NCBI GenBank assembly: GCA_963675755.2
Contig: CAXXMD010000002.1
Coordinates: 2,176,001-2,240,000 of the forward strand
Length of the DNA stretch: 64,000 nucleotides
Reading direction: 5' to 3'
DNA from: a bacterium
GTDB taxonomy: Bacteria; Zhuqueibacterota; Zhuqueibacteria; Residuimicrobiales; Krinioviventaceae
Part shown: positions 1-64,000 of the stretch, piece after piece
Layout: every line of letters begins with the position of its first letter
Position numbering within the stretch: the stretch's first letter is position 1
Translations under genes and position numbers: made by a program
The notes under the pieces: generated by a model
Told to the model about the DNA's origin: nothing
Database searches by the model: none
Seen by the model: only the letters and a program-made list of their open reading frames with translations

Positions 1-2
1 TA

Positions 3-1001
3 CAATTTTCTCCAACCGTACAGTACTGGAGCTATGACGAAGCCAAAGATTTTACCCAGGTTTCCTTTCCCGTGTATGCCTATTTGCCCATCAACAATAA
101 TACGTCTATTAATTTGCGCACAGGACAGGCAAATGTATCGGGTAGCAGTATAACCAATCTTGCCGGTATGACAGATACACAGCTTGGCGTATCCTATCAT
201 TATCAGGATTGGAACACTGTTTTCACCATGGGCTTGAACCTGCCAAGCGGCAAGAGACAACTCACCCTGGATGAGTACATGACCTCTTTTCTGATGAGTT
301 ACAACTATTTCAATCTTCAGGTACCCAATTTCGGACAGGGGCTGAATGTAGCACCGGGTGTAAACTGGGCGTATGAATTGAATGAAAAGATTATTCTGGG
401 TGCTGCCGCCAGCTTTCAGCTAAAAGGAGGCTTTAAACCCATAGACGGCATGGAAGATGACTATCAACCGGGAAATGAAATTACTGCCTCCGCGGGCATG
501 GATTATAATTTTTCAGAAACCCAAATTTTATCTACGGATATAGTTTACACAACTTATGGCAGTGACAAATACGCTGGAAATGAGATTTTTGCATCTGGAG
601 ACAAGATCATTGTCAATCTCTTCTATCAACAATTCATGGATTTTAATCATCTTTCCGTTCACTTTCGCTATCGCAGTAAAGCCAAAAACGATATTGCCGT
701 AGCAGGTGAAATGGTCACTGAAAGCGAAAAGTCCATACCGGACCAGTTTGAACTGATCGGACGATTTAGACAACGTTTGACACAGGAATTCCACCTCGGA
801 TATCTGGCACAATACCGGCATTTTCTGGGAACCAGTACCCTTTATAGTGTAAATCTGGCAGGATTAGGTATTGAACCGGAATATCGCATATCTCCCCGAA
901 TGCTGCTCACAAGCAAAGTTCGGGTCAATATTGGTGGTTATTCAAATGGAAAAAGTATGACAGGATTCATGTTTACCGCAGGAATGCGATACAATTTTTA
1001 A
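3..1001 (+). CDS. Outer-membrane beta-barrel protein (5'-truncated by window edge)
   Basis: Frame is open from nt 3 (QFSPTVQYWSYDE...); amphipathic strands; C-terminal ...AGMRYNF aromatic BAM signature. Confidence 0.7.
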   Translation, partial: QFSPTVQYWSYDEAKDFTQVSFPVYAYLPINNNTSINLRTGQANVSGSSITNLAGMTDTQLGVSYHYQDWNTVFTMGLNLPSGKRQLTLDEYMTSFLMSYNYFNLQVPNFGQGLNVAPGVNWAYELNEKIILGAAASFQLKGGFKPIDGMEDDYQPGNEITASAGMDYNFSETQILSTDIVYTTYGSDKYAGNEIFASGDKIIVNLFYQQFMDFNHLSVHFRYRSKAKNDIAVAGEMVTESEKSIPDQFELIGRFRQRLTQEFHLGYLAQYRHFLGTSTLYSVNLAGLGIEPEYRISPRMLLTSKVRVNIGGYSNGKSMTGFMFTAGMRYNF

Positions 1002-1002
1002 C

Positions 1003-1029
1003 GTAGGGGTGGACCTGTGTGTCCACCCG
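1003..1029. repeat. GTAG-type REP-like palindrome
   Basis: gtaggggtggacctgtgtgtccacccg directly after the stop codon; degenerate partner near 1052-1070. Confidence 0.6.
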
Positions 1030-1077
1030 TTATATATTTTTATTTAAAAAAGCGGGCCTGTAAGTCCACCCAATTTC

Positions 1078-1959
1078 TTACCCAGCAATCAGCAAATTAG
1101 TCCGTTTTACCGCTTCATCAATATGCTCAGTTTTTTCAAATCCAATGGTCATCGCATCAACATTACCGCTGCCCCAGACATATTCCATAGATTTCTGGCG
1201 GTCCGCAATATTAGTAAACTTGCCCATTCCCATTATTTTCATACCAATCACACCAATTCCGCGATCATGTGCTTTTTGGATAATCGGCATTACTTTTTCA
1301 GGAGTATCGTCCATGCGTTCTCCGGTATGATTGATTCGGGTCAAAATCACATCCACCCAGTCACTTTCCGCTGCCGCGTTTAATGCATCAACACTGTGAC
1401 ATGAAACACCATGCGCGCGGATCACACCTTTTTCCTTCGCAGCAGACAAGGTATCTCGCACGCTTTCAAACTCGTTTTGCCAGTCCGCTGAAGTCATGCA
1501 ATGCACAAGCAAGAGGTCAATCCGATCAACGCCCAGTTCCAGTAAAAACCGATCCAGATACTCTTGCGCGTTGGTAAATTGCAGCCAGTCATTATTTTTC
1601 ACCCACAATTTAGACATGATTACAACTTTATCACGGGGTATGTGTTTCTGTAATTCTTTGAAATACTCATGAGAACCATAGATATCGGCAGTATCCCAGA
1701 AATTTATACCTCTGTCATAGGCATGCTGCCCCAGTTTCACAAAACCTTCTTTTCCCAGCTTGGTCTGGTTCGAAACGCGCTTCCAACCCGCGGAACCGGT
1801 CCCCATGGCCAAACGGGACACATGCAAACCGCTTTTTCCCAATACAACCTGACCGACTTTTTCCTGGCTGTTTCCGGCATAAATCGATGAAGCACCTACT
1901 AACGCAGCGCCACCTATAGATTTCTGTATAAACTCACGTCTTGATATACGTTGTACCAT
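1078..1959 (-). CDS. Aldo/keto reductase with Tat signal peptide
   Basis: SRREFI twin-arginine motif; LGKSGLHVSRLAMGT, DTADIYG, SK and VH catalytic residues. Confidence 0.9.
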   Translation of the reverse strand: MVQRISRREFIQKSIGGAALVGASSIYAGNSQEKVGQVVLGKSGLHVSRLAMGTGSAGWKRVSNQTKLGKEGFVKLGQHAYDRGINFWDTADIYGSHEYFKELQKHIPRDKVVIMSKLWVKNNDWLQFTNAQEYLDRFLLELGVDRIDLLLVHCMTSADWQNEFESVRDTLSAAKEKGVIRAHGVSCHSVDALNAAAESDWVDVILTRINHTGERMDDTPEKVMPIIQKAHDRGIGVIGMKIMGMGKFTNIADRQKSMEYVWGSGNVDAMTIGFEKTEHIDEAVKRTNLLIAG

Positions 1960-1969
1960 TCCACTCTCC

Positions 1970-2890
1970 TTACTTTTCCGGCTGTATTAGCGCGTTATAG
2001 GTTTGAGGTCTGCGATTTTTAAATCTGTTTTTAATCCGGTTGGGCTCCATTTTCAATTCAAAGTATACGATTTCATTTGCACCGCCCATGGATTTAATCT
2101 CTCCTCCATTGCTGATCAACAAACTCTGATACGGATTACAATAGATTACCGGAAACCGGTTCTCATAAGCGCGTGTACGCATCAATACGGTATTCCAGCC
2201 ATCTTCATCACTGTAACTGCCATACGCCGGTACAATCAGCGCCTGCGCACCCTGAACAGCCATAATCCGTGCAGGTTCAGGCAATTGTCTGTCATAACAA
2301 ATCACAATCCCTACAATACCAAAGGGTGTATATATTACCGGATATTCATCACTCGCACAATATTCATCCGGATTTATTTCATATCCCTGTGCAAAATGAG
2401 TTTTGGAATAACGACCAATAATATCGCCTTCATCATCAATCATGATAGAGGTATTATACAAGCGGTTACCTGCCCGTTTTTCCAGAAATCCCAATACCAG
2501 AAAAATATCAAGTTCATCTGCCAGTTTACAAGCTTTTTTAATATAGGGACCATCAATCGGTTCTGCAACCTCAATGAATCGTTGGATCTGTTCCTGCCGA
2601 ACAGGTGCAGTCAAATCAGAATTTACTTCATTAATCACGTATCCCTCAAGTACTCCTTCAGGAGTAACTACCAACCTGGCACCACCCTCTATGGCTGCGC
2701 GTTTTACCATACTCTCAATTCGCTGCCAATTGGTCTCTTTTTGCCATTTTTCCGGCAATACTGCAGCGCTGGCAGCGCGTAAACGGGTAATTACCTGTTC
2801 TTTATCTTTATATTTATCTGGCACAAAATTTTGTGCATTACTTGATACAACAGCGAACAGCAACAATAAAGTTAACCATTTGAATCGCAT
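1970..2890 (-). CDS. Carbon-nitrogen hydrolase (nitrilase superfamily), signal peptide
   Basis: Glu-Lys-Cys triad in TPEG / YSKTH / ICYD; RAYEN motif. Confidence 0.88.
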   Translation of the reverse strand: MRFKWLTLLLLFAVVSSNAQNFVPDKYKDKEQVITRLRAASAAVLPEKWQKETNWQRIESMVKRAAIEGGARLVVTPEGVLEGYVINEVNSDLTAPVRQEQIQRFIEVAEPIDGPYIKKACKLADELDIFLVLGFLEKRAGNRLYNTSIMIDDEGDIIGRYSKTHFAQGYEINPDEYCASDEYPVIYTPFGIVGIVICYDRQLPEPARIMAVQGAQALIVPAYGSYSDEDGWNTVLMRTRAYENRFPVIYCNPYQSLLISNGGEIKSMGGANEIVYFELKMEPNRIKNRFKNRRPQTYNALIQPEK

Positions 2891-3287
2891 ATCGTTCTCC
2901 CATAGAATCCATTTATCAATAAATTAATAAATGAATATTATAATCCAACATAATTTTTCAACATGTACTCAACAACTGCAAATCAATACAAGAGTAATGC
3001 TATCCCCAAAATTGACAATACGATTATTTGCCTAGTAATTTAAAATCTCATCCAGATAATTTTTATTTTTTTCAAATGATTGCACGTGGTCCATTTTTTT
3101 AATGCATTAGACAATACAGATACCCATCATAGTCTTTCTCTGTGTTCTCTGTGACTCTGTGGTTAGTTTCTTCTCAATGGAAATTTATATTTAAGGCATT
3201 ACCAAAAGAATTATTTTGTGCTTGTCTGCCTACTGGCGGATGTTTCGTAGGAATTGTATTGAGGAATTTATTAGAGACTATGCAAAC

Positions 3288-4301
3288 TTAGAACCGAAAC
3301 GTTCCCGATATTCGGTGAGTATTGGCAAGATCGTGAGGTATAAAAGCATAATCAATGCTATAGCCTTTGAATCGCAGTCCCGCGCCCGCGGTTACATTTT
3401 CCAGATAATAACCCGCACGTACTGAAAGCATGTTAAAAAATTCAAACTCTGTACCTGCATGATAATCATCATAAAATCCGAATTCCTGATCAGCTGTCAG
3501 GGTAATGCGAGTTCGCAATCCCACCATCAAATGCGATGCCGCAACACCCGCACGGTACAATGTTTGTACCAGGTCCGCATTGTTCGAATCCGTGTTCCAG
3601 GTTATACTGGTCCTTGAGATGTCCTGAGCTGAAAACGCAATACCAAACCACGATTTGGCCATTCCGCGGTAATATTTATCGCTTACTATGCGCAATATGG
3701 CTCCGGCATCCACTCCCTGGCCGCTGCCGCTCTTGTCATCCAGATTGTGTATAATGTATTTTCCTGAAAATCCCATATATAACTCGAGCGGAATTCTGTA
3801 CTGATTCATGCCCACATTGAAATACAGATCAAAATAATCAGCGCGTCCCAAAGTAAACAGGATTGCATTCTCATTGTTGCCGAAAAATCCTTCCGGTTCT
3901 CCATCTGAACGTAACCGGGGATCAGTCAATCGGTCCAATCGGGTGCCTTGCAGTTCACCATAACGGGGAATATCATCTTCGCCGTGCCGCATCCAGCTCA
4001 ATCCCACAGTCATATTCCGGTTTACCGCCATTGAAACATGGGCAGTATTGTATTGTGCCAGTCCGTCAAACATGGGTACATGATCAAAATGTACGGTTAT
4101 ATGTTTTTCATGTGCCAGTCCCGCAGGATTCCAGTAAAACGCAGTTGCGTCACTGGCAAGCGCGGTAAATGCTCCACCCATTGCCATGGGACGGGCGCCA
4201 ACGCCAATCCGCATAAAATCTGCGGCATATTCTCCTGCAAACACACTGCTTATCAGCAGCAAACAAAGAATACCAATATATGTGGGTTTAAATATCTTCA
4301 A
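3288..4301 (-). CDS. PorV/PorQ (UPF0164)-family outer-membrane barrel
   Basis: FMRIGVGARPMAMGGAF...DATAFYWNPAGL motif; C-terminal HRISGTFRF. Confidence 0.8.
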   Translation of the reverse strand: MKIFKPTYIGILCLLLISSVFAGEYAADFMRIGVGARPMAMGGAFTALASDATAFYWNPAGLAHEKHITVHFDHVPMFDGLAQYNTAHVSMAVNRNMTVGLSWMRHGEDDIPRYGELQGTRLDRLTDPRLRSDGEPEGFFGNNENAILFTLGRADYFDLYFNVGMNQYRIPLELYMGFSGKYIIHNLDDKSGSGQGVDAGAILRIVSDKYYRGMAKSWFGIAFSAQDISRTSITWNTDSNNADLVQTLYRAGVAASHLMVGLRTRITLTADQEFGFYDDYHAGTEFEFFNMLSVRAGYYLENVTAGAGLRFKGYSIDYAFIPHDLANTHRISGTFRF

Positions 4302-4309
4302 TTCAATAC

Positions 4310-7300
4310 CTATTTCAACTTGGCCATTTTTTCAATTTGCTCTATACTTTTTTCGCCCTGTTTTGCCCGAATACGTAAATAATACACGCCATTGGCAACC
4401 TCACGGCCCTCTTCATCCAGGCCGTCCCAGTCATGCTCTACATAACCTGAAATATCTACAAATTCAAACGATCGTATCAACCGTCCCGATACGGTATAAA
4501 TATCCAGCTTGACTTCATCGGCTATATCCGCCAGAGTAAATGCAATGACGGTTTCATCCACAAAGGGATTGGGATGATTGGCAATGGATTCCAATCCAAA
4601 CTCGCTGGCAACAGAAAACTGGATCTGTATCGTATTGCTGTTGCCATTCAAATCCGTTGCTTCCACCTGCAAGGTATGATCTCCTGCTGTGAGATCAGGA
4701 ATAAAAGTAGCTGTAACCTGTCGTTTCTGATCGGGATTCTGATACAGTGTCACCTTGTCATCCTCAACAGCCTGGTTATCCAGACTCAGTGTTACCGGTA
4801 TAGTTCCTACATCAAATCCGCTTGAATCCTGTACACTGATCGTAAATACCGGATTCCGGCCAACAACATCGCCATCAGCAAAGTTCTGTCCTTCTACACC
4901 TACCTGTATAGAGGGTGCTTCACCATCTCCGGACCCCATTAAACTAAAAATAGTATATCCCTGGGGCAACTCGCCTACAACAACGTTTTCCTGTGTTTTA
5001 ATTGTGCTTTCCACACCTTTCCAGGTTTGGGTAGCAGGATTCCAAAAATAAATCTTTAATGCGTTCAAAGCGAGATAATAGGCTGTCAGGGAATCCTGAC
5101 TGTCATAATAAACTGCTGTTTCCATAGCCTGCTGCAACTGTATTGTAGTATCCGCAAACGAGATCTGCATTGCAGACCACACCGTGTCACCCGGAGCATT
5201 AACAGGTGCCAAACCGGCCTGGGTTGCGCTGGTTAGCATGGTTTCATCATCATTCATCACAAATTTAACGGATGATGTTTTTGTTAATCCATTACTCGGT
5301 ATCTTTATATAATAACGCCTGCTGTCATCGTACAACTCGCCTTGTGTTCCACTGGTACGGGATACAACACCGGTTACAGATGTTACACGGTTATTTCGCT
5401 CATCCGATTCAGGGACCACTTCAGCTTCATCTACAATACATACAAGCGTGTGCCTTCCAGATGTTGGACTGTTCCATAAAAAGGCGACCTCGGTCTCTCC
5501 TTTTCCATCCAAACCCGCGACATTCAACGTATCACCAATAGCCACACTACTGGTATCGGTTCGTTCGTACAAATTCACTGAAAACGGGCCACAATCCTGA
5601 ATGCCCCTGTTTTTGATTGTTACATATACAAATGTCTGTTGATCGCCATATACTCTGAATGATTCGGAATCTGCATACAGATCCGGTCGATAAGCCACCT
5701 GAATTTCCTTGGTCTCACTGATTTGTTGGATTTGCAGACCGGTTCGGGCATACACATCATAATAAAGCATGGTGCCTTCAGCAAAAGTCAGGGTTGTATC
5801 GATCTTCCAATAACCGGAACTTTGTTCTATCATTCCCAAATAGTTCCAGTTTTCGCTATCATTTGACCAGCGGACCATCATGGAATCTACCTGTCCCAAC
5901 GTGGCAGTAAGATCTGCCCGGTTTATATTTGCAACAATAAAAAACGATTGATTGTGCAAGGGCTGTTCAGGGAATGTATACAGTGCAGAAACATAGGGAC
6001 GCCCTACACTGAACGTTGTATATCCGGCGGCTTCATTGCTGTTGTTGTTAAAATAAGCGCGTACCCGGCCGTTACCGCCATTATCACCCCATGCTTTACG
6101 GACATTTGCATTGAGATTAAGAACAGTACTGTTAAATGCTCCATTCTGCATCGAAATTGTAGATTCTGTCAGCAGAGAATCAAAATCATTATGCACAGAC
6201 AGAGTTACATTACCACTGCTGTATCCGGGAACACTTCCGGAAACCACAAGGTCCTGGTTATCCAGCAGTGTATTGGTAGATAGCTGCACATTGGCCGTAT
6301 TGTCCGGAATGTATAGTGTCAATGCCGGATCACCCAACAGGTTATAACTTTTAACATGGTCCCAGAAACCCTGGGTTTGCTTGATCATCTCCAGTTTCCC
6401 AAGTGTGGAAACCTGACCATAGGTTCTTACATTCTGTTCAAACAACGCAGTAAATATGGCATTATTGAGATAAAAATCTCCCTGCAAAAATGCGCGTCCC
6501 GAAGATCCAAAACTGCCTACAATTCCTTTATCCTGAGCGGCAAGTAATTCTTCCGCAAGAGAAGGAGAATCAGGATTATCAAAATGCCCGATAAAACAGG
6601 TCAGACTGAAAACAAAGGGATATTTATTATGATTTGCTAGTCTTTCAATATCTTCAATTTGGAACAGTTCAGCATCAGAGAAAACTCCGCCACCACCGTG
6701 TCCCACAAAATTGAGTATAGACTGCCCGCTGTTAATATAATTGGCTACATCTTCGGTACTGCCAAAGTGCCGTGACGTATCAATGGTTGCTACCCAATCC
6801 GTTACCATATACCCGGGTATATACTGTTTATATAAATGTCTTGCACTGGCTTCAAAATAAGGTTCCACACCGGTTAACAACAAAAGATGTCTGCGCCATT
6901 CGGCTGGAGTATATTCCGCTTCATGTGCAATTGTTTTCGAGATCATGATCTCAGCTTGTTCGGGTGAATTGACTGGTAAACGTCCCAGGAACAGATCCGG
7001 CAGATCATCATCTCCAATAATAGATGCCAGATAATTGTCGCTCGAACTCATGCCCCAGGTCTGGGTATATTCCATAAATGTGGGGACAAATGAGGGTAAA
7101 TTCTCATCCCGTGCGATTTGCTTGTCCAGCTTGTGGGTGGTATCACCCAATAAAAGTACATACAAAGGCGAAGGTTTTTGCCAGTTTTGATAAGCGTATT
7201 GTAAAAACTTTTTGATTGCACGGGGATCATGCAAGCCATCACTAAAATCATCAAATACATGCTGAATATCTACAACTTTACTGCGCATGCCGTTAGCCGT

Positions 7301-9148
7301 CCGGTGCGCGGCAAGCTCCTGCGCCTGTTCCATAAAATCGGCATGGCTGATGATGATATAATCCGCACCATTACTGCGGCTCAACAAACCGGATTCTGTT
7401 GCTTCGGTGATAGACACTACCGATTTCAGACCTTCTTCTGTAGCAGCATAAAAAGTTTTTGGCGTAGCGTTATTATCTGAAAAATAAAAACTGTATGTAT
7501 CATCAATCCGTCTGGATTTAATATCTGTAATCCGGGTGCCTGTATTGGTAAACAGAAACAGATCAGGACCTGTAAATCCATCAATTCTAAAAATATCACT
7601 GGTTTGGCTACGATTCATAAATACCAGGGAATCGTTCGTGGCTTTTAATTTCTGTTTAAATTCAATATTGACCCAGTTTAAATAGATACGGTCCAGCAAT
7701 ACACCTTCCAGATCGCCCGGCAGATTGAACGAAACCGTATTTCCCGCATCATTGCCACCAAGAAACAATTCGCCCGAATCAAACACATAGGGCTCCTGAT
7801 TGTCCCAGATCACTTCGTCTATAATTTCGTGATTAAATTTGATCAAAATATGATGGTCTGGAGAAACAGATGTATGGGTAAGCCCCTGAAATGCTGCCTG
7901 GATCCTTACAGGACCCGCTTCCGGCATTCCCGGACCGGGAATCTCAATATCATACTCTTGGCCATCTTCCATCAACTGCCACAACCAGTGGTCTTCATCC
8001 TGCAAGGGCATGGATACCAGGCGGTCATATAATAAATCTTTTTCAAGATGAATGGATACCAGACTGGTATTCAGCGTATCCGTTGAATTGGATCCCGATG
8101 CTCCGGTCACTTGCGCAAAGCGTGCTCCGTTACCGCTGCCCCAGGTTAACCAGTATACATTGGTTTCCGAGAAAAGAGATAAATAGGTATCGTCACCGTG
8201 ATTGTGCTCACCAATGAAAAAAATACGGTCTTCTGCATCAAATTCACCATCCGCATCCCCTTCTACGGAAATAGGAACAACCTGGCCGCGATTGTACATG
8301 GTCAACGTAGAAACCGCAATGGTATTCAAGTCCGCACCGGCGTCTGCCAGTTCCTGGCCGGTAATAGCATAAACACCATCCTGTTCAACACCCAGCTTGA
8401 AACGATATGGCGCATTGATAGCTGTAGTTTTGTTTAGCGTGGAATTGTTTACAATTCTGCCCCGCCACTTGCGGCTGGTATCATAATTGGAAAGAATTTG
8501 TTTATATAAATTTTCTATTTTTTCATCATTACCCAGACTTGCCTGGGTTACCGCCAAATCATTCTTTTTACCGCTCGAAGAAAATGTAATCTCTATTGTC
8601 ATAGAACGCGTGATGTGCAACAAGCCCGCATTTTCCTGATATCGCACAGGATGCAGCTCAACCTGTAAAAGTCGCTGTTCTCTGAAAAATCCTTCAACAC
8701 CCAGCATTGTCGATGTTTCAGGATAAAGTGCGGTAGGAATAATCCGCGTCTCATCAAACACGCTCGTTTCCGCATCAGGCCGGGTAACCAGTTCCGGATT
8801 CCGGACCTCACGGGTATCGGTTTGCTCCTGAACAATACGTAAAGTGGGAGTACCTTGTAACGGAATACCTAACGATAATGCAGTTACCGGCAGGCGCGGA
8901 AGCCCCTCTATATCCGTATACGCGCAATCGGAAAAGGAAATTTCACTGTACCAGGTATTTTCTACCTTTTTTTCAATTACATTTATGGAATCAAAAACAA
9001 TATTACAGCGGATTCGATTTGCTGTATTTTCAATGGTTTCCACAGTAATTGCCAGAGATTGGGCAACCAATAAAAACAGCAGCCCAAATATAAGAAATAC
9101 AGTAGGTTGCAGCAACGCAAACTGTGTCGGCTTTTTTAAAATTTGCAT
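4310..9148 (-). CDS. Peptidase C25 (gingipain/PorU-like) with propeptide, CARDB and C-terminal FlgD/T9SS-like domain
   Basis: ADYIII, YVLLLGD, LGRLP, FVGHG (His), LTCFIG (Cys), LLGDP; VPESDERNN (CARDB); NHPNPF...WDGLDEEGREVANGVY. Confidence 0.85.
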   Translation of the reverse strand: MQILKKPTQFALLQPTVFLIFGLLFLLVAQSLAITVETIENTANRIRCNIVFDSINVIEKKVENTWYSEISFSDCAYTDIEGLPRLPVTALSLGIPLQGTPTLRIVQEQTDTREVRNPELVTRPDAETSVFDETRIIPTALYPETSTMLGVEGFFREQRLLQVELHPVRYQENAGLLHITRSMTIEITFSSSGKKNDLAVTQASLGNDEKIENLYKQILSNYDTSRKWRGRIVNNSTLNKTTAINAPYRFKLGVEQDGVYAITGQELADAGADLNTIAVSTLTMYNRGQVVPISVEGDADGEFDAEDRIFFIGEHNHGDDTYLSLFSETNVYWLTWGSGNGARFAQVTGASGSNSTDTLNTSLVSIHLEKDLLYDRLVSMPLQDEDHWLWQLMEDGQEYDIEIPGPGMPEAGPVRIQAAFQGLTHTSVSPDHHILIKFNHEIIDEVIWDNQEPYVFDSGELFLGGNDAGNTVSFNLPGDLEGVLLDRIYLNWVNIEFKQKLKATNDSLVFMNRSQTSDIFRIDGFTGPDLFLFTNTGTRITDIKSRRIDDTYSFYFSDNNATPKTFYAATEEGLKSVVSITEATESGLLSRSNGADYIIISHADFMEQAQELAAHRTANGMRSKVVDIQHVFDDFSDGLHDPRAIKKFLQYAYQNWQKPSPLYVLLLGDTTHKLDKQIARDENLPSFVPTFMEYTQTWGMSSSDNYLASIIGDDDLPDLFLGRLPVNSPEQAEIMISKTIAHEAEYTPAEWRRHLLLLTGVEPYFEASARHLYKQYIPGYMVTDWVATIDTSRHFGSTEDVANYINSGQSILNFVGHGGGGVFSDAELFQIEDIERLANHNKYPFVFSLTCFIGHFDNPDSPSLAEELLAAQDKGIVGSFGSSGRAFLQGDFYLNNAIFTALFEQNVRTYGQVSTLGKLEMIKQTQGFWDHVKSYNLLGDPALTLYIPDNTANVQLSTNTLLDNQDLVVSGSVPGYSSGNVTLSVHNDFDSLLTESTISMQNGAFNSTVLNLNANVRKAWGDNGGNGRVRAYFNNNSNEAAGYTTFSVGRPYVSALYTFPEQPLHNQSFFIVANINRADLTATLGQVDSMMVRWSNDSENWNYLGMIEQSSGYWKIDTTLTFAEGTMLYYDVYARTGLQIQQISETKEIQVAYRPDLYADSESFRVYGDQQTFVYVTIKNRGIQDCGPFSVNLYERTDTSSVAIGDTLNVAGLDGKGETEVAFLWNSPTSGRHTLVCIVDEAEVVPESDERNNRVTSVTGVVSRTSGTQGELYDDSRRYYIKIPSNGLTKTSSVKFVMNDDETMLTSATQAGLAPVNAPGDTVWSAMQISFADTTIQLQQAMETAVYYDSQDSLTAYYLALNALKIYFWNPATQTWKGVESTIKTQENVVVGELPQGYTIFSLMGSGDGEAPSIQVGVEGQNFADGDVVGRNPVFTISVQDSSGFDVGTIPVTLSLDNQAVEDDKVTLYQNPDQKRQVTATFIPDLTAGDHTLQVEATDLNGNSNTIQIQFSVASEFGLESIANHPNPFVDETVIAFTLADIADEVKLDIYTVSGRLIRSFEFVDISGYVEHDWDGLDEEGREVANGVYYLRIRAKQGEKSIEQIEKMAKLK

Positions 9149-9170
9149 AAAATAAAAATTTTTAACGATT

Positions 9171-9449
9171 CTAATTGTCTTCTGATGGATCCTGATTTTG
9201 TTGATTATTAGAAAGCAATTCTAATACCAAATCTGACAATTTGTGAGAATAATATTTCACCCGGGATAATAATTCTTTTTCTTCTTCATCCAGCTTGTCT
9301 TCGACTTCTTCTGATAAAATAGCAAGATACCCCAACAATCCATGAGAAATGGAACGGATCTCATGATTCATCTTTTTTCTGTTTTCATCTTTTGGGCCTG
9401 TTTCATCTTTTTCAACAGGTACTTTTTTCTTGTATTCTAATTCATCCAC
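9171..9449 (-). CDS. Stand-alone HisKA/DHp-like small protein
   Basis: NHEIRSISHGLLGYLAIL...LDEEEKELLSRV...KLSDLVLELL resembles an H-box helix pair; GGAGGTG RBS before a GTG start. Confidence 0.65.
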   Translation of the reverse strand: MDELEYKKKVPVEKDETGPKDENRKKMNHEIRSISHGLLGYLAILSEEVEDKLDEEEKELLSRVKYYSHKLSDLVLELLSNNQQNQDPSEDN

Positions 9450-9503
9450 GTATCATCACCTCCGCCTCCCGGAAAGCACACCTCCCAAAGAAGCCATATA
9501 CAG

Positions 9504-10751
9504 CTAAACATTTCTCTGAACAATTCTGTTCCTGAATTTATCAATTGCATATGCCGCACAGACCATCAACAGAGCGTCTATGGGCAGTCTGAATCTGACT
9601 TTGGAAATAAATACTGCATGTAACAAAGTAAAAAAAACTGCATACAAAATCCACAAATTAAACTGGGATCGCACATCAGCGCCGGAAAAGATATATCCCG
9701 CAATTGCCAGCACAAACAGAGGCCCAACAGTGAACAAACTGGCAAGATTTACCAGCGTATTCGAGTCTGCGTCTGTTTCCGTACTGGGCGATGGCGTCAG
9801 GCGCCAGAACCCCGCGGCCTTTGCAGCGGTTAGCACTACAAAACGTCCAGGCTCGGCTTGAATATATTGCAGCGCCCTGAGACGATAAATCCGTTCTTTG
9901 CCGGTTTCCGTTGTAACAGCATCGATTGCGGATTGCATTTCAGCCGGCATTTCAATATCACTGCCGGTGTTCATGGTTGCGTGTTCGTTATTGCCCAGCC
10001 ACAAATTACGATACCCATTGGTGCTGATGGAAAAAGCACCAATCTGTGCCGAATTTCTTGCCATCCACGGAATTACAACGAGCATGACCGCAAACATTAT
10101 AACAGCAATACGGCTCCATTTTTTAGGCAAAGGACGAATAAACAGGACCATCCAGATCAAAACAGCCGCAAGTATAACTGCACCCGAAGGTCTGATCAAT
10201 GTCAATATACCGAATGAAACTCCACAAATCAGCCATACAATGGGACGTTCATCCTTGACCGATATATGCGCAAGCAAGGTCGCGGTCAGCAGCATTGCAG
10301 TAAACAATGTTGTTGCCAGTACCACTGAAGGCATATACAAATAGTAGGGATAGATTGCAGATAAAGTCGCCGCAATCAGACCGGTTTTAACATCCACAAG
10401 CGTTTTGCCTAAAATATAAACCAGCCATATCATCAACGTGCCCAGCAATACATTCAGCACCTTGAATCCCAAAACCGATTTTATTCCTGTCACTACTCCC
10501 AAAGCCAAAAATGCAGGATACCCCGGCGCTCTGAATGCTGTTGGCACACCCTGTGTGTCCACAAATCCATTGCCCTGGGCAATGGATTGTGCCAGATTCA
10601 GATAATCTTGTTCATCCTCCCAACCGATATGACTGCCGCTATGCACCGCAACACCCAGCCTCAACAAAAAGCCTGCAGCCATCACAATCACCAATAAACG
10701 TCCGGGGTTATGTAACCACTTTTTACTCACTGTATTTGAATATCCCTTCAC
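9504..10751 (-). CDS. GT-C fold glycosyltransferase (ArnT/PMT, GT39/83-like)
   Basis: Polytopic; DEQDY, AFRAPGYPAFLA, IRP, PWMARN, RFRLP motifs; true start may be the GTG near 10730. Confidence 0.8.
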   Translation of the reverse strand: MKGYSNTVSKKWLHNPGRLLVIVMAAGFLLRLGVAVHSGSHIGWEDEQDYLNLAQSIAQGNGFVDTQGVPTAFRAPGYPAFLALGVVTGIKSVLGFKVLNVLLGTLMIWLVYILGKTLVDVKTGLIAATLSAIYPYYLYMPSVVLATTLFTAMLLTATLLAHISVKDERPIVWLICGVSFGILTLIRPSGAVILAAVLIWMVLFIRPLPKKWSRIAVIMFAVMLVVIPWMARNSAQIGAFSISTNGYRNLWLGNNEHATMNTGSDIEMPAEMQSAIDAVTTETGKERIYRLRALQYIQAEPGRFVVLTAAKAAGFWRLTPSPSTETDADSNTLVNLASLFTVGPLFVLAIAGYIFSGADVRSQFNLWILYAVFFTLLHAVFISKVRFRLPIDALLMVCAAYAIDKFRNRIVQRNV

Positions 10752-11736
10752 CTACAGTTCCTGCATAAATTTGGGGTGAATCACCACCACTGAACGCCAC
10801 AACCTTGGTGCGGGTTGTTGGTAGTCCGGTATTCACATCCGCCCAACTTTCACCACCGTTTTCACTTTTTAAAATGCCTAAATTCTCAGTCGCTGCCCAG
10901 ATTGTTTCAGGATCAAGGGGGTCCACAACTGTAGATAGCACTTTGAAATCACTCTTGTCTTTGGGAAACTGTTCCCAGAAACCACCACTGCTGGTGGTTT
11001 TATATATATCTACGGACCCGGTACTGAGATATATCGTGGTCGTCCGGGTGGGATCAAATGTAAAGCAATTCCCCGCCAGAATACCCGTTTCACTGTTCGG
11101 ATCACCATAAATACCACTGTTTACTGTCTGCCAGGTGTTACCATTATCGGTTGTCTTGTAATTTCCCTGGTACTGCACACCAATAAACAACTCTTTGGGA
11201 TTGGCAGGATTCAAGGACACTGAAATAATATTGTCTTCATCATAGGTCAACGTCCAGCTCGCTCCCTGGTCAGCAGATTTGTACAATCCGTTCTTGGTTG
11301 CGGCCCACAAAAATCCGTTACTGCCCATAGCCAATGCATAAATACGGGGATCAAAGCTATTGTCCCATATCGAGGCCCAACTGTTGCCGCCATTACTGCT
11401 TTTAAAAACGCCTTTGCCCCAGGTGCCCAGAAAAACCAGATTACTGTTATCCGGATGTACCACCAGCGTTTTGGCATCCTGACTGGTCAAACCACTGTTT
11501 TTAGCAGTCCAGTTTGAACCACCATCATCTGTTCGAAACACACCGCCAATGGTGCCCACATATAGTATTTTAGAATCAGATTGAGATGGTGCAATGCACT
11601 GTATGGTTGTGCTGGTTAGACCGCTGTTAATAGCCTTCCATTCCGGTGTTGCCTCGGGCTCTGTGCCGGTGTCTGCACAGCCTGCAAAGAGTATCATTAC
11701 CGATAATATTAATATGTATATTAGATTTCTCATCAT
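10723..11736 (-). CDS. Lipoprotein with BNR/Asp-box beta-propeller repeats
   Basis: Lipobox LFAGC; repeated [S/T]xDGGxxW motifs. Confidence 0.8.
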   Translation of the reverse strand: MMRNLIYILILSVMILFAGCADTGTEPEATPEWKAINSGLTSTTIQCIAPSQSDSKILYVGTIGGVFRTDDGGSNWTAKNSGLTSQDAKTLVVHPDNSNLVFLGTWGKGVFKSSNGGNSWASIWDNSFDPRIYALAMGSNGFLWAATKNGLYKSADQGASWTLTYDEDNIISVSLNPANPKELFIGVQYQGNYKTTDNGNTWQTVNSGIYGDPNSETGILAGNCFTFDPTRTTTIYLSTGSVDIYKTTSSGGFWEQFPKDKSDFKVLSTVVDPLDPETIWAATENLGILKSENGGESWADVNTGLPTTRTKVVAFSGGDSPQIYAGTVGEGIFKYSE

Positions 11737-11779
11737 ATCCCATTATAGTTACAATTAACAATTCAAATATTGATCTTGC

Positions 11780-13063
11780 TCATAAACCTGCCGCTTTTTT
11801 AAACGGAATGATTCGCGCACGTATCGTCTTGCTTTTCTTGTTCCGGTTATTGCGTTGTTTTGCAAATACATGCTCATATGCTTCAATTAAAGCCTTGTTG
11901 GTATGCGCCCAGCTCAGTTTATTTCGCACCCTTTCGTATCCAAACTTGCCCATCTGTTTACTTTGCGCAGGATTATCTAAAAGATAGGTGATGTGACGTC
12001 CAAACTCTTGTATATCGTTTGGCTGCGCGTACAGTGCCGCATCATCAGCTGAATAACGGGATTCTACCAGGTCAAAGCTTACAATCGGTTTTGCAAAAGC
12101 CATATATTCTAAAATCTTGTTCATGGTAGAATAATTTGACCACTCTGTCAACGGATCAGGATCAACACACACATCTGCCGATGACAGGTACCTGCACAGA
12201 TCATCATCCGGTAATCTACCGGTAAAATTAACATATGCCTGCTGCCCCATATCCTCACTCATCTTTTTAAAATCAGGTTGGGCAGGGCCTCCGCCAATCA
12301 TGGTAAACTGGATGTCTGTACGTCCCAATTCATCATGTATATACTGAACGGACTTTAATAAATAATCCACACCATCCTGCGGGCACATTTCGCCCAAATA
12401 ACAAACCAGAAAGGATTTTCCTTTTTTCAGTTTCTCATCTACTGGTTGAATACGCAAGCGCTCCAAATCAGGGCCGGTTCTCAGAACAAAAATATCCTCT
12501 TCATTGCGTTTGCCGCGTTCAATAGCTTTTTGCTTATAAGAGCGGTTGGTTGTCATGATCACATCCGCGCTTTTCAGACTCGACCGTTCAAGCAGCAACA
12601 ATGCTTTGTATAAAAATCCACCATTTCGATCATACTTGGCCAAATACATTTCAGGAGCCAGGTCATGATGATCAAACACATACTTTTTACCAAAGGCTTT
12701 GTAAATCAAACCTAATAAAAAGAATGTATCAGGAGGATTACAAGCCTGAATCACATCAAATCCTTCTTTAACGAGAATCCTGACAGACAGCAAAGCAGTC
12801 ATGATCCATGCATACAAAAATTCAAAAATATAACCCAAAAGTCCCTGGGCATCTACCGGCATGGTATAACGATATATGGAAATGCCATCCAGTCGAATAA
12901 ATTTCTCCGGATTTTCCTTAGACCGCGGACAGATTACAGAAACGCCATAACCATTATCTTTGAGTTTTTGTGCTTCCAGCCATACGCGCCTGTCAAAAGG
13001 CACGGGCAGGTTTTGCACAATAATCAAAATTTTACCGGCAGAGGTCTTCATAATCCCATCCAT
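11780..13063 (-). CDS. Glycosyltransferase family 4
   Basis: NLPVPFDRRVW, ACNPPD, FDHHDL, NKILEYMAFAKPIV. Confidence 0.88.
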   Translation of the reverse strand: MDGIMKTSAGKILIIVQNLPVPFDRRVWLEAQKLKDNGYGVSVICPRSKENPEKFIRLDGISIYRYTMPVDAQGLLGYIFEFLYAWIMTALLSVRILVKEGFDVIQACNPPDTFFLLGLIYKAFGKKYVFDHHDLAPEMYLAKYDRNGGFLYKALLLLERSSLKSADVIMTTNRSYKQKAIERGKRNEEDIFVLRTGPDLERLRIQPVDEKLKKGKSFLVCYLGEMCPQDGVDYLLKSVQYIHDELGRTDIQFTMIGGGPAQPDFKKMSEDMGQQAYVNFTGRLPDDDLCRYLSSADVCVDPDPLTEWSNYSTMNKILEYMAFAKPIVSFDLVESRYSADDAALYAQPNDIQEFGRHITYLLDNPAQSKQMGKFGYERVRNKLSWAHTNKALIEAYEHVFAKQRNNRNKKSKTIRARIIPFKKAAGL

Positions 13064-14348
13064 TTTGAGTTTTGAATCTGTCTTTGGCTATTCCGGTCAA
13101 ATCGACTATTTTTATCTCTTTATTGATCCGCTTTTCCAGTCCTTCTGTGTCAGTGCTTCCCAGCACCAGTACCTGGCACTGCTCCAGCAACTCAGACTCC
13201 GAGCTTACCAGAATAGATTCAAATTGCGGCAGCATATTGCTCAAATACTCTTTATTGGTTCCCATCAGATTGGCTTTATTGACATTCTCGTCATAAACCA
13301 GCACTTTAAAATGAGCATCAATCAACTTTTTAATCAACATAACATAGGGACTCTCACGTACATCATCCGTATCGGATTTGAAACTGATCCCTCTAAATCC
13401 CACACAGGTCTTGCCGGCTTGGGCAATGCTGTCAAAAGCAAAATCAATATGACGCAAATTGCTCTCTATTGTGGAATGCAGTAATGGCAAAGAGACACCA
13501 TTAGACTCTCCCTTGTGGGTTATAGTCCGTAAATCCTTGGGTAAACAGGAGCCGCCAAACGCAAAACCCGGATTCAAATAGGCGGATGACAGATTGAGTT
13601 TGTTGTCATTCAGAAAAAGTTCAATAACCTTGTCTGTATCCAGTCCCAGGGATTTGCACAACCGTCCTATTTCATTGGCAAAGGTCACTTTGACAGCATG
13701 AAAAGAATTATCTACATATTTAATAAACGATGCCTCGTCAATACCCGTATAAAAAATGGTATCTGTCAGAGGTTCATAAAGTTTTTCAAGCATCATTTTA
13801 CTGTGTTCATCTGTTACAGCCGCAACGGTTTTAGCAGGATGATAAAAATCATAAACACCACTGCCTTCACGTAAAAACTCGGGATTCACAGCAAAACCAA
13901 ATTGATCACCCGCCTTTTTCCCGGAACAGGCTTCCAATGTGGGTACGGTCAACTCTTTAACATAACCAGGCAAAATGGTGCTGCGCAGCACAACGGTAAC
14001 AAAATCATTTTTGTCACGCATGGCTGTACCAATATCCATACATACCCGTTCAACCTGTTTGTAATCAACGCCACCGCGGCCATTATCCGGGGTGCCTACG
14101 CAAATCACAATCACTTCAGATTCTGCAATAGCTTCGCCTGCATCCTGGGTAGCTTTAAGATTGCCTTTTACAACCTGATCAGAGATAATTCGTTCCAGCT
14201 CTTTTTCAACAATGGGTGATTGACCTTGATTGATCATGGTCACTTTGCGAAAACTGATATCCACGCCCGTCACCTGATGCCCAACCTGTGCGAAACATGC
14301 TGCGGTAACACATCCGGTATATCCCAAACCAAATACACTGACTTTCAT
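13032..14348 (-). CDS. UDP-glucose/GDP-mannose dehydrogenase family (AlgD-like)
   Basis: GLGYTG, CVGTP, NPEFLREG, PGFAFGGSCLPKD, DDVRESP. Confidence 0.9.
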   Translation of the reverse strand: MKVSVFGLGYTGCVTAACFAQVGHQVTGVDISFRKVTMINQGQSPIVEKELERIISDQVVKGNLKATQDAGEAIAESEVIVICVGTPDNGRGGVDYKQVERVCMDIGTAMRDKNDFVTVVLRSTILPGYVKELTVPTLEACSGKKAGDQFGFAVNPEFLREGSGVYDFYHPAKTVAAVTDEHSKMMLEKLYEPLTDTIFYTGIDEASFIKYVDNSFHAVKVTFANEIGRLCKSLGLDTDKVIELFLNDNKLNLSSAYLNPGFAFGGSCLPKDLRTITHKGESNGVSLPLLHSTIESNLRHIDFAFDSIAQAGKTCVGFRGISFKSDTDDVRESPYVMLIKKLIDAHFKVLVYDENVNKANLMGTNKEYLSNMLPQFESILVSSESELLEQCQVLVLGSTDTEGLEKRINKEIKIVDLTGIAKDRFKTQNGWDYEDLCR

Positions 14349-15746
14349 TTAATCCATCTCCAAAGCTTCATACGGGTTTACACGGGAAACGACAGACTTT
14401 ATCTTGCCTCGTCCGCCGCGGGGTATTTCATTCACATATTCTATTTCAATGTTCATCGATTTGCCTACACGTTCTTCAACCTTTTGCCGCAGGTATTCAT
14501 CATCAATGATTTCATATTGCTCATCCGGAATGATCCTCAGAATAAGCTCCTGCCGGTTCGGTTGATAGATTTGCGCCTGCAGTATGGAATCAACGCCCTT
14601 AAATACATGGTCCATCCTTCCCACAAGCCTTCCTTCCGGTGTTACGATATAATCATCTATACGTCCGCCAATAGCTGATACTTGGGGATATTGTCTTCCG
14701 CACGGGCAAGCATCATTTTTATCAACAGTCACAACATCTCCGGTCCGGTAACGGAACAGCGGCATGGCCTTGTTATTGAGACCGCTTGCAATAAGTTCGT
14801 AAAGATTCGATACCTGGTCTTTAATGGGTAACAGTTCAACAATCCCATACTCGGGGATGATATGATACCTGCCATACTCACAGGTATGGATAGCTGCTAC
14901 TCGTTCCGCATGACCGTAATAATCATAAACCTTGCACTCGAAAATCTTTTCAATGGTATCCTTTTGTTCCATGCTCAAAGTCTCGGATGAGGTTAATACT
15001 GCTTTTAACGGGAACACCATGCCCAAATTTTCAAGCATTCTGGCCAGTACATAAATAGATGAAGGATATCCATCCAATGCAACCGGTTTGTATCGTTTCA
15101 GTGCATCAATATAATGTCCGGCATGATTCATGGACAAATGAAACGAGGACATGACCAGCCTGTTATCAGCTTTGCTCAATAACCAGCATTTTCGGTTATT
15201 GGCAATTGCCGATGGTAAAATATCTCCCTTGAGAATACCAATGCGTTCCCGGGGATCTATGCCGGCCCATTGGTACTGCCGCATAATGACAGCATGCTCA
15301 AAACCAATATTTGAAAGATTCCGGTACAACGTTAAGGGAGTACCAGAGGTACCGCTTGTATAGCATTTATACAATAAAAATCGTTTATAATGTTTAGAGA
15401 CAAACCGTTCCGGCGCTTGCTGTACATATTCTTTTTCAACAACCGGCAGCTGATACATGTCATCGGTAGTCCAGATCTCATCTATTGAATCTTTGTTTTG
15501 TTTATAAAAATCATTATAAAATGGCACATACTGAAAAGCACGTGACAAATATGCTTTAAACTTTTGGTTCTGGTACTCGTTCAAATCTTCCAGGGACCAC
15601 CATTGCGATTTTTCAAGAAATGCTGAATATCGGCGATATGGCGCAAGTCTGCGTTTCACCCAGACATGGCGCAATGCATTTATTTGTAATCCGATATTTT
15701 GTTTTTTTCCAAACATTTCTGTAAACCTGTTATGCGTCCCATACAT
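14349..15746 (-). CDS. Phenylacetate-CoA ligase-like (CapK family) adenylate-forming protein
   Basis: YTSGTSGTP, GYPSS, YGHAE, MPLFRYRTGD, CPCGR; polysaccharide operon context. Confidence 0.85.
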   Translation of the reverse strand: MYGTHNRFTEMFGKKQNIGLQINALRHVWVKRRLAPYRRYSAFLEKSQWWSLEDLNEYQNQKFKAYLSRAFQYVPFYNDFYKQNKDSIDEIWTTDDMYQLPVVEKEYVQQAPERFVSKHYKRFLLYKCYTSGTSGTPLTLYRNLSNIGFEHAVIMRQYQWAGIDPRERIGILKGDILPSAIANNRKCWLLSKADNRLVMSSFHLSMNHAGHYIDALKRYKPVALDGYPSSIYVLARMLENLGMVFPLKAVLTSSETLSMEQKDTIEKIFECKVYDYYGHAERVAAIHTCEYGRYHIIPEYGIVELLPIKDQVSNLYELIASGLNNKAMPLFRYRTGDVVTVDKNDACPCGRQYPQVSAIGGRIDDYIVTPEGRLVGRMDHVFKGVDSILQAQIYQPNRQELILRIIPDEQYEIIDDEYLRQKVEERVGKSMNIEIEYVNEIPRGGRGKIKSVVSRVNPYEALEMD

Positions 15747-15920
15747 GCCACAATTTACATCAACTTGTCAAAACCCAATTACAAAATTGAGGCACACAGT
15801 AAACACTTTTCGAAACCATCACTGCCGTATCTTACGGCACCTTAAATCGTAAATCCAATAAAAACAGTTCATTGTAATCAAATTTTTATTTCTATATTAC
15901 TTACAACCATACTTGCTTTT

Positions 15921-15936
15921 TCAAAAGTTATGCCAA
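15921..15936 (-). promoter_or_regulatory. Possible sigma54 -24/-12 promoter for the polysaccharide operon
   Basis: Minus strand TTGGCATAACTTTTGA: correct spacing but GA instead of GC at -12. Confidence 0.3.
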
Positions 15937-16061
15937 AGACAAAATAGGGAATAATGCAAAATACGTCAATAATTATCTTACTTTTAGTAAAAATTTAAAA
16001 ATTATATATCTTGACATTCTGAATTAGCATGGTTAATTTTATTGCAAAAACAACAAAAGGT

Positions 16062-16718
16062 ATGAACAGCATTCCCCAAATATCCATAATTATGCCGGTA
16101 TATAACCGAAAAATCCTGATTAACAGGGCCATTGATTCAATCATGGAACAGACCCTGACGGATTGGGAACTGTTGGTCATGGATGACGGAAGCACTGATG
16201 GTGTGGAATCGCTTGTTTTTCCTCTTGTTGAAAAACACCGCAATATACGCTACAGCAAGCACAGCAATCGTGGTGTGGCGCTGACCCGCAACCTCGGTAT
16301 ATTGGCTGCACAGGGAGAGTTTATCACATTTCTGGATTCAGACGATGAATACAAACCCGATCACCTGCAGCTGCGTTATAATTATATGAATCAACACCCC
16401 GAAACAGACCTCCTTCACGGAGGTGTAGAACTGTTTGGCCCGCCTGAATCTCATTATGTCCAAGATGCGTTTGATCCCAATAAAAAAATTCACCTCAGCG
16501 AATGTTATATCGGCGCGACAATTTTCGGAAAAAAAACGGTCATGCTGCACGATGGTGGTTTCAAAGCACTGCCCTACTCTTCCGAATCTGAATTTGTACC
16601 CAGAATTATGAAACATTTTACAGTTAATAAAGTAGATTATCCTACATACATCTATTATACTGGATTAGCAGACAGTATCTGTACCAGGAAGCAAAAAGGA
16701 AAAAACAACAGGTCATGA
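16062..16718 (+). CDS. Glycosyltransferase family 2
   Basis: ISIIMPVYNR, DDGSTD, RNLGI, FLDSDD; ATG 16062 preferred; TTGACA at 16011. Confidence 0.88.
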   Translation: MNSIPQISIIMPVYNRKILINRAIDSIMEQTLTDWELLVMDDGSTDGVESLVFPLVEKHRNIRYSKHSNRGVALTRNLGILAAQGEFITFLDSDDEYKPDHLQLRYNYMNQHPETDLLHGGVELFGPPESHYVQDAFDPNKKIHLSECYIGATIFGKKTVMLHDGGFKALPYSSESEFVPRIMKHFTVNKVDYPTYIYYTGLADSICTRKQKGKNNRS

Positions 16719-17905
16719 ACAAACAAAGCCAATCCTTGTTTGACGAAAACATATTTCGCCCGGCCTGGATCGAGATCGATCTGGATGCCATAAAACACAA
16801 CTATCAGCAAATCCGAAACCATCTGCAAACCCAAATACTCGCTGTAGTCAAAGCCGATGCCTACGGCCTGGGTGCGGTCCCAATCTCCAGGACGCTGGAA
16901 AAAGCCGGCGTAGATCGCCTGGGCGTAGTAATGCTTGACGAAGCAGTAGAGTTGCGCAATGCTGGCATCCAAACCCCCATCGTAAACATGGGGTCCTTTC
17001 TTGCGTCTTTGGCCCCGCTTGTTGTAAAACATGATATTGAACAAGTTGTTTACAAAGTGGACGATGCCCTGGCACTGTCAAATGCTGCAGTCAAAGCAAA
17101 CAAAACCTTGCCTATTCATTTCAAAATAGATACCGGCATGTCCCGGTACGGTGTTCATTTTTCTCAAGCTGTAGATACATTATTAAAAATCTCCTCTTTT
17201 CCCAATCTGGAGATCAGAGGAATCATGACCCATTTTCCCGTTTCAGATGCAATAGACAAAAGCTTTGCTCTGCTGCAGATTGAACGCATGAGACATATTA
17301 AAAAGCAACTGGATGCTCGCAATATCAACATACCCATCTGGCACATGGCAAACAGCGGCGCCACGCTGGATATACCGGCATCTCACTTGAACATGGTACG
17401 CGTGGGACTCATGTTCTATGGCTATTATCCCTCTGACGATGTTGTCATGCCCTACGATCTAAAACCCGCCATGAGTTTGAAAGCCAAAATTGTCAATGTC
17501 AAAAACATTTCCCGTGGAGACACGGTGGGCTATGGACGCAGGTTTTTGGCAGAAAAAGACGAGCGTATTGGAATCCTGCCCATGGGTTATTCCGACGGTT
17601 ATGATCGCAAAATCGGTCGTAACGGTGGTGAGGTGCTGATACATGGTAAGCGCGTACCCATAATCAGCGGACTGTGTATGGATGCGTTTTTCATCAAACT
17701 TACTGATTTCCCGGATGTCCATGAAGGAGATACGGTAGTCATCATGGGATTTGATAGAGATGAAGAAATATCCCCTCATGAAATTGCAACAAAAACCGGT
17801 TCGGTATCGTATGAGGTCATATCCAATTTTAGTAAAAGATTGCCAAGGGTTTATTTGCAAAATGGTGAAATAACCGAAATCAAAAATTACCTGATCAATC
17901 ATTAA
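16715..17905 (+). CDS. alr: Alanine racemase
   Basis: AVVKADAYG PLP-lysine motif, KIDTGMSRYG, ANSG, VGYG, GYSDG, SYE. Confidence 0.95.
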   Translation: MNKQSQSLFDENIFRPAWIEIDLDAIKHNYQQIRNHLQTQILAVVKADAYGLGAVPISRTLEKAGVDRLGVVMLDEAVELRNAGIQTPIVNMGSFLASLAPLVVKHDIEQVVYKVDDALALSNAAVKANKTLPIHFKIDTGMSRYGVHFSQAVDTLLKISSFPNLEIRGIMTHFPVSDAIDKSFALLQIERMRHIKKQLDARNINIPIWHMANSGATLDIPASHLNMVRVGLMFYGYYPSDDVVMPYDLKPAMSLKAKIVNVKNISRGDTVGYGRRFLAEKDERIGILPMGYSDGYDRKIGRNGGEVLIHGKRVPIISGLCMDAFFIKLTDFPDVHEGDTVVIMGFDRDEEISPHEIATKTGSVSYEVISNFSKRLPRVYLQNGEITEIKNYLINH

Positions 17906-17923
17906 TTTTTTGAATATATCGGA

Positions 17924-20812
17924 GTGTATATGAATATTAACAAACCGGCTTTTCTGGTTCTGCTACTCTCTGTCTGCTCATGGGCCGGAAACGGGTTCTA
18001 CTCTTATTATAATGGACGCAACCATTCTGAATTAAAATGGCAGGTTATCGAAACCGAACACGCCAAAATCATGTATCATCAGGATCTGGAAGATGAGGCC
18101 AAACAAGCGGCAAAAGCAGCCGAGGTATGCTATGGCCCCATTACCCAAAACCTGGATCATGAACCACCAAACAAAATCCCTATTTTTATTTCAGATCAGG
18201 ATGATATAACAAACGGTTTTTCAGTAGCCAATAAATTTATTGCCATTTGGGTGAATGTGAATGATTATACAGACTGGACTACCGGCAGCGACAAATGGAT
18301 GCGCATGGTAATTGGACACGAAATGGTACACTATATCCATTTTTCAGCCATCAATACCTGGATGGGTCTGGTGGGCTTTGGATTTAGCGGAACACCCAGT
18401 TGGTTTCTGGAAGGAATGGCCCAGTACGAGTCCGAGACCTGGAACGTTCATCGCGGAGATCTATTGCTTCGTACCGCTGTCATTGAAGATGAAATGGATT
18501 TTAGTTCTGGCAAATGGATTACCAATGGACGTCTCATGTACGCTGAAGGCAATTCCATTGTGCGCTATATTGCGGACCAGTATGGGGACAGTACCCTGGT
18601 GAAAATTCTGAATGAACGTCAAAAGACCCTGTGGATTCCCCGTTACAGTTTTGCGGCTTCATTCAAAAAAGCACTGGATATTGATTCTTTTGATGAATTT
18701 TATCGTGAATGGCGCCGCCATGTAAATATTTATTACAACACCTATTATGGACAAAAAGAAGATATAAACGACTATGCAAAATCTCTTGATCTGCCTCTGG
18801 TATACATCAAAGGCCTGCAAATATCGCCCAATGAAGAATGGCTCTCGGTTTCAGGTATCACCAATCTTGATGAACCTTTGAATAAACTCTGCATTGTAAA
18901 AAATGATTCTACAAAAGAAACACACATATTGGTACAAAGCAATGCCGGTAATCATTTTTCTTTTTCACCAGACGGATCACAAATCGCATACTCGCGAATC
19001 CGTCGCGGCGAGCATGGTTCATTGCAAAGTGACCTGTTTATAACCGATTTGGATGGCAATAGCAAGCGTATCACTCAAGACGCTGGCGCTGAACAACCGG
19101 ACTGGTCACCTGATGGATCAACACTGGTTTGCATCAAGGAAGAAAAAGGCACCACAAACCTGTATACCCTGGCGCCCAATGGTTCCGACTTTAAACAGCT
19201 CACACATTTTTCAGGGGATGTACAGCTCCAAACCCCGCGCTGGTCCCCGGATGGCAAATCCATTATCGCTGCTATCTTTGATGAAAGCGGGAAACGAGAC
19301 ATTGCCCTGGTAGATGCGAAAACCGGCAGCATGACAAAGCTCACCAATGATGAGCAGGACGACCGCTCTCCGGTCTGGTCTCCGGATGGGAACAATGTCG
19401 CGTTTACCAGTTATCGCGGCGGTACGCCCGATGTTTATACCGTACCTGTAAATGCATCTGCTTCTGACAGTATCGGTATCCGTCAGGTTACGGATGTTCC
19501 CGGTGGTCTTTACAGCATTGATTGGGTTCAGGACAGCCTGGTAACCATCCTGAACGATTCCCGTCGTAAAACCGTTGCCATGAAACTGTCTCCTAACCGT
19601 GAACCGGAATCCATGCCGCTAAGCATCAATCCACGCTACACCTCGTGGATGACACACAGACCCCCGCATGATATTCCCCCACTGGACATTAAAGATCAGG
19701 ATGAACCGGTTATTTTAAAACAATATAAATACAGTCCGTTAAAAAACATTCAACATTATATGACCATACCGGTCCCGTCAAATCTCAACGATTCGTGGGG
19801 ATTCTATTTTATGACCTATTGGACCGAACCGCTGGTAAAACACAACTTTACCGGATTTGGTTTCTTTGATGTGGAACAGCCCAAAGACAGCCGGTTTTTG
19901 GTTTCGTACATCAACAAAACCTTTTACCCCACAATTTACACAACACTGCTGCGCATGCCGTCAACCGGTCAGATTATTGATGACAAACTGCTGGTTGAAG
20001 AAACTGTTGGAGGCGTAATAGATATTGAATTTCCGCTTGATTTTGGAGACAACCTCTACTCTAATCATACTTTTTCAGTTAACGGCCAATGGTTAAAAAA
20101 TGATCCCTATGATGTTGAGGATTTCAAAGATTCAGTAATTCCGGTTGAAAAAACCACAATTGGTGAATTCGGTTTTGCGTACACCTGGAAAAAGCAGCGA
20201 CCCAACTATAACAACATTATCCATCCCTCCCAGGGAATGGGATTTCAGGTACAAGCCTCATTCGCGGATAAAAAATGGAACAGTGACCTGACTTATAAAC
20301 ACGCCCTGGCAGACGGGTATATCAATATTCCCTTTCCGGATGAAACCAGCATAATCTATATTCGTGCCAAAGGTGAAGCGGCAGATGGCAGATTACCTTC
20401 TCAACACTTTATCGGCTTTGACAAGTATGATCAACCCGATTTTGGTATGGGACTCAAATTCTCTGAACGCGAAAGACTGCGTGGTATTAAACAATATCTG
20501 TTTGGTGATCGTTTGTGGATGGCAACAGTAGAATACCGTATGGACCTGATCCCGGATCTGGGCTGGCAGGCAGCAGGAGTAAGACTGGGACGCGTAACCC
20601 TGGCCGGTTTTGCAGATTTTGGCTCCACCTGGTTTAATGGAGAAACCGCATTGAGTGACGCGGACATTCACAAAACCTACGGCGTTGAATTTAAAAATGC
20701 AGTGGATTTTGGCGGATTCGTTTTTGCTCACGAATACGGCTGGGCGTGGCTCTGGGACGACAACACAGACGCGGAAGCATACTATCGCATTCGCGCGGTT
20801 GTACCGTTCTAA
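17924..20812 (+). CDS. Gluzincin-like peptidase + TolB/PD40 propeller + Omp85-like barrel protein
   Basis: HEMVH...PSWFLEGMAQY; several P.WSPDG repeats; RLRG and C-terminal ...RAVVPF. Confidence 0.75.
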   Translation: MYMNINKPAFLVLLLSVCSWAGNGFYSYYNGRNHSELKWQVIETEHAKIMYHQDLEDEAKQAAKAAEVCYGPITQNLDHEPPNKIPIFISDQDDITNGFSVANKFIAIWVNVNDYTDWTTGSDKWMRMVIGHEMVHYIHFSAINTWMGLVGFGFSGTPSWFLEGMAQYESETWNVHRGDLLLRTAVIEDEMDFSSGKWITNGRLMYAEGNSIVRYIADQYGDSTLVKILNERQKTLWIPRYSFAASFKKALDIDSFDEFYREWRRHVNIYYNTYYGQKEDINDYAKSLDLPLVYIKGLQISPNEEWLSVSGITNLDEPLNKLCIVKNDSTKETHILVQSNAGNHFSFSPDGSQIAYSRIRRGEHGSLQSDLFITDLDGNSKRITQDAGAEQPDWSPDGSTLVCIKEEKGTTNLYTLAPNGSDFKQLTHFSGDVQLQTPRWSPDGKSIIAAIFDESGKRDIALVDAKTGSMTKLTNDEQDDRSPVWSPDGNNVAFTSYRGGTPDVYTVPVNASASDSIGIRQVTDVPGGLYSIDWVQDSLVTILNDSRRKTVAMKLSPNREPESMPLSINPRYTSWMTHRPPHDIPPLDIKDQDEPVILKQYKYSPLKNIQHYMTIPVPSNLNDSWGFYFMTYWTEPLVKHNFTGFGFFDVEQPKDSRFLVSYINKTFYPTIYTTLLRMPSTGQIIDDKLLVEETVGGVIDIEFPLDFGDNLYSNHTFSVNGQWLKNDPYDVEDFKDSVIPVEKTTIGEFGFAYTWKKQRPNYNNIIHPSQGMGFQVQASFADKKWNSDLTYKHALADGYINIPFPDETSIIYIRAKGEAADGRLPSQHFIGFDKYDQPDFGMGLKFSERERLRGIKQYLFGDRLWMATVEYRMDLIPDLGWQAAGVRLGRVTLAGFADFGSTWFNGETALSDADIHKTYGVEFKNAVDFGGFVFAHEYGWAWLWDDNTDAEAYYRIRAVVPF

Positions 20813-20826
20813 AAATTAGAAAAACA

Positions 20827-20949
20827 CGGACCCGGAATATCCACCGCAGGTGGATGTATCAACGGGCTGTGTCCTGAGTATCTACCGCAGGTGGATTTAT
20901 CGAAGGACTGTGTCCTGAGTATCCACCGCAGGTGGATGTATCGAAGGAC
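20827..20949. repeat. Three tandem 41-bp palindromic repeats
   Basis: Unit tgtgtcctgagtatccaccgcaggtggatgtatcgaaggac at ~20827, 20868 and 20909; degenerate fourth copy at 22131-22169. Confidence 0.85.
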
Positions 20950-21034
20950 ATTTAAGAATTACTCTCTACTTAAATTCTAGTGGGACATAAAAAGCTTTAC
21001 GTTGTGAATGATTATAAAAATAAAGGAACATTCC

Positions 21035-22126
21035 ATGTCAACCATAAAACGAGTAGGCGTTCTAACAGGCGGTGGTGACTGTCCCGGACTCAATGCAGTC
21101 ATCCGTGCGGTAGCCAAAGCATTGATAACAAAATATGACATAGAGGTTATTGGTATTGAAGATGGATTTGAAGGCCTGGTACACAATCGTATGCGTAACC
21201 TGACTTATGATGCAGTATCCGGTATATTACAAAGCGGCGGCACAATCCTGGGCACATCAAACAAGGCCAATCCCTTTAGCTACCCTGTTGAAGAAAATGG
21301 CAAGTCCGTGCTCAAAGACCTGAGCGACCAATCAATTGAAAATGCTAAAGCAGCCGGCATGGATGCTCTTGTCTGCATTGGCGGTGACGGCACCATGACC
21401 ATCGCAAGCCAGCTGATAGATAAAGGGCTACCCCTGATTGGTGTACCTAAAACCATCGACAATGATCTGTATGGTACTGATGTTACATTTGGATATGATA
21501 CAGCCGTATCCATTGCTGCGGAAGCAATTGACCGCATCCATACAACCGCACAGTCCCATCACCGTGTGATGCTGGTAGAGATCATGGGCCGCTATGCAGG
21601 ATGGCTCACCCTTGGCGCCGGTATTGCCGGCGGCGCAGACGTAATCATCATCCCCGAGATCGAATACAATCTGGATGCAATATGCGATGTTGTTGTCAAA
21701 CGCAGTAAAAAAGGCCGCCGGTTCAGCATTATAGCAGTGGCAGAAGGTGCAAAACCGCAAGGCGGCGAACTGACTGTCAGCCGAGTGGTTAAGGACAGTC
21801 CCGAAGCACTCAGACTTGGCGGTATTTCCGTAAAACTGGGCAATGACATTGAAGATCAAACCGGACTTGTAACCCGTGCAACCATTCTGGGCCATTTGCA
21901 GCGTGGCGGTACACCCACCGCATATGACCGTATTCTTTCTTCACGTTACGGCGTCGGCGCCGCGGACCTCATCGGTTCCGGTAACCTGAACCGCATGGTA
22001 GCCCTGCAAGGCAACGAGATCACCTCTGTGCCCATTACAGATATTGGCGGCAAAACCCGCAAAGTAGAAATGGATGATGAATTAATAGAGGTAGCCAAAA
22101 AAGTCGGCACCAATATGGGGATTTAG
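21035..22126 (+). CDS. pfkA: 6-phosphofructokinase (group III type)
   Basis: TGGGDCPGLNAVIRA, GGDGT, PKTIDND, EIMGR, LGHLQRGG; AAGGA RBS before ATG 21035. Confidence 0.93.
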   Translation: MSTIKRVGVLTGGGDCPGLNAVIRAVAKALITKYDIEVIGIEDGFEGLVHNRMRNLTYDAVSGILQSGGTILGTSNKANPFSYPVEENGKSVLKDLSDQSIENAKAAGMDALVCIGGDGTMTIASQLIDKGLPLIGVPKTIDNDLYGTDVTFGYDTAVSIAAEAIDRIHTTAQSHHRVMLVEIMGRYAGWLTLGAGIAGGADVIIIPEIEYNLDAICDVVVKRSKKGRRFSIIAVAEGAKPQGGELTVSRVVKDSPEALRLGGISVKLGNDIEDQTGLVTRATILGHLQRGGTPTAYDRILSSRYGVGAADLIGSGNLNRMVALQGNEITSVPITDIGGKTRKVEMDDELIEVAKKVGTNMGI

Positions 22127-22188
22127 ACCCGGATCCTGAGTTTCTACCACATGTGGAGTATCAAAAAACATTTCCATAATATCTATAT

Positions 22189-22217
22189 GTAGAGAACGGT
22201 CTGAGACCGTTCCCTAC
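22189..22217. repeat. GTAG-type REP palindrome
   Basis: gtagagaacggtctgagaccgttccctac, near-perfect inverted repeat. Confidence 0.7.
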
Positions 22218-22249
22218 ACGAATTATACATCGTGCATCCGCCAATTTCA

Positions 22250-22278
22250 CTCCCGCCCAAATTGAATTTGGGTGGGAG
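22250..22278. repeat. Long hairpin downstream of pfkA
   Basis: ctcccgcccaaatt-g-aatttgggtgggag. Confidence 0.55.
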
Positions 22279-22359
22279 ATTCTGTGAATCAATATTATAA
22301 CCACTCGCTATACTTGATGCAACCGCCAGTGGGCAGTCTATACTGCGTCCCAAACTCCG

Positions 22360-22506
22360 TAGCCTGTGTGAAAACTAAAAAATTATACTTTTTGGAGTGC
22401 AGCGCCTTTATGCGATGCGTCAGGTCGGAGGTCCGATTTAGATTAGACTTTATTGTCCAATTATTTATACCAAAGTAACATGATAAGTTCAATATTAGTA
22501 TATAAA
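22360..22506. mobile_element. Truncated MITE copy (left part), related to 24544-24823
   Basis: Starts tagcctgtgtgaaaa right after cgtcccaaactccg; shares ttttggagtgca.cgcctttatgcgatgcgtc.gg.cg.aggtccgattta with the full copy. Confidence 0.6.
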
Positions 22507-22634
22507 TATACTGCGTCCCAAACTCCGGTTTGGGACGCCAATGATTACGCGAAACTCTGTTTCGCAATACTAACCTTTACCTGATATTGTAGACACACCG
22601 AAAAGTTCGTATATTACAACAATGGAGGTGTGTT

Positions 22635-22937
22635 ATGAATGAACGAAAACCAAGACGCTCATTTAGTACGGAATTTAAGGTCAAAACAGTTAAATTGATC
22701 ATCGATGGGCAAAGGCCATTAAAAGCAGTTGCCCGAGAACTTGGAATAAATCCTTCAACACTTCGCAATTGGAAAAGAGAGTACCTTCAAGATGAAGAAA
22801 ATGCTTTTCCAGGCAAAGGACATTTGAAGCCTGCTGATCAGGAACTACGTGATCTCAAAAAGAAACTCGTTGACCTCGAAGAGGAGAACGAAATCTTAAA
22901 AAAAGCAATCAGCATCTTCTCCAAACTGCCGAAATGA
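22635..22937 (+). CDS. IS3 transposase OrfA (HTH + leucine zipper)
   Basis: RRSFSTEFK...VARELGINPSTLRNW...EENEILKKA; A7G slippery site at 22898-22905. Confidence 0.92.
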   Translation: MNERKPRRSFSTEFKVKTVKLIIDGQRPLKAVARELGINPSTLRNWKREYLQDEENAFPGKGHLKPADQELRDLKKKLVDLEEENEILKKAISIFSKLPK

Positions 22938-23815
22938 AATGTGAATTCATTTTTCTGCACCGCTCCAGATTTCGGCTGCAGAAGATGTGTGAAGCTTTTA
23001 AAGTATCCCGGAGCGGATATTATGCCTGGCGAAGACGCGGATCCAGTCAGCGCGAACTTGAAAATGAAAAATTACTCAAACTCATTAAACAGGTTCATGA
23101 GCAAAGTCGATATATTTACGGCAGTCCGCGAATTACAGCCGAGCTTAAAGCAATGAATAACAATTGCAGCAAAAACCGTGTTGCTCGCTTGATGCGTGAG
23201 AATGATATACGTTCTAAAGTTAAGAAAAAATATAAGGCTACGACATATTCAAAACACCGGTTTCGTGTTGCCGCAAATTTGCTAAACCAAAACTTTCATG
23301 CTGAACGGCCGGATCAGATTTGGCTGTCAGACATTACATATATCAAAGTCCAGAAGCAGTGGATGTATCTTGTAGCCATTATGGATTTGTTTTCCAGACA
23401 GATCATTAGCTGGCACTTAAGTCGTGATCTATCTTTGGACTTTGTGTTAAAGTCACTAAAAGATGCTGTTGCCAAACGAAAACCCGAAAAAGGGTTGATC
23501 TTTCATTCCGATCGCGGCATCCAGTATGCAAGTATTGAAGTAAAAGCATTTTTGAAAGAACAGGGTATTGTTCAAAGTATGAGTCGCAAAGGTGACTGTT
23601 ATGATAATGCCGTTATGGAATCTTTTTTTGGTACATTCAAATCTGAGTTTTATTCTTTTGAACGATTTGAATCCTTTCAGGATGCTGAACAAAAAATCTT
23701 TGATTATATTGACATCTTTTATAATTATAAACGGCTTCATTCAAGTTTGGATTATTTGTCACCTATTAACTTTGAAAACCAATTTAATCAAAAACGAGCT
23801 TTTCTTTGTGTCTAA
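22934..23815 (+). CDS. IS3 transposase OrfB (rve DDE)
   Basis: WLSDITYI, HSDRGIQY, DNAVMESFF; ATGA overlap with orfA. Confidence 0.94.
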   Translation: MKCEFIFLHRSRFRLQKMCEAFKVSRSGYYAWRRRGSSQRELENEKLLKLIKQVHEQSRYIYGSPRITAELKAMNNNCSKNRVARLMRENDIRSKVKKKYKATTYSKHRFRVAANLLNQNFHAERPDQIWLSDITYIKVQKQWMYLVAIMDLFSRQIISWHLSRDLSLDFVLKSLKDAVAKRKPEKGLIFHSDRGIQYASIEVKAFLKEQGIVQSMSRKGDCYDNAVMESFFGTFKSEFYSFERFESFQDAEQKIFDYIDIFYNYKRLHSSLDYLSPINFENQFNQKRAFLCV

Positions 23816-23870
23816 TTTTTCGGGTAAAGCTCAATACTGCTCAAGCAATTTAAGTATTACACCTAAAATA

Positions 23871-23897
23871 AACCGCCCTCTTCGTTCGATAAACGCG
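23871..23897 (+). repeat. GxxExxY-associated repeat, degenerate head copy
   Basis: aaccgccctcttcgttcgataaacgcg. Confidence 0.65.
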
Positions 23898-23952
23898 GTC
23901 TATAGCGTTCTCAATTTTTTAAAATGAATTGCTTTAAAGCATATCACGTCAT

Positions 23953-24462
23953 CTACTTGTCCATAGCAACATTAAAAACCTTTTCAATCAATTCTCTTTC
24001 CCGTTTCTCAAATAATTCCGGGATATCTTTTGATACGACATTTTTTTGCTGAAAAATAATTTTTGATTTCCCCGATAAAGATGAATAGACTTTGATAAAT
24101 ATATCATAAATATCTTTGGTTGGCAGGTTATCATCAGCATATTTTATTTCCAGCCGGGACATGATAAATGTATTCGCTCCCAATACGGTTTCAATAGGGG
24201 AACAATATTTTCTGTTAAATATGTAATACGGCTTTACATCATTCTTCATCAACTTTGTCAAATCATATTTTAAATAATTATCCGGATAATTTTCTTTAAA
24301 ATATTGCTCAACTTTTGCAAGCAATAATGGCGTTCCACCCCGATGATCATATCCTTCAGCAACATCCTGGCTTAGGAAGACAATCTTTATCTGCAATGAA
24401 TCAATCTCTTGCGAAAAAGCATGTATCGTAAAGCAAAAAAACAATACACATATTCTATTCAT
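23953..24462 (-). CDS. Hypothetical exported protein
   Basis: AAAGGA RBS then MNRICVLFFCFTIHAFS signal peptide; AT-rich. Confidence 0.65.
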   Translation of the reverse strand: MNRICVLFFCFTIHAFSQEIDSLQIKIVFLSQDVAEGYDHRGGTPLLLAKVEQYFKENYPDNYLKYDLTKLMKNDVKPYYIFNRKYCSPIETVLGANTFIMSRLEIKYADDNLPTKDIYDIFIKVYSSLSGKSKIIFQQKNVVSKDIPELFEKRERELIEKVFNVAMDK

Positions 24463-24543
24463 TATCAAATATCCTTTTACTCCCGAGCTTTTTGTACTTG
24501 GTTTGGGGATTAAAAAAAGTTTTACACATCGTCCCAAACTCCG

Positions 24544-24823
24544 CAGGTTGTGTAAAAAACAAGAAAAATTGTTATGTTTTTGGAGTGCATCGCCTTTATG
24601 CGATGCGTCGGGCCGAAGGTCCGATTTAAACCCACCTGCTTTTCAAATATTATAGATTTATTATTGTGATGTAAGTTCAACATTATTATGCAAATATAGT
24701 TAAATAGAGGCCGTCTCCGACGGCCCGCATTACATAAAGGTAATGCACTCCACGTCTTTTTTAAATTTTGCTCATAAATGTAATTTTATTTGTTTAAAAT
24801 TTAATTCATTTTCACACAGTCTG
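24544..24823. mobile_element. 280-bp MITE with IS1182-like ends
   Basis: Ends caggttgtgtaaaaa / ttttcacacagtctg; TCCG duplicated on both sides; splits the palindrome cgtcccaaac...tttgggacg. Confidence 0.75.
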
Positions 24824-24879
24824 TCCGATTTGGGACGCAATTGATAACGCGAAACTCTTACCATATAATAAATATAGAG

Positions 24880-26085
24880 TTATTTTCCCCACTCTTCCGG
24901 TACCACCGCAATACACACATCAGGATTCCCAAACCTGTTCGAGCTAAACTCTACCATCGTTCCGTTCAAATCCCAACCCGCATGCGGATGCGCGCCCTTG
25001 CCATAAGTCCTGTGACCCGTTGCCAAAATCTTTCGCTCGGTGGTTTTGGCATTGAACAAGGTAACAATACCATGCCAATTATCAGCAACTACCCATTTGC
25101 CATCAGGACTGCCAGACGCGTGCCACCAGTTTTCCTGAGCAATCTCTGAGGGCGTGCCTCCTTCCCACCAGGCACCGGGACCGATCACCCGTATTTCTCC
25201 CGTTTTCAGATCCAACACTTTGACATGCCCGTCTTCACTCGAGCCATCGCTGTTAAAACTGCCGATAAATGTAATCTGATCATTCACCCACCAGCATTCA
25301 TGTGTGACGAGTTCACCGGGTACCTGCTCAAACGCTGGGACAGGTACATGTGTATTTATATTCAAAAACCACAACCGAACATGCGCCGGTTCGTTCTTGT
25401 CCATAGGTGCTCTGTCACTGCCATAATTCCGACAAAAGGACAATACATCCGGTCTCTGTTTGTGGAACTGTAAATGCCCGATGTTAAAATCCACTTGCCC
25501 CGCCAATGCAACCTCTCCCGTTGCCAAATTGTATGTAGAAATAAAAGCTTTACTCTCGTTACCATATGCAAAGGCCAAAAGGCTTGCATCACTGTTTTCA
25601 GATAGACCTGTCAACTGTTTATATTTTTGTGGATACTCGGTCAGTTTTTTCTCAGTTACCTTGACAGATGTTTTCCCAGTGGTCACAATATCCAGTTTCC
25701 ATTCGTAAATAACTTTATCTCTTACCACATAAAGACGGTCCCCTTTGATTGAAGCATAAGGTGTAGCCGATTTCAGTTCATGCATTGAATCTAATCGTAC
25801 CAGCTCACCCGTATCCAGCAGATACGCCATAATATCTTGAGAACCAAACCGGTCCGAGTTGAACAACATCATCTTGTTATTGTGTAAAAAACAACGATCG
25901 TGGAAATAAAGATTCACATCCGATGCAGGATTAGATGTCACAAAAATCGTTTTGGCACCACTTTTCGCATCAAGTTCTACCTTGTGCTCAGGGGGTAAAA
26001 TTTCACAATTCCAGCTCGATTGAGATAATAAAATGGTGGGAACAAACAGCAAAAGGATCAAACAGCTTTTCAATTTCGCGTCCAT
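24880..26085 (-). CDS. Oligogalacturonate lyase-like beta-propeller protein, exported
   Basis: NLYFH, HLQF, THECW, WH, HPH metal-binding motifs; signal peptide from ATG 26085. Confidence 0.7.
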   Translation of the reverse strand: MDAKLKSCLILLLFVPTILLSQSSWNCEILPPEHKVELDAKSGAKTIFVTSNPASDVNLYFHDRCFLHNNKMMLFNSDRFGSQDIMAYLLDTGELVRLDSMHELKSATPYASIKGDRLYVVRDKVIYEWKLDIVTTGKTSVKVTEKKLTEYPQKYKQLTGLSENSDASLLAFAYGNESKAFISTYNLATGEVALAGQVDFNIGHLQFHKQRPDVLSFCRNYGSDRAPMDKNEPAHVRLWFLNINTHVPVPAFEQVPGELVTHECWWVNDQITFIGSFNSDGSSEDGHVKVLDLKTGEIRVIGPGAWWEGGTPSEIAQENWWHASGSPDGKWVVADNWHGIVTLFNAKTTERKILATGHRTYGKGAHPHAGWDLNGTMVEFSSNRFGNPDVCIAVVPEEWGK

Positions 26086-26257
26086 AACAGTCCTTTCGTT
26101 TTGCAAATAGTTTTAATGAGGATTTAACGCACTGCCAACATCAGCCATATTTAACGATAAGGAAAAATTTTCAGAATGCAAAGAAAATAAAAAAACAGAA
26201 AATAGTTTTCCCTATGAATTAATATGATTTATCTGCGTGGGTGAGATGCATTATATT

Positions 26258-26298
26258 AACCGCCCGCTTCGCTCGATAAACACAGATGAACGCTGATT
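26258..26298 (+). repeat. GxxExxY-associated repeat, head copy
   Basis: aaccgcccgcttcgctcgataaacacagatgaacgctgat. Confidence 0.8.
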
Positions 26299-26302
26299 TT
26301 CC

Positions 26303-26671
26303 TCAAAACCCGTTAACCATTCTCTTGATCTCAACTTTTGGATTACCAAAGTTGATGATCAAACCCACTTTGATGTTACAAGCCCTAAGATAATTCATCA
26401 ATTGAGCCTGATGTATATTGGAAATTTCTTTAACTGCTTTTAATTCTAATATTATTTTATTTTCAACAAACAAATCTGCAAAATATTCTCCAACAACTTG
26501 ATCACAATAAAAAACATTAATAGGTTTCTGCTGTTCAACCAATAAATTCTGCTTTTCCAATTCTATTCGGAAAGCATTCTCATAAACCTTTTCAAGGAAT
26601 CCCACTCCTAAAGTATTAGAAACCTGAAATGCAGCTGCAATTATGATTTCTGTAATATCATTTGTATACAT
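26303..26671 (-). CDS. GxxExxY protein (PD-(D/E)XK-like), copy 1
   Basis: LGVGFLEKVYE, ADLFVENKIILELKA, AQLMNYL, GLIINFG. Confidence 0.92.
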   Translation of the reverse strand: MYTNDITEIIIAAAFQVSNTLGVGFLEKVYENAFRIELEKQNLLVEQQKPINVFYCDQVVGEYFADLFVENKIILELKAVKEISNIHQAQLMNYLRACNIKVGLIINFGNPKVEIKRMVNGF

Positions 26672-26698
26672 TATACTCCCCTTGAGATATTTATGTTT

Positions 26699-26750
26699 TT
26701 ATCTGTGTTTATCTGCGCGTGTCCGACTATTGGCGGATTCATCTGTGGTT
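26699..26750 (-). repeat. GxxExxY-associated repeat, inverted tail copy with internal hairpin
   Basis: ttatctgtgtttatctgcgcgt[gtccgactattggcggat]tcatctgtggtt. Confidence 0.8.
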
Positions 26751-26852
26751 AATTATTTAACCACTCACTCTGCTAGAGTTACTCAAACCCCAATTCCTAC
26801 TGTCTTAAAACGAAAAGCAATTCGTTCGTCCGCCACAAGCAAACACTATCGT

Positions 26853-28811
26853 TTAATCCAGCTCTCCCCAGTCCTCCAGGCGCCGCAATGTCTCCAGCCT
26901 GAATGCACCGGGCCATGCCACCAGCCAGTCATTCATCATACCGGGAAGCTCTTTGCCGTTCCAGCTCCAGTGGCTTTGCAAAAACGCTTCATTTTGTGAC
27001 CCAATTGGCCTAATTTTACCCTTAATCTCCATGGTCCCGTTCGAAATCATTTGTGTACCATTGTACCAGATTGCAAGTGCCTTTTCACGCCAGATATCAT
27101 CACCTGTTCTTTCAGCAAGATCAAGCCAGTCTTTGACCCAAAACAACGCATAAGGATCTAAATGATGGTGCTGCGTTGAAACACTTGTAGCGCCAAAGGT
27201 ATCGTAACCATATGTAACAAAATCACTTTCCGGAGAATATTGATCGGAATAGTGCCACATCCATGTGGAAAGATACCAGGATATCTGCTCAGCAGCATCA
27301 AGATATTTTTTATCTTTTGTTAGATCATAAAAAAGGATTGCAGATCGAAGCAGCGTCATGGACGATTCTTTATCAATACACCAGGTATCCAGCGCACCCG
27401 CAGTGGTGTATCCGTTCTTCTGCAGTTCTCCGAAATAAAAAGCAAAAGCGGCAGTTGCCGAAGAGAGAAACCGCTTGTCACTGGTAAGTTCATATGCCTT
27501 GACCATAGGAGCAATCAAAAACGCACCAATCGTCCCTACCCTGTATAGACATTCACCCTCTGGCGTCCAACCTTTTCCATAGCATCCGTTTTCCAGTTGA
27601 TCATTGACCATAAATTTACAGATATTCAAAGCAATTTCACGGTACTCCGGACGTTCAAATCCGCATTCAGCAGCCAGATCATGAGCTTCAAAATAATTGA
27701 GAGCAGCTGTACCCAAATTACAGGCATCCAATCGCTCTTCATTTTTGGTAATTCCCAGTATATAATCAAAATGAGTTTTAAAAAGACCGTTGGGCAATGG
27801 ACAATATTTTGCCCAGGTATCAAGACAGGTAATCGCTTTATCTTTCGACTCTTCATCACCGGTTTTCAAATAATTCACAAGCAGTGAATTTGACAGAGAT
27901 GCATTCTGTCCGCACCAGCCGATTTCATATTTCCATCCGGGTCTCTGTATCCATTTGTCATTTCTCCAAACAAGGCCAATGCTGAAACCTTGATACACGC
28001 CTTCCTCAGCCCAGAGATATTGTTTGGCATATTGAACACCATACTCCCAAACTTTATCGGGATCAAGTTTTGCATCGCGTTTTTTATCCGCAATCTCCCA
28101 GGCCTCACGCATAAAACCGGAAATACTTTTATGGTTTGGCTTGACTTTTTCAGCAACCAGAATCGCTTCTACCGTAAATGATTCACCGGGCTCTAAATGC
28201 AGATTGTCTCTATAACCGTCACCATATCCGTCCCGTTTAATATAGCTAACGGGTTGTTCTTCTTCAGGCCAGATCAATCGATGTGTGGTTCTGTGTTTTT
28301 CCGGCATCAATGAACAGGAAAAATGGCTACCCTTTTCCAATACACCCCATAGTGCAACTGCATAAGCATCACTCTCGGAATAGGTCGCACCCGGAATTGA
28401 AGTAGAGCGGCTTGAAAAGCTCCAAAAAGCACCCTCATGCTCAAAACCCTTGGGCTCCTTTCCCTTTCCCCATGTATTGCCGTTATAACTCACAGCCGGG
28501 ATCATATTATAGCTGGTAGGTAATTGATGAACAACATCCAGAGTCAATCGTACTGAATCCAAAGCCGTTTCACCCGTATTGGAAAATGTCCGGGTGATTT
28601 TGAAAACACCTGACTTGAGTGCTTCAATCCGGTCCGATGCAGTGATATTCTCATAATAAAAAGGGACCAGTAAACCCACGGTTTTGCCGGACTCGTACAG
28701 TGTCCAGCCATCCGGAGTTTGGTCCCACTTGTAAATATTGCCAGAATGCTGGCAGGCAATGAATGACAAACATATGATTAAAACAACAATGGCGAGCGGA
28801 TTGTTTTTCAT
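26853..28811 (-). CDS. Lipoprotein with alpha/alpha-toroid (six-hairpin glycosidase-like) domain
   Basis: Lipobox FIAC; helical repeats such as YELTSDKRFLSSA and DLTKDKKYLDAA. Confidence 0.65.
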   Translation of the reverse strand: MKNNPLAIVVLIICLSFIACQHSGNIYKWDQTPDGWTLYESGKTVGLLVPFYYENITASDRIEALKSGVFKITRTFSNTGETALDSVRLTLDVVHQLPTSYNMIPAVSYNGNTWGKGKEPKGFEHEGAFWSFSSRSTSIPGATYSESDAYAVALWGVLEKGSHFSCSLMPEKHRTTHRLIWPEEEQPVSYIKRDGYGDGYRDNLHLEPGESFTVEAILVAEKVKPNHKSISGFMREAWEIADKKRDAKLDPDKVWEYGVQYAKQYLWAEEGVYQGFSIGLVWRNDKWIQRPGWKYEIGWCGQNASLSNSLLVNYLKTGDEESKDKAITCLDTWAKYCPLPNGLFKTHFDYILGITKNEERLDACNLGTAALNYFEAHDLAAECGFERPEYREIALNICKFMVNDQLENGCYGKGWTPEGECLYRVGTIGAFLIAPMVKAYELTSDKRFLSSATAAFAFYFGELQKNGYTTAGALDTWCIDKESSMTLLRSAILFYDLTKDKKYLDAAEQISWYLSTWMWHYSDQYSPESDFVTYGYDTFGATSVSTQHHHLDPYALFWVKDWLDLAERTGDDIWREKALAIWYNGTQMISNGTMEIKGKIRPIGSQNEAFLQSHWSWNGKELPGMMNDWLVAWPGAFRLETLRRLEDWGELD

Positions 28812-28913
28812 GGTTAATTGTTTCCTTAAAGACTGATCAGAGTATAATTGGAATTAAAATATACACATCGATCCTGAACAATTCAATAACAATAGCTCAA
28901 CACACTGTCAATT

Positions 28914-30287
28914 TTAATTTTTCCAGTTCTTTAACACATCAATTCCTTTTTCCAAAACAGGATCTTTACCATCAAAAACATCCTGACGAGTCTTTTGCAC
29001 AACAATATCAGGTTCAATCCCTTTGCCTACCCACTCTTTGCCGTCAGGATACAAGGTTTTCAAGGTAACAACTCTGAAATTGCCGCCACCGGGAAGCTGT
29101 ACACGATGCGGATTCCCGGTACTGCCGGCAGTTATTTCTCCCACAAGTACGGCCCGTTCTGTATAATCCAGAGGAATCAAAAAATCTTCAGCGGTACTGT
29201 AGGTTGAATGTCCTGTCAGAACCACCAACGGTCCGGAATACCGTTTGCCATCACGTGGCTGAATATATTCACTTCCCAAAAATCCGGTTTCCCATTCCGG
29301 TTCATTACCCCATGCAAGCAATGCGGGTACATACCTGGGCGACTTCCATATCATCGATTGTACAGGCTCATCAATGAATGCACCCAAAATGGGCCAGGCA
29401 TTTTGATCATTTCCACCCGGATTAAATCGAATATCCAGAACAATTCCCTTTACTGATGAGAGGTCCAATTCATCAAACAATTTCATAAATCCGGAAACCG
29501 TATTGTCACTGTCAAAATTGGCAATCTTAATATAGATCAATCCATCATTTAAAGCCTTCATCTCCACAGGAGGGTTGGCCATATACCATTCAAATAAACG
29601 TGTAAAATAAGGGGCCCCTGTTGAAGAGACTGAATTCCTCAACAAATCAATTGAACGGATTGTCCCATCCATATCTTTAACTTTTACCCACACTTGAGAA
29701 TCTTTGGGTCCACGCAATAGTTTATAGATATTGATGGCTTTATCCGCATGATCTGATCCTCTGGACTCGTATTTAACAACATGTGATTGATAATACGCTT
29801 CAACTGGCTGCCCATCAACCTCAACAATCTCCAATCCGGGATAAATATTATTTTGTTTTATATCCTCAGTTTCTTTAACGCGAGCGACAATATATTGATC
29901 ACCCAGAACCTGAACTTCCAAAGTCGGCCAGTCAAAAGCAGGATTAAAGGGCCCACCCGGTTTATTGACAGCAGTGTGCCCGTCTTTTAACAACGCAGCA
30001 AATTCGCACAGCACATCATAATATGCATCCATATCTTGAGCGGCTAAGGCTTTGGGAAGATATTCTTTATATTTTGCATCCCAATCCAAATCGGGACGTT
30101 GATCAAAAAAGGGGAAATTGTATTTTGCTTCGGCCCATACTATGGACAAGCCTGCGGCCTTTTGCTCAACGGTACCGGTCCAGGGTTCTGCAGATTGAGC
30201 AGCAACAAATTGAAATGTGATAAAAACGAGTAAACAGATAAAAAGGGAAATACCTGAGGGAAATCGAGAGTCATTCATACAAACCAT
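28914..30287 (-). CDS. Peptidase S41 family
   Basis: LKDGHT, LDIRFNPGG, TYSTAEDF, VGEITAG, GKGIEPD. Confidence 0.88.
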   Translation of the reverse strand: MVCMNDSRFPSGISLFICLLVFITFQFVAAQSAEPWTGTVEQKAAGLSIVWAEAKYNFPFFDQRPDLDWDAKYKEYLPKALAAQDMDAYYDVLCEFAALLKDGHTAVNKPGGPFNPAFDWPTLEVQVLGDQYIVARVKETEDIKQNNIYPGLEIVEVDGQPVEAYYQSHVVKYESRGSDHADKAINIYKLLRGPKDSQVWVKVKDMDGTIRSIDLLRNSVSSTGAPYFTRLFEWYMANPPVEMKALNDGLIYIKIANFDSDNTVSGFMKLFDELDLSSVKGIVLDIRFNPGGNDQNAWPILGAFIDEPVQSMIWKSPRYVPALLAWGNEPEWETGFLGSEYIQPRDGKRYSGPLVVLTGHSTYSTAEDFLIPLDYTERAVLVGEITAGSTGNPHRVQLPGGGNFRVVTLKTLYPDGKEWVGKGIEPDIVVQKTRQDVFDGKDPVLEKGIDVLKNWKN

Positions 30288-30516
30288 GCCTTTCTGTAAA
30301 TTTTACAACATCAAAAAGCACCAATCCTGTTAAAAGCTTTAAGTATTGATGCAAAGGTTTTACAACAAACCGGATGTTTTTTATTACGGAAAAGGTCCCT
30401 CAGGGTTTCATAGGTGAAAATTTTTATGATGCAGAAAAAGTATGTATAGATGGGATGACAGCAAAGCAATTTTCAGTCATCTTATTCCCCATTTTTTTCT
30501 CAAGTTAATTTAATTT

Positions 30517-30566
30517 AACCGCCCGCTTTACTCGATAAATCCAATTGTACAGATAAGCTCAGATAA
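30517..30566 (+). repeat. GxxExxY-associated repeat, head copy
   Basis: aaccgcccgctttactcgataaat...acagataagctcagataa. Confidence 0.75.
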
Positions 30567-30587
30567 AGTCATATTGAAACGTTTTTT

Positions 30588-30959
30588 TCAGAATCCATTA
30601 ACCATTCGCTTGATCTCAACCTTTGGATTACCAAAGTTAATTATCAAACCCACTTGAATATTACAAGCCCTGAGATAATTCATTAATTGAGCATGATGGA
30701 TATGTATAATTTCTTTAACAGCCTTTAATTCTATTATTATCTTATTTTCTATAAATAAATCCGCAAAATATTCCCCTACAGGTTCAGAACCATAGAACAC
30801 TGTAATGGTTTTCTGCTGTTCAACCTTGAAGCCTTGCTTTTCCAATTCTATTCGCAAAGCATTTTCATAGACTTTTTCCAGAAAACCCGTTCCCAAAGTA
30901 TTAGAAACCTGATATGCAGCCGCAATAATTTTCTCTGTAATCTCGTTTGTTTTCACCAA
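30588..30959 (-). CDS. GxxExxY protein, copy 2
   Basis: LGTGFLEKVYE; about 21 differences in 122 aa from copy 1 by manual alignment. Confidence 0.92.
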   Translation of the reverse strand: MVKTNEITEKIIAAAYQVSNTLGTGFLEKVYENALRIELEKQGFKVEQQKTITVFYGSEPVGEYFADLFIENKIIIELKAVKEIIHIHHAQLMNYLRACNIQVGLIINFGNPKVEIKRMVNGF

Positions 30960-31010
30960 ACACCCCCATGCTTCGTTTTCAAACTATCTACAACTAACTT
31001 TTATAAATAT

Positions 31011-31050
31011 AACCGCCCGCTTCGCTCGATAAACACAGATAAACGCAGAT
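31011..31050 (+). repeat. GxxExxY-associated repeat, head copy
   Basis: aaccgcccgcttcgctcgataaacacagataaacgcagat. Confidence 0.85.
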
Positions 31051-31170
31051 GCCTTTTTCCATAAGTTATCGTTTGGTTCTGACAGCTTGCCCTTTAAATA
31101 TTAAGTATAATAATTTTAACAAGTTGTAAGTTCTTATGGCAACTAATAAATTTGAATTTAATAATTGAAT

Positions 31171-32091
31171 CTATCGTAACAAAATTTTTCTCGCATCAAA
31201 ATTATCAAGAGTATCTTTTTCAATGAATTCAACTTTAAGCCTTTTCAAATTGGGAATATCAGCTATATATTCCATCAATCTAATTCTTATTATATTTACA
31301 TTAATTCCGATCTTTTCTTTATTGTAAACTATTAACAAAACTGGAACAACGGATTTCCTTAATGAATTTGCTTTATAGTACGAAACATAGGTATTAAGTT
31401 TATCAATCGCTCTTTTCAGAGTAGCAAAAGGTAATTGATTATCAAAAAATTTAATCTCAATTATTCTATCTGCAAATTTTTTAGTTTTTGCTTTTAAAAA
31501 CAAATCAATATAGAAACGATTTCCAAGTATTTGTTCAGTATAAACCTCAAAATTAGGACTCTTCAAATCTTTGAAAATTTTATATATCCTTTGTTCAACT
31601 TCCACATATTTATTATAAATATCTTTTTTCTTACCATGAACATTATTTTTTAGTTCAATTCTCTTATCAAACTCAATTTCATCAACTTCATTTTTAGCTT
31701 TCTCTTCTTTCTCTTCAGGAGTCATTGATTTTAATTCAATCTTTAACTTATCAAGTTCTATTTCAAATCTTTCATCAATTATTGCCTGTTTTTTAAACCA
31801 TCGAATTAATCCAAACATACAAGAAGCAATACCTATTAGAAGCATCAAAATAGAAGAAAAAAGTAGATATTTTTGTATCAACATTACTAAATTCTGTTTT
31901 GATACAATCAGCTTCTGAACAGGTTCTTCAAACTTTAATAGTTGTTCTTTTTCTAAATATAAACCAAAATCCTCTTGTAAATATAAATAAGGTATTATAA
32001 CAGCCAATCCAATTAGAATTATACCTATTGAAACTAAAAATTTATTAATATCGCCATAATCAATATGTTGCATCATTGTATTTATTCTCAC
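31171..32091 (-). CDS. 2-TM + coiled-coil + PD-(D/E)XK-like nuclease-domain protein
   Basis: Two hydrophobic helices, EEKEEKAKNE coil, YIDLFL...RIIEIK motif; very AT-rich. Confidence 0.6.
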   Translation of the reverse strand: MRINTMMQHIDYGDINKFLVSIGIILIGLAVIIPYLYLQEDFGLYLEKEQLLKFEEPVQKLIVSKQNLVMLIQKYLLFSSILMLLIGIASCMFGLIRWFKKQAIIDERFEIELDKLKIELKSMTPEEKEEKAKNEVDEIEFDKRIELKNNVHGKKKDIYNKYVEVEQRIYKIFKDLKSPNFEVYTEQILGNRFYIDLFLKAKTKKFADRIIEIKFFDNQLPFATLKRAIDKLNTYVSYYKANSLRKSVVPVLLIVYNKEKIGINVNIIRIRLMEYIADIPNLKRLKVEFIEKDTLDNFDARKILLR

Positions 32092-32173
32092 AATTAATAA
32101 AAAAATGGGATTAATTATAAAAAATCAATCATAATATTTTCGCAAGCACATTAATATCAAGATACATAAAATA

Positions 32174-33034
32174 TTATAAATTTTTAAACCAACTTTTATT
32201 TATATTGACTTTCTCAACCAATTCAACACTTACACCCAAGTTTAGTTCTTTTAACCTCTCAGCAAAATCATTTCCATCAATTAAATCAATAGGAGTGGCC
32301 CCATCCCTTTGAGCTTCTTTTTTTGCTTCACGTGTAAAACTTCCAGTGGTCATTATGAGTCCTTTATCAGCACGACCAATCATTGCTCCTCGGAAATCTC
32401 TTATTACTGATGATGATACTGATCCTTGATATCTTTTTGCTTGAAAAACAACATGATAGGATAAAACACCCCCTATTTTTATTATACCTTTTCCGTCTAT
32501 CCCACCATCGTTAGTTTTTCCTGTAACTTCGACATTAACAAATCCCAATTCACGTAATAATCTTTGAGATAGTCGTTCAAATTGATCTGGTTTTATATTC
32601 TTAATAGTTTCCAGTAATTCATCTTGCCAAGGAAATTCTTCTATCTCTTCTAAATTATTATAGAGTATCTTATCCTCAGTTTTATTTTGCTTTTTTAAAC
32701 GTTCTTGCTTGTCAAGTTTTACAACAGCTTTTTTAACAATTTCTTGATTAACAGACTCTGTTTTTTGTCCCGCATCTGTTAATGCCCAAACTCCTCTTGA
32801 AGAATTTTCTAATAATCCATATCGTTTCAAGTAATTTCTTGCCCAAGCAAGTCTATAAGTCAGTTTTGTTGTACTTTCCCTGTGTATTTCATTAACAGCA
32901 TCTTCATTCAAGTTCAAAATTTTAACAACTTCTTCTTCGATTTCACTAATTGCTCCTGATCCACCTAAATTTCTTAATGCGATTAAAGTTGGATTGAAAA
33001 GGTCATCATATTTGTAATTAAAATACTTGTCCAT
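32174..33034 (-). CDS. mrr: Mrr type IV restriction endonuclease
   Basis: Mrr_N (ALRNLGGSG...YRLAWARNYLK...RGVWALT); Mrr_cat (FERL, DGGIDG, QAKRY, IDLIDG). Confidence 0.9.
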   Translation of the reverse strand: MDKYFNYKYDDLFNPTLIALRNLGGSGAISEIEEEVVKILNLNEDAVNEIHRESTTKLTYRLAWARNYLKRYGLLENSSRGVWALTDAGQKTESVNQEIVKKAVVKLDKQERLKKQNKTEDKILYNNLEEIEEFPWQDELLETIKNIKPDQFERLSQRLLRELGFVNVEVTGKTNDGGIDGKGIIKIGGVLSYHVVFQAKRYQGSVSSSVIRDFRGAMIGRADKGLIMTTGSFTREAKKEAQRDGATPIDLIDGNDFAERLKELNLGVSVELVEKVNINKSWFKNL

Positions 33035-33191
33035 AAAATGCTTTCCTGAACATTAAACTATATAATAATACAACTAAATAATAATCAATAATAAATATCA
33101 ACAATAATTTCCCCTGAATTCCCACATACTTTATAATTCAATAAACACATAAACTCCAAATATTGCAAGAAAAATAATATTGCCCAAGTTT

Positions 33192-33223
33192 TTTATCTGT
33201 GTTTATCTGTGTTTATCTGCGGT
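33192..33223 (-). repeat. GxxExxY-associated repeat, inverted tail copy
   Basis: (tttatctgtg)2 tttatctgcggt. Confidence 0.8.
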
Positions 33224-33344
33224 CAATTAATTTAAACGAAACCTACCTGAGGCAAATACCTATTTTACCAGGTAAACAGATTCAGAAAAAGAAGGTTAAT
33301 GATTACTGCTTTGCGGTTGATATCAGCAAATCCCCGTTAATATA

Positions 33345-34883
33345 TTATTTTCTCGCGTCGCTCTCTTTTTCAGCTTTTAATCCCTGTTCAGTAAAATCTT
33401 CCTGTTCAGGCGTACCATAAGCGCGCAGAATGCGTCGAATCATCTCGGTTGTTGACATTCCCTCAACCCCTGGCAACAGCGCAATAGCGCCGTTATAGCT
33501 TTCAACCAGTTTACGTTCTTCCTGGTTAATGGTATCCAGCGTATAATCTCCACCCTTGGCATAAACATCCGGTTTTAACGTTTCTATCATTCCTACGGGA
33601 GAATAATCATCAAACACAACCACATAGTCCACAAATCCCAAAGAAGACAAAACCTTGGCGCGCTCGTTTTCTTCCATCACAGGACGCAAAACACCTTTGA
33701 TCTTTTGCACCGATGCATCACTGTTTAATCCCACAACCAGAATATCTCCCAATGCTTTGGCCTTTTCCAGATAAATCACATGGCCGGCATGCAGAATATC
33801 GTAACAGCCATTGGTCCAGACAACCTTTTTGCCCTCAACCTTGGCCTTGTTAACAATTTTTTTCAATTGTTCAAGATTTACATGTTTTTTAGTCGTATCG
33901 TTCAGAGCCATACGCTTTGCTGCTGTTAGAACGTCTGAGCTTTTAAAAACATGATAACCATTATGAGTCAATGCTATAGATGCCAAAAGACTGGCAAATT
34001 CCGCTGTCTCTTGCGGATCAATTCCCGCCATCACGCCTGCTGTAACACCACACAAAACCGCTTCGTCCGAGCCGTGGTTATCCTGTATCAATTGTGATTT
34101 ACCGGGCACATGCAGAACATCCGGTTCACCGGTCACCACACTAATACCTTCACTCCCCAGTGTCATATAGACCTGTTTACAATTCAAATGACTGTGCAGC
34201 CGCTTGGCAAGCTGATCGGATTTGTTTTCTTTGCCATTCAAAAGCGACAAAACCGATTTCACATGCGGTACAACAGCATCAAACTTTTTCAAATCCTCAA
34301 GTTGTTCCAGTGAATTTCCAATAAATGGAATTTTCTTACCTTTTGCCAGTTTTTGGACCGCAGTGGTTATTCCACGGGTCATAATACTTTTATCATGATC
34401 CAAAAATACTACGCCATCACATTCATCAATATGTGCTTCTATATGATCATAAAACATTTCATACTTTTCTTCTGAAAGAGAAACCGGATCGGTAGAGTCA
34501 ATTTTCAAAATATCCCGGTCACTGTACCTGCAGCCTTCCACACGGATTTGTGTGCGGCAGGTGGTGCGGTATTCATCATCCAACACAGTACATTGGGTTC
34601 CAACACCTTGTTTTTTCAAAATTCTCATCAAGTCATTGCCAGCGGTATCATTCCCCATAACAGTAAACAAGGTGACTTTGAATCCCAGGCGTACAAGCAA
34701 TAATGCCAAATATCCCGCAGCACCTGGCACCTGGCTGCGGTGATGTTTCTGCACAACAGGTATAGGACCATCGTCAGACAATCGTTCTACTTCACCATAC
34801 AGGATCTCACTTAAAAAAACATCACCTATCAGGTAAATGTGTTTGCCTTTGACCTTGTTTAGAATGTTTTGTACCTGCTGCAT
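33345..34883 (-). CDS. hldE: HldE/RfaE-like protein: degenerate PfkB kinase domain + heptose-1-P adenylyltransferase
   Basis: C-term TNGCYDILHAGH, GLNSDASV, KGGDY, STT intact; N-term ribokinase motifs altered. Confidence 0.75.
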   Translation of the reverse strand: MQQVQNILNKVKGKHIYLIGDVFLSEILYGEVERLSDDGPIPVVQKHHRSQVPGAAGYLALLLVRLGFKVTLFTVMGNDTAGNDLMRILKKQGVGTQCTVLDDEYRTTCRTQIRVEGCRYSDRDILKIDSTDPVSLSEEKYEMFYDHIEAHIDECDGVVFLDHDKSIMTRGITTAVQKLAKGKKIPFIGNSLEQLEDLKKFDAVVPHVKSVLSLLNGKENKSDQLAKRLHSHLNCKQVYMTLGSEGISVVTGEPDVLHVPGKSQLIQDNHGSDEAVLCGVTAGVMAGIDPQETAEFASLLASIALTHNGYHVFKSSDVLTAAKRMALNDTTKKHVNLEQLKKIVNKAKVEGKKVVWTNGCYDILHAGHVIYLEKAKALGDILVVGLNSDASVQKIKGVLRPVMEENERAKVLSSLGFVDYVVVFDDYSPVGMIETLKPDVYAKGGDYTLDTINQEERKLVESYNGAIALLPGVEGMSTTEMIRRILRAYGTPEQEDFTEQGLKAEKESDARK

Positions 34884-35044
34884 GAAACCTCCAAATTATA
34901 CAAAAAAGCTTGTAAATTCTCACAACAGTAAAGTTAAAAAGAATTTACAATAACTGCAAATTCTTTATCCCCTTTTCAATACACAGGTTGATTGCAACAC
35001 CTTAAATTAGTATATTATCAGAAATTAACAGGACTTTTCCCAGT

Positions 35045-36424
35045 ATGCAATCAACTGTAATCCAAAAGATTACCGAATTTTTCAACTTACATGCTCCATT
35101 AAAGAGCGGCACAAAGCTCATTGCTGCCCTCTCGGGTGGTATGGACTCTGTGGTTATGCTGCACTGTCTGTTAATGCTTCAAAAAGATATTCCTTTCACG
35201 CTTTTAGCGGCCCACCTGAACCATCAATTGCGCGGTGACGAATCGGATGGAGATGAATCTTTTGTGCAGTCTTTATGCAAAGCCTGGCAGGTTAAACTCT
35301 ATACCTCCCGGCAGGATGTAAATGTCTATTGTAAATCTCACAACTGTTCCATCGAAACCGGTGCCCGCGAATGCCGCTATACGTTTTTCGAAAATATACG
35401 CTCTGAACTGCAAGCTGACTATATTGCCACTGCCCATCATGCTAATGATAATGCCGAAACCGTGCTAGACCGTCTGCTGCGCGGTAGTGGAACAACCGGC
35501 CTCGCAGGGATCCCCCTTCAACGGGATTTTTACATTCGGCCCCTGTTGCAAATCAGCCGCAAAGAGATAGAATCTTATGCCGCTGAACATCATCTAACCT
35601 ACAGGACCGATTCAACCAATGCAGATACCCGTTACAAGCGAAACAGGATACGCCATGTGCTGCTGCCCATGCTTCAGCAAGAGTTTAATCCACAAATCGC
35701 AGAGTCAATTAACCGTTTCAGCAGCATAATGCGCGAGACTGACGAACTGGTCAAAAAAGAATCACAAATTGCATTTTCTCAATGTGTTAGAGAGGCAAGT
35801 AAAGACAAAATTATCCTTGATATTTCAGACTTTTTGGCGTACCTTGTTATTTTGCAAAAAGGAGTGATTCGGGTAGCACTCGACAAACTGGATGAGCCAA
35901 ATGGCATTCCGGATTTTGATCAGTTTGAAAACCTGATCGCCTTTATTCGCAAAAACAAGAGTGGAACAAAATTCAGAATATCCTCAAAAACCCGGATTTT
36001 GATCAGCGGCAACGAACTTGTTATCGGATGTGAACCTGAGCAACATGAATCCGTTGCAATTCAAGCTGTCCCGGGAAAATATCCATTCTGGAATGGACAG
36101 ATTCTTGAAATAAAAGAAGCGTTAAAACCGTTAGAATTTCAGAACAAATCTAATACCGAAGAATGGATAGATGCAGACAAATTATTGGAACCCTTGGTTA
36201 TACGCACCGTAAAAGACGGTGACCGGTTTACACCAGTTAATTTTCGGGGTAGTAAAAAAGTATCAGACTTTTTTATGGACTTGAAAATTCCGGTATACCA
36301 GAGAGACCAGGTCCCGCTCCTTGAAAGTCGGAGTAAAATTGTTTGGATAGCAGGATATCGACTGGATGATCGTTTCAAAGTAACGAATAATACCAAAAGA
36401 ATCTTAAAACTGGAAGTAAAGTGA
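35045..36424 (+). CDS. tilS: tRNA(Ile)-lysidine synthetase
   Basis: SGGMDS, HLNHQLR, TAHHANDNAET, IRPLL, RNRIRH. Confidence 0.95.
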   Translation: MQSTVIQKITEFFNLHAPLKSGTKLIAALSGGMDSVVMLHCLLMLQKDIPFTLLAAHLNHQLRGDESDGDESFVQSLCKAWQVKLYTSRQDVNVYCKSHNCSIETGARECRYTFFENIRSELQADYIATAHHANDNAETVLDRLLRGSGTTGLAGIPLQRDFYIRPLLQISRKEIESYAAEHHLTYRTDSTNADTRYKRNRIRHVLLPMLQQEFNPQIAESINRFSSIMRETDELVKKESQIAFSQCVREASKDKIILDISDFLAYLVILQKGVIRVALDKLDEPNGIPDFDQFENLIAFIRKNKSGTKFRISSKTRILISGNELVIGCEPEQHESVAIQAVPGKYPFWNGQILEIKEALKPLEFQNKSNTEEWIDADKLLEPLVIRTVKDGDRFTPVNFRGSKKVSDFFMDLKIPVYQRDQVPLLESRSKIVWIAGYRLDDRFKVTNNTKRILKLEVK

Positions 36425-36972
36425 ACAAATCATCAGAATTCTACAAAGCCAGGTACGAAAACAAATTCAGAGAACTGCTAAGTAAAGACGCTATCCAATC
36501 CCGTATTGAAGAATTGGGTAAACAGATCACACAGGATTACGCAGACAAGGACCCGATTCTCATCGGTGTATTGAACGGATGTTTTATCTTTTTTTCAGAC
36601 CTTGTACGTCAGGTTGAACTGGACCTTGAAATTGATTTTATCAAACTGTCCAGCTATGGCGATGCAAAAATTTCTTCGGGCAAGGTCACTGTTTTAAAAG
36701 ACATTAATGCAGATTTAAAAGATCGTCATGTATTAATTGTTGAAGATATTGTAGACACCGGGTTATCAATAAGGTACCTGAGAAACAAACTTCTTCAGTT
36801 TAATCCTGCTTCATTAAAATTTGTTTCTCTGTTGTACAAAGAAAATAATGCTGACCTGGACTTTGATATCGATTATGTGGGATTTAATATACCCAATGAA
36901 TTTGTTGTAGGATATGGACTGGATTATAAACAGATTTTACGTAATTTACCCGCAGTGTATGTAATGGAATAA
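36421..36972 (+). CDS. hpt: Hypoxanthine phosphoribosyltransferase
   Basis: VLIVEDIVDTGLS, FVVGYGLDY, RNLP. Confidence 0.95.
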   Translation: MNKSSEFYKARYENKFRELLSKDAIQSRIEELGKQITQDYADKDPILIGVLNGCFIFFSDLVRQVELDLEIDFIKLSSYGDAKISSGKVTVLKDINADLKDRHVLIVEDIVDTGLSIRYLRNKLLQFNPASLKFVSLLYKENNADLDFDIDYVGFNIPNEFVVGYGLDYKQILRNLPAVYVME

Positions 36973-36987
36973 AATAAGAATCGACTT

Positions 36988-39042
36988 ATGGAAAACGAAA
37001 AAAACAACATATTTAAAAAATCTAATAAACCGCCCAAAGGTCCGGATAACAATCCAAACAAACCCGGTGGTCCTCAGGGACAAAAACCGGAAGGGCCGCA
37101 GTGGAAAAAAGCATCCCGAAATCTGCTGTTTTGGATCGGTTTGTTTATTGTTGCAATTATTATCTCTCAACAGATAACTACACAACGCCAGCAGGAGCAA
37201 ATTATAAAGTTCAATCGCTTTATGGAACTGCTGCATGATGGCAAAGTGGAAAGTATTCTGGTTGAAGATACAATTCTCTATGGAAAATTAAAGGGATCAG
37301 ATCCGGATAACCCTGAAAGTACAGCTACAAATTTCAGAGTGAATCTACCGCCAGCCAGACTTGATTTTGATACCATTGAAAAATGGCGCAGCGAGTATGA
37401 TCTCAAAGAAATGGATTTTAAACAACATACCCCGGGTGTTTGGGGTTATTTGTTTACGGCTTTACCATGGCTTCTGCTTATAGGATTCTGGATTTTCCTG
37501 ATCCGTCGTATGCAGGGTGGAGGTGGTTCCAAAGGTATATTTAGCTTTGGTAAATCACGTGCCCGTATGTTTACTGAAAACTTTCCCAAAGTTACATTTA
37601 ACGATGTAGCCGGTGCGGATGAAGCCAAAGTGGAACTGCAAGAGATCATTGAATTTTTAAAAGAACCTGAAAGATTTCAAAAACTTGGCGGCAAGATCCC
37701 CAAAGGCGCTTTATTACTAGGCCCCCCGGGAACCGGTAAAACCCTGTTGGCAAAAGCAGTTGCCGGTGAAGCCGGTGTGCCCTTTTTCAGCATGTCTGGT
37801 GCCGACTTTGTGGAAATGTTTGTCGGTGTGGGTGCATCCCGTGTTCGTGATCTTTTTGAAAATGGCAAGAAAAATGCCCCCTGTATTATCTTTATAGACG
37901 AGTTGGATGCTGTGGGTCGTCATCGTGGCGCCGGTCTGGGTGGTGGTCATGATGAACGCGAACAAACCCTGAACCAGCTTTTGGTTGAAATGGACGGATT
38001 TGAATCTACTGAAGGTGTCATTCTGGTTGCGGCTACAAACCGCCCCGATGTACTTGATTCCGCGCTGCTGCGCCCCGGTCGTTTTGACAGACAAATTGTA
38101 GTAGACCGCCCCGATGTTCGCGGTCGCGAAGGTATCCTCAAAGTGCATTCCCGTAAAATCCCCATTGCTAAAAATGTGGATATGAACATTCTGGCTAAAG
38201 GTACTCCCGGTTTTTCAGGTGCAGATCTGGCCAACATGGTAAACGAAGCCGCATTGCTTGCCGCTCGTAAAAACAAGACCAAAGTTGAAATGCAGGACTT
38301 TGAAGAAGCCAAAGACAAAGTAATGATGGGTACCGAACGAAAAAGTATGCTCATCAGTGAAAAAGAAAAAGAAAGCACAGCCTATCACGAAGCCGGTCAC
38401 GTACTGGTTGCGCGCCTTACACCTGGCTCTGATCCGGTCCACAAGGTTACCATTATACCTCGAGGACGTGCATTGGGTGCTACCATGACGCTTCCCCTGG
38501 ATGAAAAACACAATTACTCACGTACCTATTGTTTGGCATTATTACGTCATCTGTTTGGTGGACGTGAAGCGGAAAAACTCATCTTTAACGAATTGACAAC
38601 CGGTGCAGGTGATGATCTGAAACGCGCTACCGAATTGGCACGTAAAATGGTTTGTGAATGGGGTATGAGCGATAAATTGGGTCCCATCACCTATGGTGAA
38701 AAACAGGAAGAAATCTTTTTGGGTCGTGAAATTGCACAACATCGTGATTACAGTGAACAAACTGCGCAAACGATCGATTCAGAGATCAAAAAACTGGTAG
38801 ATGATGCAGTAGCAGATGTTCAAAAATTACTCAGCGACAATAAAGACAAACTGGAAGATATTACCCAGGCTCTGCTGATACGTGAATGTCTGGATGGTGA
38901 AGAAATTGAAAAAATTATGAATGGCGAAGAATTACCGCCTTTCGATAATGGCAAGAAAAAGAAAGCCACCAAAAAGAAAACACCCAAAGAGAAAAAAGAG
39001 CCTGAAATAGAACCTGAAACAGATCAGGATACAGAAGAATAA
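36988..39042 (+). CDS. ftsH: ATP-dependent zinc metalloprotease FtsH
   Basis: 2 [28 protein letters not shown]. Confidence 0.97.
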
Positions 39043-39060
39043 GAAAATATCATACATGTA

Positions 39061-39097
39061 AAAAAAGCCGGTAAAAAATTTTTTATCGGCTTTTTTT
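39061..39097 (+). terminator. Intrinsic terminator after ftsH
   Basis: aaaaaagccggtaaaaaattttttatcggcttttttt. Confidence 0.65.
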
Positions 39098-39137
39098 ATA
39101 TTGTTGAATTTTTAAGCAATTACAATTATATTCTTTT

Positions 39138-39980
39138 ATGAGTAAAAGCAATAAGGTTTGGGCAATCCGGAACAACAAGCTGGATCTTGCACAAAACACA
39201 CTGATAATGGGCATCATCAACACCACCCCGGATTCTTTTTCCGATGGTGGCAAATTCAACTCGGTTGATTCAGCAGTCGAACATGCCTACCGGTTACAGC
39301 AGCAAGGTGCAGATATTCTTGACATAGGCGGCGAATCCACTCGTCCCGGTGCTGATCCCGTTTCCGAACAACAGGAACTGGATAGGGTAATACCTGTAAT
39401 TGAAGGATTAAAAGATATTTCAATCCCCATTTCTGTTGACACCTGGAAATCGGGTATCGCTAAACACGCACTTAATGCAGGAGCTCATATAGTAAACGAT
39501 ATCAGTGGTCTGCATTTTGATCCTGAAATGGCCAATATCGTTGCTCAATACAAAGCCGGACTTGTAGCAATGCATACCAAAGGTACCCCGCGAAATATGC
39601 AAAGCAATCCGGTTTACAATGACTTGATTGCAGAAATAAAAACCTATTTACAAAACGCATTGCAAATTGCTCTCAATGCGGGTATATCAAAGCAGCAAAT
39701 TGTTATCGATCCCGGTATTGGGTTTGGTAAAACACTGGAAGATAATTTCAAGATTATTCGCGAACTGGTATCCTTTAAAGAGCTTGATTTACCCATACTT
39801 TTGGGTCCATCGCGAAAATCATTTATAGGAAATACATTAAACCTTCCTCTGGATCAACGATTGGAAGGGACAATAGCGGCTGTAACCGCGGGAATTTTGA
39901 ATGGTGCAGATATTGTTCGTGTTCATGATGTACTTGAATGCAAACGTGCTGTAATAATTGCTGATAAAATTAAAAGTTAA
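39138..39980 (+). CDS. folP: Dihydropteroate synthase
   Basis: TPDSFSDGG, GGESTRPG, DPGIGFGK, SRKSF, RVHDV. Confidence 0.96.
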   Translation: MSKSNKVWAIRNNKLDLAQNTLIMGIINTTPDSFSDGGKFNSVDSAVEHAYRLQQQGADILDIGGESTRPGADPVSEQQELDRVIPVIEGLKDISIPISVDTWKSGIAKHALNAGAHIVNDISGLHFDPEMANIVAQYKAGLVAMHTKGTPRNMQSNPVYNDLIAEIKTYLQNALQIALNAGISKQQIVIDPGIGFGKTLEDNFKIIRELVSFKELDLPILLGPSRKSFIGNTLNLPLDQRLEGTIAAVTAGILNGADIVRVHDVLECKRAVIIADKIKS

Positions 39981-39986
39981 AATTGT

Positions 39987-40775
39987 ATGTTTGTCCTCTT
40001 TAAAATAGGATTCTTACCTGTAACCATTATGGACATATTGGACATTATGGTCATGTCCTTTATTATCCACAAAGTCTATAACTTTTTGCGTGGTACCCGT
40101 GGCGTGCAGATGCTGGTGGGGCTGGTTATTTTAATTATCTTTTCCGGACTGGCACCCATGTTCCAGATGAAAGGGCTTACCTGGATTTTCGAAAACCTGC
40201 GCACCATTTGGCTTATTGCGTTTGTAATCCTCTTTCAGCCTGAATTGAGACGTATTCTCATCTATATTGGACAAAACCGTGTTGTCCGTACCCTTGTCAA
40301 AGTCTCAGACAGTAAAGTAGTGGACGAGGTTGTAAAAGCAACCGTATCACTGCACGATCGTGGTTATGGGGCACTCATTGTATTGGGACGTGAAACCGGT
40401 TTACGTACCATTAATGAAACCGGTGTCATGATACAAGCCGAAGTTTCTGAACAACTGATTTTATCAATATTTAATCCCAGATCTCCCCTGCACGATGGAG
40501 CAATTATCATCCAAAACGACATAATCGATGCCGCCAAGTGCATTCTGCCCATTTCTGAAGAGAACCAGGCAAAAACCGAGTATGGTACGCGCCATAAAGC
40601 CGCACTGACCATGTCGGAAGAATCAGACGCAATGGTCATTGTCGTTTCTGAAGAAACCGGTAAAATCTCTGTTGCAATAGATGGAAAATTCCAAACAGAT
40701 CTCAATGCAGAAATGCTTGAACACATCATCATTGAGGGTTACAGGTACGGTAACACCAATATTGAAAAGTCCTGA
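39987..40775 (+). CDS. cdaA: Diadenylate cyclase CdaA/DacA
   Basis: 3 TM, FQPELR, PLHDGA, GTRHKAA, VSEETG. Confidence 0.9.
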   Translation: MFVLFKIGFLPVTIMDILDIMVMSFIIHKVYNFLRGTRGVQMLVGLVILIIFSGLAPMFQMKGLTWIFENLRTIWLIAFVILFQPELRRILIYIGQNRVVRTLVKVSDSKVVDEVVKATVSLHDRGYGALIVLGRETGLRTINETGVMIQAEVSEQLILSIFNPRSPLHDGAIIIQNDIIDAAKCILPISEENQAKTEYGTRHKAALTMSEESDAMVIVVSEETGKISVAIDGKFQTDLNAEMLEHIIIEGYRYGNTNIEKS

Positions 40776-40780
40776 TCCTT

Positions 40781-41926
40781 ATGAAATCATTATATAGCAA
40801 AGTTATTTATCTTTTCATTTTTTTCACCTGCATTACACTTGCATCAACTCCCGAGGAAGGCATATTTGCTGTCATATCTCCAGCAGTAACATTTGATAAT
40901 CGCCCCATGCTTTGGAAAAACAGAAATAGCGACAGCACAAATACAGCTTTGCACGCATTCAGAGGGAAAAAATACGACTTTATAGGTCTAATCAAAAACA
41001 ATGATACAACCGCAGTACTGGCAGGACAAAACACATCTGGCTTTGCCCTGGTATTCAATACGGCTATGGACCGAAAGAATACCAATTCAACTAACCCGGC
41101 AATTCTGGTAAAATCCGCTTTGGGAGAATGCGCAACAGTTCAGGAATTCCAGGATTTGCTAAACACACAAACCGGTCCGTCACTGTACGGCTGTTTTGAC
41201 AATCGCGGTAATTGTGCTGTTTTTGAATCAACATCAGATTCTGTCATTCAGTTTAATGTATCAAATCCGGAAACAGCACCAAACGGATTTCTGGTGAGAC
41301 AGCAATTTTCAATGAGTGCTTTAACTCAACTCGAATCAGATTCATGGCCTTACCACCGCACTAAACATCTATTAACGCAACAGGCAGAACGAAAAAATAT
41401 CGCTCCGCAATACCTGCTGCAAGTTGTCGCCAGGGATGTCACGAGCAAAGATCTGGACCCTGCTCCACTCCCCTTTGACGGACGTTACAAAGACGCTCCA
41501 AAACAGTTTGTCAAGACAGAAAACACCATTAAAAGCTACCGTACAACCAACACCTTTGTCTTTTATGGTTCTTCTCCTAATAAACCGGGACAGGCAGGAT
41601 TTTATTACATTGCAGGAGATCCTATATGTGGTGTTGCGGTGCCCCTCTGGCCGGATTGTGGAGAGGTCCCCAAATCATTACAGGGAAATGGCTATTTTTC
41701 AACCAGCAGCGCAATTGAAGCAATACATAAAAGAATATATCATAAATCGAAATGGCCGCATTATTTTGATTCAAAATTGCTGGCCAAAGGCAATAAATCG
41801 GTCTATAAAAGAAACCTCGAATTTGAACAGAAAATGCTTAATACAATATCTTCTGAAGCAGATAACAATAAACTTTTAGAAACTCAGCAATCCTGGGCAC
41901 AACAGGCTTTTAAATTGCTGAAATAA
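40781..41926 (+). CDS. Exported Ntn-hydrolase (C45-like) homologue, probably lacking the nucleophile
   Basis: AVISPAVTFDNRPMLWKNR resembles the family N-terminus but without the preceding Cys. Confidence 0.5.
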   Translation: MKSLYSKVIYLFIFFTCITLASTPEEGIFAVISPAVTFDNRPMLWKNRNSDSTNTALHAFRGKKYDFIGLIKNNDTTAVLAGQNTSGFALVFNTAMDRKNTNSTNPAILVKSALGECATVQEFQDLLNTQTGPSLYGCFDNRGNCAVFESTSDSVIQFNVSNPETAPNGFLVRQQFSMSALTQLESDSWPYHRTKHLLTQQAERKNIAPQYLLQVVARDVTSKDLDPAPLPFDGRYKDAPKQFVKTENTIKSYRTTNTFVFYGSSPNKPGQAGFYYIAGDPICGVAVPLWPDCGEVPKSLQGNGYFSTSSAIEAIHKRIYHKSKWPHYFDSKLLAKGNKSVYKRNLEFEQKMLNTISSEADNNKLLETQQSWAQQAFKLLK

Positions 41927-41966
41927 TTACTATTTTTAAACCCTATTTTCAAGTTGTGGAGTTGTT

Positions 41967-43781
41967 GTGTCAGGCAAGATTCCTGCGGATAAAATTGAAC
42001 AAGTAAGACTGGCCTCAGATATTGTTGAAGTGGTTTCCCGCTATTTAACATTGAAAAAAGGCGGCAAAAACTATTTCGGTTTATGCCCATTCCATAAAGA
42101 AAAAACTCCCTCTTTTAGTGTTAACGCCGAAAAACAGATTTTTCATTGTTTCGGTTGTGGTGAAGGCGGCAATGTGTTCAATTTTGTTATGCGCACAGAA
42201 AACATCACATTCCCGGAATCCATCCGTCTACTGGCCAAACAAGCTGGCATTGAAATTCCTGAAGATGAAGAAAATCTTGCAGATTACCGCCACAAAGAGG
42301 CTCTGTTTTATGCCAATAACCTGGCAAAAGCCTTTTATCTACACAACCTGATTTCCGAAAAATCCGCTCAAAAAGCAAGAGATTACCTGGCTGATCGTGG
42401 TATAGGCCCAGACCTCTATGAAAAATATGGTATTGGTTACGCGCTTGACGGCTGGGACAATCTCATCAAACACGCAAAACAAAAAACAGTCAACATAGAA
42501 GTCTTGTTTCAGGCTGGCCTGGTATTGCAAAATAAAGAAGGCGGATATTACGATCGTTTTCGTGGACGGGTAACGTTTGCTATCCACAATACCAGCGGGC
42601 AGGTCGTAGGTTTTGGTGCCCGTCGCATTATCAACGACAACTCGCCCAAATATATAAACACACCCGAAACAGATGTATATCAAAAACGTCAGGTGCTTTA
42701 TAATCTGCATAACGCTCGTGAGGCCATACGAGAAAATGATCATGTCATTATTGTAGAAGGATATACCGATATAACCGGAATGGCAATGAAACAGTTTAAC
42801 AACTGTGTAGCAACCTCCGGTACGGCACTTACCGCTGACCATGCTGCATTGCTTCATCGCTATACCAAAAACGCGACCTTGTTATTCGATGGCGATTCTG
42901 CTGGTGCTTCTGCTGCGGTTCGTGGTGCAGAAATCCTGATGGAAAACGGTATGGATATCAATATCTGTCTGTTACCCGGTGGCCAGGATCCGGATGAATT
43001 TGCACGCAATAACGATCACCAAACCATAAATACATTTCTTGCCAAAGCTCAACCCTATGTTGACTTTAGACTGGATCAGTTTAAAAACGTTGACAAGGGA
43101 GAAAATGCCGCTCAAAAATCAGATCTTACCCGTGATCTTTTAATGACCTATGCAAAAGTGACAGATCCCATTAAACGCGCGTATATGGTCAAAGAACTGT
43201 CAGAGAAACTGAAACTGGATGAAAGTATCCTCTGGAATGAAATAAAAAAAATGCAGCGCCATGTACCCAAACCCGCAGTTGAACAACAGGAAAAAGCAGC
43301 CCCGACAAAAGATACCGCTTTTTTTAAAAGTAAACGGGGAGCTGCAGAACTGGGCCTAATGACTTCGGTATTTTTATTTCCTGACCTCATCCCTGATATT
43401 CTAAAAAACGCGAGTCTGGATCTGTTCAGTCATCCGGAAATACATGATTTTTTCCACCATCTTGAAACAGACAGGATTGAATCCAATGATTTTGATGGTA
43501 CCCGCTATCTGTCATTCATCGAAGATCCATATATTGCCAGAAACCTTTCTCAACTTTTAGCTCAAGATAACCAGGCAGATAATCAAAAATCAGTCACTCA
43601 ATATGCCAAAGAATGTATAGTTACAATACAATTGTCAATTGTAGATATAGAAATTCAAAACACGCGCAAAGAAATGCAAAATAGAACGGCTGTAAATCAA
43701 CAAGAGGTTGTGGAAAGATACCTATTTCTACAACAAAAAAGAAAAGAAATAGCAAGTGGTTCCTTTATTTCCTTTAACTAA
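41967..43781 (+). CDS. dnaG: DNA primase
   Basis: CPFH...CFGC zinc finger, KYINTPET, VEGYTD, FDGD Toprim. Confidence 0.96.
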   Translation: MSGKIPADKIEQVRLASDIVEVVSRYLTLKKGGKNYFGLCPFHKEKTPSFSVNAEKQIFHCFGCGEGGNVFNFVMRTENITFPESIRLLAKQAGIEIPEDEENLADYRHKEALFYANNLAKAFYLHNLISEKSAQKARDYLADRGIGPDLYEKYGIGYALDGWDNLIKHAKQKTVNIEVLFQAGLVLQNKEGGYYDRFRGRVTFAIHNTSGQVVGFGARRIINDNSPKYINTPETDVYQKRQVLYNLHNAREAIRENDHVIIVEGYTDITGMAMKQFNNCVATSGTALTADHAALLHRYTKNATLLFDGDSAGASAAVRGAEILMENGMDINICLLPGGQDPDEFARNNDHQTINTFLAKAQPYVDFRLDQFKNVDKGENAAQKSDLTRDLLMTYAKVTDPIKRAYMVKELSEKLKLDESILWNEIKKMQRHVPKPAVEQQEKAAPTKDTAFFKSKRGAAELGLMTSVFLFPDLIPDILKNASLDLFSHPEIHDFFHHLETDRIESNDFDGTRYLSFIEDPYIARNLSQLLAQDNQADNQKSVTQYAKECIVTIQLSIVDIEIQNTRKEMQNRTAVNQQEVVERYLFLQQKRKEIASGSFISFN

Positions 43782-43857
43782 TACATTAAGTGAATCCTTA
43801 TTCACAACAGTCTTGAGCATATAGTCGTAAATTTTCTCGAAATTTATGTTTTTTATA

Positions 43858-43886
43858 TTGACAATATATTTGTTTTTTAATATATT
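43858..43886 (+). promoter_or_regulatory. sigma70-type promoter upstream of the peptide gene
   Basis: TTGACA-17 bp-TATATT. Confidence 0.55.
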
Positions 43887-44047
43887 CATGTTGCGGTTAT
43901 AGGTAATCACTAAAACAGGAGGGGTATAAGGACCAAAATAGTTTAACATTATTGTATCTGCTATACTGAATTAGTATATAATCAGTAAAATCTTCCCTAC
44001 CGAGAACAAGAGTCATGTCAATCAAACTTCAAAAAAGGAGATTCGAC

Positions 44048-44347
44048 ATGAGAAAGAGTTTTATTTTTATTATGGTAGGGTTAGCATACGTTGTAATAGC
44101 CATGGCAGCATCATGGGCAAACACGTCTAGTGCTCTGGACAAAACGCTGGAAATCATTGGACTTTCACAAAAAGCAGACACCAGCACGATACAGCAGATA
44201 TCCGATGAGTTGAAACCTATGTCCGACAACGCAAAAGGAGAAAAAGAGCAGCAAAAGACTAGTATCCTTAAAAATTCAAGCAATTTATTAGCTTATTATG
44301 TACCGGTACCGCCTCCGGGGAATCCAGGTACCGATCCCAAAGACTGA
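44048..44347 (+). CDS. Small secreted protein / candidate signalling-peptide precursor
   Basis: AAGGAG RBS; signal peptide; low-complexity linker; C-terminal LLAYYVPVPPPGNPGTDPKD. Confidence 0.7.
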   Translation: MRKSFIFIMVGLAYVVIAMAASWANTSSALDKTLEIIGLSQKADTSTIQQISDELKPMSDNAKGEKEQQKTSILKNSSNLLAYYVPVPPPGNPGTDPKD

Positions 44348-44419
44348 TTTTAGAAAATTTGATAATACACTTTACGAGCAACTAATACATATTGACATGA
44401 TCTTTTGTTCGAGGTACCT

Positions 44420-45493
44420 ATGATTAAAGGCAGATATAATTTCACATTGATAACCAAAATACTAAACAGTTGGGTATTGTGTTTAGTATTTTTGGTTATT
44501 ATTTCATATTTGCCACATTGGCCAATGCCAATCTCCAGTTGGATAAATCTTGGGCTCTACGCCTTGTCCTTTATTCTAACTTTTTCAATCCTCATCAAAG
44601 ATAAATACAGCCTTTTCACGTTTTTACCATTTTCATTGTTCTTTCTGGGTTGCCTGTTACTGTTACCCGCAATGTTTATTGGTGATGATTTGATATTCGG
44701 CAGTAACCTGGTATCCATCCTCTATTACAAGTATATCTTTTTATTTTGCATTTTCATGTTTGCTTTCGCAGTATTGAATTATGCTTCGCAGGTTGCATTG
44801 ACTCCAAAACGGCAATGGATACTTTTCCTGGCATCATTTGCTTTTACTTTGGGAGTCTTTGTATTTCACTTTCACGATATCTTTTCCCCGGAAGTTACAA
44901 ACATATTTAATAAAAAGTTCTTCCAAGGCTCACTCACCTATCACCTGCTGCCTGTGGTTGCATTGTTTTCATATGGCATTTTAAATCCATACTTGAAACC
45001 CAGGTATGGTGAATATTCTCACTCTATCATGACCGTTCTGGCATTATTGAGCATTCGTGAACTTGGTACAGCCATATCCGAATTAAAGCATGTCTTTCTT
45101 TTCGGAATCGATCAAATATTCCTCACACTTGCTTTAATTTTGTTAAACTTTTTTCTATTCAAAAAATACAACTTTTTATCTTCAACAACCGGTGCGATTT
45201 ATTCTCAAATTGTCAACAATGATCTGGATATTGGGAACCTGCGGCTCGAAAGTCGTGACAGAAAAGGCTTTAAAATCTTTGCCGCTTTTGTATTTTATTT
45301 TTACCAGAGGAAAAATATCATTCTCCCCTTTCTCTTGTTTCTGGTTGTAGGCTTTAAATATCTCAATCCGCCAATTATAGTAAGCCTCAATATTCTTGCG
45401 TTTGCTATTGTAACTTTTTTTGTCTTTTTCTACTTTATTGTTATATATAATAAAAAGAACAAGAATCAAGATTTTTACATTCAAAAGATATAA
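44420..45493 (+). CDS. Polytopic membrane protein of unknown function
   Basis: About 9-10 hydrophobic segments, no recognised enzymatic motif; GAGGT RBS before ATG 44420. Confidence 0.7.
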   Translation: MIKGRYNFTLITKILNSWVLCLVFLVIISYLPHWPMPISSWINLGLYALSFILTFSILIKDKYSLFTFLPFSLFFLGCLLLLPAMFIGDDLIFGSNLVSILYYKYIFLFCIFMFAFAVLNYASQVALTPKRQWILFLASFAFTLGVFVFHFHDIFSPEVTNIFNKKFFQGSLTYHLLPVVALFSYGILNPYLKPRYGEYSHSIMTVLALLSIRELGTAISELKHVFLFGIDQIFLTLALILLNFFLFKKYNFLSSTTGAIYSQIVNNDLDIGNLRLESRDRKGFKIFAAFVFYFYQRKNIILPFLLFLVVGFKYLNPPIIVSLNILAFAIVTFFVFFYFIVIYNKKNKNQDFYIQKI

Positions 45494-45530
45494 AGGATCT
45501 AATTCATGAACAACATAACTGGGAGTAACT

Positions 45531-46439
45531 ATGGGTAGGGGCAAAAACAAAATACTGGGCAAAAGTTCAGAGATCAGCCGGGTCCGGCGATCTGTGAAAG
45601 CAATGAATGACAAGCAGGAAAATGTCTTGTTAGTTGGCGAAGTTGGTAGTGGTCGCGCGTTGATTGCGGCTCAACTCCATGAAACCGGCGACCGCAAAGA
45701 CAAAAAAATGGTTACCGTACTATGCAGTGCCATTGATGACACAATAGAACCTGATACTATTTTTGGCAATTCCAAAGATCCCGCAGTTTACAATGGTGAC
45801 CTGGATGCTAAAGAAGGTACTATCTATTTTGACAGTGTCGATCAATTATCTGCAGAATTGCAAAACAGATTGTACAATTTCATTTCCACCGTAAATCCCA
45901 AATCCTTGAATGCTCGTATTATTGCTTCAGCTGATCCATCGCTTGAAAACAAAATACGTGAAGGTGAATTTAAACTTGAACTTTTTCAAAAACTGGACGA
46001 GTTTAGGATCAACATCCCATCTATTCGGGAAAGAAAACAGGATATTCCATTTCTATTCAGCCACTTTTTAGATAATTTCTGTGCCGAATATGAAAAACCG
46101 CTTCCTACAGTACCTTTTGATATTTTTGAAGCTATTCTGGAATATGACTGGCCAGGTAATGTGAGTGAACTAAAAAATAGTGTTAGAAATCTGGTTATCA
46201 TGTCACCTGTTGGAGAGTTGTCACCGGAATTTTTACCATTCCGAGTTCAACCCAATCCACTCGAAGTACTTGCAAGTCGCGACCTTACCTCTGCTGTTTC
46301 CGAGGTAGAAAAATTCCTGATCCGCAAAGCGCTTGCTCGTTACGAAGGCAATCAGTCCAAAGCAGCACAGTTGTTACAGGTTTCGGAAGCCACATTGCGC
46401 TATAAAATGAAAAAATACGGCTTTCAAAACATTAAATAA
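45531..46439 (+). CDS. Degenerate sigma54-interaction (bEBP) AAA+ domain with Fis-type HTH, no sensor domain
   Basis: GEVGSGR, RERKQDIP, YDWPGNVSELKN, GNQSKAAQLLQVSEATLRYKM. Confidence 0.85.
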   Translation: MGRGKNKILGKSSEISRVRRSVKAMNDKQENVLLVGEVGSGRALIAAQLHETGDRKDKKMVTVLCSAIDDTIEPDTIFGNSKDPAVYNGDLDAKEGTIYFDSVDQLSAELQNRLYNFISTVNPKSLNARIIASADPSLENKIREGEFKLELFQKLDEFRINIPSIRERKQDIPFLFSHFLDNFCAEYEKPLPTVPFDIFEAILEYDWPGNVSELKNSVRNLVIMSPVGELSPEFLPFRVQPNPLEVLASRDLTSAVSEVEKFLIRKALARYEGNQSKAAQLLQVSEATLRYKMKKYGFQNIK

Positions 46440-46465
46440 ATACCGGGGATGGATTCTGTGCGGAT

Positions 46466-47233
46466 TTAGGCAATATATTTAAATGTATTCCTGAATTCGT
46501 GCAAACCCATCAATTTCAATCCCGCATTTATTCCTTTATTTTGCTGTTCCTGATCATTATATCCCCATTCAGCCATTACGCATTGGATATTTGTGTCTTT
46601 TATCTTTAATAAAGTGTCAACCTGATCATCCACATACCAGATTTTATCTGCAGGTAATTGGTGTTTTTGCTGAATATCAAGTAATATTGATCGCTTACTG
46701 CGCTGTTTGTCTGCGGTAAACAGATTTTCCCGGACCAATGCAATATTTCGGTTTGCTAACAGCTTTATCACAAAATCTATTTTCTTTGTGGTAATGATAT
46801 AGAGGTTTTCCTTCACAGGAAAATTTATCAAGAAATCATCCATGCCTTCATACATGGGATTCAATTGCAGCCACAAATCCAAATGGTTGCTCGAAATATC
46901 TTCTCTAACCCGGTAAAAACTGTCAAAAAATCCCTGCCAGCGGTCTTTGTGTTCATCGGCAAATCTGTCAAAATCCTGTTGATTATTGATCTCTATTCCT
47001 TTTTCTATGGCTAACAGTATAAATAAAAAATCTGCGCCTGCTCGAATATAATTCCGGATTCGTTTAAATGTTTCCACCAAAGAATCATCCAACTCTTGGG
47101 GAGAACTCACCCGAGCATCCCCCTCCAGATTATAATATGCATTATAAGCGACTATTAAACATTCATTTACACTATTGCCAATTACTCCGTCAAAATCCAG
47201 AGCAAGTACGTGTTCATTAACATTAAATCCCAT
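46466..47233 (-). CDS. HAD-superfamily hydrolase
   Basis: LDFDGVI, ITTK, YVDD, EWGY; CAGGAG RBS before ATG 47233. Confidence 0.8.
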   Translation of the reverse strand: MGFNVNEHVLALDFDGVIGNSVNECLIVAYNAYYNLEGDARVSSPQELDDSLVETFKRIRNYIRAGADFLFILLAIEKGIEINNQQDFDRFADEHKDRWQGFFDSFYRVREDISSNHLDLWLQLNPMYEGMDDFLINFPVKENLYIITTKKIDFVIKLLANRNIALVRENLFTADKQRSKRSILLDIQQKHQLPADKIWYVDDQVDTLLKIKDTNIQCVMAEWGYNDQEQQNKGINAGLKLMGLHEFRNTFKYIA

Positions 47234-47316
47234 TATATCTCCTGATATTTTTACAAAAAGATAGTGATTTTTTTCTTCAAAAAAAATCACTGTTCACCAA
47301 ATAACTCAAATAAATC

Positions 47317-47345
47317 TTGACATCAAAAAAAAAAATTAATACATT
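47317..47345 (+). promoter_or_regulatory. sigma70 promoter of leader-trpB2 unit
   Basis: TTGACA-17 bp (containing A11)-TACATT. Confidence 0.65.
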
Positions 47346-47377
47346 CTTTTAATTCATTATTGAGGATTTTTAACACT

Positions 47378-47449
47378 ATGACAAAACACAACAACAACTG
47401 GCAATTTACCTGGGCTTGGTGGTGGAATATGTTTTGTTATAGTGGGTAA
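47378..47449 (+). CDS. trpL: Trp leader peptide MTKHNNNWQFTWAWWWNMFCYSG
   Basis: GAGG RBS; 5 TGG codons in 23 aa (3 consecutive); below the ORF-track length cut-off. Confidence 0.85.
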   Translation: MTKHNNNWQFTWAWWWNMFCYSG

Positions 47450-47483
47450 GAGCAGATAAACCTGAAAAATTTTTAATATACTC

Positions 47484-47516
47484 AAGCCCGCTTAAATTCA
47501 AGCGGGCTTTTTTTTT
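47484..47516 (+). terminator. Attenuator terminator
   Basis: aagcccgctt-aaattc-aagcgggctt followed by a T run; alternative pairing of 47441-52 with 47481-92. Confidence 0.85.
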
Positions 47517-47561
47517 GCAATTAATTATTTTTTTTTTAGTCTTTTAATTGATGGAGGAAAC

Positions 47562-48938
47562 ATGAGCGCCACTAAAATTCTTCTCAGCGAACAGGATATG
47601 CCAAGACAATGGTATAACCTGGCAGCAGATTTACCAAAGCCACCATTGCCACCATTAGGTCCTGACGGAAACCCCGTATCACCCGAAATGCTTGCACCGG
47701 TTTTCCCAATGAACCTGATTGAACAAGAAGTAAGCACCCAACGTTGGATTGATATCCCTGAAAAGGTATTGGAAATATACAGCATGTGGCGTCCTTCTCC
47801 CCTGTACCGCGCAAAACGTTTAGAAGCTCTGCTTGATACCCCGGCACGCATCTATTTCAAAAATGAAGGTGTTAGCCCTGCAGGTAGCCATAAACCCAAT
47901 ACTGCCATTGCACAAGCATATTATAACAAAGAATTTGGTATTAAACGCCTTACCACAGAAACAGGTGCAGGACAATGGGGAAGCGCCCTCAGTTTTGCAT
48001 GTGCTCTGATTGGTTTGGAATGTAAAGTTTATATGGTACGCATCAGTTTTGATCAAAAACCTTTCCGCCGGTTAATGATGGAAACCTGGGGCGGGAAATG
48101 CATCCCCAGTCCCAGTACCGAAACCAATGCCGGCCGTCAGATTCTTGAAGAAAACCCGGACACTCCCGGAAGTCTCGGTATCGCTATCAGTGAAGCAGTA
48201 GAAGCTGCTGTATCTGATCCTACCGGCGAAACCCGTTATTCATTGGGTAGCGTATTGAACCATGTTATGCTTCACCAGACCATTATCGGCCAGGAAACAA
48301 AAAAACAGCTTGAAATTGCCGGTGAAAAACTGCCGGATGTTGTTATCGGTTGTGCTGGCGGTGGTAGTAACTTTGCCGGTCTTGCATTCCCCTTTGTATT
48401 AGACAAAGTAAACGGTGCGGAAATTGATATCATTCCGGTTGAACCTTCCTCTTGTCCTACCTTAACCAAAGCCCCATTCCATTATGATTTTGGTGACAAT
48501 GCGGAAATGACACCACTCATGGCTATGCACTCTCTGGGTCACAAGTTTGTACCACCACCAATCCATGCTGGTGGATTGCGCTACCACGGTATGGCACCAT
48601 TGGTAAGTCATGCGGTTGAACTGGGTCTTATGAATCCATTGGCACTTGACCAATTGGAATGCTACGAAGCAGCTCTTACCTTTGCTCGTACTGAAGGTTT
48701 TATTTCTGCTCCCGAAACTTCGCACGCTATTGCTGCTGCTATCCGTGAAGCGAAAAAAGCTAAAGAAGAAGGTAAAGAAAAAGTTATCGTTTTCAACTGG
48801 AGTGGTCATGGATTGATGGACCTTACCGGTTACGATGCATACATGCGCGGAAAACTGATCAACTATCCATTACCGGAAGAAGATATTGCAAAATCTATAT
48901 CTGTTTTGGAAAATCTGCCCAAAGCAGTAATCAAATAA
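47562..48938 (+). CDS. trpB2: Tryptophan synthase beta chain, TrpB2 type
   Basis: [48 protein letters not shown]. Confidence 0.93.
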
Positions 48939-48946
48939 TTCTATTT

Positions 48947-48980
48947 ACCGGAATTTGCCTTTTGGGCAGATTCCGGTTTT
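48947..48980 (+). terminator. Intrinsic terminator after trpB2
   Basis: accggaatttgcc-tttt-gggcagattccggt followed by T run. Confidence 0.7.
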
Positions 48981-48999
48981 TATTTTTTAGGCACATATT

Positions 49000-49257
49000 A
49001 TGATTGATCAACACGATAAACTTGAAAAACGCTGTCCCATGCTGGGGCACCCTATCCATTTCCACTATTGCAGGACCACCACAAAAGATACGCCCTGTCG
49101 TAAAATCATGGACTGCTGGTTCGAGCAAATCCCTATACAGGAGTTTGTTAAGGAACATTTTACAGAAGAAATGATTACTGCAATGGAACAGCCCCCCAAA
49201 CCCAAAATGCTCAGCCTCATCGAACTCATCGAAAAAGCAAAAAAGTCTCAGGAATAG
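49000..49257 (+). CDS. Small Cys-rich hypothetical protein
   Basis: RCPMLGH...YCR...PCRKIMDCW, four spaced Cys. Confidence 0.65.
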   Translation: MIDQHDKLEKRCPMLGHPIHFHYCRTTTKDTPCRKIMDCWFEQIPIQEFVKEHFTEEMITAMEQPPKPKMLSLIELIEKAKKSQE

Positions 49258-49349
49258 ACGATAAATTACTCCAATTACCCCTGCGCCCTCTGCGTTAAAT
49301 ATATTATTGCCCGGCACCCATCAGATGCCAGGCAAATAACATCCAGACC

Positions 49350-51170
49350 TTAAAATATCCCCTTGATCTTGTTGGTTACGTTCTTTTTCTCTTCTTCAAT
49401 GCGGGCCTCGACCTCTTTTTTCTTGTCGTCGATCTGCTTCTGGTATTCATTTACCCTGGCTTCCACATCGTCGATGCGTTTTTGCAGTTCGGCGTTCTTG
49501 TCCGCAACCAACTGCTCAACCTGTTGTTTTTTTGCATCCACTTTAGCATTTACAGCTGAACGGATTTTCTGTTTCGCTTTATCCACTTCATCACCCACCA
49601 TGGATTTTAGCGCGTTTGCAACCACATTATCCAGATTAGAATCGAGTGAGAAATCGGTATCGTCCGGTGTGCCGGTATAGCCGGCCTTGAAATTCACAGT
49701 CGAGATATCCGTAAACACATCACGCACTACCGCGGCCGTCTTGCCTTCGCTCTCAGCAAAAGCAAAACCCATTTGGGATCCGGTAAAATCCACATTTCCA
49801 CTTAATTGTTCTTCCAGAACATCGAGTTTGGCCTGCACGCGACCCGCTCCCTTGGTGATGCTGCTGGGCAGAATTTTTGTGCTGCTCAACGGTACGTCGT
49901 TAAACGCCAGATTCGATGCATCCAGCGCAAAATGCTCTTCCGGAGATTCCCCCATATAGTCCAACTCTCCGGTCAAATTCAAAGCCGAACTGTTTGCTTT
50001 AGCACCTTTGATTTCGAACGTGGTTGTTTTGCCGATAATAGGCTGTTCGGATACAATATCGTTCACAATACCGCTAAACTGGTACTGATTCGGCACCAAT
50101 CCCGAAAGCTCTATCTTTTTGATCCAAAATGACGGAAACACATTCTTGCCGGAAAAATGTACAGTCTGCCCTTTATAACGCGGCGGTTTTTCTTTTTTCG
50201 GTTTGTCGGATTTGAATTTTTCCGCGTATCCTCTTGCTTGGCTGGTCAATGACAATACCCGGTTAACACGACTCACAACCTGACTGCCAAATAACAAAAT
50301 CCCGATTTCCTGAGTTGAAATATCGGGCAGTTTAGCTTTATCCATTGCCGCAGAAATATCATCACGCACCCAATCATCCATGGATTTCAATCCGTTACGG
50401 GATTGCTCAATATCCGTTCCAATACCCGATTTTGATGTTTTCACAAACTGTTTTAAAGAATCCATATCCCCCTGAATGGTTTTAAGCGTTGTCAAAGTAG
50501 ACTGGAGTTTATCTACACTTTTAATCTCATTCGGGTTAATAGAATTTATTCTAGTTTTCATATCATCCAGATCCTGGGTGATATTTGTTTTGGCAAAAGT
50601 ATCATCCCATTGGGTATATGTCTCCCGCAAACCGGATTGCAGCGAGTCAATCTTTGCCGGGGCACTCAGATCCAGAATAGCAATAATACTGTCAACATTT
50701 ACCTTGCCGGAAAAAGAGCTAAAATCCAGTTCAGGCACATCAGACACCTTGGTTTCAAGCCTATCAATAGTTTTTGAAATGAATCCCGGTTTCTTTTCCC
50801 CATCGTTGGATTTGGTTTTCCAGGTTCCGTCAGTGGTTCGCTCGGTCCCCCAGGTAACATTGCTGAGCTGAACGTTATCGATCACCACCTTGTTGTACAA
50901 CAAGGGATAAAACTCCATATCGTACTCGGTTTTACCACTTGTCAGCATGTTTTTCCAAGGATCTTTGGGGTCAGTAACCTGCAGACTGTCCCATTTAAAA
51001 TGTAATTGCAATAACGATACATCCAGATTATCGATCTCTACTTTTGCCTGCAAAGCGTTCGATGCTGTTTTTTCCAGTATGCCCTCTAGCCAACTGTCTG
51101 TTAAAAACAATCCCAATACAAAAACAATCGCTGCCAGCACCAGGAGGGCTATAATTCCTTTCCAACGCAT
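49350..51170 (-). CDS. TIGR03545-family protein (AsmA-like)
   Basis: MRWKG + TM, AKVEID, KPPRYKGQ, SNLD, coiled-coil tail; paired with TIGR03546. Confidence 0.8.
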   Translation of the reverse strand: MRWKGIIALLVLAAIVFVLGLFLTDSWLEGILEKTASNALQAKVEIDNLDVSLLQLHFKWDSLQVTDPKDPWKNMLTSGKTEYDMEFYPLLYNKVVIDNVQLSNVTWGTERTTDGTWKTKSNDGEKKPGFISKTIDRLETKVSDVPELDFSSFSGKVNVDSIIAILDLSAPAKIDSLQSGLRETYTQWDDTFAKTNITQDLDDMKTRINSINPNEIKSVDKLQSTLTTLKTIQGDMDSLKQFVKTSKSGIGTDIEQSRNGLKSMDDWVRDDISAAMDKAKLPDISTQEIGILLFGSQVVSRVNRVLSLTSQARGYAEKFKSDKPKKEKPPRYKGQTVHFSGKNVFPSFWIKKIELSGLVPNQYQFSGIVNDIVSEQPIIGKTTTFEIKGAKANSSALNLTGELDYMGESPEEHFALDASNLAFNDVPLSSTKILPSSITKGAGRVQAKLDVLEEQLSGNVDFTGSQMGFAFAESEGKTAAVVRDVFTDISTVNFKAGYTGTPDDTDFSLDSNLDNVVANALKSMVGDEVDKAKQKIRSAVNAKVDAKKQQVEQLVADKNAELQKRIDDVEARVNEYQKQIDDKKKEVEARIEEEKKNVTNKIKGIF

Positions 51171-51171
51171 A

Positions 51172-51696
51172 TCAATCCCTCCAACTGTTTACATTTTCAT
51201 AAATAGAATAAAACTTGGACGATTTAACAACCTGCACGATTTTCAATTTCAAAACGCGTTCATGTATCTTTTCACGATATTGAACAACACCCACCTTGGT
51301 CAGTAAATATACCGGAACCAAAAGCACAAGCGACGAAAGAAAAGCACCCATAACTACGGTATTATTAAATCGTGTCAATGCAACCACGGGTATATTATAC
51401 AAAGATGTCCACATTCCCTTTAGCGCGTCAATATTTACCAGCAGCCAGTATCCGATATTGTGAAACAACGGATCCAGAAAAAAAGCAAAAGCGCTGAATA
51501 CAACAAACCCAAGTATTGCCATTGAAACATTAACATTGATGATCAATATGAGAATGATTACTACCAAAGTCAACAGACTCTTGCCCGGCAGCAGCCCAAT
51601 GATCATACCCAAAATAAAACCACCGGCAAGCTGCGAAGGGGACTCGCCCGAAGTCAACGCCTTTAACAACTTGGCCAGGTATTTCATAATTAGCAT
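51172..51696 (-). CDS. TIGR03546-family membrane protein (DUF2062-like)
   Basis: SPSQLAGGF, LDPLFH, TRFNNTVVMG. Confidence 0.85.
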   Translation of the reverse strand: MLIMKYLAKLLKALTSGESPSQLAGGFILGMIIGLLPGKSLLTLVVIILILIINVNVSMAILGFVVFSAFAFFLDPLFHNIGYWLLVNIDALKGMWTSLYNIPVVALTRFNNTVVMGAFLSSLVLLVPVYLLTKVGVVQYREKIHERVLKLKIVQVVKSSKFYSIYENVNSWRD

Positions 51697-51775
51697 ATGA
51701 ATACTCCCTCTCTATATATTTTGTAATAATAAAACAAAAGTGGATTATTGAATATTAGACAATCAAACAAATAAT

Positions 51776-53404
51776 TTATTTCAATGTATTAACCAATTGA
51801 ACAATATCCAGAATATTTAATTCCCCGTCGTTATTGATATCTGCAGATGCTTTGGCTTTATCAGAATATTGCACCGGGTTCATAACCAGATTTGCAAGTT
51901 CTTTAACATCAACCAGATCAATTTCATCATCCCCATTCACATCCCCTTTGAGTCGATATTCTACAGCCGCAAGCGCATCAACCAATCCCCATCCATACAA
52001 ATTATTGGGATTATCGGCCTTGTCTGCCGTGAACATGAGTGCTTCCCGAACCTGCATGGGCGTCCAGTTGGGATGTGCTTCCAAAATCAAAGCACAAACA
52101 CCGGCTACAATCGGAGTCGAGTAGGATGTCCCTGTCCCATACTCATACCCGGTATTGTCATCCGGATCAGCACATCGCACACCCGTACCCATTGCAACCA
52201 CTTCTGGTTTAATACGCCCGTCATAGGTGGGTCCCGCCGAACTGTAAGCGGCAATATGTTCTTTATTATCCACAGCGCCAACAGAGATTACACTGTCCCC
52301 ATCTGCGGGAGCGGTAATATAATACCATGCATTATCCCGTTCATTTCCGGCAGAAGTACAGATGATAATTCCTCTTGAAACGGCAAGATCCGATGCAATA
52401 GTCATGGGTGATGTGTTACCATCCATGTCCGTATATGTATACCAGTCCAGATACCCAATTGAACAACTGACAATATCCGCGCCCAGGCTGTCGGCCCATT
52501 CAACCGCCGCTATCCAGTGGTCTTCTTCACCGGCATATTCCTGAATCAGATCCTCGGTTTTGGCCAATAGATATGTTGCTCCAAAGGCAGCCCCATACAA
52601 TTCACCGGATTTTTCCGCACCCATTGTAGACAATACTTTGGTACCATGATTGTGCTGATCTGCGTGATCAACCTCCGGATCATTTTCCGTATCATCATCA
52701 TTACGCAAAAAGTCATATTCTCCGGCAATCTTGAGATTGGTAAAAACCTCATGGTCGGTTTTAAAACCCGTGTCCGTAATACAGATTAAAACATCTTTAC
52801 CGGTCAATCCCATATCGTGCACATCCGGGACTTTGATCATTTCCAACTGCTGCAAAGATGAGCCATAAAAATACAAATGGCTGTTAATCTGGAAATCCTG
52901 ATACGGTTCCATACGTGTCACAGGTTCCGGTTGAATGGATTTCCTTCCCGCAATTATCCGGATCCCTTTAACATAGTCCTGTGAGGCTACAACATTCAAC
53001 TGGTCAACATCCAGAATACCGCTTACAGCGTTTAACCATTTACTCTGGTGCCGAACGTGCAAACCCATTGCTATTAATTCATCTATATACTGTTTTTTTA
53101 CGGGCAGATCATAATAATCCATTTTTTCGGCATTTACTTTTGAACGTCTTTTCAGGGCCCGTTCGGTAAGTGCAACTGTATTTGTTTTTTTCAACAAATC
53201 AGATTGCACATTTTCACCCTTGTCCATCAAAAAAATCCAGACCGGCACATTTCCTTCAAACAGTTCTGAATTTATAAAACTTTGCACACTAGAATGAATG
53301 ACAGGATCACTTTTCTCCGAAATATGCCCACTTGACGCAAATACAGATTCAGCAAAAATGAAAAGCAGTCCTATCATCCAAAATTTTAAATAACGTTTAT
53401 TCAA
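51776..53404 (-). CDS. Subtilase (S8) with C-terminal dockerin
   Basis: DTG, HGT, SAGN, GTSYSTP; GDVNGDDEIDLVD...ADINNDGELNILD. Confidence 0.9.
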   Translation of the reverse strand: MNKRYLKFWMIGLLFIFAESVFASSGHISEKSDPVIHSSVQSFINSELFEGNVPVWIFLMDKGENVQSDLLKKTNTVALTERALKRRSKVNAEKMDYYDLPVKKQYIDELIAMGLHVRHQSKWLNAVSGILDVDQLNVVASQDYVKGIRIIAGRKSIQPEPVTRMEPYQDFQINSHLYFYGSSLQQLEMIKVPDVHDMGLTGKDVLICITDTGFKTDHEVFTNLKIAGEYDFLRNDDDTENDPEVDHADQHNHGTKVLSTMGAEKSGELYGAAFGATYLLAKTEDLIQEYAGEEDHWIAAVEWADSLGADIVSCSIGYLDWYTYTDMDGNTSPMTIASDLAVSRGIIICTSAGNERDNAWYYITAPADGDSVISVGAVDNKEHIAAYSSAGPTYDGRIKPEVVAMGTGVRCADPDDNTGYEYGTGTSYSTPIVAGVCALILEAHPNWTPMQVREALMFTADKADNPNNLYGWGLVDALAAVEYRLKGDVNGDDEIDLVDVKELANLVMNPVQYSDKAKASADINNDGELNILDIVQLVNTLK

Positions 53405-53410
53405 TCAAAC

Positions 53411-54832
53411 TCACCATATAAAAGGCATTTGAAATACACAAAAATATCCAAATACTACAAATGCTAAAATCAAGCCAACCAAAAAGATAAAACTGGGTTG
53501 TAAAACTTTTCTGGCTTCATCAGATAACAACTTGGGAAGTACAATGTACAAACCAGCAGCAACCCAAAGTGCCTGCAAAGGTGTAAGTAAAAGACCGTCA
53601 AGAATAGCACCCAGTTTGACCAAAAAGACCGGCTTTAAACCCAAAGTAAATACAATAACCATATTGGAGATAAAAAAGAAAACCAGAAAAATGCGAAACT
53701 GTGTCTTCCACTGGAATTTGCGGTTAAATGCGGGTACACAGAGTCTTAAACTGTCCGCCAGTAAACGCGGCCATCCCGCAAGCTGACCGATCTGGGTTCC
53801 AACCAATGCTGATGCACCGGCGATCAGAAACAGCGTCCCTCCCAGGGATCCCCATTTATTGCTGAATATGGTTGACAAGGTCAATGCAACATCCGGCCCT
53901 TCAGGGGCAAGTTTACTTGCTCCAAGCACACCCGCACCCGCAATCAGAAATCCGCTTGTAGAGATCACACCCAAAATCATGGCAATAGAAGCGTCGGTAT
54001 AAACAACATTACACCATCCTTTAATTTTAAGGGCGGCATTCTTGCTCATATTTTTCAATGCATGCAGATCAGCAGGCTGACCGTATCCTCTGCCCTCAGC
54101 TGCGCCATAACCGGCACCCAACACCCAATATGTATACCAAACCTGACTGGCAAAACCACCCGCGGCCCAGCCCATCAGCGGTAAAATCTCACGCCAGGGA
54201 TTATCAGAAACGCCATCCAGTTTTACTGCCCAGTCGGGTACCGGAGGAATTGTAAATCCAAATAAATGCTCCGTTATCCCAACCTGGGGAAGCACGTTGA
54301 TAGCAACATACAAAACACCTATCAGTACCACAGCAACAAAAAAGCTCATTATGATCTTTAAAAGATCAAACACACCCGACCACACAACAATTAATGAAAA
54401 TATGGTAACAAACCATCCACCAAAATAGGGCGAGACCGGCACCAGACTGTTTATAAACACACCGGCTGCCGATGCCAAAGATCCAATCGCTACCATGGCA
54501 CTGGCAAATTGTGCAACAAGTATCAACCAGACAGCCCAGTTTTTAGGTCCGGGAATTCTGGCACACATGTCTATCATCCCTTCCCCGGTACAGACCGTAT
54601 ACCGTGCGCCACTCATGCCAATCCAGAATTTTAAAAACACACCCAAAATCAGGGCCCAAATAACAGCAGGGCCTAAAATTGCCCCTACACGGGTCGCTAA
54701 AATCACTTCACCAGACCCGATAAATTCTGCGCACCAGATAAATGCAGGACCCACCAGGGCGAGAACTGCAAATCCTTTCGGCGGCATTCTGTAATCAGTT
54801 ACGATGTTTTTTTCACTCATGGGTTCAAACAA
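53411..54832 (-). CDS. NRAMP-like (YcsG-type) membrane transporter
   Basis: GPAFIWCAEFIGSGE, RYTVCTGE; about 11 TM. Confidence 0.75.
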   Translation of the reverse strand: MFEPMSEKNIVTDYRMPPKGFAVLALVGPAFIWCAEFIGSGEVILATRVGAILGPAVIWALILGVFLKFWIGMSGARYTVCTGEGMIDMCARIPGPKNWAVWLILVAQFASAMVAIGSLASAAGVFINSLVPVSPYFGGWFVTIFSLIVVWSGVFDLLKIIMSFFVAVVLIGVLYVAINVLPQVGITEHLFGFTIPPVPDWAVKLDGVSDNPWREILPLMGWAAGGFASQVWYTYWVLGAGYGAAEGRGYGQPADLHALKNMSKNAALKIKGWCNVVYTDASIAMILGVISTSGFLIAGAGVLGASKLAPEGPDVALTLSTIFSNKWGSLGGTLFLIAGASALVGTQIGQLAGWPRLLADSLRLCVPAFNRKFQWKTQFRIFLVFFFISNMVIVFTLGLKPVFLVKLGAILDGLLLTPLQALWVAAGLYIVLPKLLSDEARKVLQPSFIFLVGLILAFVVFGYFCVFQMPFIW

Positions 54833-55782
54833 TCCTCTACTACTTTACCATTTATCAGATTAACTAGATTCTCCACTGCACGTTCATGTAACTGTCGCAT
54901 GGCAGCATCCGAATACCATGCATAATGCCCCGTAGACAGCACCCTGGGATGTGTGATTAATGGCTGTTCTTCAGGACCTGTAGGTTCGTTTTTAAATACA
55001 TCCAGTCCCGCGCAGTGGATCTTGCCCTGATTCAAGGCTTTTAACAAAGCATCAGGATCAATAACATCTCCACGCGCGGTATTGATCAATATCGGACGAT
55101 TGTTCATTATTGCAAATGCGTTATCGTTAATAATATGATACGATGTCTCGTTCAAATCACAATGCAGGCTTATAACATGACTCTCTCCCAAAACATGCTG
55201 CAAGGTAGCCTGAGTGGCACCACAATCATCAAAGACAGACTCGGGGATATTGGGATCATAGGCCAGCACCCGCCCAAACAAATGCCTGACTTTAGTACAA
55301 AAGGTACCACCAATGCGCCCCAGTCCAATAATTCCAACGGTTTTATCATGCAGCTCGAAAATTTCCGGGGTTGGAGGTTTGCTGAAATCATTATAAATAG
55401 ATTTTGAACCGGCAGGAAGCATTCGAATACAGGAATACATTAACGCAATAGCATGATCAGAAACCGAGTGATTTGCATAGCCCTGAACATTTGCAACCCG
55501 TACACCCTGCCGGGTAGCTGCACTCAGATCCACGTTATCATACCCTACACCATAACGAACAACTGCTTTTAATTCAGGTACTTGAGACAAAAAATGCTCA
55601 TCAATCAATGTACCACGGACCATCATTCCAACTGAACCGGATGCAAATTCTATTTTTGCATCTCGGTCCTGCGGATCACCATCATACATTTCCAGTACAT
55701 ATCCATGTTCTTTTAAATACGACGCTTCATACGCATAAGTATCGTATCCACCGTCAATAATCACTACTCGCTGCGTGTTCAT
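54817..55782 (-). CDS. D-isomer-specific 2-hydroxyacid dehydrogenase
   Basis: RYGVGYDNVD, GLGRIG, INTARG, LDVFKNEP, GHYAWYS. Confidence 0.9.
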   Translation of the reverse strand: MNTQRVVIIDGGYDTYAYEASYLKEHGYVLEMYDGDPQDRDAKIEFASGSVGMMVRGTLIDEHFLSQVPELKAVVRYGVGYDNVDLSAATRQGVRVANVQGYANHSVSDHAIALMYSCIRMLPAGSKSIYNDFSKPPTPEIFELHDKTVGIIGLGRIGGTFCTKVRHLFGRVLAYDPNIPESVFDDCGATQATLQHVLGESHVISLHCDLNETSYHIINDNAFAIMNNRPILINTARGDVIDPDALLKALNQGKIHCAGLDVFKNEPTGPEEQPLITHPRVLSTGHYAWYSDAAMRQLHERAVENLVNLINGKVVEDCLNP

Positions 55783-56825
55783 TTTTCCTGCTCTTTTTTA
55801 ATATTCAAAATTACATCCAAGATTTTATCAGCGCCAAAGCGAATCACATCTGTAACCGGCAAACCGGTTTCAAACTCAGTCTGCAATACAATATCACGTG
55901 CTTCACGCTCACCATAATTATTCAAATTCAAAGAGATTGCTACAACCGGTGCAGAATAAACGGGAGCAGTCACTTTTTCGTATATTTCTCTTATAACATT
56001 AATGGGGGGAATTTTGGTATTTGCAGAACCGCGCATGATAGACCGTTCCGGTTGATGGCACAACACCAGCACATCAGGCATAAATCCATGCAGCATGGAC
56101 AATGTAACTCCTGAATATAAAGGATTGGCAATGGCACCCTGGCCTTCTAACAGGAGAAACTCATGGTCCTGATTTTCCAGCACCAATTGTTCAGCCGCAC
56201 CAGCCATAAAATCTCCGGGAACGCTGTCAATGGCAATCCCTTTGCCAGACAATAAAATGCCTCCCTGGCCGGTAGCAATAAATTGGGAATCCAGTCCCCG
56301 TTTTAACAATCCCAAATGCAGCTCATAGGTTGTTATCTTTTTACCGCAATTACAATCCATTCCAACGGTATGGACCCGAAAAGCTTTAACATCTGCAGCC
56401 CTGCAGCGGTTTACAGATAAACCTTTCGGAGGTTTTCGAAGATCATACAATGTAATATTGTTTTGTTTGGCTTTTGTAGAGATCTGGCTATCATCACATA
56501 AATAACTGTGCATACCGTTGTAAATATCGAGACCGGCATCAATGGCTTCCAATATCACAGATCGCCATTCATCCGGCAAAGCGCCTCCAGCAGGATTTAT
56601 GCCAATCACCAGTGCATTGGGATTCAATGCCAGTGCATCTTGAAGAGAAGCGGTTATGGGCACCCCTTTTCCCACCGTTAACAATTCCGAAGCATCTCGC
56701 CCGGAATTATCAGGATCAATCAAAGCCACTACAGAATCCGGTCTATACCGCAATAATACAGATGCCATTTTGGCAAGCGTTGGATGCGTATTCCCGGTTG
56801 TTAGAATAGCGTAACGGCGTTCCAT
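55779..56825 (-). CDS. DUF1611 family protein (DgcN-like)
   Basis: NGMH, VGMDCNCGK, ATGQGG, DFMAGAAE, EGQG. Confidence 0.85.
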   Translation of the reverse strand: MERRYAILTTGNTHPTLAKMASVLLRYRPDSVVALIDPDNSGRDASELLTVGKGVPITASLQDALALNPNALVIGINPAGGALPDEWRSVILEAIDAGLDIYNGMHSYLCDDSQISTKAKQNNITLYDLRKPPKGLSVNRCRAADVKAFRVHTVGMDCNCGKKITTYELHLGLLKRGLDSQFIATGQGGILLSGKGIAIDSVPGDFMAGAAEQLVLENQDHEFLLLEGQGAIANPLYSGVTLSMLHGFMPDVLVLCHQPERSIMRGSANTKIPPINVIREIYEKVTAPVYSAPVVAISLNLNNYGEREARDIVLQTEFETGLPVTDVIRFGADKILDVILNIKKEQEK

Positions 56826-56897
56826 ATTACCTCTTTTGGTTTAAAAAAAGATAATATTAATTTCAGTCAGAGTCAACAGGCTTTTAAACCTGTAATA

Positions 56898-57854
56898 TTA
56901 AAAACGGGGACGGAAACCCTCACCCAGAACTTCATGAACGTTATTTACAATTATAAAAGCATCCGGGTCAATAGCTTTAACCTTGTCTACAAGGTTTACA
57001 ATTTCCTTTTTGCTCAAAACCGTATAAATCACATCTCGCGATTGATTGGTATACACGCCTTTGGCAGCCAAAGCAGTTGCTCCACGGTCCATGTCCAATG
57101 TGATCATTTTTATAACATCTGCCTGCTTTTCAGATATGATAAATGCTGAACGCGCATAATCAAAGCCTTCAATAATCACATCAATAATTCTTGCCGCTAT
57201 AAATACACCAAAAAAGGCATACAGACTCAAAACCAATGCTGGCCTGTCCGGAGAAAGATCTTTGAACCAGATGATAAATCCTGCAATGACGATAACAAAA
57301 AAGTCCATTGTCAGTAATGAATGACCGGGTTTATAACCAAACCGTTTTCGTAAAATAGCCGCAATAATATCTGTACCACCAGTAGTGCCATGAAACTTGA
57401 ATATAATACCAAGCCCCAAACCAACCAGAGAACCACCCATTACTACCAGCAGAACAAACTCGTGTTCAAGCATATAAACAATCGCCGGATGTTCATGCAG
57501 ACGAATAAAAGTGAGTCCGGGTACAACCCCTTGCAATAAATCTATAAAAAAAGAACTAAATGTAAATCCCACAAAAGTACGAATACCAAAACGTCTGCCC
57601 AGTTCCCGAATTCCCCAAATATAAAGAGGAATATTGGTCACCCAGATCATTAAACCTACCGGAATTCTATTACCGGATAGATAATGGATAGCCATAGCCA
57701 GTCCGCTTACGCCTCCGGGTACAACTTTGGCATTCACTAAAAAGACCCCAATACCCAACGCCATTATAAATGACCCAATTAATATCAGAATATAATCTTT
57801 CCAGATTCCTTTTTGATACAATCCCAGGTCCGTGAAAAATTTTGCCAGATTCAT
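56898..57854 (-). CDS. YitT family membrane protein (DUF2179 C-terminus)
   Basis: PGGVSG, TTGGTDI, RGAT, IDPDAF, EVLGEGF. Confidence 0.9.
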   Translation of the reverse strand: MNLAKFFTDLGLYQKGIWKDYILILIGSFIMALGIGVFLVNAKVVPGGVSGLAMAIHYLSGNRIPVGLMIWVTNIPLYIWGIRELGRRFGIRTFVGFTFSSFFIDLLQGVVPGLTFIRLHEHPAIVYMLEHEFVLLVVMGGSLVGLGLGIIFKFHGTTGGTDIIAAILRKRFGYKPGHSLLTMDFFVIVIAGFIIWFKDLSPDRPALVLSLYAFFGVFIAARIIDVIIEGFDYARSAFIISEKQADVIKMITLDMDRGATALAAKGVYTNQSRDVIYTVLSKKEIVNLVDKVKAIDPDAFIIVNNVHEVLGEGFRPRF

Positions 57855-58013
57855 TCATGCCCTTTCATAAACGCAGAAAAAATTCAATTTTTAATGTACA
57901 AATTTTGAATCCGCATTGCAATATAATCTTTGTATTCTTATATTATGTATGCATCAAGTACTGCAATTTTATTTATTCACTTTTTCTGCCCACAGAACAA
58001 ATCTGGAGGTTCA

Positions 58014-61000
58014 ATGTACTGGAAACGATTGCTTAAAGGGGCAATTTTAATTATGTTAATTGGTTCAAACGGTCACTCACAAACCCTGCAAAACAGTATA
58101 ACCCAATGGCTGGTGCTCGGTTCTTTTAAAACAGACACTTTGCACACCGCATTACAAACTCAATTCTTACAAAATGAAGCGGAATTACAACCCGTAAAAG
58201 GCGAAACACCGCTGCCTTCTTCATTCCAGTGGCAGGCGATTGAAACGCTTCCCTCAGGAATCATTGATTTTAGCGAATTCCACTTTCCCGCGCAAACCCA
58301 AAGTATCGCTTATGCAGCAACCTATATTTACTCACAAAATGAGAAAAATATTGTTCTGGCAATTGGCAGCAATGATGCATATGCTTTTTGGTTAAATAAA
58401 ATACGCGTACACGAAAATTTTATTTTCAGAACGCTCCTCAAAGGCGATGACCATGTTACAGTAAGATTATCTTCGGGATGGAACCGTCTTCTGTTCAAAG
58501 TCCTTAATGATGGTGGTGGCTGGGGGCTGAGTGTTGATCTTGAAGACACTGAAGGTAATGTGATTACAGATTTACAATGCACCAATGAAAAACCGGAATC
58601 TGTGAATATGGAAGCCGCGTCTCCCTTTGCCTATATCGATCATTATGAATTTGGCCCCAGTTATATGGACAATGGTAAACGCTATTACCCGCTCAACGTT
58701 ACAATCCGGAACCTGGGTAAATTGGGGACCCATTCGGGCAGGGCTACGGTAGATACCCGCAGAAGCCGGTTCCAGAGTAAATCATTCAAACTCGACACGG
58801 TTACAACCGTATCTTACAATTTCAGTTCAAGGGACTTGTGGAACAAACTCAACAAACCTTGTGGAATTCGTATTGTACTGAATGGTAAAATGAATGATAC
58901 AGAGATTTTCACCATAGAACCCGAAATGATCTTTGCCAGTTTGTTTCAGGGAGATGAACTACCAGAAGAAATTTTACCTTTTAAACCTCTGTTTGCGGAT
59001 TTTAAGGAAAACCTGTTTTGGTACAAAACATTTACAGGCGAACCTTTTTCATATCAACCTAGTGATCTGGCAGATTGCGTGGACCATGCGCTGCATAACG
59101 AATGGGGCCCCTTTGTACAAATGCTGAACACCCTGTTTGTTGATGTCATCAACTTGTCTCACATCATTAAACAGGATACCCTGCACATGATCGGTCAGTC
59201 ACATATCGATATGGCGTGGGTATGGCAATGGCCCGAAACCATTGATGTCTGCCGTCGTACTTATGCATCCGCTATCAATTTTATTGATGAATATCCGGAT
59301 TTTCAATACATCCAGAGTCAGGCTGTAAGCTTTATGTGGATGGAGGAAAAATATCCGGATCTGTTTGCAAAAATCCAGCAAGCCGTCAAAAAAAATCGTT
59401 TCCATCTTGTCGGTGGAATGTGGGTAGAACCCGATCTAAACCTCGCCGGCGGCGAAGCGCTCATTCGCCAAATCCTTTATGGTAAACGCTATTTCAGAGA
59501 AAAATTTGGTGTGGATTGTATTACAGGCTATACTCCCGATACGTTTGGATACACCTGGACCCTGCCTCAAATTCTGGCAAAATCAGGATTCCAGTATTTT
59601 GTTACAACAAAGATCCGCTGGAATGATACAACCCATTTCCCGCACAGTATCTTTCGCTGGATTTCACCGGATGGTTCATCCATTCTGACGTGTTTACCGA
59701 ATGGATTAAATATATCCAACAAACCGGAAGAACTGGCTGAAAAAATGCTGGAATACAAATCCGAAGGGTATAACAATGTACCGGTTCTGTATGGTGTAGG
59801 CGACCATGGCGGCGGTCCTACCCGTCAGCATTTTGAGAGCATCAAAAAACTGCAGAATACCAGCGTGTTTCCGGCACTGGCGCATGACGATCTGGACAGT
59901 TATATGAAACACATTGACTACAAATACCCGGACGCACCAAAGTATGAAAATGAACTGTATCTGGAATATCATCGCGGTACGTTGACAACCCAGGGCCGTG
60001 TAAAAAAACAAAATCGTCAGGCTGAAATCGCTCTCGAAGAATCTGAAAAACTCGCTGTTTTTTCAGGTATCCCCTGGCCAAAAGATTCTCTCGAAACCGC
60101 ATGGAAGCTGGCCCTGTTTAACCAGTTTCACGACATTCTCCCCGGCTCAAGCATTCCAGAGGTTTATGATGATGCGGACAAGGACTATCTGCGAGTCAAT
60201 TCGTTGACCAAAGATATTATAAACAATTCAATGCAGGCTATCACCAAAGACATTGACCTGGATGAAAAAGATACTCCTGTTGTTGTGTTCAATACGTTAA
60301 ACTGGCAGCGAAGCGGTCTGGTTTCTGTCAATCTGCCTCAGGATTTAAGCATCAAAGAAGTCAAAGATGATAATGATGAAAAAATGCCTTATCAGCAAAC
60401 GGATATCAGTGTGCAATTCATTGCCAGAGATGTGCCTGCAAATGGTTATAAAACCTTTTGGCTGCGAAAAGGCAAATACAAACACCATGATGAGATCAAA
60501 GTTGGACCAACCTTTCTTGAAAATGAATTTGTACGTGTAGAAATTGATGCCCAGAACGGCAATATTTCCAGATTCTTTGACAAAGTGAACAATCAGGAAA
60601 TCCTTGTAGAAGGTCAGCAGGGCAATATCCTCCAATTCTTTGAGGATAAACCGGACAACTATGATGCATGGAATATAGGATACACCGGTGAAATGCAGGA
60701 ATGCTCGCAAGTAAGCAGCATCATCATCAAAGAAAAAGGGCCGGCCCGCGCTATTCTCAGTGTTGTGAGAGAGTATAACAAATCAGTGTTCACACAGGAC
60801 TATACCCTGTATGCCGACAGTCCCCGCCTCGATATTGTAACCCAGGCAGACTGGCACGAACATCACATTCTGGCTAAAGCGGCATTTCCGGTAAATATTC
60901 AATCAGACAAGGCAACTTTTGACATTGCCTATGGCAGCATAGAGCGCACAACAAATCCGCAAACCCCGGCTGAAAAAGCCAAATGGGAAGTTGCCGCGCA

Positions 61001-61568
61001 CAAATACGCAGACCTGTCCGACGACAATTACGGCGTTTCTCTCATGAACGATTGTAAATACGGTTACGATGTTAAAGACAATGTTATGCGCCTCACCCTG
61101 CTGCGTTCCCCCCTAACTCCGGATCCTATCAGCAAACCCATTGGATACGAGAATCCCTATGCTGACCAGGGACTGCACGAGTTTACCTATTCCATTTATC
61201 CGCACAAGGGAAACTGCAAAACTGCCAACAGTGTCCGCAAGGCATACGAACTCAACATGCCCTTAAAAGCGGTTGTAATGGAAAAACAGGATGGTCAGGC
61301 GCCCCGTCAAAACAGCTATCTGAGCGTAAACAAGGAAAACCTCATTGTTACCGCAGTCAAACACGCGGAAGACTCGGATGCGCTCATCATCCGGCTTTAC
61401 GAGACCCACGGCTGGCCTGTTGAAGCGGAACTCACACTCGCTGTGCCATTCACCAAAGCATGGACGGGTGATATGATGGAAAATAAACTGGAAAGTCTGG
61501 CAGTAAAGGGCAAGACAGTAACTTTTTCAGCTGGAAAATATGAAATAATAACCCTGATCTTGGAATAA
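58014..61568 (+). CDS. Alpha-mannosidase GH38 with N-terminal jelly-roll domain
   Basis: SHIDMAWVW, GGMWVEPD, PDTFG, YGVGDHGGGP, NQFHDILPGS; GGAGG RBS before ATG 58014. Confidence 0.92.
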   Translation: MYWKRLLKGAILIMLIGSNGHSQTLQNSITQWLVLGSFKTDTLHTALQTQFLQNEAELQPVKGETPLPSSFQWQAIETLPSGIIDFSEFHFPAQTQSIAYAATYIYSQNEKNIVLAIGSNDAYAFWLNKIRVHENFIFRTLLKGDDHVTVRLSSGWNRLLFKVLNDGGGWGLSVDLEDTEGNVITDLQCTNEKPESVNMEAASPFAYIDHYEFGPSYMDNGKRYYPLNVTIRNLGKLGTHSGRATVDTRRSRFQSKSFKLDTVTTVSYNFSSRDLWNKLNKPCGIRIVLNGKMNDTEIFTIEPEMIFASLFQGDELPEEILPFKPLFADFKENLFWYKTFTGEPFSYQPSDLADCVDHALHNEWGPFVQMLNTLFVDVINLSHIIKQDTLHMIGQSHIDMAWVWQWPETIDVCRRTYASAINFIDEYPDFQYIQSQAVSFMWMEEKYPDLFAKIQQAVKKNRFHLVGGMWVEPDLNLAGGEALIRQILYGKRYFREKFGVDCITGYTPDTFGYTWTLPQILAKSGFQYFVTTKIRWNDTTHFPHSIFRWISPDGSSILTCLPNGLNISNKPEELAEKMLEYKSEGYNNVPVLYGVGDHGGGPTRQHFESIKKLQNTSVFPALAHDDLDSYMKHIDYKYPDAPKYENELYLEYHRGTLTTQGRVKKQNRQAEIALEESEKLAVFSGIPWPKDSLETAWKLALFNQFHDILPGSSIPEVYDDADKDYLRVNSLTKDIINNSMQAITKDIDLDEKDTPVVVFNTLNWQRSGLVSVNLPQDLSIKEVKDDNDEKMPYQQTDISVQFIARDVPANGYKTFWLRKGKYKHHDEIKVGPTFLENEFVRVEIDAQNGNISRFFDKVNNQEILVEGQQGNILQFFEDKPDNYDAWNIGYTGEMQECSQVSSIIIKEKGPARAILSVVREYNKSVFTQDYTLYADSPRLDIVTQADWHEHHILAKAAFPVNIQSDKATFDIAYGSIERTTNPQTPAEKAKWEVAAHKYADLSDDNYGVSLMNDCKYGYDVKDNVMRLTLLRSPLTPDPISKPIGYENPYADQGLHEFTYSIYPHKGNCKTANSVRKAYELNMPLKAVVMEKQDGQAPRQNSYLSVNKENLIVTAVKHAEDSDALIIRLYETHGWPVEAELTLAVPFTKAWTGDMMENKLESLAVKGKTVTFSAGKYEIITLILE

Positions 61569-61581
61569 AGACAAATGGCAC

Positions 61582-61782
61582 CCTGCCCGGGGGACCTTGA
61601 CCCGGGCAGGATAGCCCTAGTCCGCGGGTAGCCCCTAACCGCGGAACAAGGTTTGAGGCTGCGGCCGATATGGATATTTACATTCGGTCCTATGAAACCT
61701 GCGCGCATCACGGACCTGTCCACATACCGGTCAAATCAGACCGGTTATACAAAAATACCCGCCAGATGGGTAGCCACTGGCG
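61582..61782. other. GC-rich cluster of tandem hairpins between convergent genes
   Basis: cctgcccggg/cccgggcagg, ccgcgg/ccgcgg, accggtc/gaccggt, cgccag/ctggcg. Confidence 0.45.
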
Positions 61783-61829
61783 AATATGAATGGTATAAAG
61801 CCCAACCCTGCATCAATCCCGCAAATCTG

Positions 61830-62300
61830 CTACATACCGGCATCTGCCATGGCCGGCTTTGAAACCAGTTCCCATGTTTCTTTCAGATACCCTTCGGTTC
61901 TCTCTGATGCCTCAATTTCAATGGTCCACTGGTTTTCTACAATTTCGCTTTTAAATGTCAGGTGCGTGCCCACTCGAGCCGGCGAGCTGGAAGCCTCGTA
62001 ATACTCGGTATATGTACCTTCACCCAGGGTATATGTGCCCACAGCGGCAAAGAACTGGGAATCGGGATTCGCCTTGTACATCTCGATAACGGCAAAATGC
62101 TCACCGCTCATGAGTTTGTAACAAATACGCTCCTCCCCGTCAATGGTACCGCTGATCTCTCCACTGGCATACTGGGCTTCAATCATTCGCCACGTACCGC
62201 AAAGAGGTCCCTTTAACATCACTTCTCCCGGTTTGGGCTGGCAGGACATAAACAGCAAGATCATTAAAACCACGGAAACGGTGCCATACATACCACGCAT
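61830..62300 (-). CDS. Lipocalin-like lipoprotein
   Basis: AGGAGG RBS; lipobox FMSC; LCGTW, GTY, ETWE motifs. Confidence 0.7.
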   Translation of the reverse strand: MRGMYGTVSVVLMILLFMSCQPKPGEVMLKGPLCGTWRMIEAQYASGEISGTIDGEERICYKLMSGEHFAVIEMYKANPDSQFFAAVGTYTLGEGTYTEYYEASSSPARVGTHLTFKSEIVENQWTIEIEASERTEGYLKETWELVSKPAMADAGM

Positions 62301-62457
62301 ACACACCTCCTGGTGTTTTGTGAAAAAACACAATAATGAATTAGTGGAAATTTCCGTCCCGTTCCGGCAGGTTTGCGCCCAACACTCTGCGGATTGATGA
62401 GGTTCTTAAATTTGTAACAAAAGTTTTGAGGAAAAGATTTCGGGGAAATTTTTAAAA

Positions 62458-63999
62458 TCAAAACCAAGTAAAGTTGAAACCAAATTTAAACTTTACACCT
62501 GTTTCATATGGTAAAAAAATTGATTTAGTAAATGGTCCAACTTTATATCCAACTAGTAATTGTGGATTAGTTTTAAGATATATTATATCATTTTCTATTG
62601 ATGCTGTAGTAATATCATACTTGTCATAAGGCATATAAATATTAAAATCAAAAGCTAACAAAAAGGACTTTATTTCATAATCGTACCGAACACTTGGATT
62701 GATTATTAATGATTGATTCGATGAAATTTCACATATCTTTTGAGTTTTATTATTAGTAACGAGACCTAAATTAAGATGTAAATCATTATATTTATTTAAT
62801 GCATATGAATATAAAATTTTTAGTGTGTAATTTGGTAACCCTCTTGAAAATATTATTTCTTCATCATTATATGGTGATATTACTTTTGTTAATAATGAAA
62901 AAGTCTGTTTTTCATTAATTTGAGGTAAATAATATTTTAGACCAAACTCTACATCTTCATTAAAAAAATCGTTTACCCCCTGATTTTCTTTTATTAGCAT
63001 AGGCAAAGATATACACATGTCAACACTATTCGTTACTCTTTGCAAATAATTAATTGTAAAGTTAGTATTATTCCTTATTGGGAAAGTAATATCAATATTG
63101 CTATTAAAAAAACTCTTTTCTCTAGGCCAAATAAAAGGAAAAGCAGGTATTGTACAAAATTTAGGGAAATAAGAAATTATTGAATCACGAGCAAATATTC
63201 TCAATGTATCACCTGAAGTGTCTATTGAAACAAGATAATCTGTACCGGAATCGACAAGCTTAACTAAATGTAGACCCTTATTTAAAAAAAGTTCACTAAT
63301 CAAACCTTTTTCATTTGAAACACATTGATAATAATTATCAATTAATATTTCATACTGTTTACTTGGATATATTATTAAAGTTGAATATAACTTTTCATCA
63401 AAATAATTTGAAATATATCGATCAATATCTTCGTCCACAACTAATGTGTCTATAACTTGATTTATATTTTTAAACTTCAATAAATAATCACCAAAATTAA
63501 CATTAGAAAGTTCTAAAGTTGTATTCAGTAATGCAGAATTGGTTGATTTAATGAATATTTCCTCATGATTATCTAGATTTTCCAAAACTAAATTATCATT
63601 TAAATCATTTAAAAACCTGCGCCACGACTCATTTTTATTAGTTCTAAACTCAATTTTAAAATTTTCTTTATTTTTTTTGTTTAAAGAAAACTTTAATTCA
63701 TTTTTATCATTTTCAACTATGTTAATGATCGTATCAATTGAAGTATAGTATTTATTTTCTATTTTTAATTTATAACTTCCTTCTTTTAAGAAAAATGATT
63801 TAAAATTGATAACATTACTTTTTTTTCCATTGGAATCAATTAACATGGCTCTTGCATTTGATGGTAAAAAACTTATGGTCACATTATTATATTTCTCATT
63901 AGGTAATAATGTTAAATTTATCTTATTATTAGTTTCAATATTATTTATTACTTTAGGTTCAATGTGATAATAATTTGAAGTGGCATTTACTACTATAAG
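62458..63999 (-). CDS. AT-rich PEGA-like repeat protein with C-terminal barrel (5'-truncated by window edge)
   Basis: Frame is open to window end; PSNARAMLID and EGSYKLKIE PEGA-like segments; ends FNFTWF. Confidence 0.6.
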   Translation of the reverse strand, partial: LIVVNATSNYYHIEPKVINNIETNNKINLTLLPNEKYNNVTISFLPSNARAMLIDSNGKKSNVINFKSFFLKEGSYKLKIENKYYTSIDTIINIVENDKNELKFSLNKKNKENFKIEFRTNKNESWRRFLNDLNDNLVLENLDNHEEIFIKSTNSALLNTTLELSNVNFGDYLLKFKNINQVIDTLVVDEDIDRYISNYFDEKLYSTLIIYPSKQYEILIDNYYQCVSNEKGLISELFLNKGLHLVKLVDSGTDYLVSIDTSGDTLRIFARDSIISYFPKFCTIPAFPFIWPREKSFFNSNIDITFPIRNNTNFTINYLQRVTNSVDMCISLPMLIKENQGVNDFFNEDVEFGLKYYLPQINEKQTFSLLTKVISPYNDEEIIFSRGLPNYTLKILYSYALNKYNDLHLNLGLVTNNKTQKICEISSNQSLIINPSVRYDYEIKSFLLAFDFNIYMPYDKYDITTASIENDIIYLKTNPQLLVGYKVGPFTKSIFLPYETGVKFKFGFNFTWF

Positions 64000-64000
64000 T

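Follow-up and report, generated by a model that had tools for sequence, protein, structure and literature searches.

The window, the whole 64-kb stretch of DNA that was analysed, contains a 9.4-kb variable stretch with four repeat-bounded units, flanked by pfk/IS3 and hldE. All eight main ORFs between 23953 and 33034 are encoded on the minus strand, as the first-pass annotation had stated, and two of them encode GxxExxY proteins. That annotation described co-oriented head repeats and inverted tail repeats around these genes. A 24-nt head pattern, allowing up to 3 mismatches, matched the window four times, always on the plus strand, at 23871, 26258, 30517, and 31011, with 0 matches in 100 shuffles. 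The tails were also recovered on the plus strand, T2 at 26696-26752 and T4 at 33192-33224, with a partial one, t1, at 26227-26243. The heads end shortly past minus-strand stop codons, as claimed, at distances of 6 to about 120 nt. The decamer AGATAAACAC, with up to 1 mismatch, occurred 14 times in the window compared with 4.9 ± 2.5 expected, and 7 of these matches fall in three sites (26274-26283, 26695-26714, and 31027-31046/33199-33218).

Unit 1 encloses GxxExxY-1 (26303-26671, minus strand, 122 aa) as tightly as had been reported. Head H2 (26258-26297, plus strand) ends 6 nt past the stop codon and forms the 3' arm on the sense (minus) strand. Tail T2 forms the 5' arm and ends 25 nt ahead of the start codon. 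The partial tail t1 is separated from H2 by a 14-nt spacer, giving a tail/head junction of neighbouring units. A single set of repeats had been proposed to enclose both GxxExxY-2 and the Mrr cassette; this arrangement is better described as two abutting units. One runs from tail T4 (three decamers, then GCGGTC) to head H4 (31011-31050, plus strand; 95% identical to H2 over 41 nt), and its loop holds an AT-rich pair of minus-strand genes. These are an Mrr-type restriction endonuclease (32174-33034; Mrr_N and Mrr_cat; PADLOC mREase_IV / PDC-S02; DNA of 25-32% GC) and the membrane-anchored, AT-rich ORF306 (31171-32091; Atlas lead PD-(D/E)XK/Mrr-like, 0.98). Over 23 nt, head arm 31028-31050 and tail arm 33195-33217 show 96% complementarity. 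The other unit consists of a candidate degenerate tail (30975-31000, plus strand; a weak match, with about 15 of 26 positions shared with T2 in the unit alignment), GxxExxY-2 (30588-30959, minus strand, 123 aa), and head H3 (30517-30569, plus strand; 3 mismatches in 24, two diverged decamers), which ends 18 nt past the GxxExxY-2 stop.

A fourth loop, with two other ORFs inside, is weakly supported. It would extend from t1 to head H1 (23871-23910, plus strand), the most divergent of the copies (2 mismatches in 24), which lies 43 nt past the ORF194 stop and adjoins the right end of an IS3-family element. ORF194 (23953-24537, minus strand), without a family match, may be cargo of this unit. A 408-aa beta-propeller-like ORF (24880-26106, minus strand) with weak TolB / oligogalacturonate-lyase matches also lies between t1 and H1. 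A 652-aa ORF without a family match and an S41 peptidase (26853-30287, minus strand) have normal GC content and are probably resident genes. The bracketing of cargo by repeats holds for GxxExxY-1, GxxExxY-2, and Mrr with ORF306, but not for these last two genes, which are outside any head/tail pair. One more tail, standing alone and of a related 9-mer (CAGAGA) type with GTGGTTA at its end, was found far from the cluster in an intergenic spacer (3136-3166, plus strand).

Together, heads and tails make up a single imperfect palindrome, one in each arm, and define a family of hairpin-forming extragenic elements. AACCGC and GCGGTT form the palindrome ends, each arm is built of tandem 10-mers, and an additional 11-nt bulge is present in the head arm. 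Read along the cargo's sense strand, the order within a unit is AACCGC, (AGATAAACAC)n, loop, inverted decamers, the 11-nt bulge (GAGCGAAGCGG), and GCGGTT.

Both GxxExxY genes matched PF13366 (E 1.5e-42 and 5.4e-43, respectively) and TIGR04256 (E 1.2e-43 and 4.6e-44), and they were the only copies in the window by tblastn. Their products are identical at 100 of 120 residues, in agreement with the manual count of roughly 83%. Residues E27, D66, E76, and K78 were invariant among 34 relatives. A structure model (pLDDT 95.9) had Cas4, lambda exonuclease, MGME1, and Hjc as its nearest folds (TM up to 0.57). Judged from sequence and model, GxxExxY is a predicted minimal PD-(D/E)XK nuclease whose catalytic residues are all in place.

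In other genomes, the head pattern was found at 53 loci, 51 of which are in 12 MAGs labelled as 5 Omnitrophota (17 loci), 5 Spirochaetota (32 loci), 1 Planctomycetia, and 1 KSB1. The two remaining matches lie within long ORFs and are probably due to chance. Hardly any variation was seen at the pattern's four free N positions or across roughly 15 nt outside it. An inverted tail lies within 420 nt of 31 of the 52 real heads; contig ends truncate 7 heads, and about 12 stand alone. These elements are mostly gene-less, intergenic, multicopy, and 80-400 nt long, sometimes nested loop-in-loop. Their neighbours are ordinary genes, such as murF/mraY, efp/accB, and gidA/gidB (132 ORFs at 51 heads). No PDDEXK_3 match was present among these 132 ORFs, and none of the 52 real heads had a GxxExxY gene within 2 kb. 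The search covered the head neighbourhoods, and its result does not refute action in trans.

The link appeared when the GxxExxY genes themselves were taken as the starting point. We examined 11 genes from five phyla, the 2 window genes and 9 of 10 places in a plasmid collection. Of these, 7 are inside or directly beside such hairpins, having arms or an entire hairpin no more than 150 nt away. The arm motif CRCRGA was defined post hoc, after the data had been seen. The hairpin-linked genes come from KSB1-like, Bacteroidota, Gemmatimonadota, and Spirochaetota records, and ACC(G/A)C ends with arms of 9-10-mers recur in the hairpins of the other phyla. Such arms were missing at four genes: direct repeats take their place at L054 and L061, L060 has upstream 8-mers only, and L056 has none. 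The proposed association of repeats with GxxExxY stands for the hairpins but not for the head sequence, which is not GxxExxY-specific.

In Bacteroides and in the window, the arms lie 10-25 nt from the start and stop codons of the gene. One 50-kb stretch of Gemmatirosa contains 6 hairpins, 2 of which flank GxxExxY, and another contains 1 hairpin, 50 nt from GxxExxY. At these densities, chance adjacency is unlikely. Bacteroides finegoldii has 4 hairpins in 24.8 kb, one with GxxExxY in its loop, and hairpins also occur nested in one another's loops. Copies of the repeats far exceed those of the gene. Two Gemmatirosa replicons each carry the hairpin at 40 or more places, against 3 GxxExxY places, and Bacteroides arms were found in 9 records versus 1 with GxxExxY. 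CAGAG-type arms are common to L059, L055, and L062, whose proteins are 56% (L059-L055) and 47% (L059-L062) identical. L057 and L062 lie on one plasmid with proteins 39% identical, and their arm types differ. These comparisons, though few, suggest that arm type follows the GxxExxY protein lineage. The arms are also conserved across phyla: those of Bacteroides and Gemmatirosa show a 94-97% match along 32-33 nt, with proteins 47% identical.

An empty site with breakpoints at the repeats was found in one case. In B. finegoldii, the spacer between radA and an FAD-protein gene consists of 1 nt, a 462-nt unit (arms plus GxxExxY), and 5 nt. The same spacer in Parabacteroides is empty and 13 nt long, and the B. 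finegoldii breakpoints coincide with the outer repeat ends. By this alignment, at least one unit of arms and gene has inserted as a discrete piece, with the repeat ends as its borders. A gene-less hairpin at the pgm/thrC junction is present in B. finegoldii only, and a GxxExxY gene between fabD and fabG in one Sphingomonas is absent from another. The empty-site comparisons are between genera rather than between strains. No target-site duplication was visible at the nested hairpins or the B. finegoldii insertion.

The presence of GxxExxY in or beside hairpins in several phyla suggests that the nuclease spreads them. Our best explanation as a whole, to which we assign a probability of about 0.55, is a hairpin-element family that carries GxxExxY as its element-borne function and whose arms also close a stem in the transcript. 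For the part in which GxxExxY would propagate the family, we put the odds slightly short of even. In one version, GxxExxY would act in trans, nicking or cutting the hairpin or its termini in the way RAYT acts on REPs. In another, it would cut empty hairpins, and repair would copy the gene-bearing version in, a form of homing to a repeated target. By sitting in the loop, the gene would interrupt the target and so shield its own copy. At the transcript level, the arms would pair into a stem that encloses the ORF, much like 23S rRNA intervening sequences, and a promoterless selfish ORF closed in this way could reside within operons. Our literature search found no publication on a link between hairpin repeats and GxxExxY.

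GxxExxY could instead be a frequent passenger only, which we consider unlikely. The hairpins would be MITE/REP-like elements whose mobilising enzyme is encoded at another locus, or simply recombination-prone palindromes, and their loops and edges would be landing hot spots for small foreign genes. GxxExxY might then be, for example, a defence or addiction nuclease that does not act on the repeats. Other cargo speaks for this explanation: Mrr and ORF306 occupy a head/tail pair in the window, a GIY-YIG gene nested at a head (locus L004) brings a 48-nt inverted repeat of its own that differs from the arms, and PLD-like and HigBA-like (toxin-antitoxin-like) genes lie between complete hairpins (L003). 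Hairpins nested in loops, the 52 heads elsewhere without GxxExxY, and the four genes without arms also fit it. The tight bracketing of GxxExxY, the correspondence of arm type with protein lineage, and the Gemmatirosa densities argue against it. In addition, a scan of 57 window ORFs placed no transposase, integrase, or Y1 gene beside the units except the unrelated IS3.

A role at the RNA level, as for 23S rRNA intervening sequences, is somewhat more doubtful still as the explanation, and is compatible with the other readings. The long stem around the ORF would be cut by RNase III, freeing a small mRNA and insulating the host operon, and gene-less copies would be mRNA-end stabilisers or processing sites. 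The predicted RNA fold of unit 1 (509 nt) is in line with this, as the 5' and 3' ends pair in both MFE and centroid structures, tail T2 with head H2 (z -3.2; 0 of 100 shuffles folded equally well). Size and layout match the intervening sequence described in PMC4990558, a ribosome-binding site lies inside the loop of the window unit, and in all 6 annotated loci GxxExxY points the same way as both neighbours, with tiny spacers. The bulge-bearing strand folds better in 22 of 31 elements, modest strand evidence from copies that are not independent, and flanking genes read in one direction at 17 versus 6 (p 0.035, likewise with non-independent copies). The T4/H4 pair runs counter to this, its single wobble lying on the opposite strand. 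However, about 40 nt of arm are near-identical across phyla, more than a stem needs, and the tandem 9-10-mer periodicity resembles a set of putative protein-binding sites. An Rfam search of the elements gave no family match, a consensus terminator scan gave no more matches than chance, and a role in RNA leaves the spread of the units unexplained. An integron-like cassette array, with the hairpins as attC-like sites for a tyrosine recombinase, is very improbable: the co-oriented, apparently promoterless ORFs, the imperfect palindromes that have AAC...GTT as outer ends and leave an asymmetric segment unpaired, and the alternation of complete hairpins with small cargo genes in L003 recall one, but the 57 window ORFs scanned include no integrase, genes lie within rather than between palindromes (window, Bacteroides), most copies are single between housekeeping genes, and hairpins are nested in loops.

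The hairpin family can be compared with several known systems. The REP/RAYT-like reading of the first-pass annotation holds for the structured, multicopy extragenic palindromes, the link to a rare gene among inverted copies, and the excess of gene-less copies. RAYT, however, belongs to the IS200/IS605-like tyrosine (HUH) transposases (PMC3337134 and PMC3733652 define REP, REPIN, and RAYT), and the protein here is a predicted 122-aa PD-(D/E)XK nuclease rather than an HUH/Y1 transposase, so the relation is one of analogy and not of membership. REPs are described as 20-40 bp long and tagged GTAG or CGTC (PMC3733652), whereas the elements here are 80-400 nt with AACCGC/GCGGTT ends and arms of tandem 9-10-mers, and the gene can occupy the loop. 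REPIN-RAYT systems are described as mostly vertically inherited (10.1101/2022.05.22.493013); here, the arm sequence is common to several phyla. Like MITEs and their autonomous insertion sequences, the family has terminal inverted repeats, short gene-less beside longer gene-bearing copies, insertions absent from related genomes, and assembly breaks at copies (the heads cut by contig ends). Unlike MITEs, it shows no DDE transposase and no target-site duplication, and the entire short element is one long hairpin of tandem short repeats. Integron cassettes share co-oriented promoterless ORFs and attC-like imperfect palindromes, but here the window has no integrase, genes lie inside the palindrome, and the bulge is on one arm only.

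The 23S rRNA intervening sequence described in PMC4990558 is 428 nt long, with a 28-bp stem and an ORF, and is cut by RNase III. Our units resemble such sequences in length (about 430-500 nt), in an ORF of about 120 aa, in stem-forming terminal inverted repeats, and in a sporadic distribution suggesting horizontal transfer; that source also describes an S23p ORF long suspected of a mobility role. Intervening sequences lie in rRNA helices and S23p is a four-helix-bundle protein, whereas our units lie in spacers between protein genes, encode a predicted nuclease, and have many gene-less copies. RNase III cutting was shown for the intervening sequence and is a prediction for the present elements. 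Free-standing homing endonuclease genes have a unique gene target, whereas the target here would be a repeated palindrome with homology arms of only about 30-100 nt and putative cleavage. With them, the present units share a small nuclease gene placed precisely within a conserved sequence that it splits, filled and empty versions of one site, and cargo with classical homing-nuclease folds (PD-(D/E)XK in these units, GIY-YIG in L004).

The repeats that the first-pass annotation had called heads and tails are the two arms of one imperfect palindrome, built of tandem 10-mers and ending in AACCGC and GCGGTT, with an extra 11-nt bulge in the head arm. Searching the window with the head pattern at up to three mismatches gave four matches (23871, 26258, 30517, and 31011), all on the plus strand, and 0 in 100 shuffles, confirming that there are four co-oriented heads. 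With at most one mismatch, the decamer AGATAAACAC matched 14 times versus 4.9 expected in the window, and seven of these matches sit at 26274–26283, 26695–26714, 31027–31046, and 33199–33218. Tails T2 (26696–26752) and T4 (33192–33224) and a partial tail (26227–26243) consist of the head's decamer part and outer hexamer in inverted copy, and the complementarity between the head at 31011 and the tail at 33192 is 96% over 23 nt. The eight main ORFs between 23953 and 33034 lie on the minus strand as first reported, making it the sense strand for all of them. Read on this strand, a unit begins with AACCGC (or AACCAC) and (AGATAAACAC)n, continues with the cargo and (GTGTTTATCT)n, and closes with an 11-nt insert, GAGCGAAGCGG, that is absent from the tail, followed by GCGGTT.

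A single repeat set had been proposed around GxxExxY-2 and the Mrr cassette. The sequence is better read as two abutting units. In our reading, the minus strand would carry, from 5′ to 3′, the tail at 33224, Mrr, ORF306, and the head at 31011 as a first unit, then a degenerate tail, GxxExxY-2, and the head at 30517 as a second. An S41 peptidase gene and a 652-aa ORF would follow without brackets. The third unit would comprise the tail at 26752, GxxExxY-1, and the head at 26258, and the fourth the partial tail at 26243, a 408-aa ORF, an unrelated MITE, ORF194, and the head at 23871, beyond which lies an IS3 element. Homology between the GxxExxY-1 and GxxExxY-2 units starts approximately 40 nt ahead of the start codon and continues to the end of the head. 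Folded as RNA, the GxxExxY-1 unit (509 nt) has both ends paired in the MFE and centroid structures (–118.5 kcal/mol, z –3.2), and 0 of 100 shuffles were equally stable. A generic hairpin detector, requiring two or more CRCRGA spaced 8–11 nt, recovered from the window the known head and tail sites and one solo tail at 3136–3166, with nothing else (shuffle mean 0.24). This solo tail is of a 9-mer (CAGAGA) hairpin type, ends in GTGGTTA, and is intergenic, flanked by a nitrilase-family gene and a PorV-like gene. Its presence in addition to the decamer-type sites means that the source genome holds at least two arm types. Within 21000–35000, no Rfam family covered the repeats and no rRNA was found, and a promoter and terminator consensus scan of 23800–33300 gave no excess over shuffles.

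Several other features accompany these units. Mrr (32174–33034) and the membrane-anchored ORF306 (31171–32091), for which the Atlas lead is PD-(D/E)XK/Mrr-like (0.98), constitute a module of two AT-rich genes (25–32% GC vs 41% for the window) that may be a type IV restriction-like defense pair. An IS3-family insertion sequence (22585–23830) lies directly beside the head at 23871, with HTH_Tnp_1 and rve domains in the usual two overlapping ORFs (22635–22937 and 22934–23815, plus strand), so that mobile DNA of more than one kind is gathered in the 9.4-kb stretch. The unrelated MITE-like repeat occurs in two copies, one upstream of the IS3 element (22339–22560) and the other between ORF194 and the 408-aa ORF (24523–24858). 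It has an internal 27-nt hairpin and a terminal inverted repeat of approximately 31 nt (22344–22374 vs 24809–24839, 77% complementary). At 20832–20954, a 41-nt sequence containing the palindrome CCACCGCAGGTGG is repeated three times in tandem, directly past a 962-aa BamA-like ORF and ahead of pfk. The remaining window encodes core housekeeping functions, including alr, tilS, hpt, ftsH, folP, dnaG, and type IX secretion genes. Among named proteins, those closest to the PFK of the window come from KSB1 and Calditrichaeota at approximately 70% identity, which makes a KSB1-like source organism probable; a 99% identical PFK is encoded on a 6.5-Mb contig of a close relative.

The two GxxExxY genes (26303–26671 and 30588–30959) are the only copies in the window, and their products are paralogues as proposed, with 83% identity (100/120). 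Over their full length, these proteins scored 145.1 and 146.5 bits against PF13366 (PDDEXK_3, cut-off 22) and 148.1 and 149.5 bits against TIGR04256 (cut-off 35), respectively. G24, E27, Y30, D66, E76, and K78 are invariant among 34 aligned sequences and make up the GxxExxY motif and the D...E-x-K catalytic core. The AlphaFold model is confident (pLDDT 95.9) and shows an alpha/beta architecture like that of nucleases; the solved structures closest to it are Cas4 SSO0001, lambda exonuclease, MGME1, tRNA-splicing endonuclease, and Hjc (highest TM 0.57, E from 1.4e-3). Based on the model and these matches, GxxExxY is a minimal nuclease core without an added DNA-binding domain. Relatives are abundant, with 6,393 proteins at E ≤ 1e-10, the nearest approximately 70% identical and many Pedobacter proteins at approximately 66%. 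A PDB sequence search gave no relevant match, and tblastn against phages gave none. In a 2012 superfamily survey, the function of GxxExxY/PDDEXK_3 is given as 'Unknown' (PMC3424549).

In the plasmid collection, GxxExxY was found in 8 records at 10 places, the same set with each of three queries. Nine of these places (all but the third Gemmatirosa place) and the two window genes made up a set of 11, and in 7 of the 11 the gene lay inside or directly beside arms or hairpins of this kind. In Bacteroides finegoldii, inverted arms of short tandem repeats bracket the gene, 22 nt ahead of its start and 10 nt past its stop; they are 30 nt long, begin with TTCACCACAGAGG, and end with CCTCTGTGGTGAA. Bernardetia showed the same arrangement with 28-nt arms and Treponema a 13-nt version. 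One Gemmatirosa gene is flanked on both sides by a complete 81-nt hairpin whose ends, GAACCGCAGAGGAC at the beginning and GTCCTCTGCGGTTC at the close, are those found in the window, and 50 nt downstream of another there is a hairpin of the GCGGATCAC type. The other four of the nine plasmid places had no such arms: two had direct repeats, one had upstream 8-mers only, and one had nothing. At all six annotated loci, GxxExxY is co-oriented with both neighbors and tightly wedged between them, for example, at fabD|fabG, radA|FAD protein, and ade|mannose-1-P guanylyltransferase. Arm type tracks GxxExxY protein similarity in this small set.

One 50-kb Gemmatirosa stretch contained six hairpins, two of which flank the gene; another contained one, adjoining the gene; and the 24.8-kb Bacteroides record contained four, one of which encloses it. 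These densities make chance adjacency unlikely. For the arm motif count, the motif was picked after the data were seen and the enrichment alone stands; its use as a measure of polarity relative to the gene was withdrawn because a palindrome reads identically on both strands. The Gemmatirosa hairpin occurs at no fewer than 40 places on each of two megaplasmids. The Bacteroides arm type, which matches that of Gemmatirosa at 94–97% over 32–33 nt, was present in nine Bacteroides records, and the GxxExxY gene was found in one. On Gemmatirosa plasmid 1, hairpins of one sub-type sit inside the loops of another (6493–6656 and 19231–19413 of the examined locus), and hairpin loops look like preferred insertion points. 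Many 'plasmid N' records in the series NZ_OY7257xx–OY7260xx carry core chromosomal genes (radA, thrA/thrC, pgm) under the host labels Bacteroides finegoldii, Parabacteroides distasonis, and Phocaeicola massiliensis, which suggests that contigs of the chromosome were deposited under a plasmid label.

Filled and empty sites were compared across species or genera rather than strains. Past the stop codon of radA, B. finegoldii has 1 nt, a 462-nt unit (arm, gene, arm), and 5 nt before the neighboring gene starts; in Parabacteroides distasonis, 13 nt separate this gene pair. The breakpoints are thus the outer ends of the inverted repeat. At the pgm|thrC junction, B. finegoldii has a gene-less decamer-type hairpin that is absent in Phocaeicola and Parabacteroides, and GxxExxY between fabD and fabG in Sphingomonas parapaucimobilis is absent at that position in S. 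paeninsulae. No target-site duplication was seen at nine compact elements and one filled/empty pair, for which the empty site came from another genus. The annotated 3′ end of a B. finegoldii phosphoglycerate mutase gene extends 18 nt into a hairpin's left arm (22233–22251 of the examined locus), so that a housekeeping gene has lost its final codons and stop to the insertion.

The head pattern, consisting of 19 fixed bases and 4 N, was scanned once against the reference genomes and gave 54 matches in 53 loci, a set in which the source genome does not appear. Spirochaetota/Leptospiraceae accounted for 32 loci in five MAGs and Omnitrophota for 17 in five MAGs, with one locus each in a MAG labeled Planctomycetia and in KSB1. 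The other two, in an archaeon and a Prolixibacteraceae MAG, fall inside long ORFs and are taken as chance matches; by our own estimate from the information content of the pattern, approximately 4 would be expected. Across loci, the free N positions and approximately 15 nt beyond the pattern are almost invariant. Heads neighbor ordinary genes, including murF|mraY, efp|accB, V-ATPase subunits, gidA/gidB, serS, and leuS. An inverted tail ending in ATCTGCGGTT lies within 420 nt of 31 of the 52 real heads; of the others, one has a variant tail, one forms a head-to-head pair, seven are cut by contig ends, and approximately 12 are solo. These counts indicate that the element typically takes the form of an intergenic hairpin of 80–400 nt with decamer arms and no gene, and such hairpins often contain further palindromes.

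In Omnitrophota, the inverted repeat reaches approximately 45 nt further outward. The left flank there (TTGACA...) was considered as a promoter for RNA from the head, and this reading was dropped because the flank recurs inverted on the right and hence belongs to a longer inverted repeat. The strand bearing GAGCGAAGCGG gave the more stable RNA fold in 22 of 31 elements (150 vs 90 G-U pairs), and where both flanking ORFs are co-directional, 17 loci have it as the sense strand of these ORFs and 6 as the antisense strand (p 0.035); as the copies are paralogues, these numbers are only suggestive. Neither 12 head loci nor the Bacteroides and Gemmatirosa loci matched an Rfam family, and blastn of the head against plasmids and phages returned nothing beyond two chance-level partial matches. 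Selfish-looking genes appear occasionally. In a Spirochaetes MAG, a 107-aa GIY-YIG gene lies between two heads 523 nt apart, approximately 70 to 480 nt past the head in head-oriented coordinates, and is enclosed by a 48-nt inverted repeat, nearly perfect and unrelated in sequence to the heads (GTCATTCCCGC...GGGAATCC); a related copy of this element occurs in a second locus (L034). At another locus (L003), HigBA-like and PLD-like genes lie between three complete hairpins.

The first-pass annotation had proposed that GxxExxY may recognize these repeats and move itself with passenger genes. In other genomes, the head sequence was not linked to the gene: tblastn placed GxxExxY less than 2 kb from none of the 54 oriented loci (best E 1.9), and none of 132 ORFs near 51 heads matched PDDEXK_3. 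These loci speak for the main rival, in which GxxExxY is merely a frequent passenger of a recombination-prone palindrome; on the other side stand the plasmid records, where arms bracket the gene itself. What the comparisons reveal directly is a cross-phylum family of hairpin elements that inserts into intergenic spacers, with GxxExxY genes riding in or beside it as repeat-bounded units. In the most likely mode of action, the nuclease would act on the hairpins in one of two ways: it could mobilize them in trans, or it could cut empty hairpins so that a gene-bearing copy enters by repair. The transcript stem may let a promoterless ORF live within operons, like the rRNA intervening sequences (PMC4990558). 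A more far-reaching possibility, to which we give a probability of about 0.3, is that GxxExxY is the nuclease of a previously undescribed cross-phylum selfish element. Its recognition sites would be the tandem 9–10-mer arms with ACC(G/A)C ends, and, with neither transposase nor integrase, it would spread gene-less hairpins or home the gene that encodes it into hairpin loops.

Tying the very large GxxExxY/PDDEXK_3 family to a defined, conserved DNA or RNA structure provides a concrete candidate substrate. If GxxExxY acts on hairpins, it would represent a new route of DNA spreading that needs neither transposase nor integrase and a source of compact, sequence- or structure-specific nucleases. 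Such activity would also explain near-identical 40-nt sequences common to distant phyla, small genes wedged in operons (fabD|fabG, radA|next gene), and MAG contig breaks. Should GxxExxY be no more than a passenger, the hairpin family would remain of interest as a repeat that crosses phyla and attracts insertions, and that annotation pipelines leave unnamed. The selfish-element reading, if true, would make GxxExxY the PD-(D/E)XK counterpart of REP/RAYT and would account for the layout of rRNA intervening sequences and for small nuclease genes inside conserved operons.

In full-text literature searches with limited coverage of subscription journals, no link between the GxxExxY family and palindromic repeats was found. 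An integron cassette array was rejected, since such arrays have an IntI tyrosine recombinase with attI nearby and ORFs between attC palindromes, whereas a scan of 57 window ORFs gave no integrase and the ORFs here lie between two arms of one palindrome, with ORFs between complete hairpins in L003 only. In MITEs and DDE-type insertion sequences, terminal inverted repeats are accompanied by a target-site duplication; the elements here have such repeats, and no duplication was seen at the sites compared above. The fit of GxxExxY units to homing endonuclease genes, whose product cuts the gene-less allele of its insertion site, is limited to layout. The GxxExxY-1 unit resembles rRNA intervening sequences in having a small ORF within terminal inverted repeats that form a predicted stem. 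Those sequences, however, sit in a 23S rRNA helix, are cut out of the transcript by RNase III, and encode the S23p four-helix bundle, whereas the units here lie between protein genes and encode PDDEXK_3. REP/REPIN-RAYT systems are similar in their numerous extragenic copies, as in Gemmatirosa, and in a gene flanked by inverted copies, either two hairpins or two arms. REP repeats are palindromes of 20–40 bp that carry a GTAG or CGTC tag at one end (PMC3733652), whereas the elements here span 80–400 nt, with AACCGC/GCGGTT ends and tandem 9–10-mer arms. The RAYT protein is an IS200/IS605-like tyrosine (HUH) transposase, but the 57 window ORFs scanned gave no Y1 transposase match, and the protein embedded here is PDDEXK_3.

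Follow-up and report, generated by a model that had tools for sequence, protein, structure and literature searches.

A conserved pep-mem-reg gene trio in an uncultured bacterium, a candidate operon for membrane-linked control of transcription

Three co-oriented genes, designated pep, mem and reg, were located behind a conserved promoter on the plus strand of the window (the whole 64,000-nt stretch of DNA analysed):

43858..43886, + strand: sigma-70-type promoter, TTGACA-17 nt-TATATT, 11/12 consensus matches
44048..44347, + strand: pep, ORF of 99 aa
44420..45493, + strand: mem, ORF of 357 aa
45531..46439, + strand: reg, 302 aa, a receiver-less bEBP derivative

The intergenic gaps in the window were 72 nt (pep-mem) and 37 nt (mem-reg), and the order pep-mem-reg was kept in 5/5 loci from four lineages, with gaps of 72–104 nt and 34–37 nt. 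The initial annotation had described one sigma70-like promoter followed by three tightly spaced genes of one orientation; this arrangement was present in the sequence, and the promoter was conserved across the five aligned loci (-35 TTGACA invariant, -10 TAnnTT in 5/5). Promoter-like sites in the trio region were at chance level (11 vs 11.7 ± 3.3 expected), and no terminator-like site was found between 43600 and 46700. The pep start codon, ATG 44048, was preceded by AGGAG 7 nt upstream; an earlier ATG (44015, giving a 110-aa ORF) was rejected, being in frame solely in the window and followed by a stop in related loci L001, L002 and L004. For mem, ATG 44420 with GAGG ahead of it was favoured over TTG 44405, which was out of frame with mem in L003. 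Judged by its sequence, the trio is a conserved and self-contained putative three-gene operon of an uncultured bacterium.

All loci compared belonged to one clade, and gene context covered close mem homologues (5 loci, 4 lineages). The trio was found again in 4/4 related genomes examined, and two further lineages had pep and mem on contigs of matching size (8616 and 2954 nt). A small upstream ORF had been expected to accompany homologues of mem, and it did so at 5/5 loci (close homologues, 4 lineages). The relatives carry the label candidate division KSB1, a phylum assigned to the Fibrobacterota-Chlorobiota-Bacteroidota superphylum in one report (PMC11683472). The whole region, comprising C45-like, dnaG, trio, HAD and TrpB-like genes, was syntenic in 4/4 lineages, so that co-occurrence of the trio was weak evidence of linkage; as the flanking C45-like, dnaG, HAD and TrpB-like genes were also syntenic, the adjacency of reg was not independent evidence. 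The trio was surrounded by housekeeping genes (tilS-hpt-ftsH-folP-cdaA-dnaG), a placement that would equally suit a general regulator. Identities across lineages were 70–73% for reg, 53–57% for mem and 43–49% for pep, and fourfold-degenerate sites were 24–38% identical between lineages, i.e. synonymous sites were saturated.

Three domains were detected in reg:

45552-46010, + strand: AAA+ domain (Sigma54_activat, PF00158), residues 8-160, Pfam 3.1e-22
46026-46256, + strand: lid (AAA_lid_14, PF25601), residues 166-242, Pfam
46296-46418, + strand: Fis-type HTH (HTH_8, PF02954), residues 256-296, Pfam 4.6e-14

No input domain was found by Pfam, only 7 residues preceding the AAA+ domain, in agreement with the earlier description of the third gene as a bEBP derivative lacking a sensor. 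The protein had the AAA+ and Fis-type HTH domains of bEBPs (NtrC family), but not GAFTGA or the catalytic ATPase residues, and it stayed under the NCBIfam equivalog cut-off (best model PrdR, 185.5 bits vs a cut-off of 795; the best 25 of 26 models were all below cut-off). Alignment to ZraR (1ojl) revealed deletion of the GAFTGA loop (DPAV and a 6-residue gap) and K at both Arg-finger positions, opposite the R residues of ZraR RQDLYYRL. Walker A was GEVGSGR (K to R, with R42 invariant) and Walker B FDS (E to S; YFDS, with YFEN in relatives). These losses of ATPase residues and of GAFTGA were common to 5/5 orthologues, in all of which the GAFTGA region was variable and the motif absent. The C-terminal half was nearly invariant, and the HTH residues (about 240–302) were identical in 5/5. 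We infer from these features that reg is ATPase-dead and unable to activate sigma-54, and predict it to bind DNA.

PspF structures matched reg at E around 1e-23, and VpsR and ZraR were among the best PDB sequence matches. PspF, itself a bEBP without input domain, is regulated in trans through protein contacts that relay the state of the membrane; its GAFTGA and ATPase are intact, and it drives a sigma-54 promoter. Thus reg resembled PspF in sequence and in having no input domain, but none of the families PspA, PspB and PspC turned up in the 9 ORFs scanned (40781–51170), and mem, with roughly 10 TM segments, was of another family. According to passages of one report (PMC3162934), bEBP homologues with GAFTGA deletions are sigma-70-dependent, and TyrR, DhaR, HupR and VpsR, acting at sigma-70 promoters, combine like reg the AAA+ sigma-54-interaction fold and a C-terminal HTH with a deleted or defective GAFTGA. 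Unlike these four proteins, reg had no N-terminal sensory domain, and neither the Lys of Walker A, nor the Glu of Walker B, nor either Arg finger was retained. The sensory domains that the four retain are ACT/PAS, GAF/PAS or REC. VfmH was rejected as a close analogue, since its ATPase is active and it carries a receiver domain (PMC10714721). In PADLOC, reg matched only the AAA+HTH part (positions 167–480 of 481) of the RtcR_PspF2 CARF_AAA_HTH model, with no CARF. As reg was sensor-less, GAFTGA-less and predicted to be catalytically dead, control by protein contact rather than phosphotransfer was a reasonable proposal.

The second gene had been described as polytopic, with a charged loop and no kinase or cyclase domain, and the AF2 model of mem (pLDDT 85.9, pTM 0.84) agreed, containing 12–13 helices, about 10–11 of them membrane-spanning, and a basic loop with 9 K/R at residues 247–299. 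Eight close relatives were found. Searching 1.84 billion representatives at E<=1e-3 gave 61 clusters for the whole family, each at most 388 aa long and always stand-alone, and a second search from a 38-row alignment added two proteins only. No Pfam or NCBIfam domain was detected in the window protein; across the 38 members, NCBIfam gave 0/38 and Pfam one stray Acyl_transf_3 match (E 0.0041, 1/38). Neither a PDB profile search (0 matches at E<=1) nor Foldseek against PDB (0 at E<=1e-3) gave a relative; mem thus matched no known transporter or enzyme family by these searches, and such a match would have counted against the initial annotation. A protein-atlas search gave best scores of 0.83, 0.80 and 0.78 (unnamed or 'WESB_1763 family' clusters), too low for a lead, and no named cluster. 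The 50 Foldseek matches listed were all eukaryotic or viral 7TM receptors (E>=0.023), and a 7TM (GPCR-like) fold was rejected because query-normalised TM-scores of 0.26–0.39 were under the criterion of about 0.5; the resemblance of the model is generic helical-bundle likeness only. Just two residues, N43 and S255, reached >=90% conservation in the 38 members, with no enzyme-like invariant residues. Conservation was concentrated in outer loop 1/TM2 (LPHW/W.N, outside) and in the end of TM8 and the cytoplasmic helix (K..Y..S.FG.FY, inside). A peptidase acting on pep was also rejected, as the H/S/E of GEYSHS were invariant in the close clade only and lost in distant members. By sequence comparison, mem is a predicted polytopic membrane protein, and its stand-alone family is undescribed.

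The pep product was divided into four parts:

pep residues 1-24, + strand: signal/TM helix (alignment, AF2)
pep residues 29-39, + strand: conserved ALDKTLExIG motif (alignment)
pep residues about 40-80, + strand: variable polar spacer (alignment)
pep residues 83-99, + strand: Pro-rich tail (alignment)

Seven relatives were found among 5.8 billion proteins searched, and no Pfam, NCBIfam or PADLOC match was obtained. The layout claimed for this 99-aa product, with signal peptide, polar spacer and distinct tail, recurred in 9/9 sequences, and the Pro-rich tail, whose conservation had been put forward as a test, was kept in all nine, P86, P88 and P89 being invariant. The N-terminal 38 residues were more conserved than the tail, with 20/23 invariant columns falling within residues 1–38; synonymous sites of pep were unconserved (24–32%), so this N-terminal conservation reflects selection on the protein. 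The AF2 model (pLDDT 54.7) had helices at 3–24 and 27–36, the rest being of low confidence, suggesting that pep is exported or anchored via its N-terminal hydrophobic helix and otherwise disordered. A membrane-anchored partner would account for conservation of the helix and juxtamembrane segment no less well than an autoinducer that is processed and diffuses. Complex predictions for mem and pep from alignments scored 0.36, 0.14 and 0.14 (median 0.14, mark 0.32).

A further set of elements lay in the leader and around the two translation starts:

43893..44047, + strand: 5′ leader of about 155 nt, start inferred from the -10 (alignments)
43955..43962, + strand: leader element D (TATCTGCT), complementary to mem codons 4-7, invariant in 5/5 loci
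43964..43987, + strand: small leader hairpin (TACTG ... CAGTA; CCTGA ... TCAGG in relatives), 5 pairs
43996..44022, + strand: leader element A (ends TCATGTCAAT), reverse complement of element C, may also pair with element B
44036..44051, + strand: pep Shine-Dalgarno (AGGAG) and element B (ATTCGACATGA), overlapping the pep start codon (alignment)
44391..44414, + strand: element C (ATTGACATGATCTTTTGTTCGAGG), including the mem Shine-Dalgarno GAGG at 44411-44414 (alignment)
44429..44436, + strand: element E (GGCAGATA), mem codons 4-6, complementary to D, identical in 5 loci

A new feature of the locus is a complementarity that spans the whole of pep, between the 5′ leader and the site where mem translation begins, and that would tie pep and mem to one transcript. 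Two distinct complementary blocks (A:C and D:E) were nested in antiparallel order, and the leader-to-mem-TIR pairing was given by RNAalifold unprompted, D:E appearing at columns 660–668 with 9/9 pairs kept and a duplex energy of -10.7 to -14.3 kcal/mol. The A/C inverted repeat extended over 10/10 nt with a gapped extension in the window, 19/19 nt in L003 and 18 nt at 89% in L004. The A:C duplex energy was -27.5 to -30.9 kcal/mol in four lineages, and C was the best partner of A in 4/4 (1245–2369 same-strand windows, ±6 kb each). In the leader/TIR alignment 96.1% of 179 cells were paired, vs 34–44% with the partners slid, and the observed leader:TIR energy was reached by 0, 1, 0 and 0 shuffled leaders per 1000 in the four lineages. 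Given the low identity at fourfold-degenerate sites, the invariant non-coding leader blocks were considered to be under selection; the invariance of E included synonymous positions of mem (5 loci). Element C was invariant in the five loci save for A to G in L002 and L004, where a G-U pair with A was retained, and three A:C pairs varied between A-U and G-U only. Double compensatory changes occurred in 2/36 pairs, both in the small hairpin (2/5 of its pairs; loop of 14 to about 30 nt), because the long-range helix was nearly invariant. A competing local hairpin, A:B, would place the Shine-Dalgarno in its loop at -11.4 to -15.5 kcal/mol, with an A-B spacer of 18 to 23 nt. In single-sequence MFE folds the A:C helix was full in L003, partial in L004 and absent in the window and L002, and the MFE z-scores of the four lineages were -1.8, -1.1, -4.8 and -0.1. 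No Rfam family was matched at E<=1 over 43700–46600. The mem-reg spacer had no comparable conservation beyond its own Shine-Dalgarno.

Two other roles of element C were rejected by inspection. As a mem promoter, its -10 would overlap the ATG and reads TACCTA, TGTCAT or ACTCAT in three lineages; as a sigma-54 promoter, it has TTGGCAT only in L002 and L004 (TTGACAT in the window and L003), with GT rather than GC at -12. Long-range 5′-3′ pairing is known from hok mRNA and MS2 RNA, in which fold-back inhibition lets an upstream segment hide a downstream translation start, whereas the helix predicted here spans an entire upstream ORF within an operon.

Taken together, the trio is probably a membrane-to-gene signalling unit. 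The explanation that we consider best, and propose tentatively, is that these genes make up a self-contained operon encoding a transcription switch linked to the membrane. The conserved promoter and the leader would drive pep, mem and reg. Reg would act as an ATP-independent and sigma-54-independent DNA-binding regulator, like TyrR, DhaR, HupR and VpsR, and, as it has no input domain, would be controlled in trans, the likeliest controller being the conserved cytoplasmic segment of mem, by binding or sequestration. Pep may serve as a periplasmic partner of mem, more likely as a cis-acting modulator or co-sensor than as a diffusible signal. The pep:mem ratio may be set post-transcriptionally: leader elements D and A would fold back over the whole pep ORF onto mem elements C and E (Shine-Dalgarno and first codons), or, alternatively, element A would close the hairpin over the pep start codon. 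Polytopic membrane proteins that retain or modulate transcription factors are known (Mlc-PtsG, CadC-LysP), as are small modulators of sensors (MgrB-PhoQ, CpxP-CpxA). The likeness to these four pairs is of concept only, i.e. a kinase-less membrane protein that acts on a DNA-binding protein through contact, plus a sensor tuned by a small protein, exported or anchored; the families were unrelated, and no sequence or fold likeness was detected by Pfam, NCBIfam, PDB profile or Foldseek. The initial interpretation was therefore partly supported, and ligand-receptor-effector signalling by the trio is plausible. A complete scheme forming a new class of one-step transmembrane signalling in an FCB-group bacterium, with mem as a receptor devoid of enzymatic output domains that binds a secreted Pro-rich peptide outside and directly retains or frees a pseudo-AAA+ factor inside, while the leader RNA gates pep and mem reciprocally by pairing with either the pep start codon or the mem ribosome-binding site, is a long shot.

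It is possible, though we think it somewhat unlikely, that pep and mem form an envelope complex (structural or transport) and that reg is an independent, broad DNA-binding protein sharing their transcript. The unbroken synteny from the C45-like gene to the TrpB-like gene and the housekeeping neighbours fit this arrangement, as does the identity of reg, far above that of mem and pep, as for a protein with many targets; moreover, the conserved RNA complementarity joins pep with mem only, the mem-reg spacer being unconserved beyond its Shine-Dalgarno. Set against it are the missing input domain of reg, which usually implies a dedicated partner in trans, the short terminator-free mem-reg gap kept in all loci, and the mem family itself, in which neither a signature of transporters or enzymes nor a matching fold was detected. 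The A/C motif also counts against it, occurring in 64 kb as these 2 exact copies and nowhere else, with one-mismatch copies at chance level (6 vs 9.2 expected).

That elements A, B and C act as DNA, either as operators for the reg HTH (autoregulation) or as ends of an invertible pep segment, is doubtful. Both the HTH and the repeats were invariant, and, as ATTGACA also forms the -35 box, four copies of it lie within 560 bp; the long helix had no double compensatory changes, and MFE folding of the window and L002 did not yield it. But the A-B spacing and the hairpin loops varied, the substitutions in C were A to G with G-U pairs retained, and the nested D:E pair lay outside the repeats, covering synonymous mem codon positions. 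As for inversion, the orientation of pep was the same in 5/5 assemblies, no recombinase was found within ±6 kb, and the promoter lay outside the repeats.

A quorum-sensing-like circuit, in which pep would be secreted, cleaved (e.g. before YYVPVPPP) and diffuse as an autoinducer, with mem as receptor and reg as effector, is quite unlikely: it accords with the order seen in 9/9 pep sequences (signal peptide, then a variable spacer, then a C-terminal motif that is conserved), the disordered spacer (AF2), the conserved outer face of mem, the want of a competing family assignment for pep or mem and a leader/TIR helix that could yield the high ligand-to-receptor ratio typical of such systems, but the most conserved part of pep was the N-terminal helix and ALDKTLExIG, unexpected for a discarded generic Sec signal, the operon had no processing protease or exporter, and a peptide of roughly 75 aa would face the outer membrane that cells of this KSB1 lineage presumably have. 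Phr-type propeptides (RRNPP) are Sec-exported and consist of signal peptide, pro-region and short C-terminal active part; pep shares this three-part layout but has its N-terminus as its most conserved part. No TPR domain was found in the trio or the Pfam-scanned ORFs of 40781–51170, and no oligopeptide permease in the operon. Agr was likewise excluded by the want of AgrB peptidase, histidine-kinase receptor and LytTR (pep and mem had no domain match, reg only AAA+/HTH_8), and no ComQ isoprenyl transferase or ComP histidine kinase family of ComQXPA was found in the trio or its neighbours by Pfam and NCBIfam. With these hallmark families missing from the scans, the statement that the layout matches none of Agr, ComQXPA and RRNPP held. 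Among anti-phage defence models (PADLOC), pep and mem had no match and reg only the partial, CARF-less one given above.

If the three genes were functionally unlinked, an ordinary conserved operon in an uncultured lineage would remain. Long-range mRNA pairing as a means of setting expression ratios within an operon could be tested cleanly on the leader-to-second-gene helix, which is strongly conserved as invariant sequence despite saturated synonymous sites. If the proposed switch is true, it would stand apart from the two-component, sigma/anti-sigma and RRNPP/Agr schemes as a way of coupling sensor to effector. A role would then be assigned to a membrane-protein family (about 61 clusters) that lacks annotation, and to a class of dead bEBPs that automated pipelines can be expected to label sigma-54 activators.

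Three ORFs in one orientation, designated pep, mem and reg, were located behind a promoter sequence:
43858–43886, + strand, promoter TTGACA-17-TATATT
44048–44347, + strand, pep, 99 aa, with AGGAG 7 nt 5′ of ATG 44048
from ATG 44420, + strand, mem, 357 aa, with GAGG before the start
45531–46439, + strand, reg, 302 aa

The intergenic gaps were 72 nt (pep–mem) and 37 nt (mem–reg), and a simple scan of 43600–46700 found no terminator. Promoter-like sites as a class were at chance level in this stretch (11 found, 11.7 ± 3.3 expected), although the one listed, already named in the initial annotation, was kept at every related locus. A longer pep from ATG 44015 was rejected, since its frame was open in the window only and a stop followed that ATG in three related loci (L001, L002 and L004), and since AGGAG precedes ATG 44048. 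TTG 44405 was rejected as the mem start, being out of frame with mem in locus L003. An ATG within the leader (in element A, below; window 44015–44047, L003 342–377) opened a short upstream frame of varying fate: in frame with pep in the window, it was 3 codons long in both L002 and L004 and 11 codons long in L003, with its TGA 1 nt ahead of the pep ATG.

A genome scan yielded four related loci: L001 (98% identity), L002 (57%, labelled candidate division KSB1), L003 (54%) and L004 (53%, labelled uncultured Cytophagia). The order and spacing of pep, mem and reg were the same in all four, as expected from the initial proposal that a small upstream ORF would accompany mem. A C45-like gene and dnaG lay upstream in the three loci with enough contig (L001, L002 and L004), and HAD (− strand) and TrpB-like genes lay downstream in 4/4. 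Because this surrounding block was conserved too, adjacency of the trio within the clade is weak support for a functional link. Two further lineages had pep and mem matches on contigs of the same size (8616 and 2954 nt), and in one genome the two carried consecutive NCBI locus tags (PLP19_21905 and PLP19_21910). No close homologue of mem was found to lack pep; the remaining mem matches were fragments on contigs of 1.3–1.8 kb.

In the window the trio was preceded, at 35045–43781, by the housekeeping string tilS-hpt-ftsH-folP-cdaA (c-di-AMP synthase), a signal-peptide-bearing, secreted C45/AAT-like protein and dnaG, and was followed by a HAD-like gene in convergent orientation and by a TrpB-like gene. 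Also downstream were an 85-aa ORF without any family (49000–49257, +), an adjoining TIGR03545-family/DUF748-like protein whose C-terminus was long and coiled (49350–51170, −) and a subtilase that carried a type I dockerin domain at its C-terminus (51776–53404, −). At 62001–64000 GC dropped to 0.289 at the window end, and a 474-aa ORF (62458–63882) matched no Pfam family. Elsewhere were a protein of 1612 aa that combined a C25 (gingipain-type) peptidase and its propeptide with CARDB and a C-terminal FlgD_ig-like domain (4310–9148, −) and an IS3-type transposase pair with overlapping ends, HTH_Tnp_1 then rve integrase core (22635–23815). A low-GC stretch (26303–34000; GC 0.31–0.34 at 30–34 kb), possibly an acquired island, held an Mrr-type restriction endonuclease (32174–33034), two PDDEXK_3 paralogues (26303–26671 and 30588–30959) and, between these, several family-less ORFs.

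The reg protein comprised Sigma54_activat (residues 8–160), AAA_lid_14 and HTH_8 (Pfam), with only 7 residues before the AAA+ domain and no input domain, the sensor-less regulator first described. It reached no NCBIfam equivalog cut-off (best PrdR, 185.5 bits versus 795). In a HMMER alignment to ZraR (1ojl), its Walker A was GEVGSGR (K to R) and its Walker B FDS (E to S), DPAV and a 6-residue gap stood in place of GAFTGA, and K occupied both Arg positions of RQDLYYRL. These losses were common to all five orthologues (Walker B was FEN in three), and the protein was near-invariant from about residue 160 to the C-terminus. A bacterial enhancer-binding protein (bEBP) lacking the sigma-54-contact loop and ATPase residues, as reg does, is unable to remodel the sigma-54 holoenzyme. 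Judged by its motifs, reg falls outside the functional sigma-54 activators. Among GAFTGA-deletion homologues, PMC3162934 gives TyrR, DhaR, HupR, VpsR and YplP as sigma-70-dependent or not sigma-54-dependent. Reg is a new variant among the known GAFTGA-less derivatives.

The mem protein had eight close relatives, and its profile retrieved 61 proteins at E ≤ 1e-3 (43 at ≤ 1e-10, 4 at ≤ 1e-30) from 1.84 billion cluster representatives. All 61 had lengths of 61–388 aa, so that fusions to an output domain, whether kinase, cyclase or another, were absent among them. An alignment of 38 sequences was made from the window protein, four close relatives and 33 of the 61 matches, leaving out fragments and four full-length matches with partial profile coverage (P0030, P0051, P0055 and P0060). 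Only N43 and S255 reached at least 90% conservation, and GEYSHS, invariant within the close clade, was not retained across the set, which argues against a catalytic site. Other conserved positions were P32, H33, W41 and Y47 (with N43, in the first outer loop and TM2), F86, G88 and G94 (second outer loop), G197, and L239, L246, K249, G258 and Y261 (with S255, at the TM8 end and next cytoplasmic helix). Hydropathy and the positive-inside rule suggest an N-in protein of about 10 spans with a basic cytoplasmic region at 247–299, close to the 9–10 TM segments and charged loop originally proposed. An AF2 model from the 38-row alignment was confident (12–13 helices, pLDDT 85.9, pTM 0.84). Its best Foldseek matches were 7TM receptors (query-normalised TM-scores 0.26–0.39), with none in the PDB at E ≤ 1e-3; a PDB profile search gave none at E ≤ 1, and the 38 members gave one stray Pfam match and no NCBIfam match. 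No known transporter or enzyme family was thereby found for mem.

Pep matched no family in Pfam, NCBIfam or PADLOC, and only seven relatives were found among 5.8 billion proteins; pep and mem are outside all described families in the libraries searched. In a nine-sequence alignment, the signal peptide, polar spacer and distinct tail of the initial annotation were all recognized: a near-invariant N-terminus (MKKxxxFIMVGLVYVVIAMAASWANSSTALDKTLExIGI), a variable polar middle and a tail L-[AVT]-x3-P-[VI]-PPP with P86, P88 and P89 invariant. Since fourfold-degenerate sites in pep were not conserved (24–32% identity, window versus others), the N-terminal conservation reflects the protein rather than the DNA. 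Read by eye, AMA|A and SWA|N are both plausible signal-peptidase sites; the helix may be removed there or may persist as an anchor. The AF2 model (pLDDT 54.7) had only helices 3–24 and 27–36, the remainder being of low confidence.

Fourfold-degenerate sites in dnaG, pep, mem, reg and the TrpB-like gene were saturated (24–38% identical, window versus L002–L004). Despite this, several non-coding blocks were invariant, the −35 box among them, as were mem codons 4–7; no comparable conservation was found in the mem–reg spacer. The elements were:
43955–43962, + strand, element D, TATCTGCT, invariant
about 43996–44022, + strand, element A, invariant block ending in TCATGTCAAT
SD-to-ATG stretch of pep, + strand, element B, invariant
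44391–44414, + strand, element C, ATTGACATGATCTTTTGTTCGAGG, immediately 5′ of the mem ATG, invariant
mem codons 4–7, + strand, element E, invariant, synonymous positions included

A was the reverse complement of C over 19/19 nt in L003 (406 nt apart), over 18 nt at 89% in L004 and over 10/10 nt, with a further gapped stretch, in the window, and D was complementary to E. This complementarity between leader and mem translation initiation region (TIR) was absent from the initial annotation. On the five-locus alignment (window and L001–L004), the RNAalifold structure consisted of precisely D:E, a small hairpin and A:C; it encloses the entire pep ORF and covers the SD of mem. Of 179 cells in the 36 predicted pairs, 96.1% were paired, versus 34–44% with slid partners. 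Double compensatory changes occurred in two pairs, both within the small hairpin; three of the A:C pairs switched solely between A-U and G-U, and among the 31 long-range pairs 23 were constant and are therefore uninformative on pairing. Duplex energies were as follows (kcal/mol): A:C, −27.5 to −30.9; D:E, −10.7 to −14.3; A:B, −12.7 to −14.6. C was the best partner of A in each of four lineages (1245–2369 same-strand windows, ±6 kb), and the observed leader:TIR energy was reached by 0, 1, 0 and 0 of 1000 dinucleotide-shuffled leaders. No Rfam family matched these elements, and the A/C motif did not recur above chance elsewhere in the 64-kb window.

Single-sequence MFE folds (z-scores −1.8, −1.1, −4.8 and −0.1) spoke against the pairing: L003 contained the A:C helix and L004 part of it, but the window and L002 lacked it, and in these two other leader segments paired with the same mem start region. 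In the window fold, 43891–43908, just after the presumed transcription start, replaced A and paired with 44413–44433 (mem SD/start); more than one leader segment may therefore serve, as alternatives, to hide the mem start. The repeats could instead act at the DNA level, as an operator for the invariant HTH of reg or as an inverton, but the antiparallel nesting of two blocks, the G-U-compatible substitutions and an A–B spacing varying from 18 to 23 nt favour RNA. In our reading, the leader probably folds back into a helix that hides the site where mem translation starts, and A may alternatively pair with B in a hairpin over the start codon of pep.

Pep and mem might form an envelope complex unlinked to reg, an independent regulator, which we regard as rather unlikely. 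That pep is a diffusible autoinducer, the ligand of the quorum-sensing-like circuit first proposed, is improbable, the strongest constraint being on its hydrophobic N-terminus. We tentatively favour a membrane-to-gene module, in which the same constraint makes a cis-acting pep modulator, anchored or periplasmic, the more likely form. PspF is a sensor-less bEBP under control in trans, and in Mlc-PtsG a membrane protein holds a transcription factor; the likeness of reg to the former (no sensor domain, trans control) and of the proposed mem–reg pair to the latter is analogy, not homology. In such a module, reg would act as a sigma-54-independent, ATP-independent DNA-binding regulator and, having no input domain, would need a controlling partner; co-transcribed mem, whose cytoplasmic helix is conserved, is the obvious choice for that role. 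Pep would be the periplasmic partner of mem, and the leader would fold back onto the mem translation start or, alternatively, close over the pep start codon.
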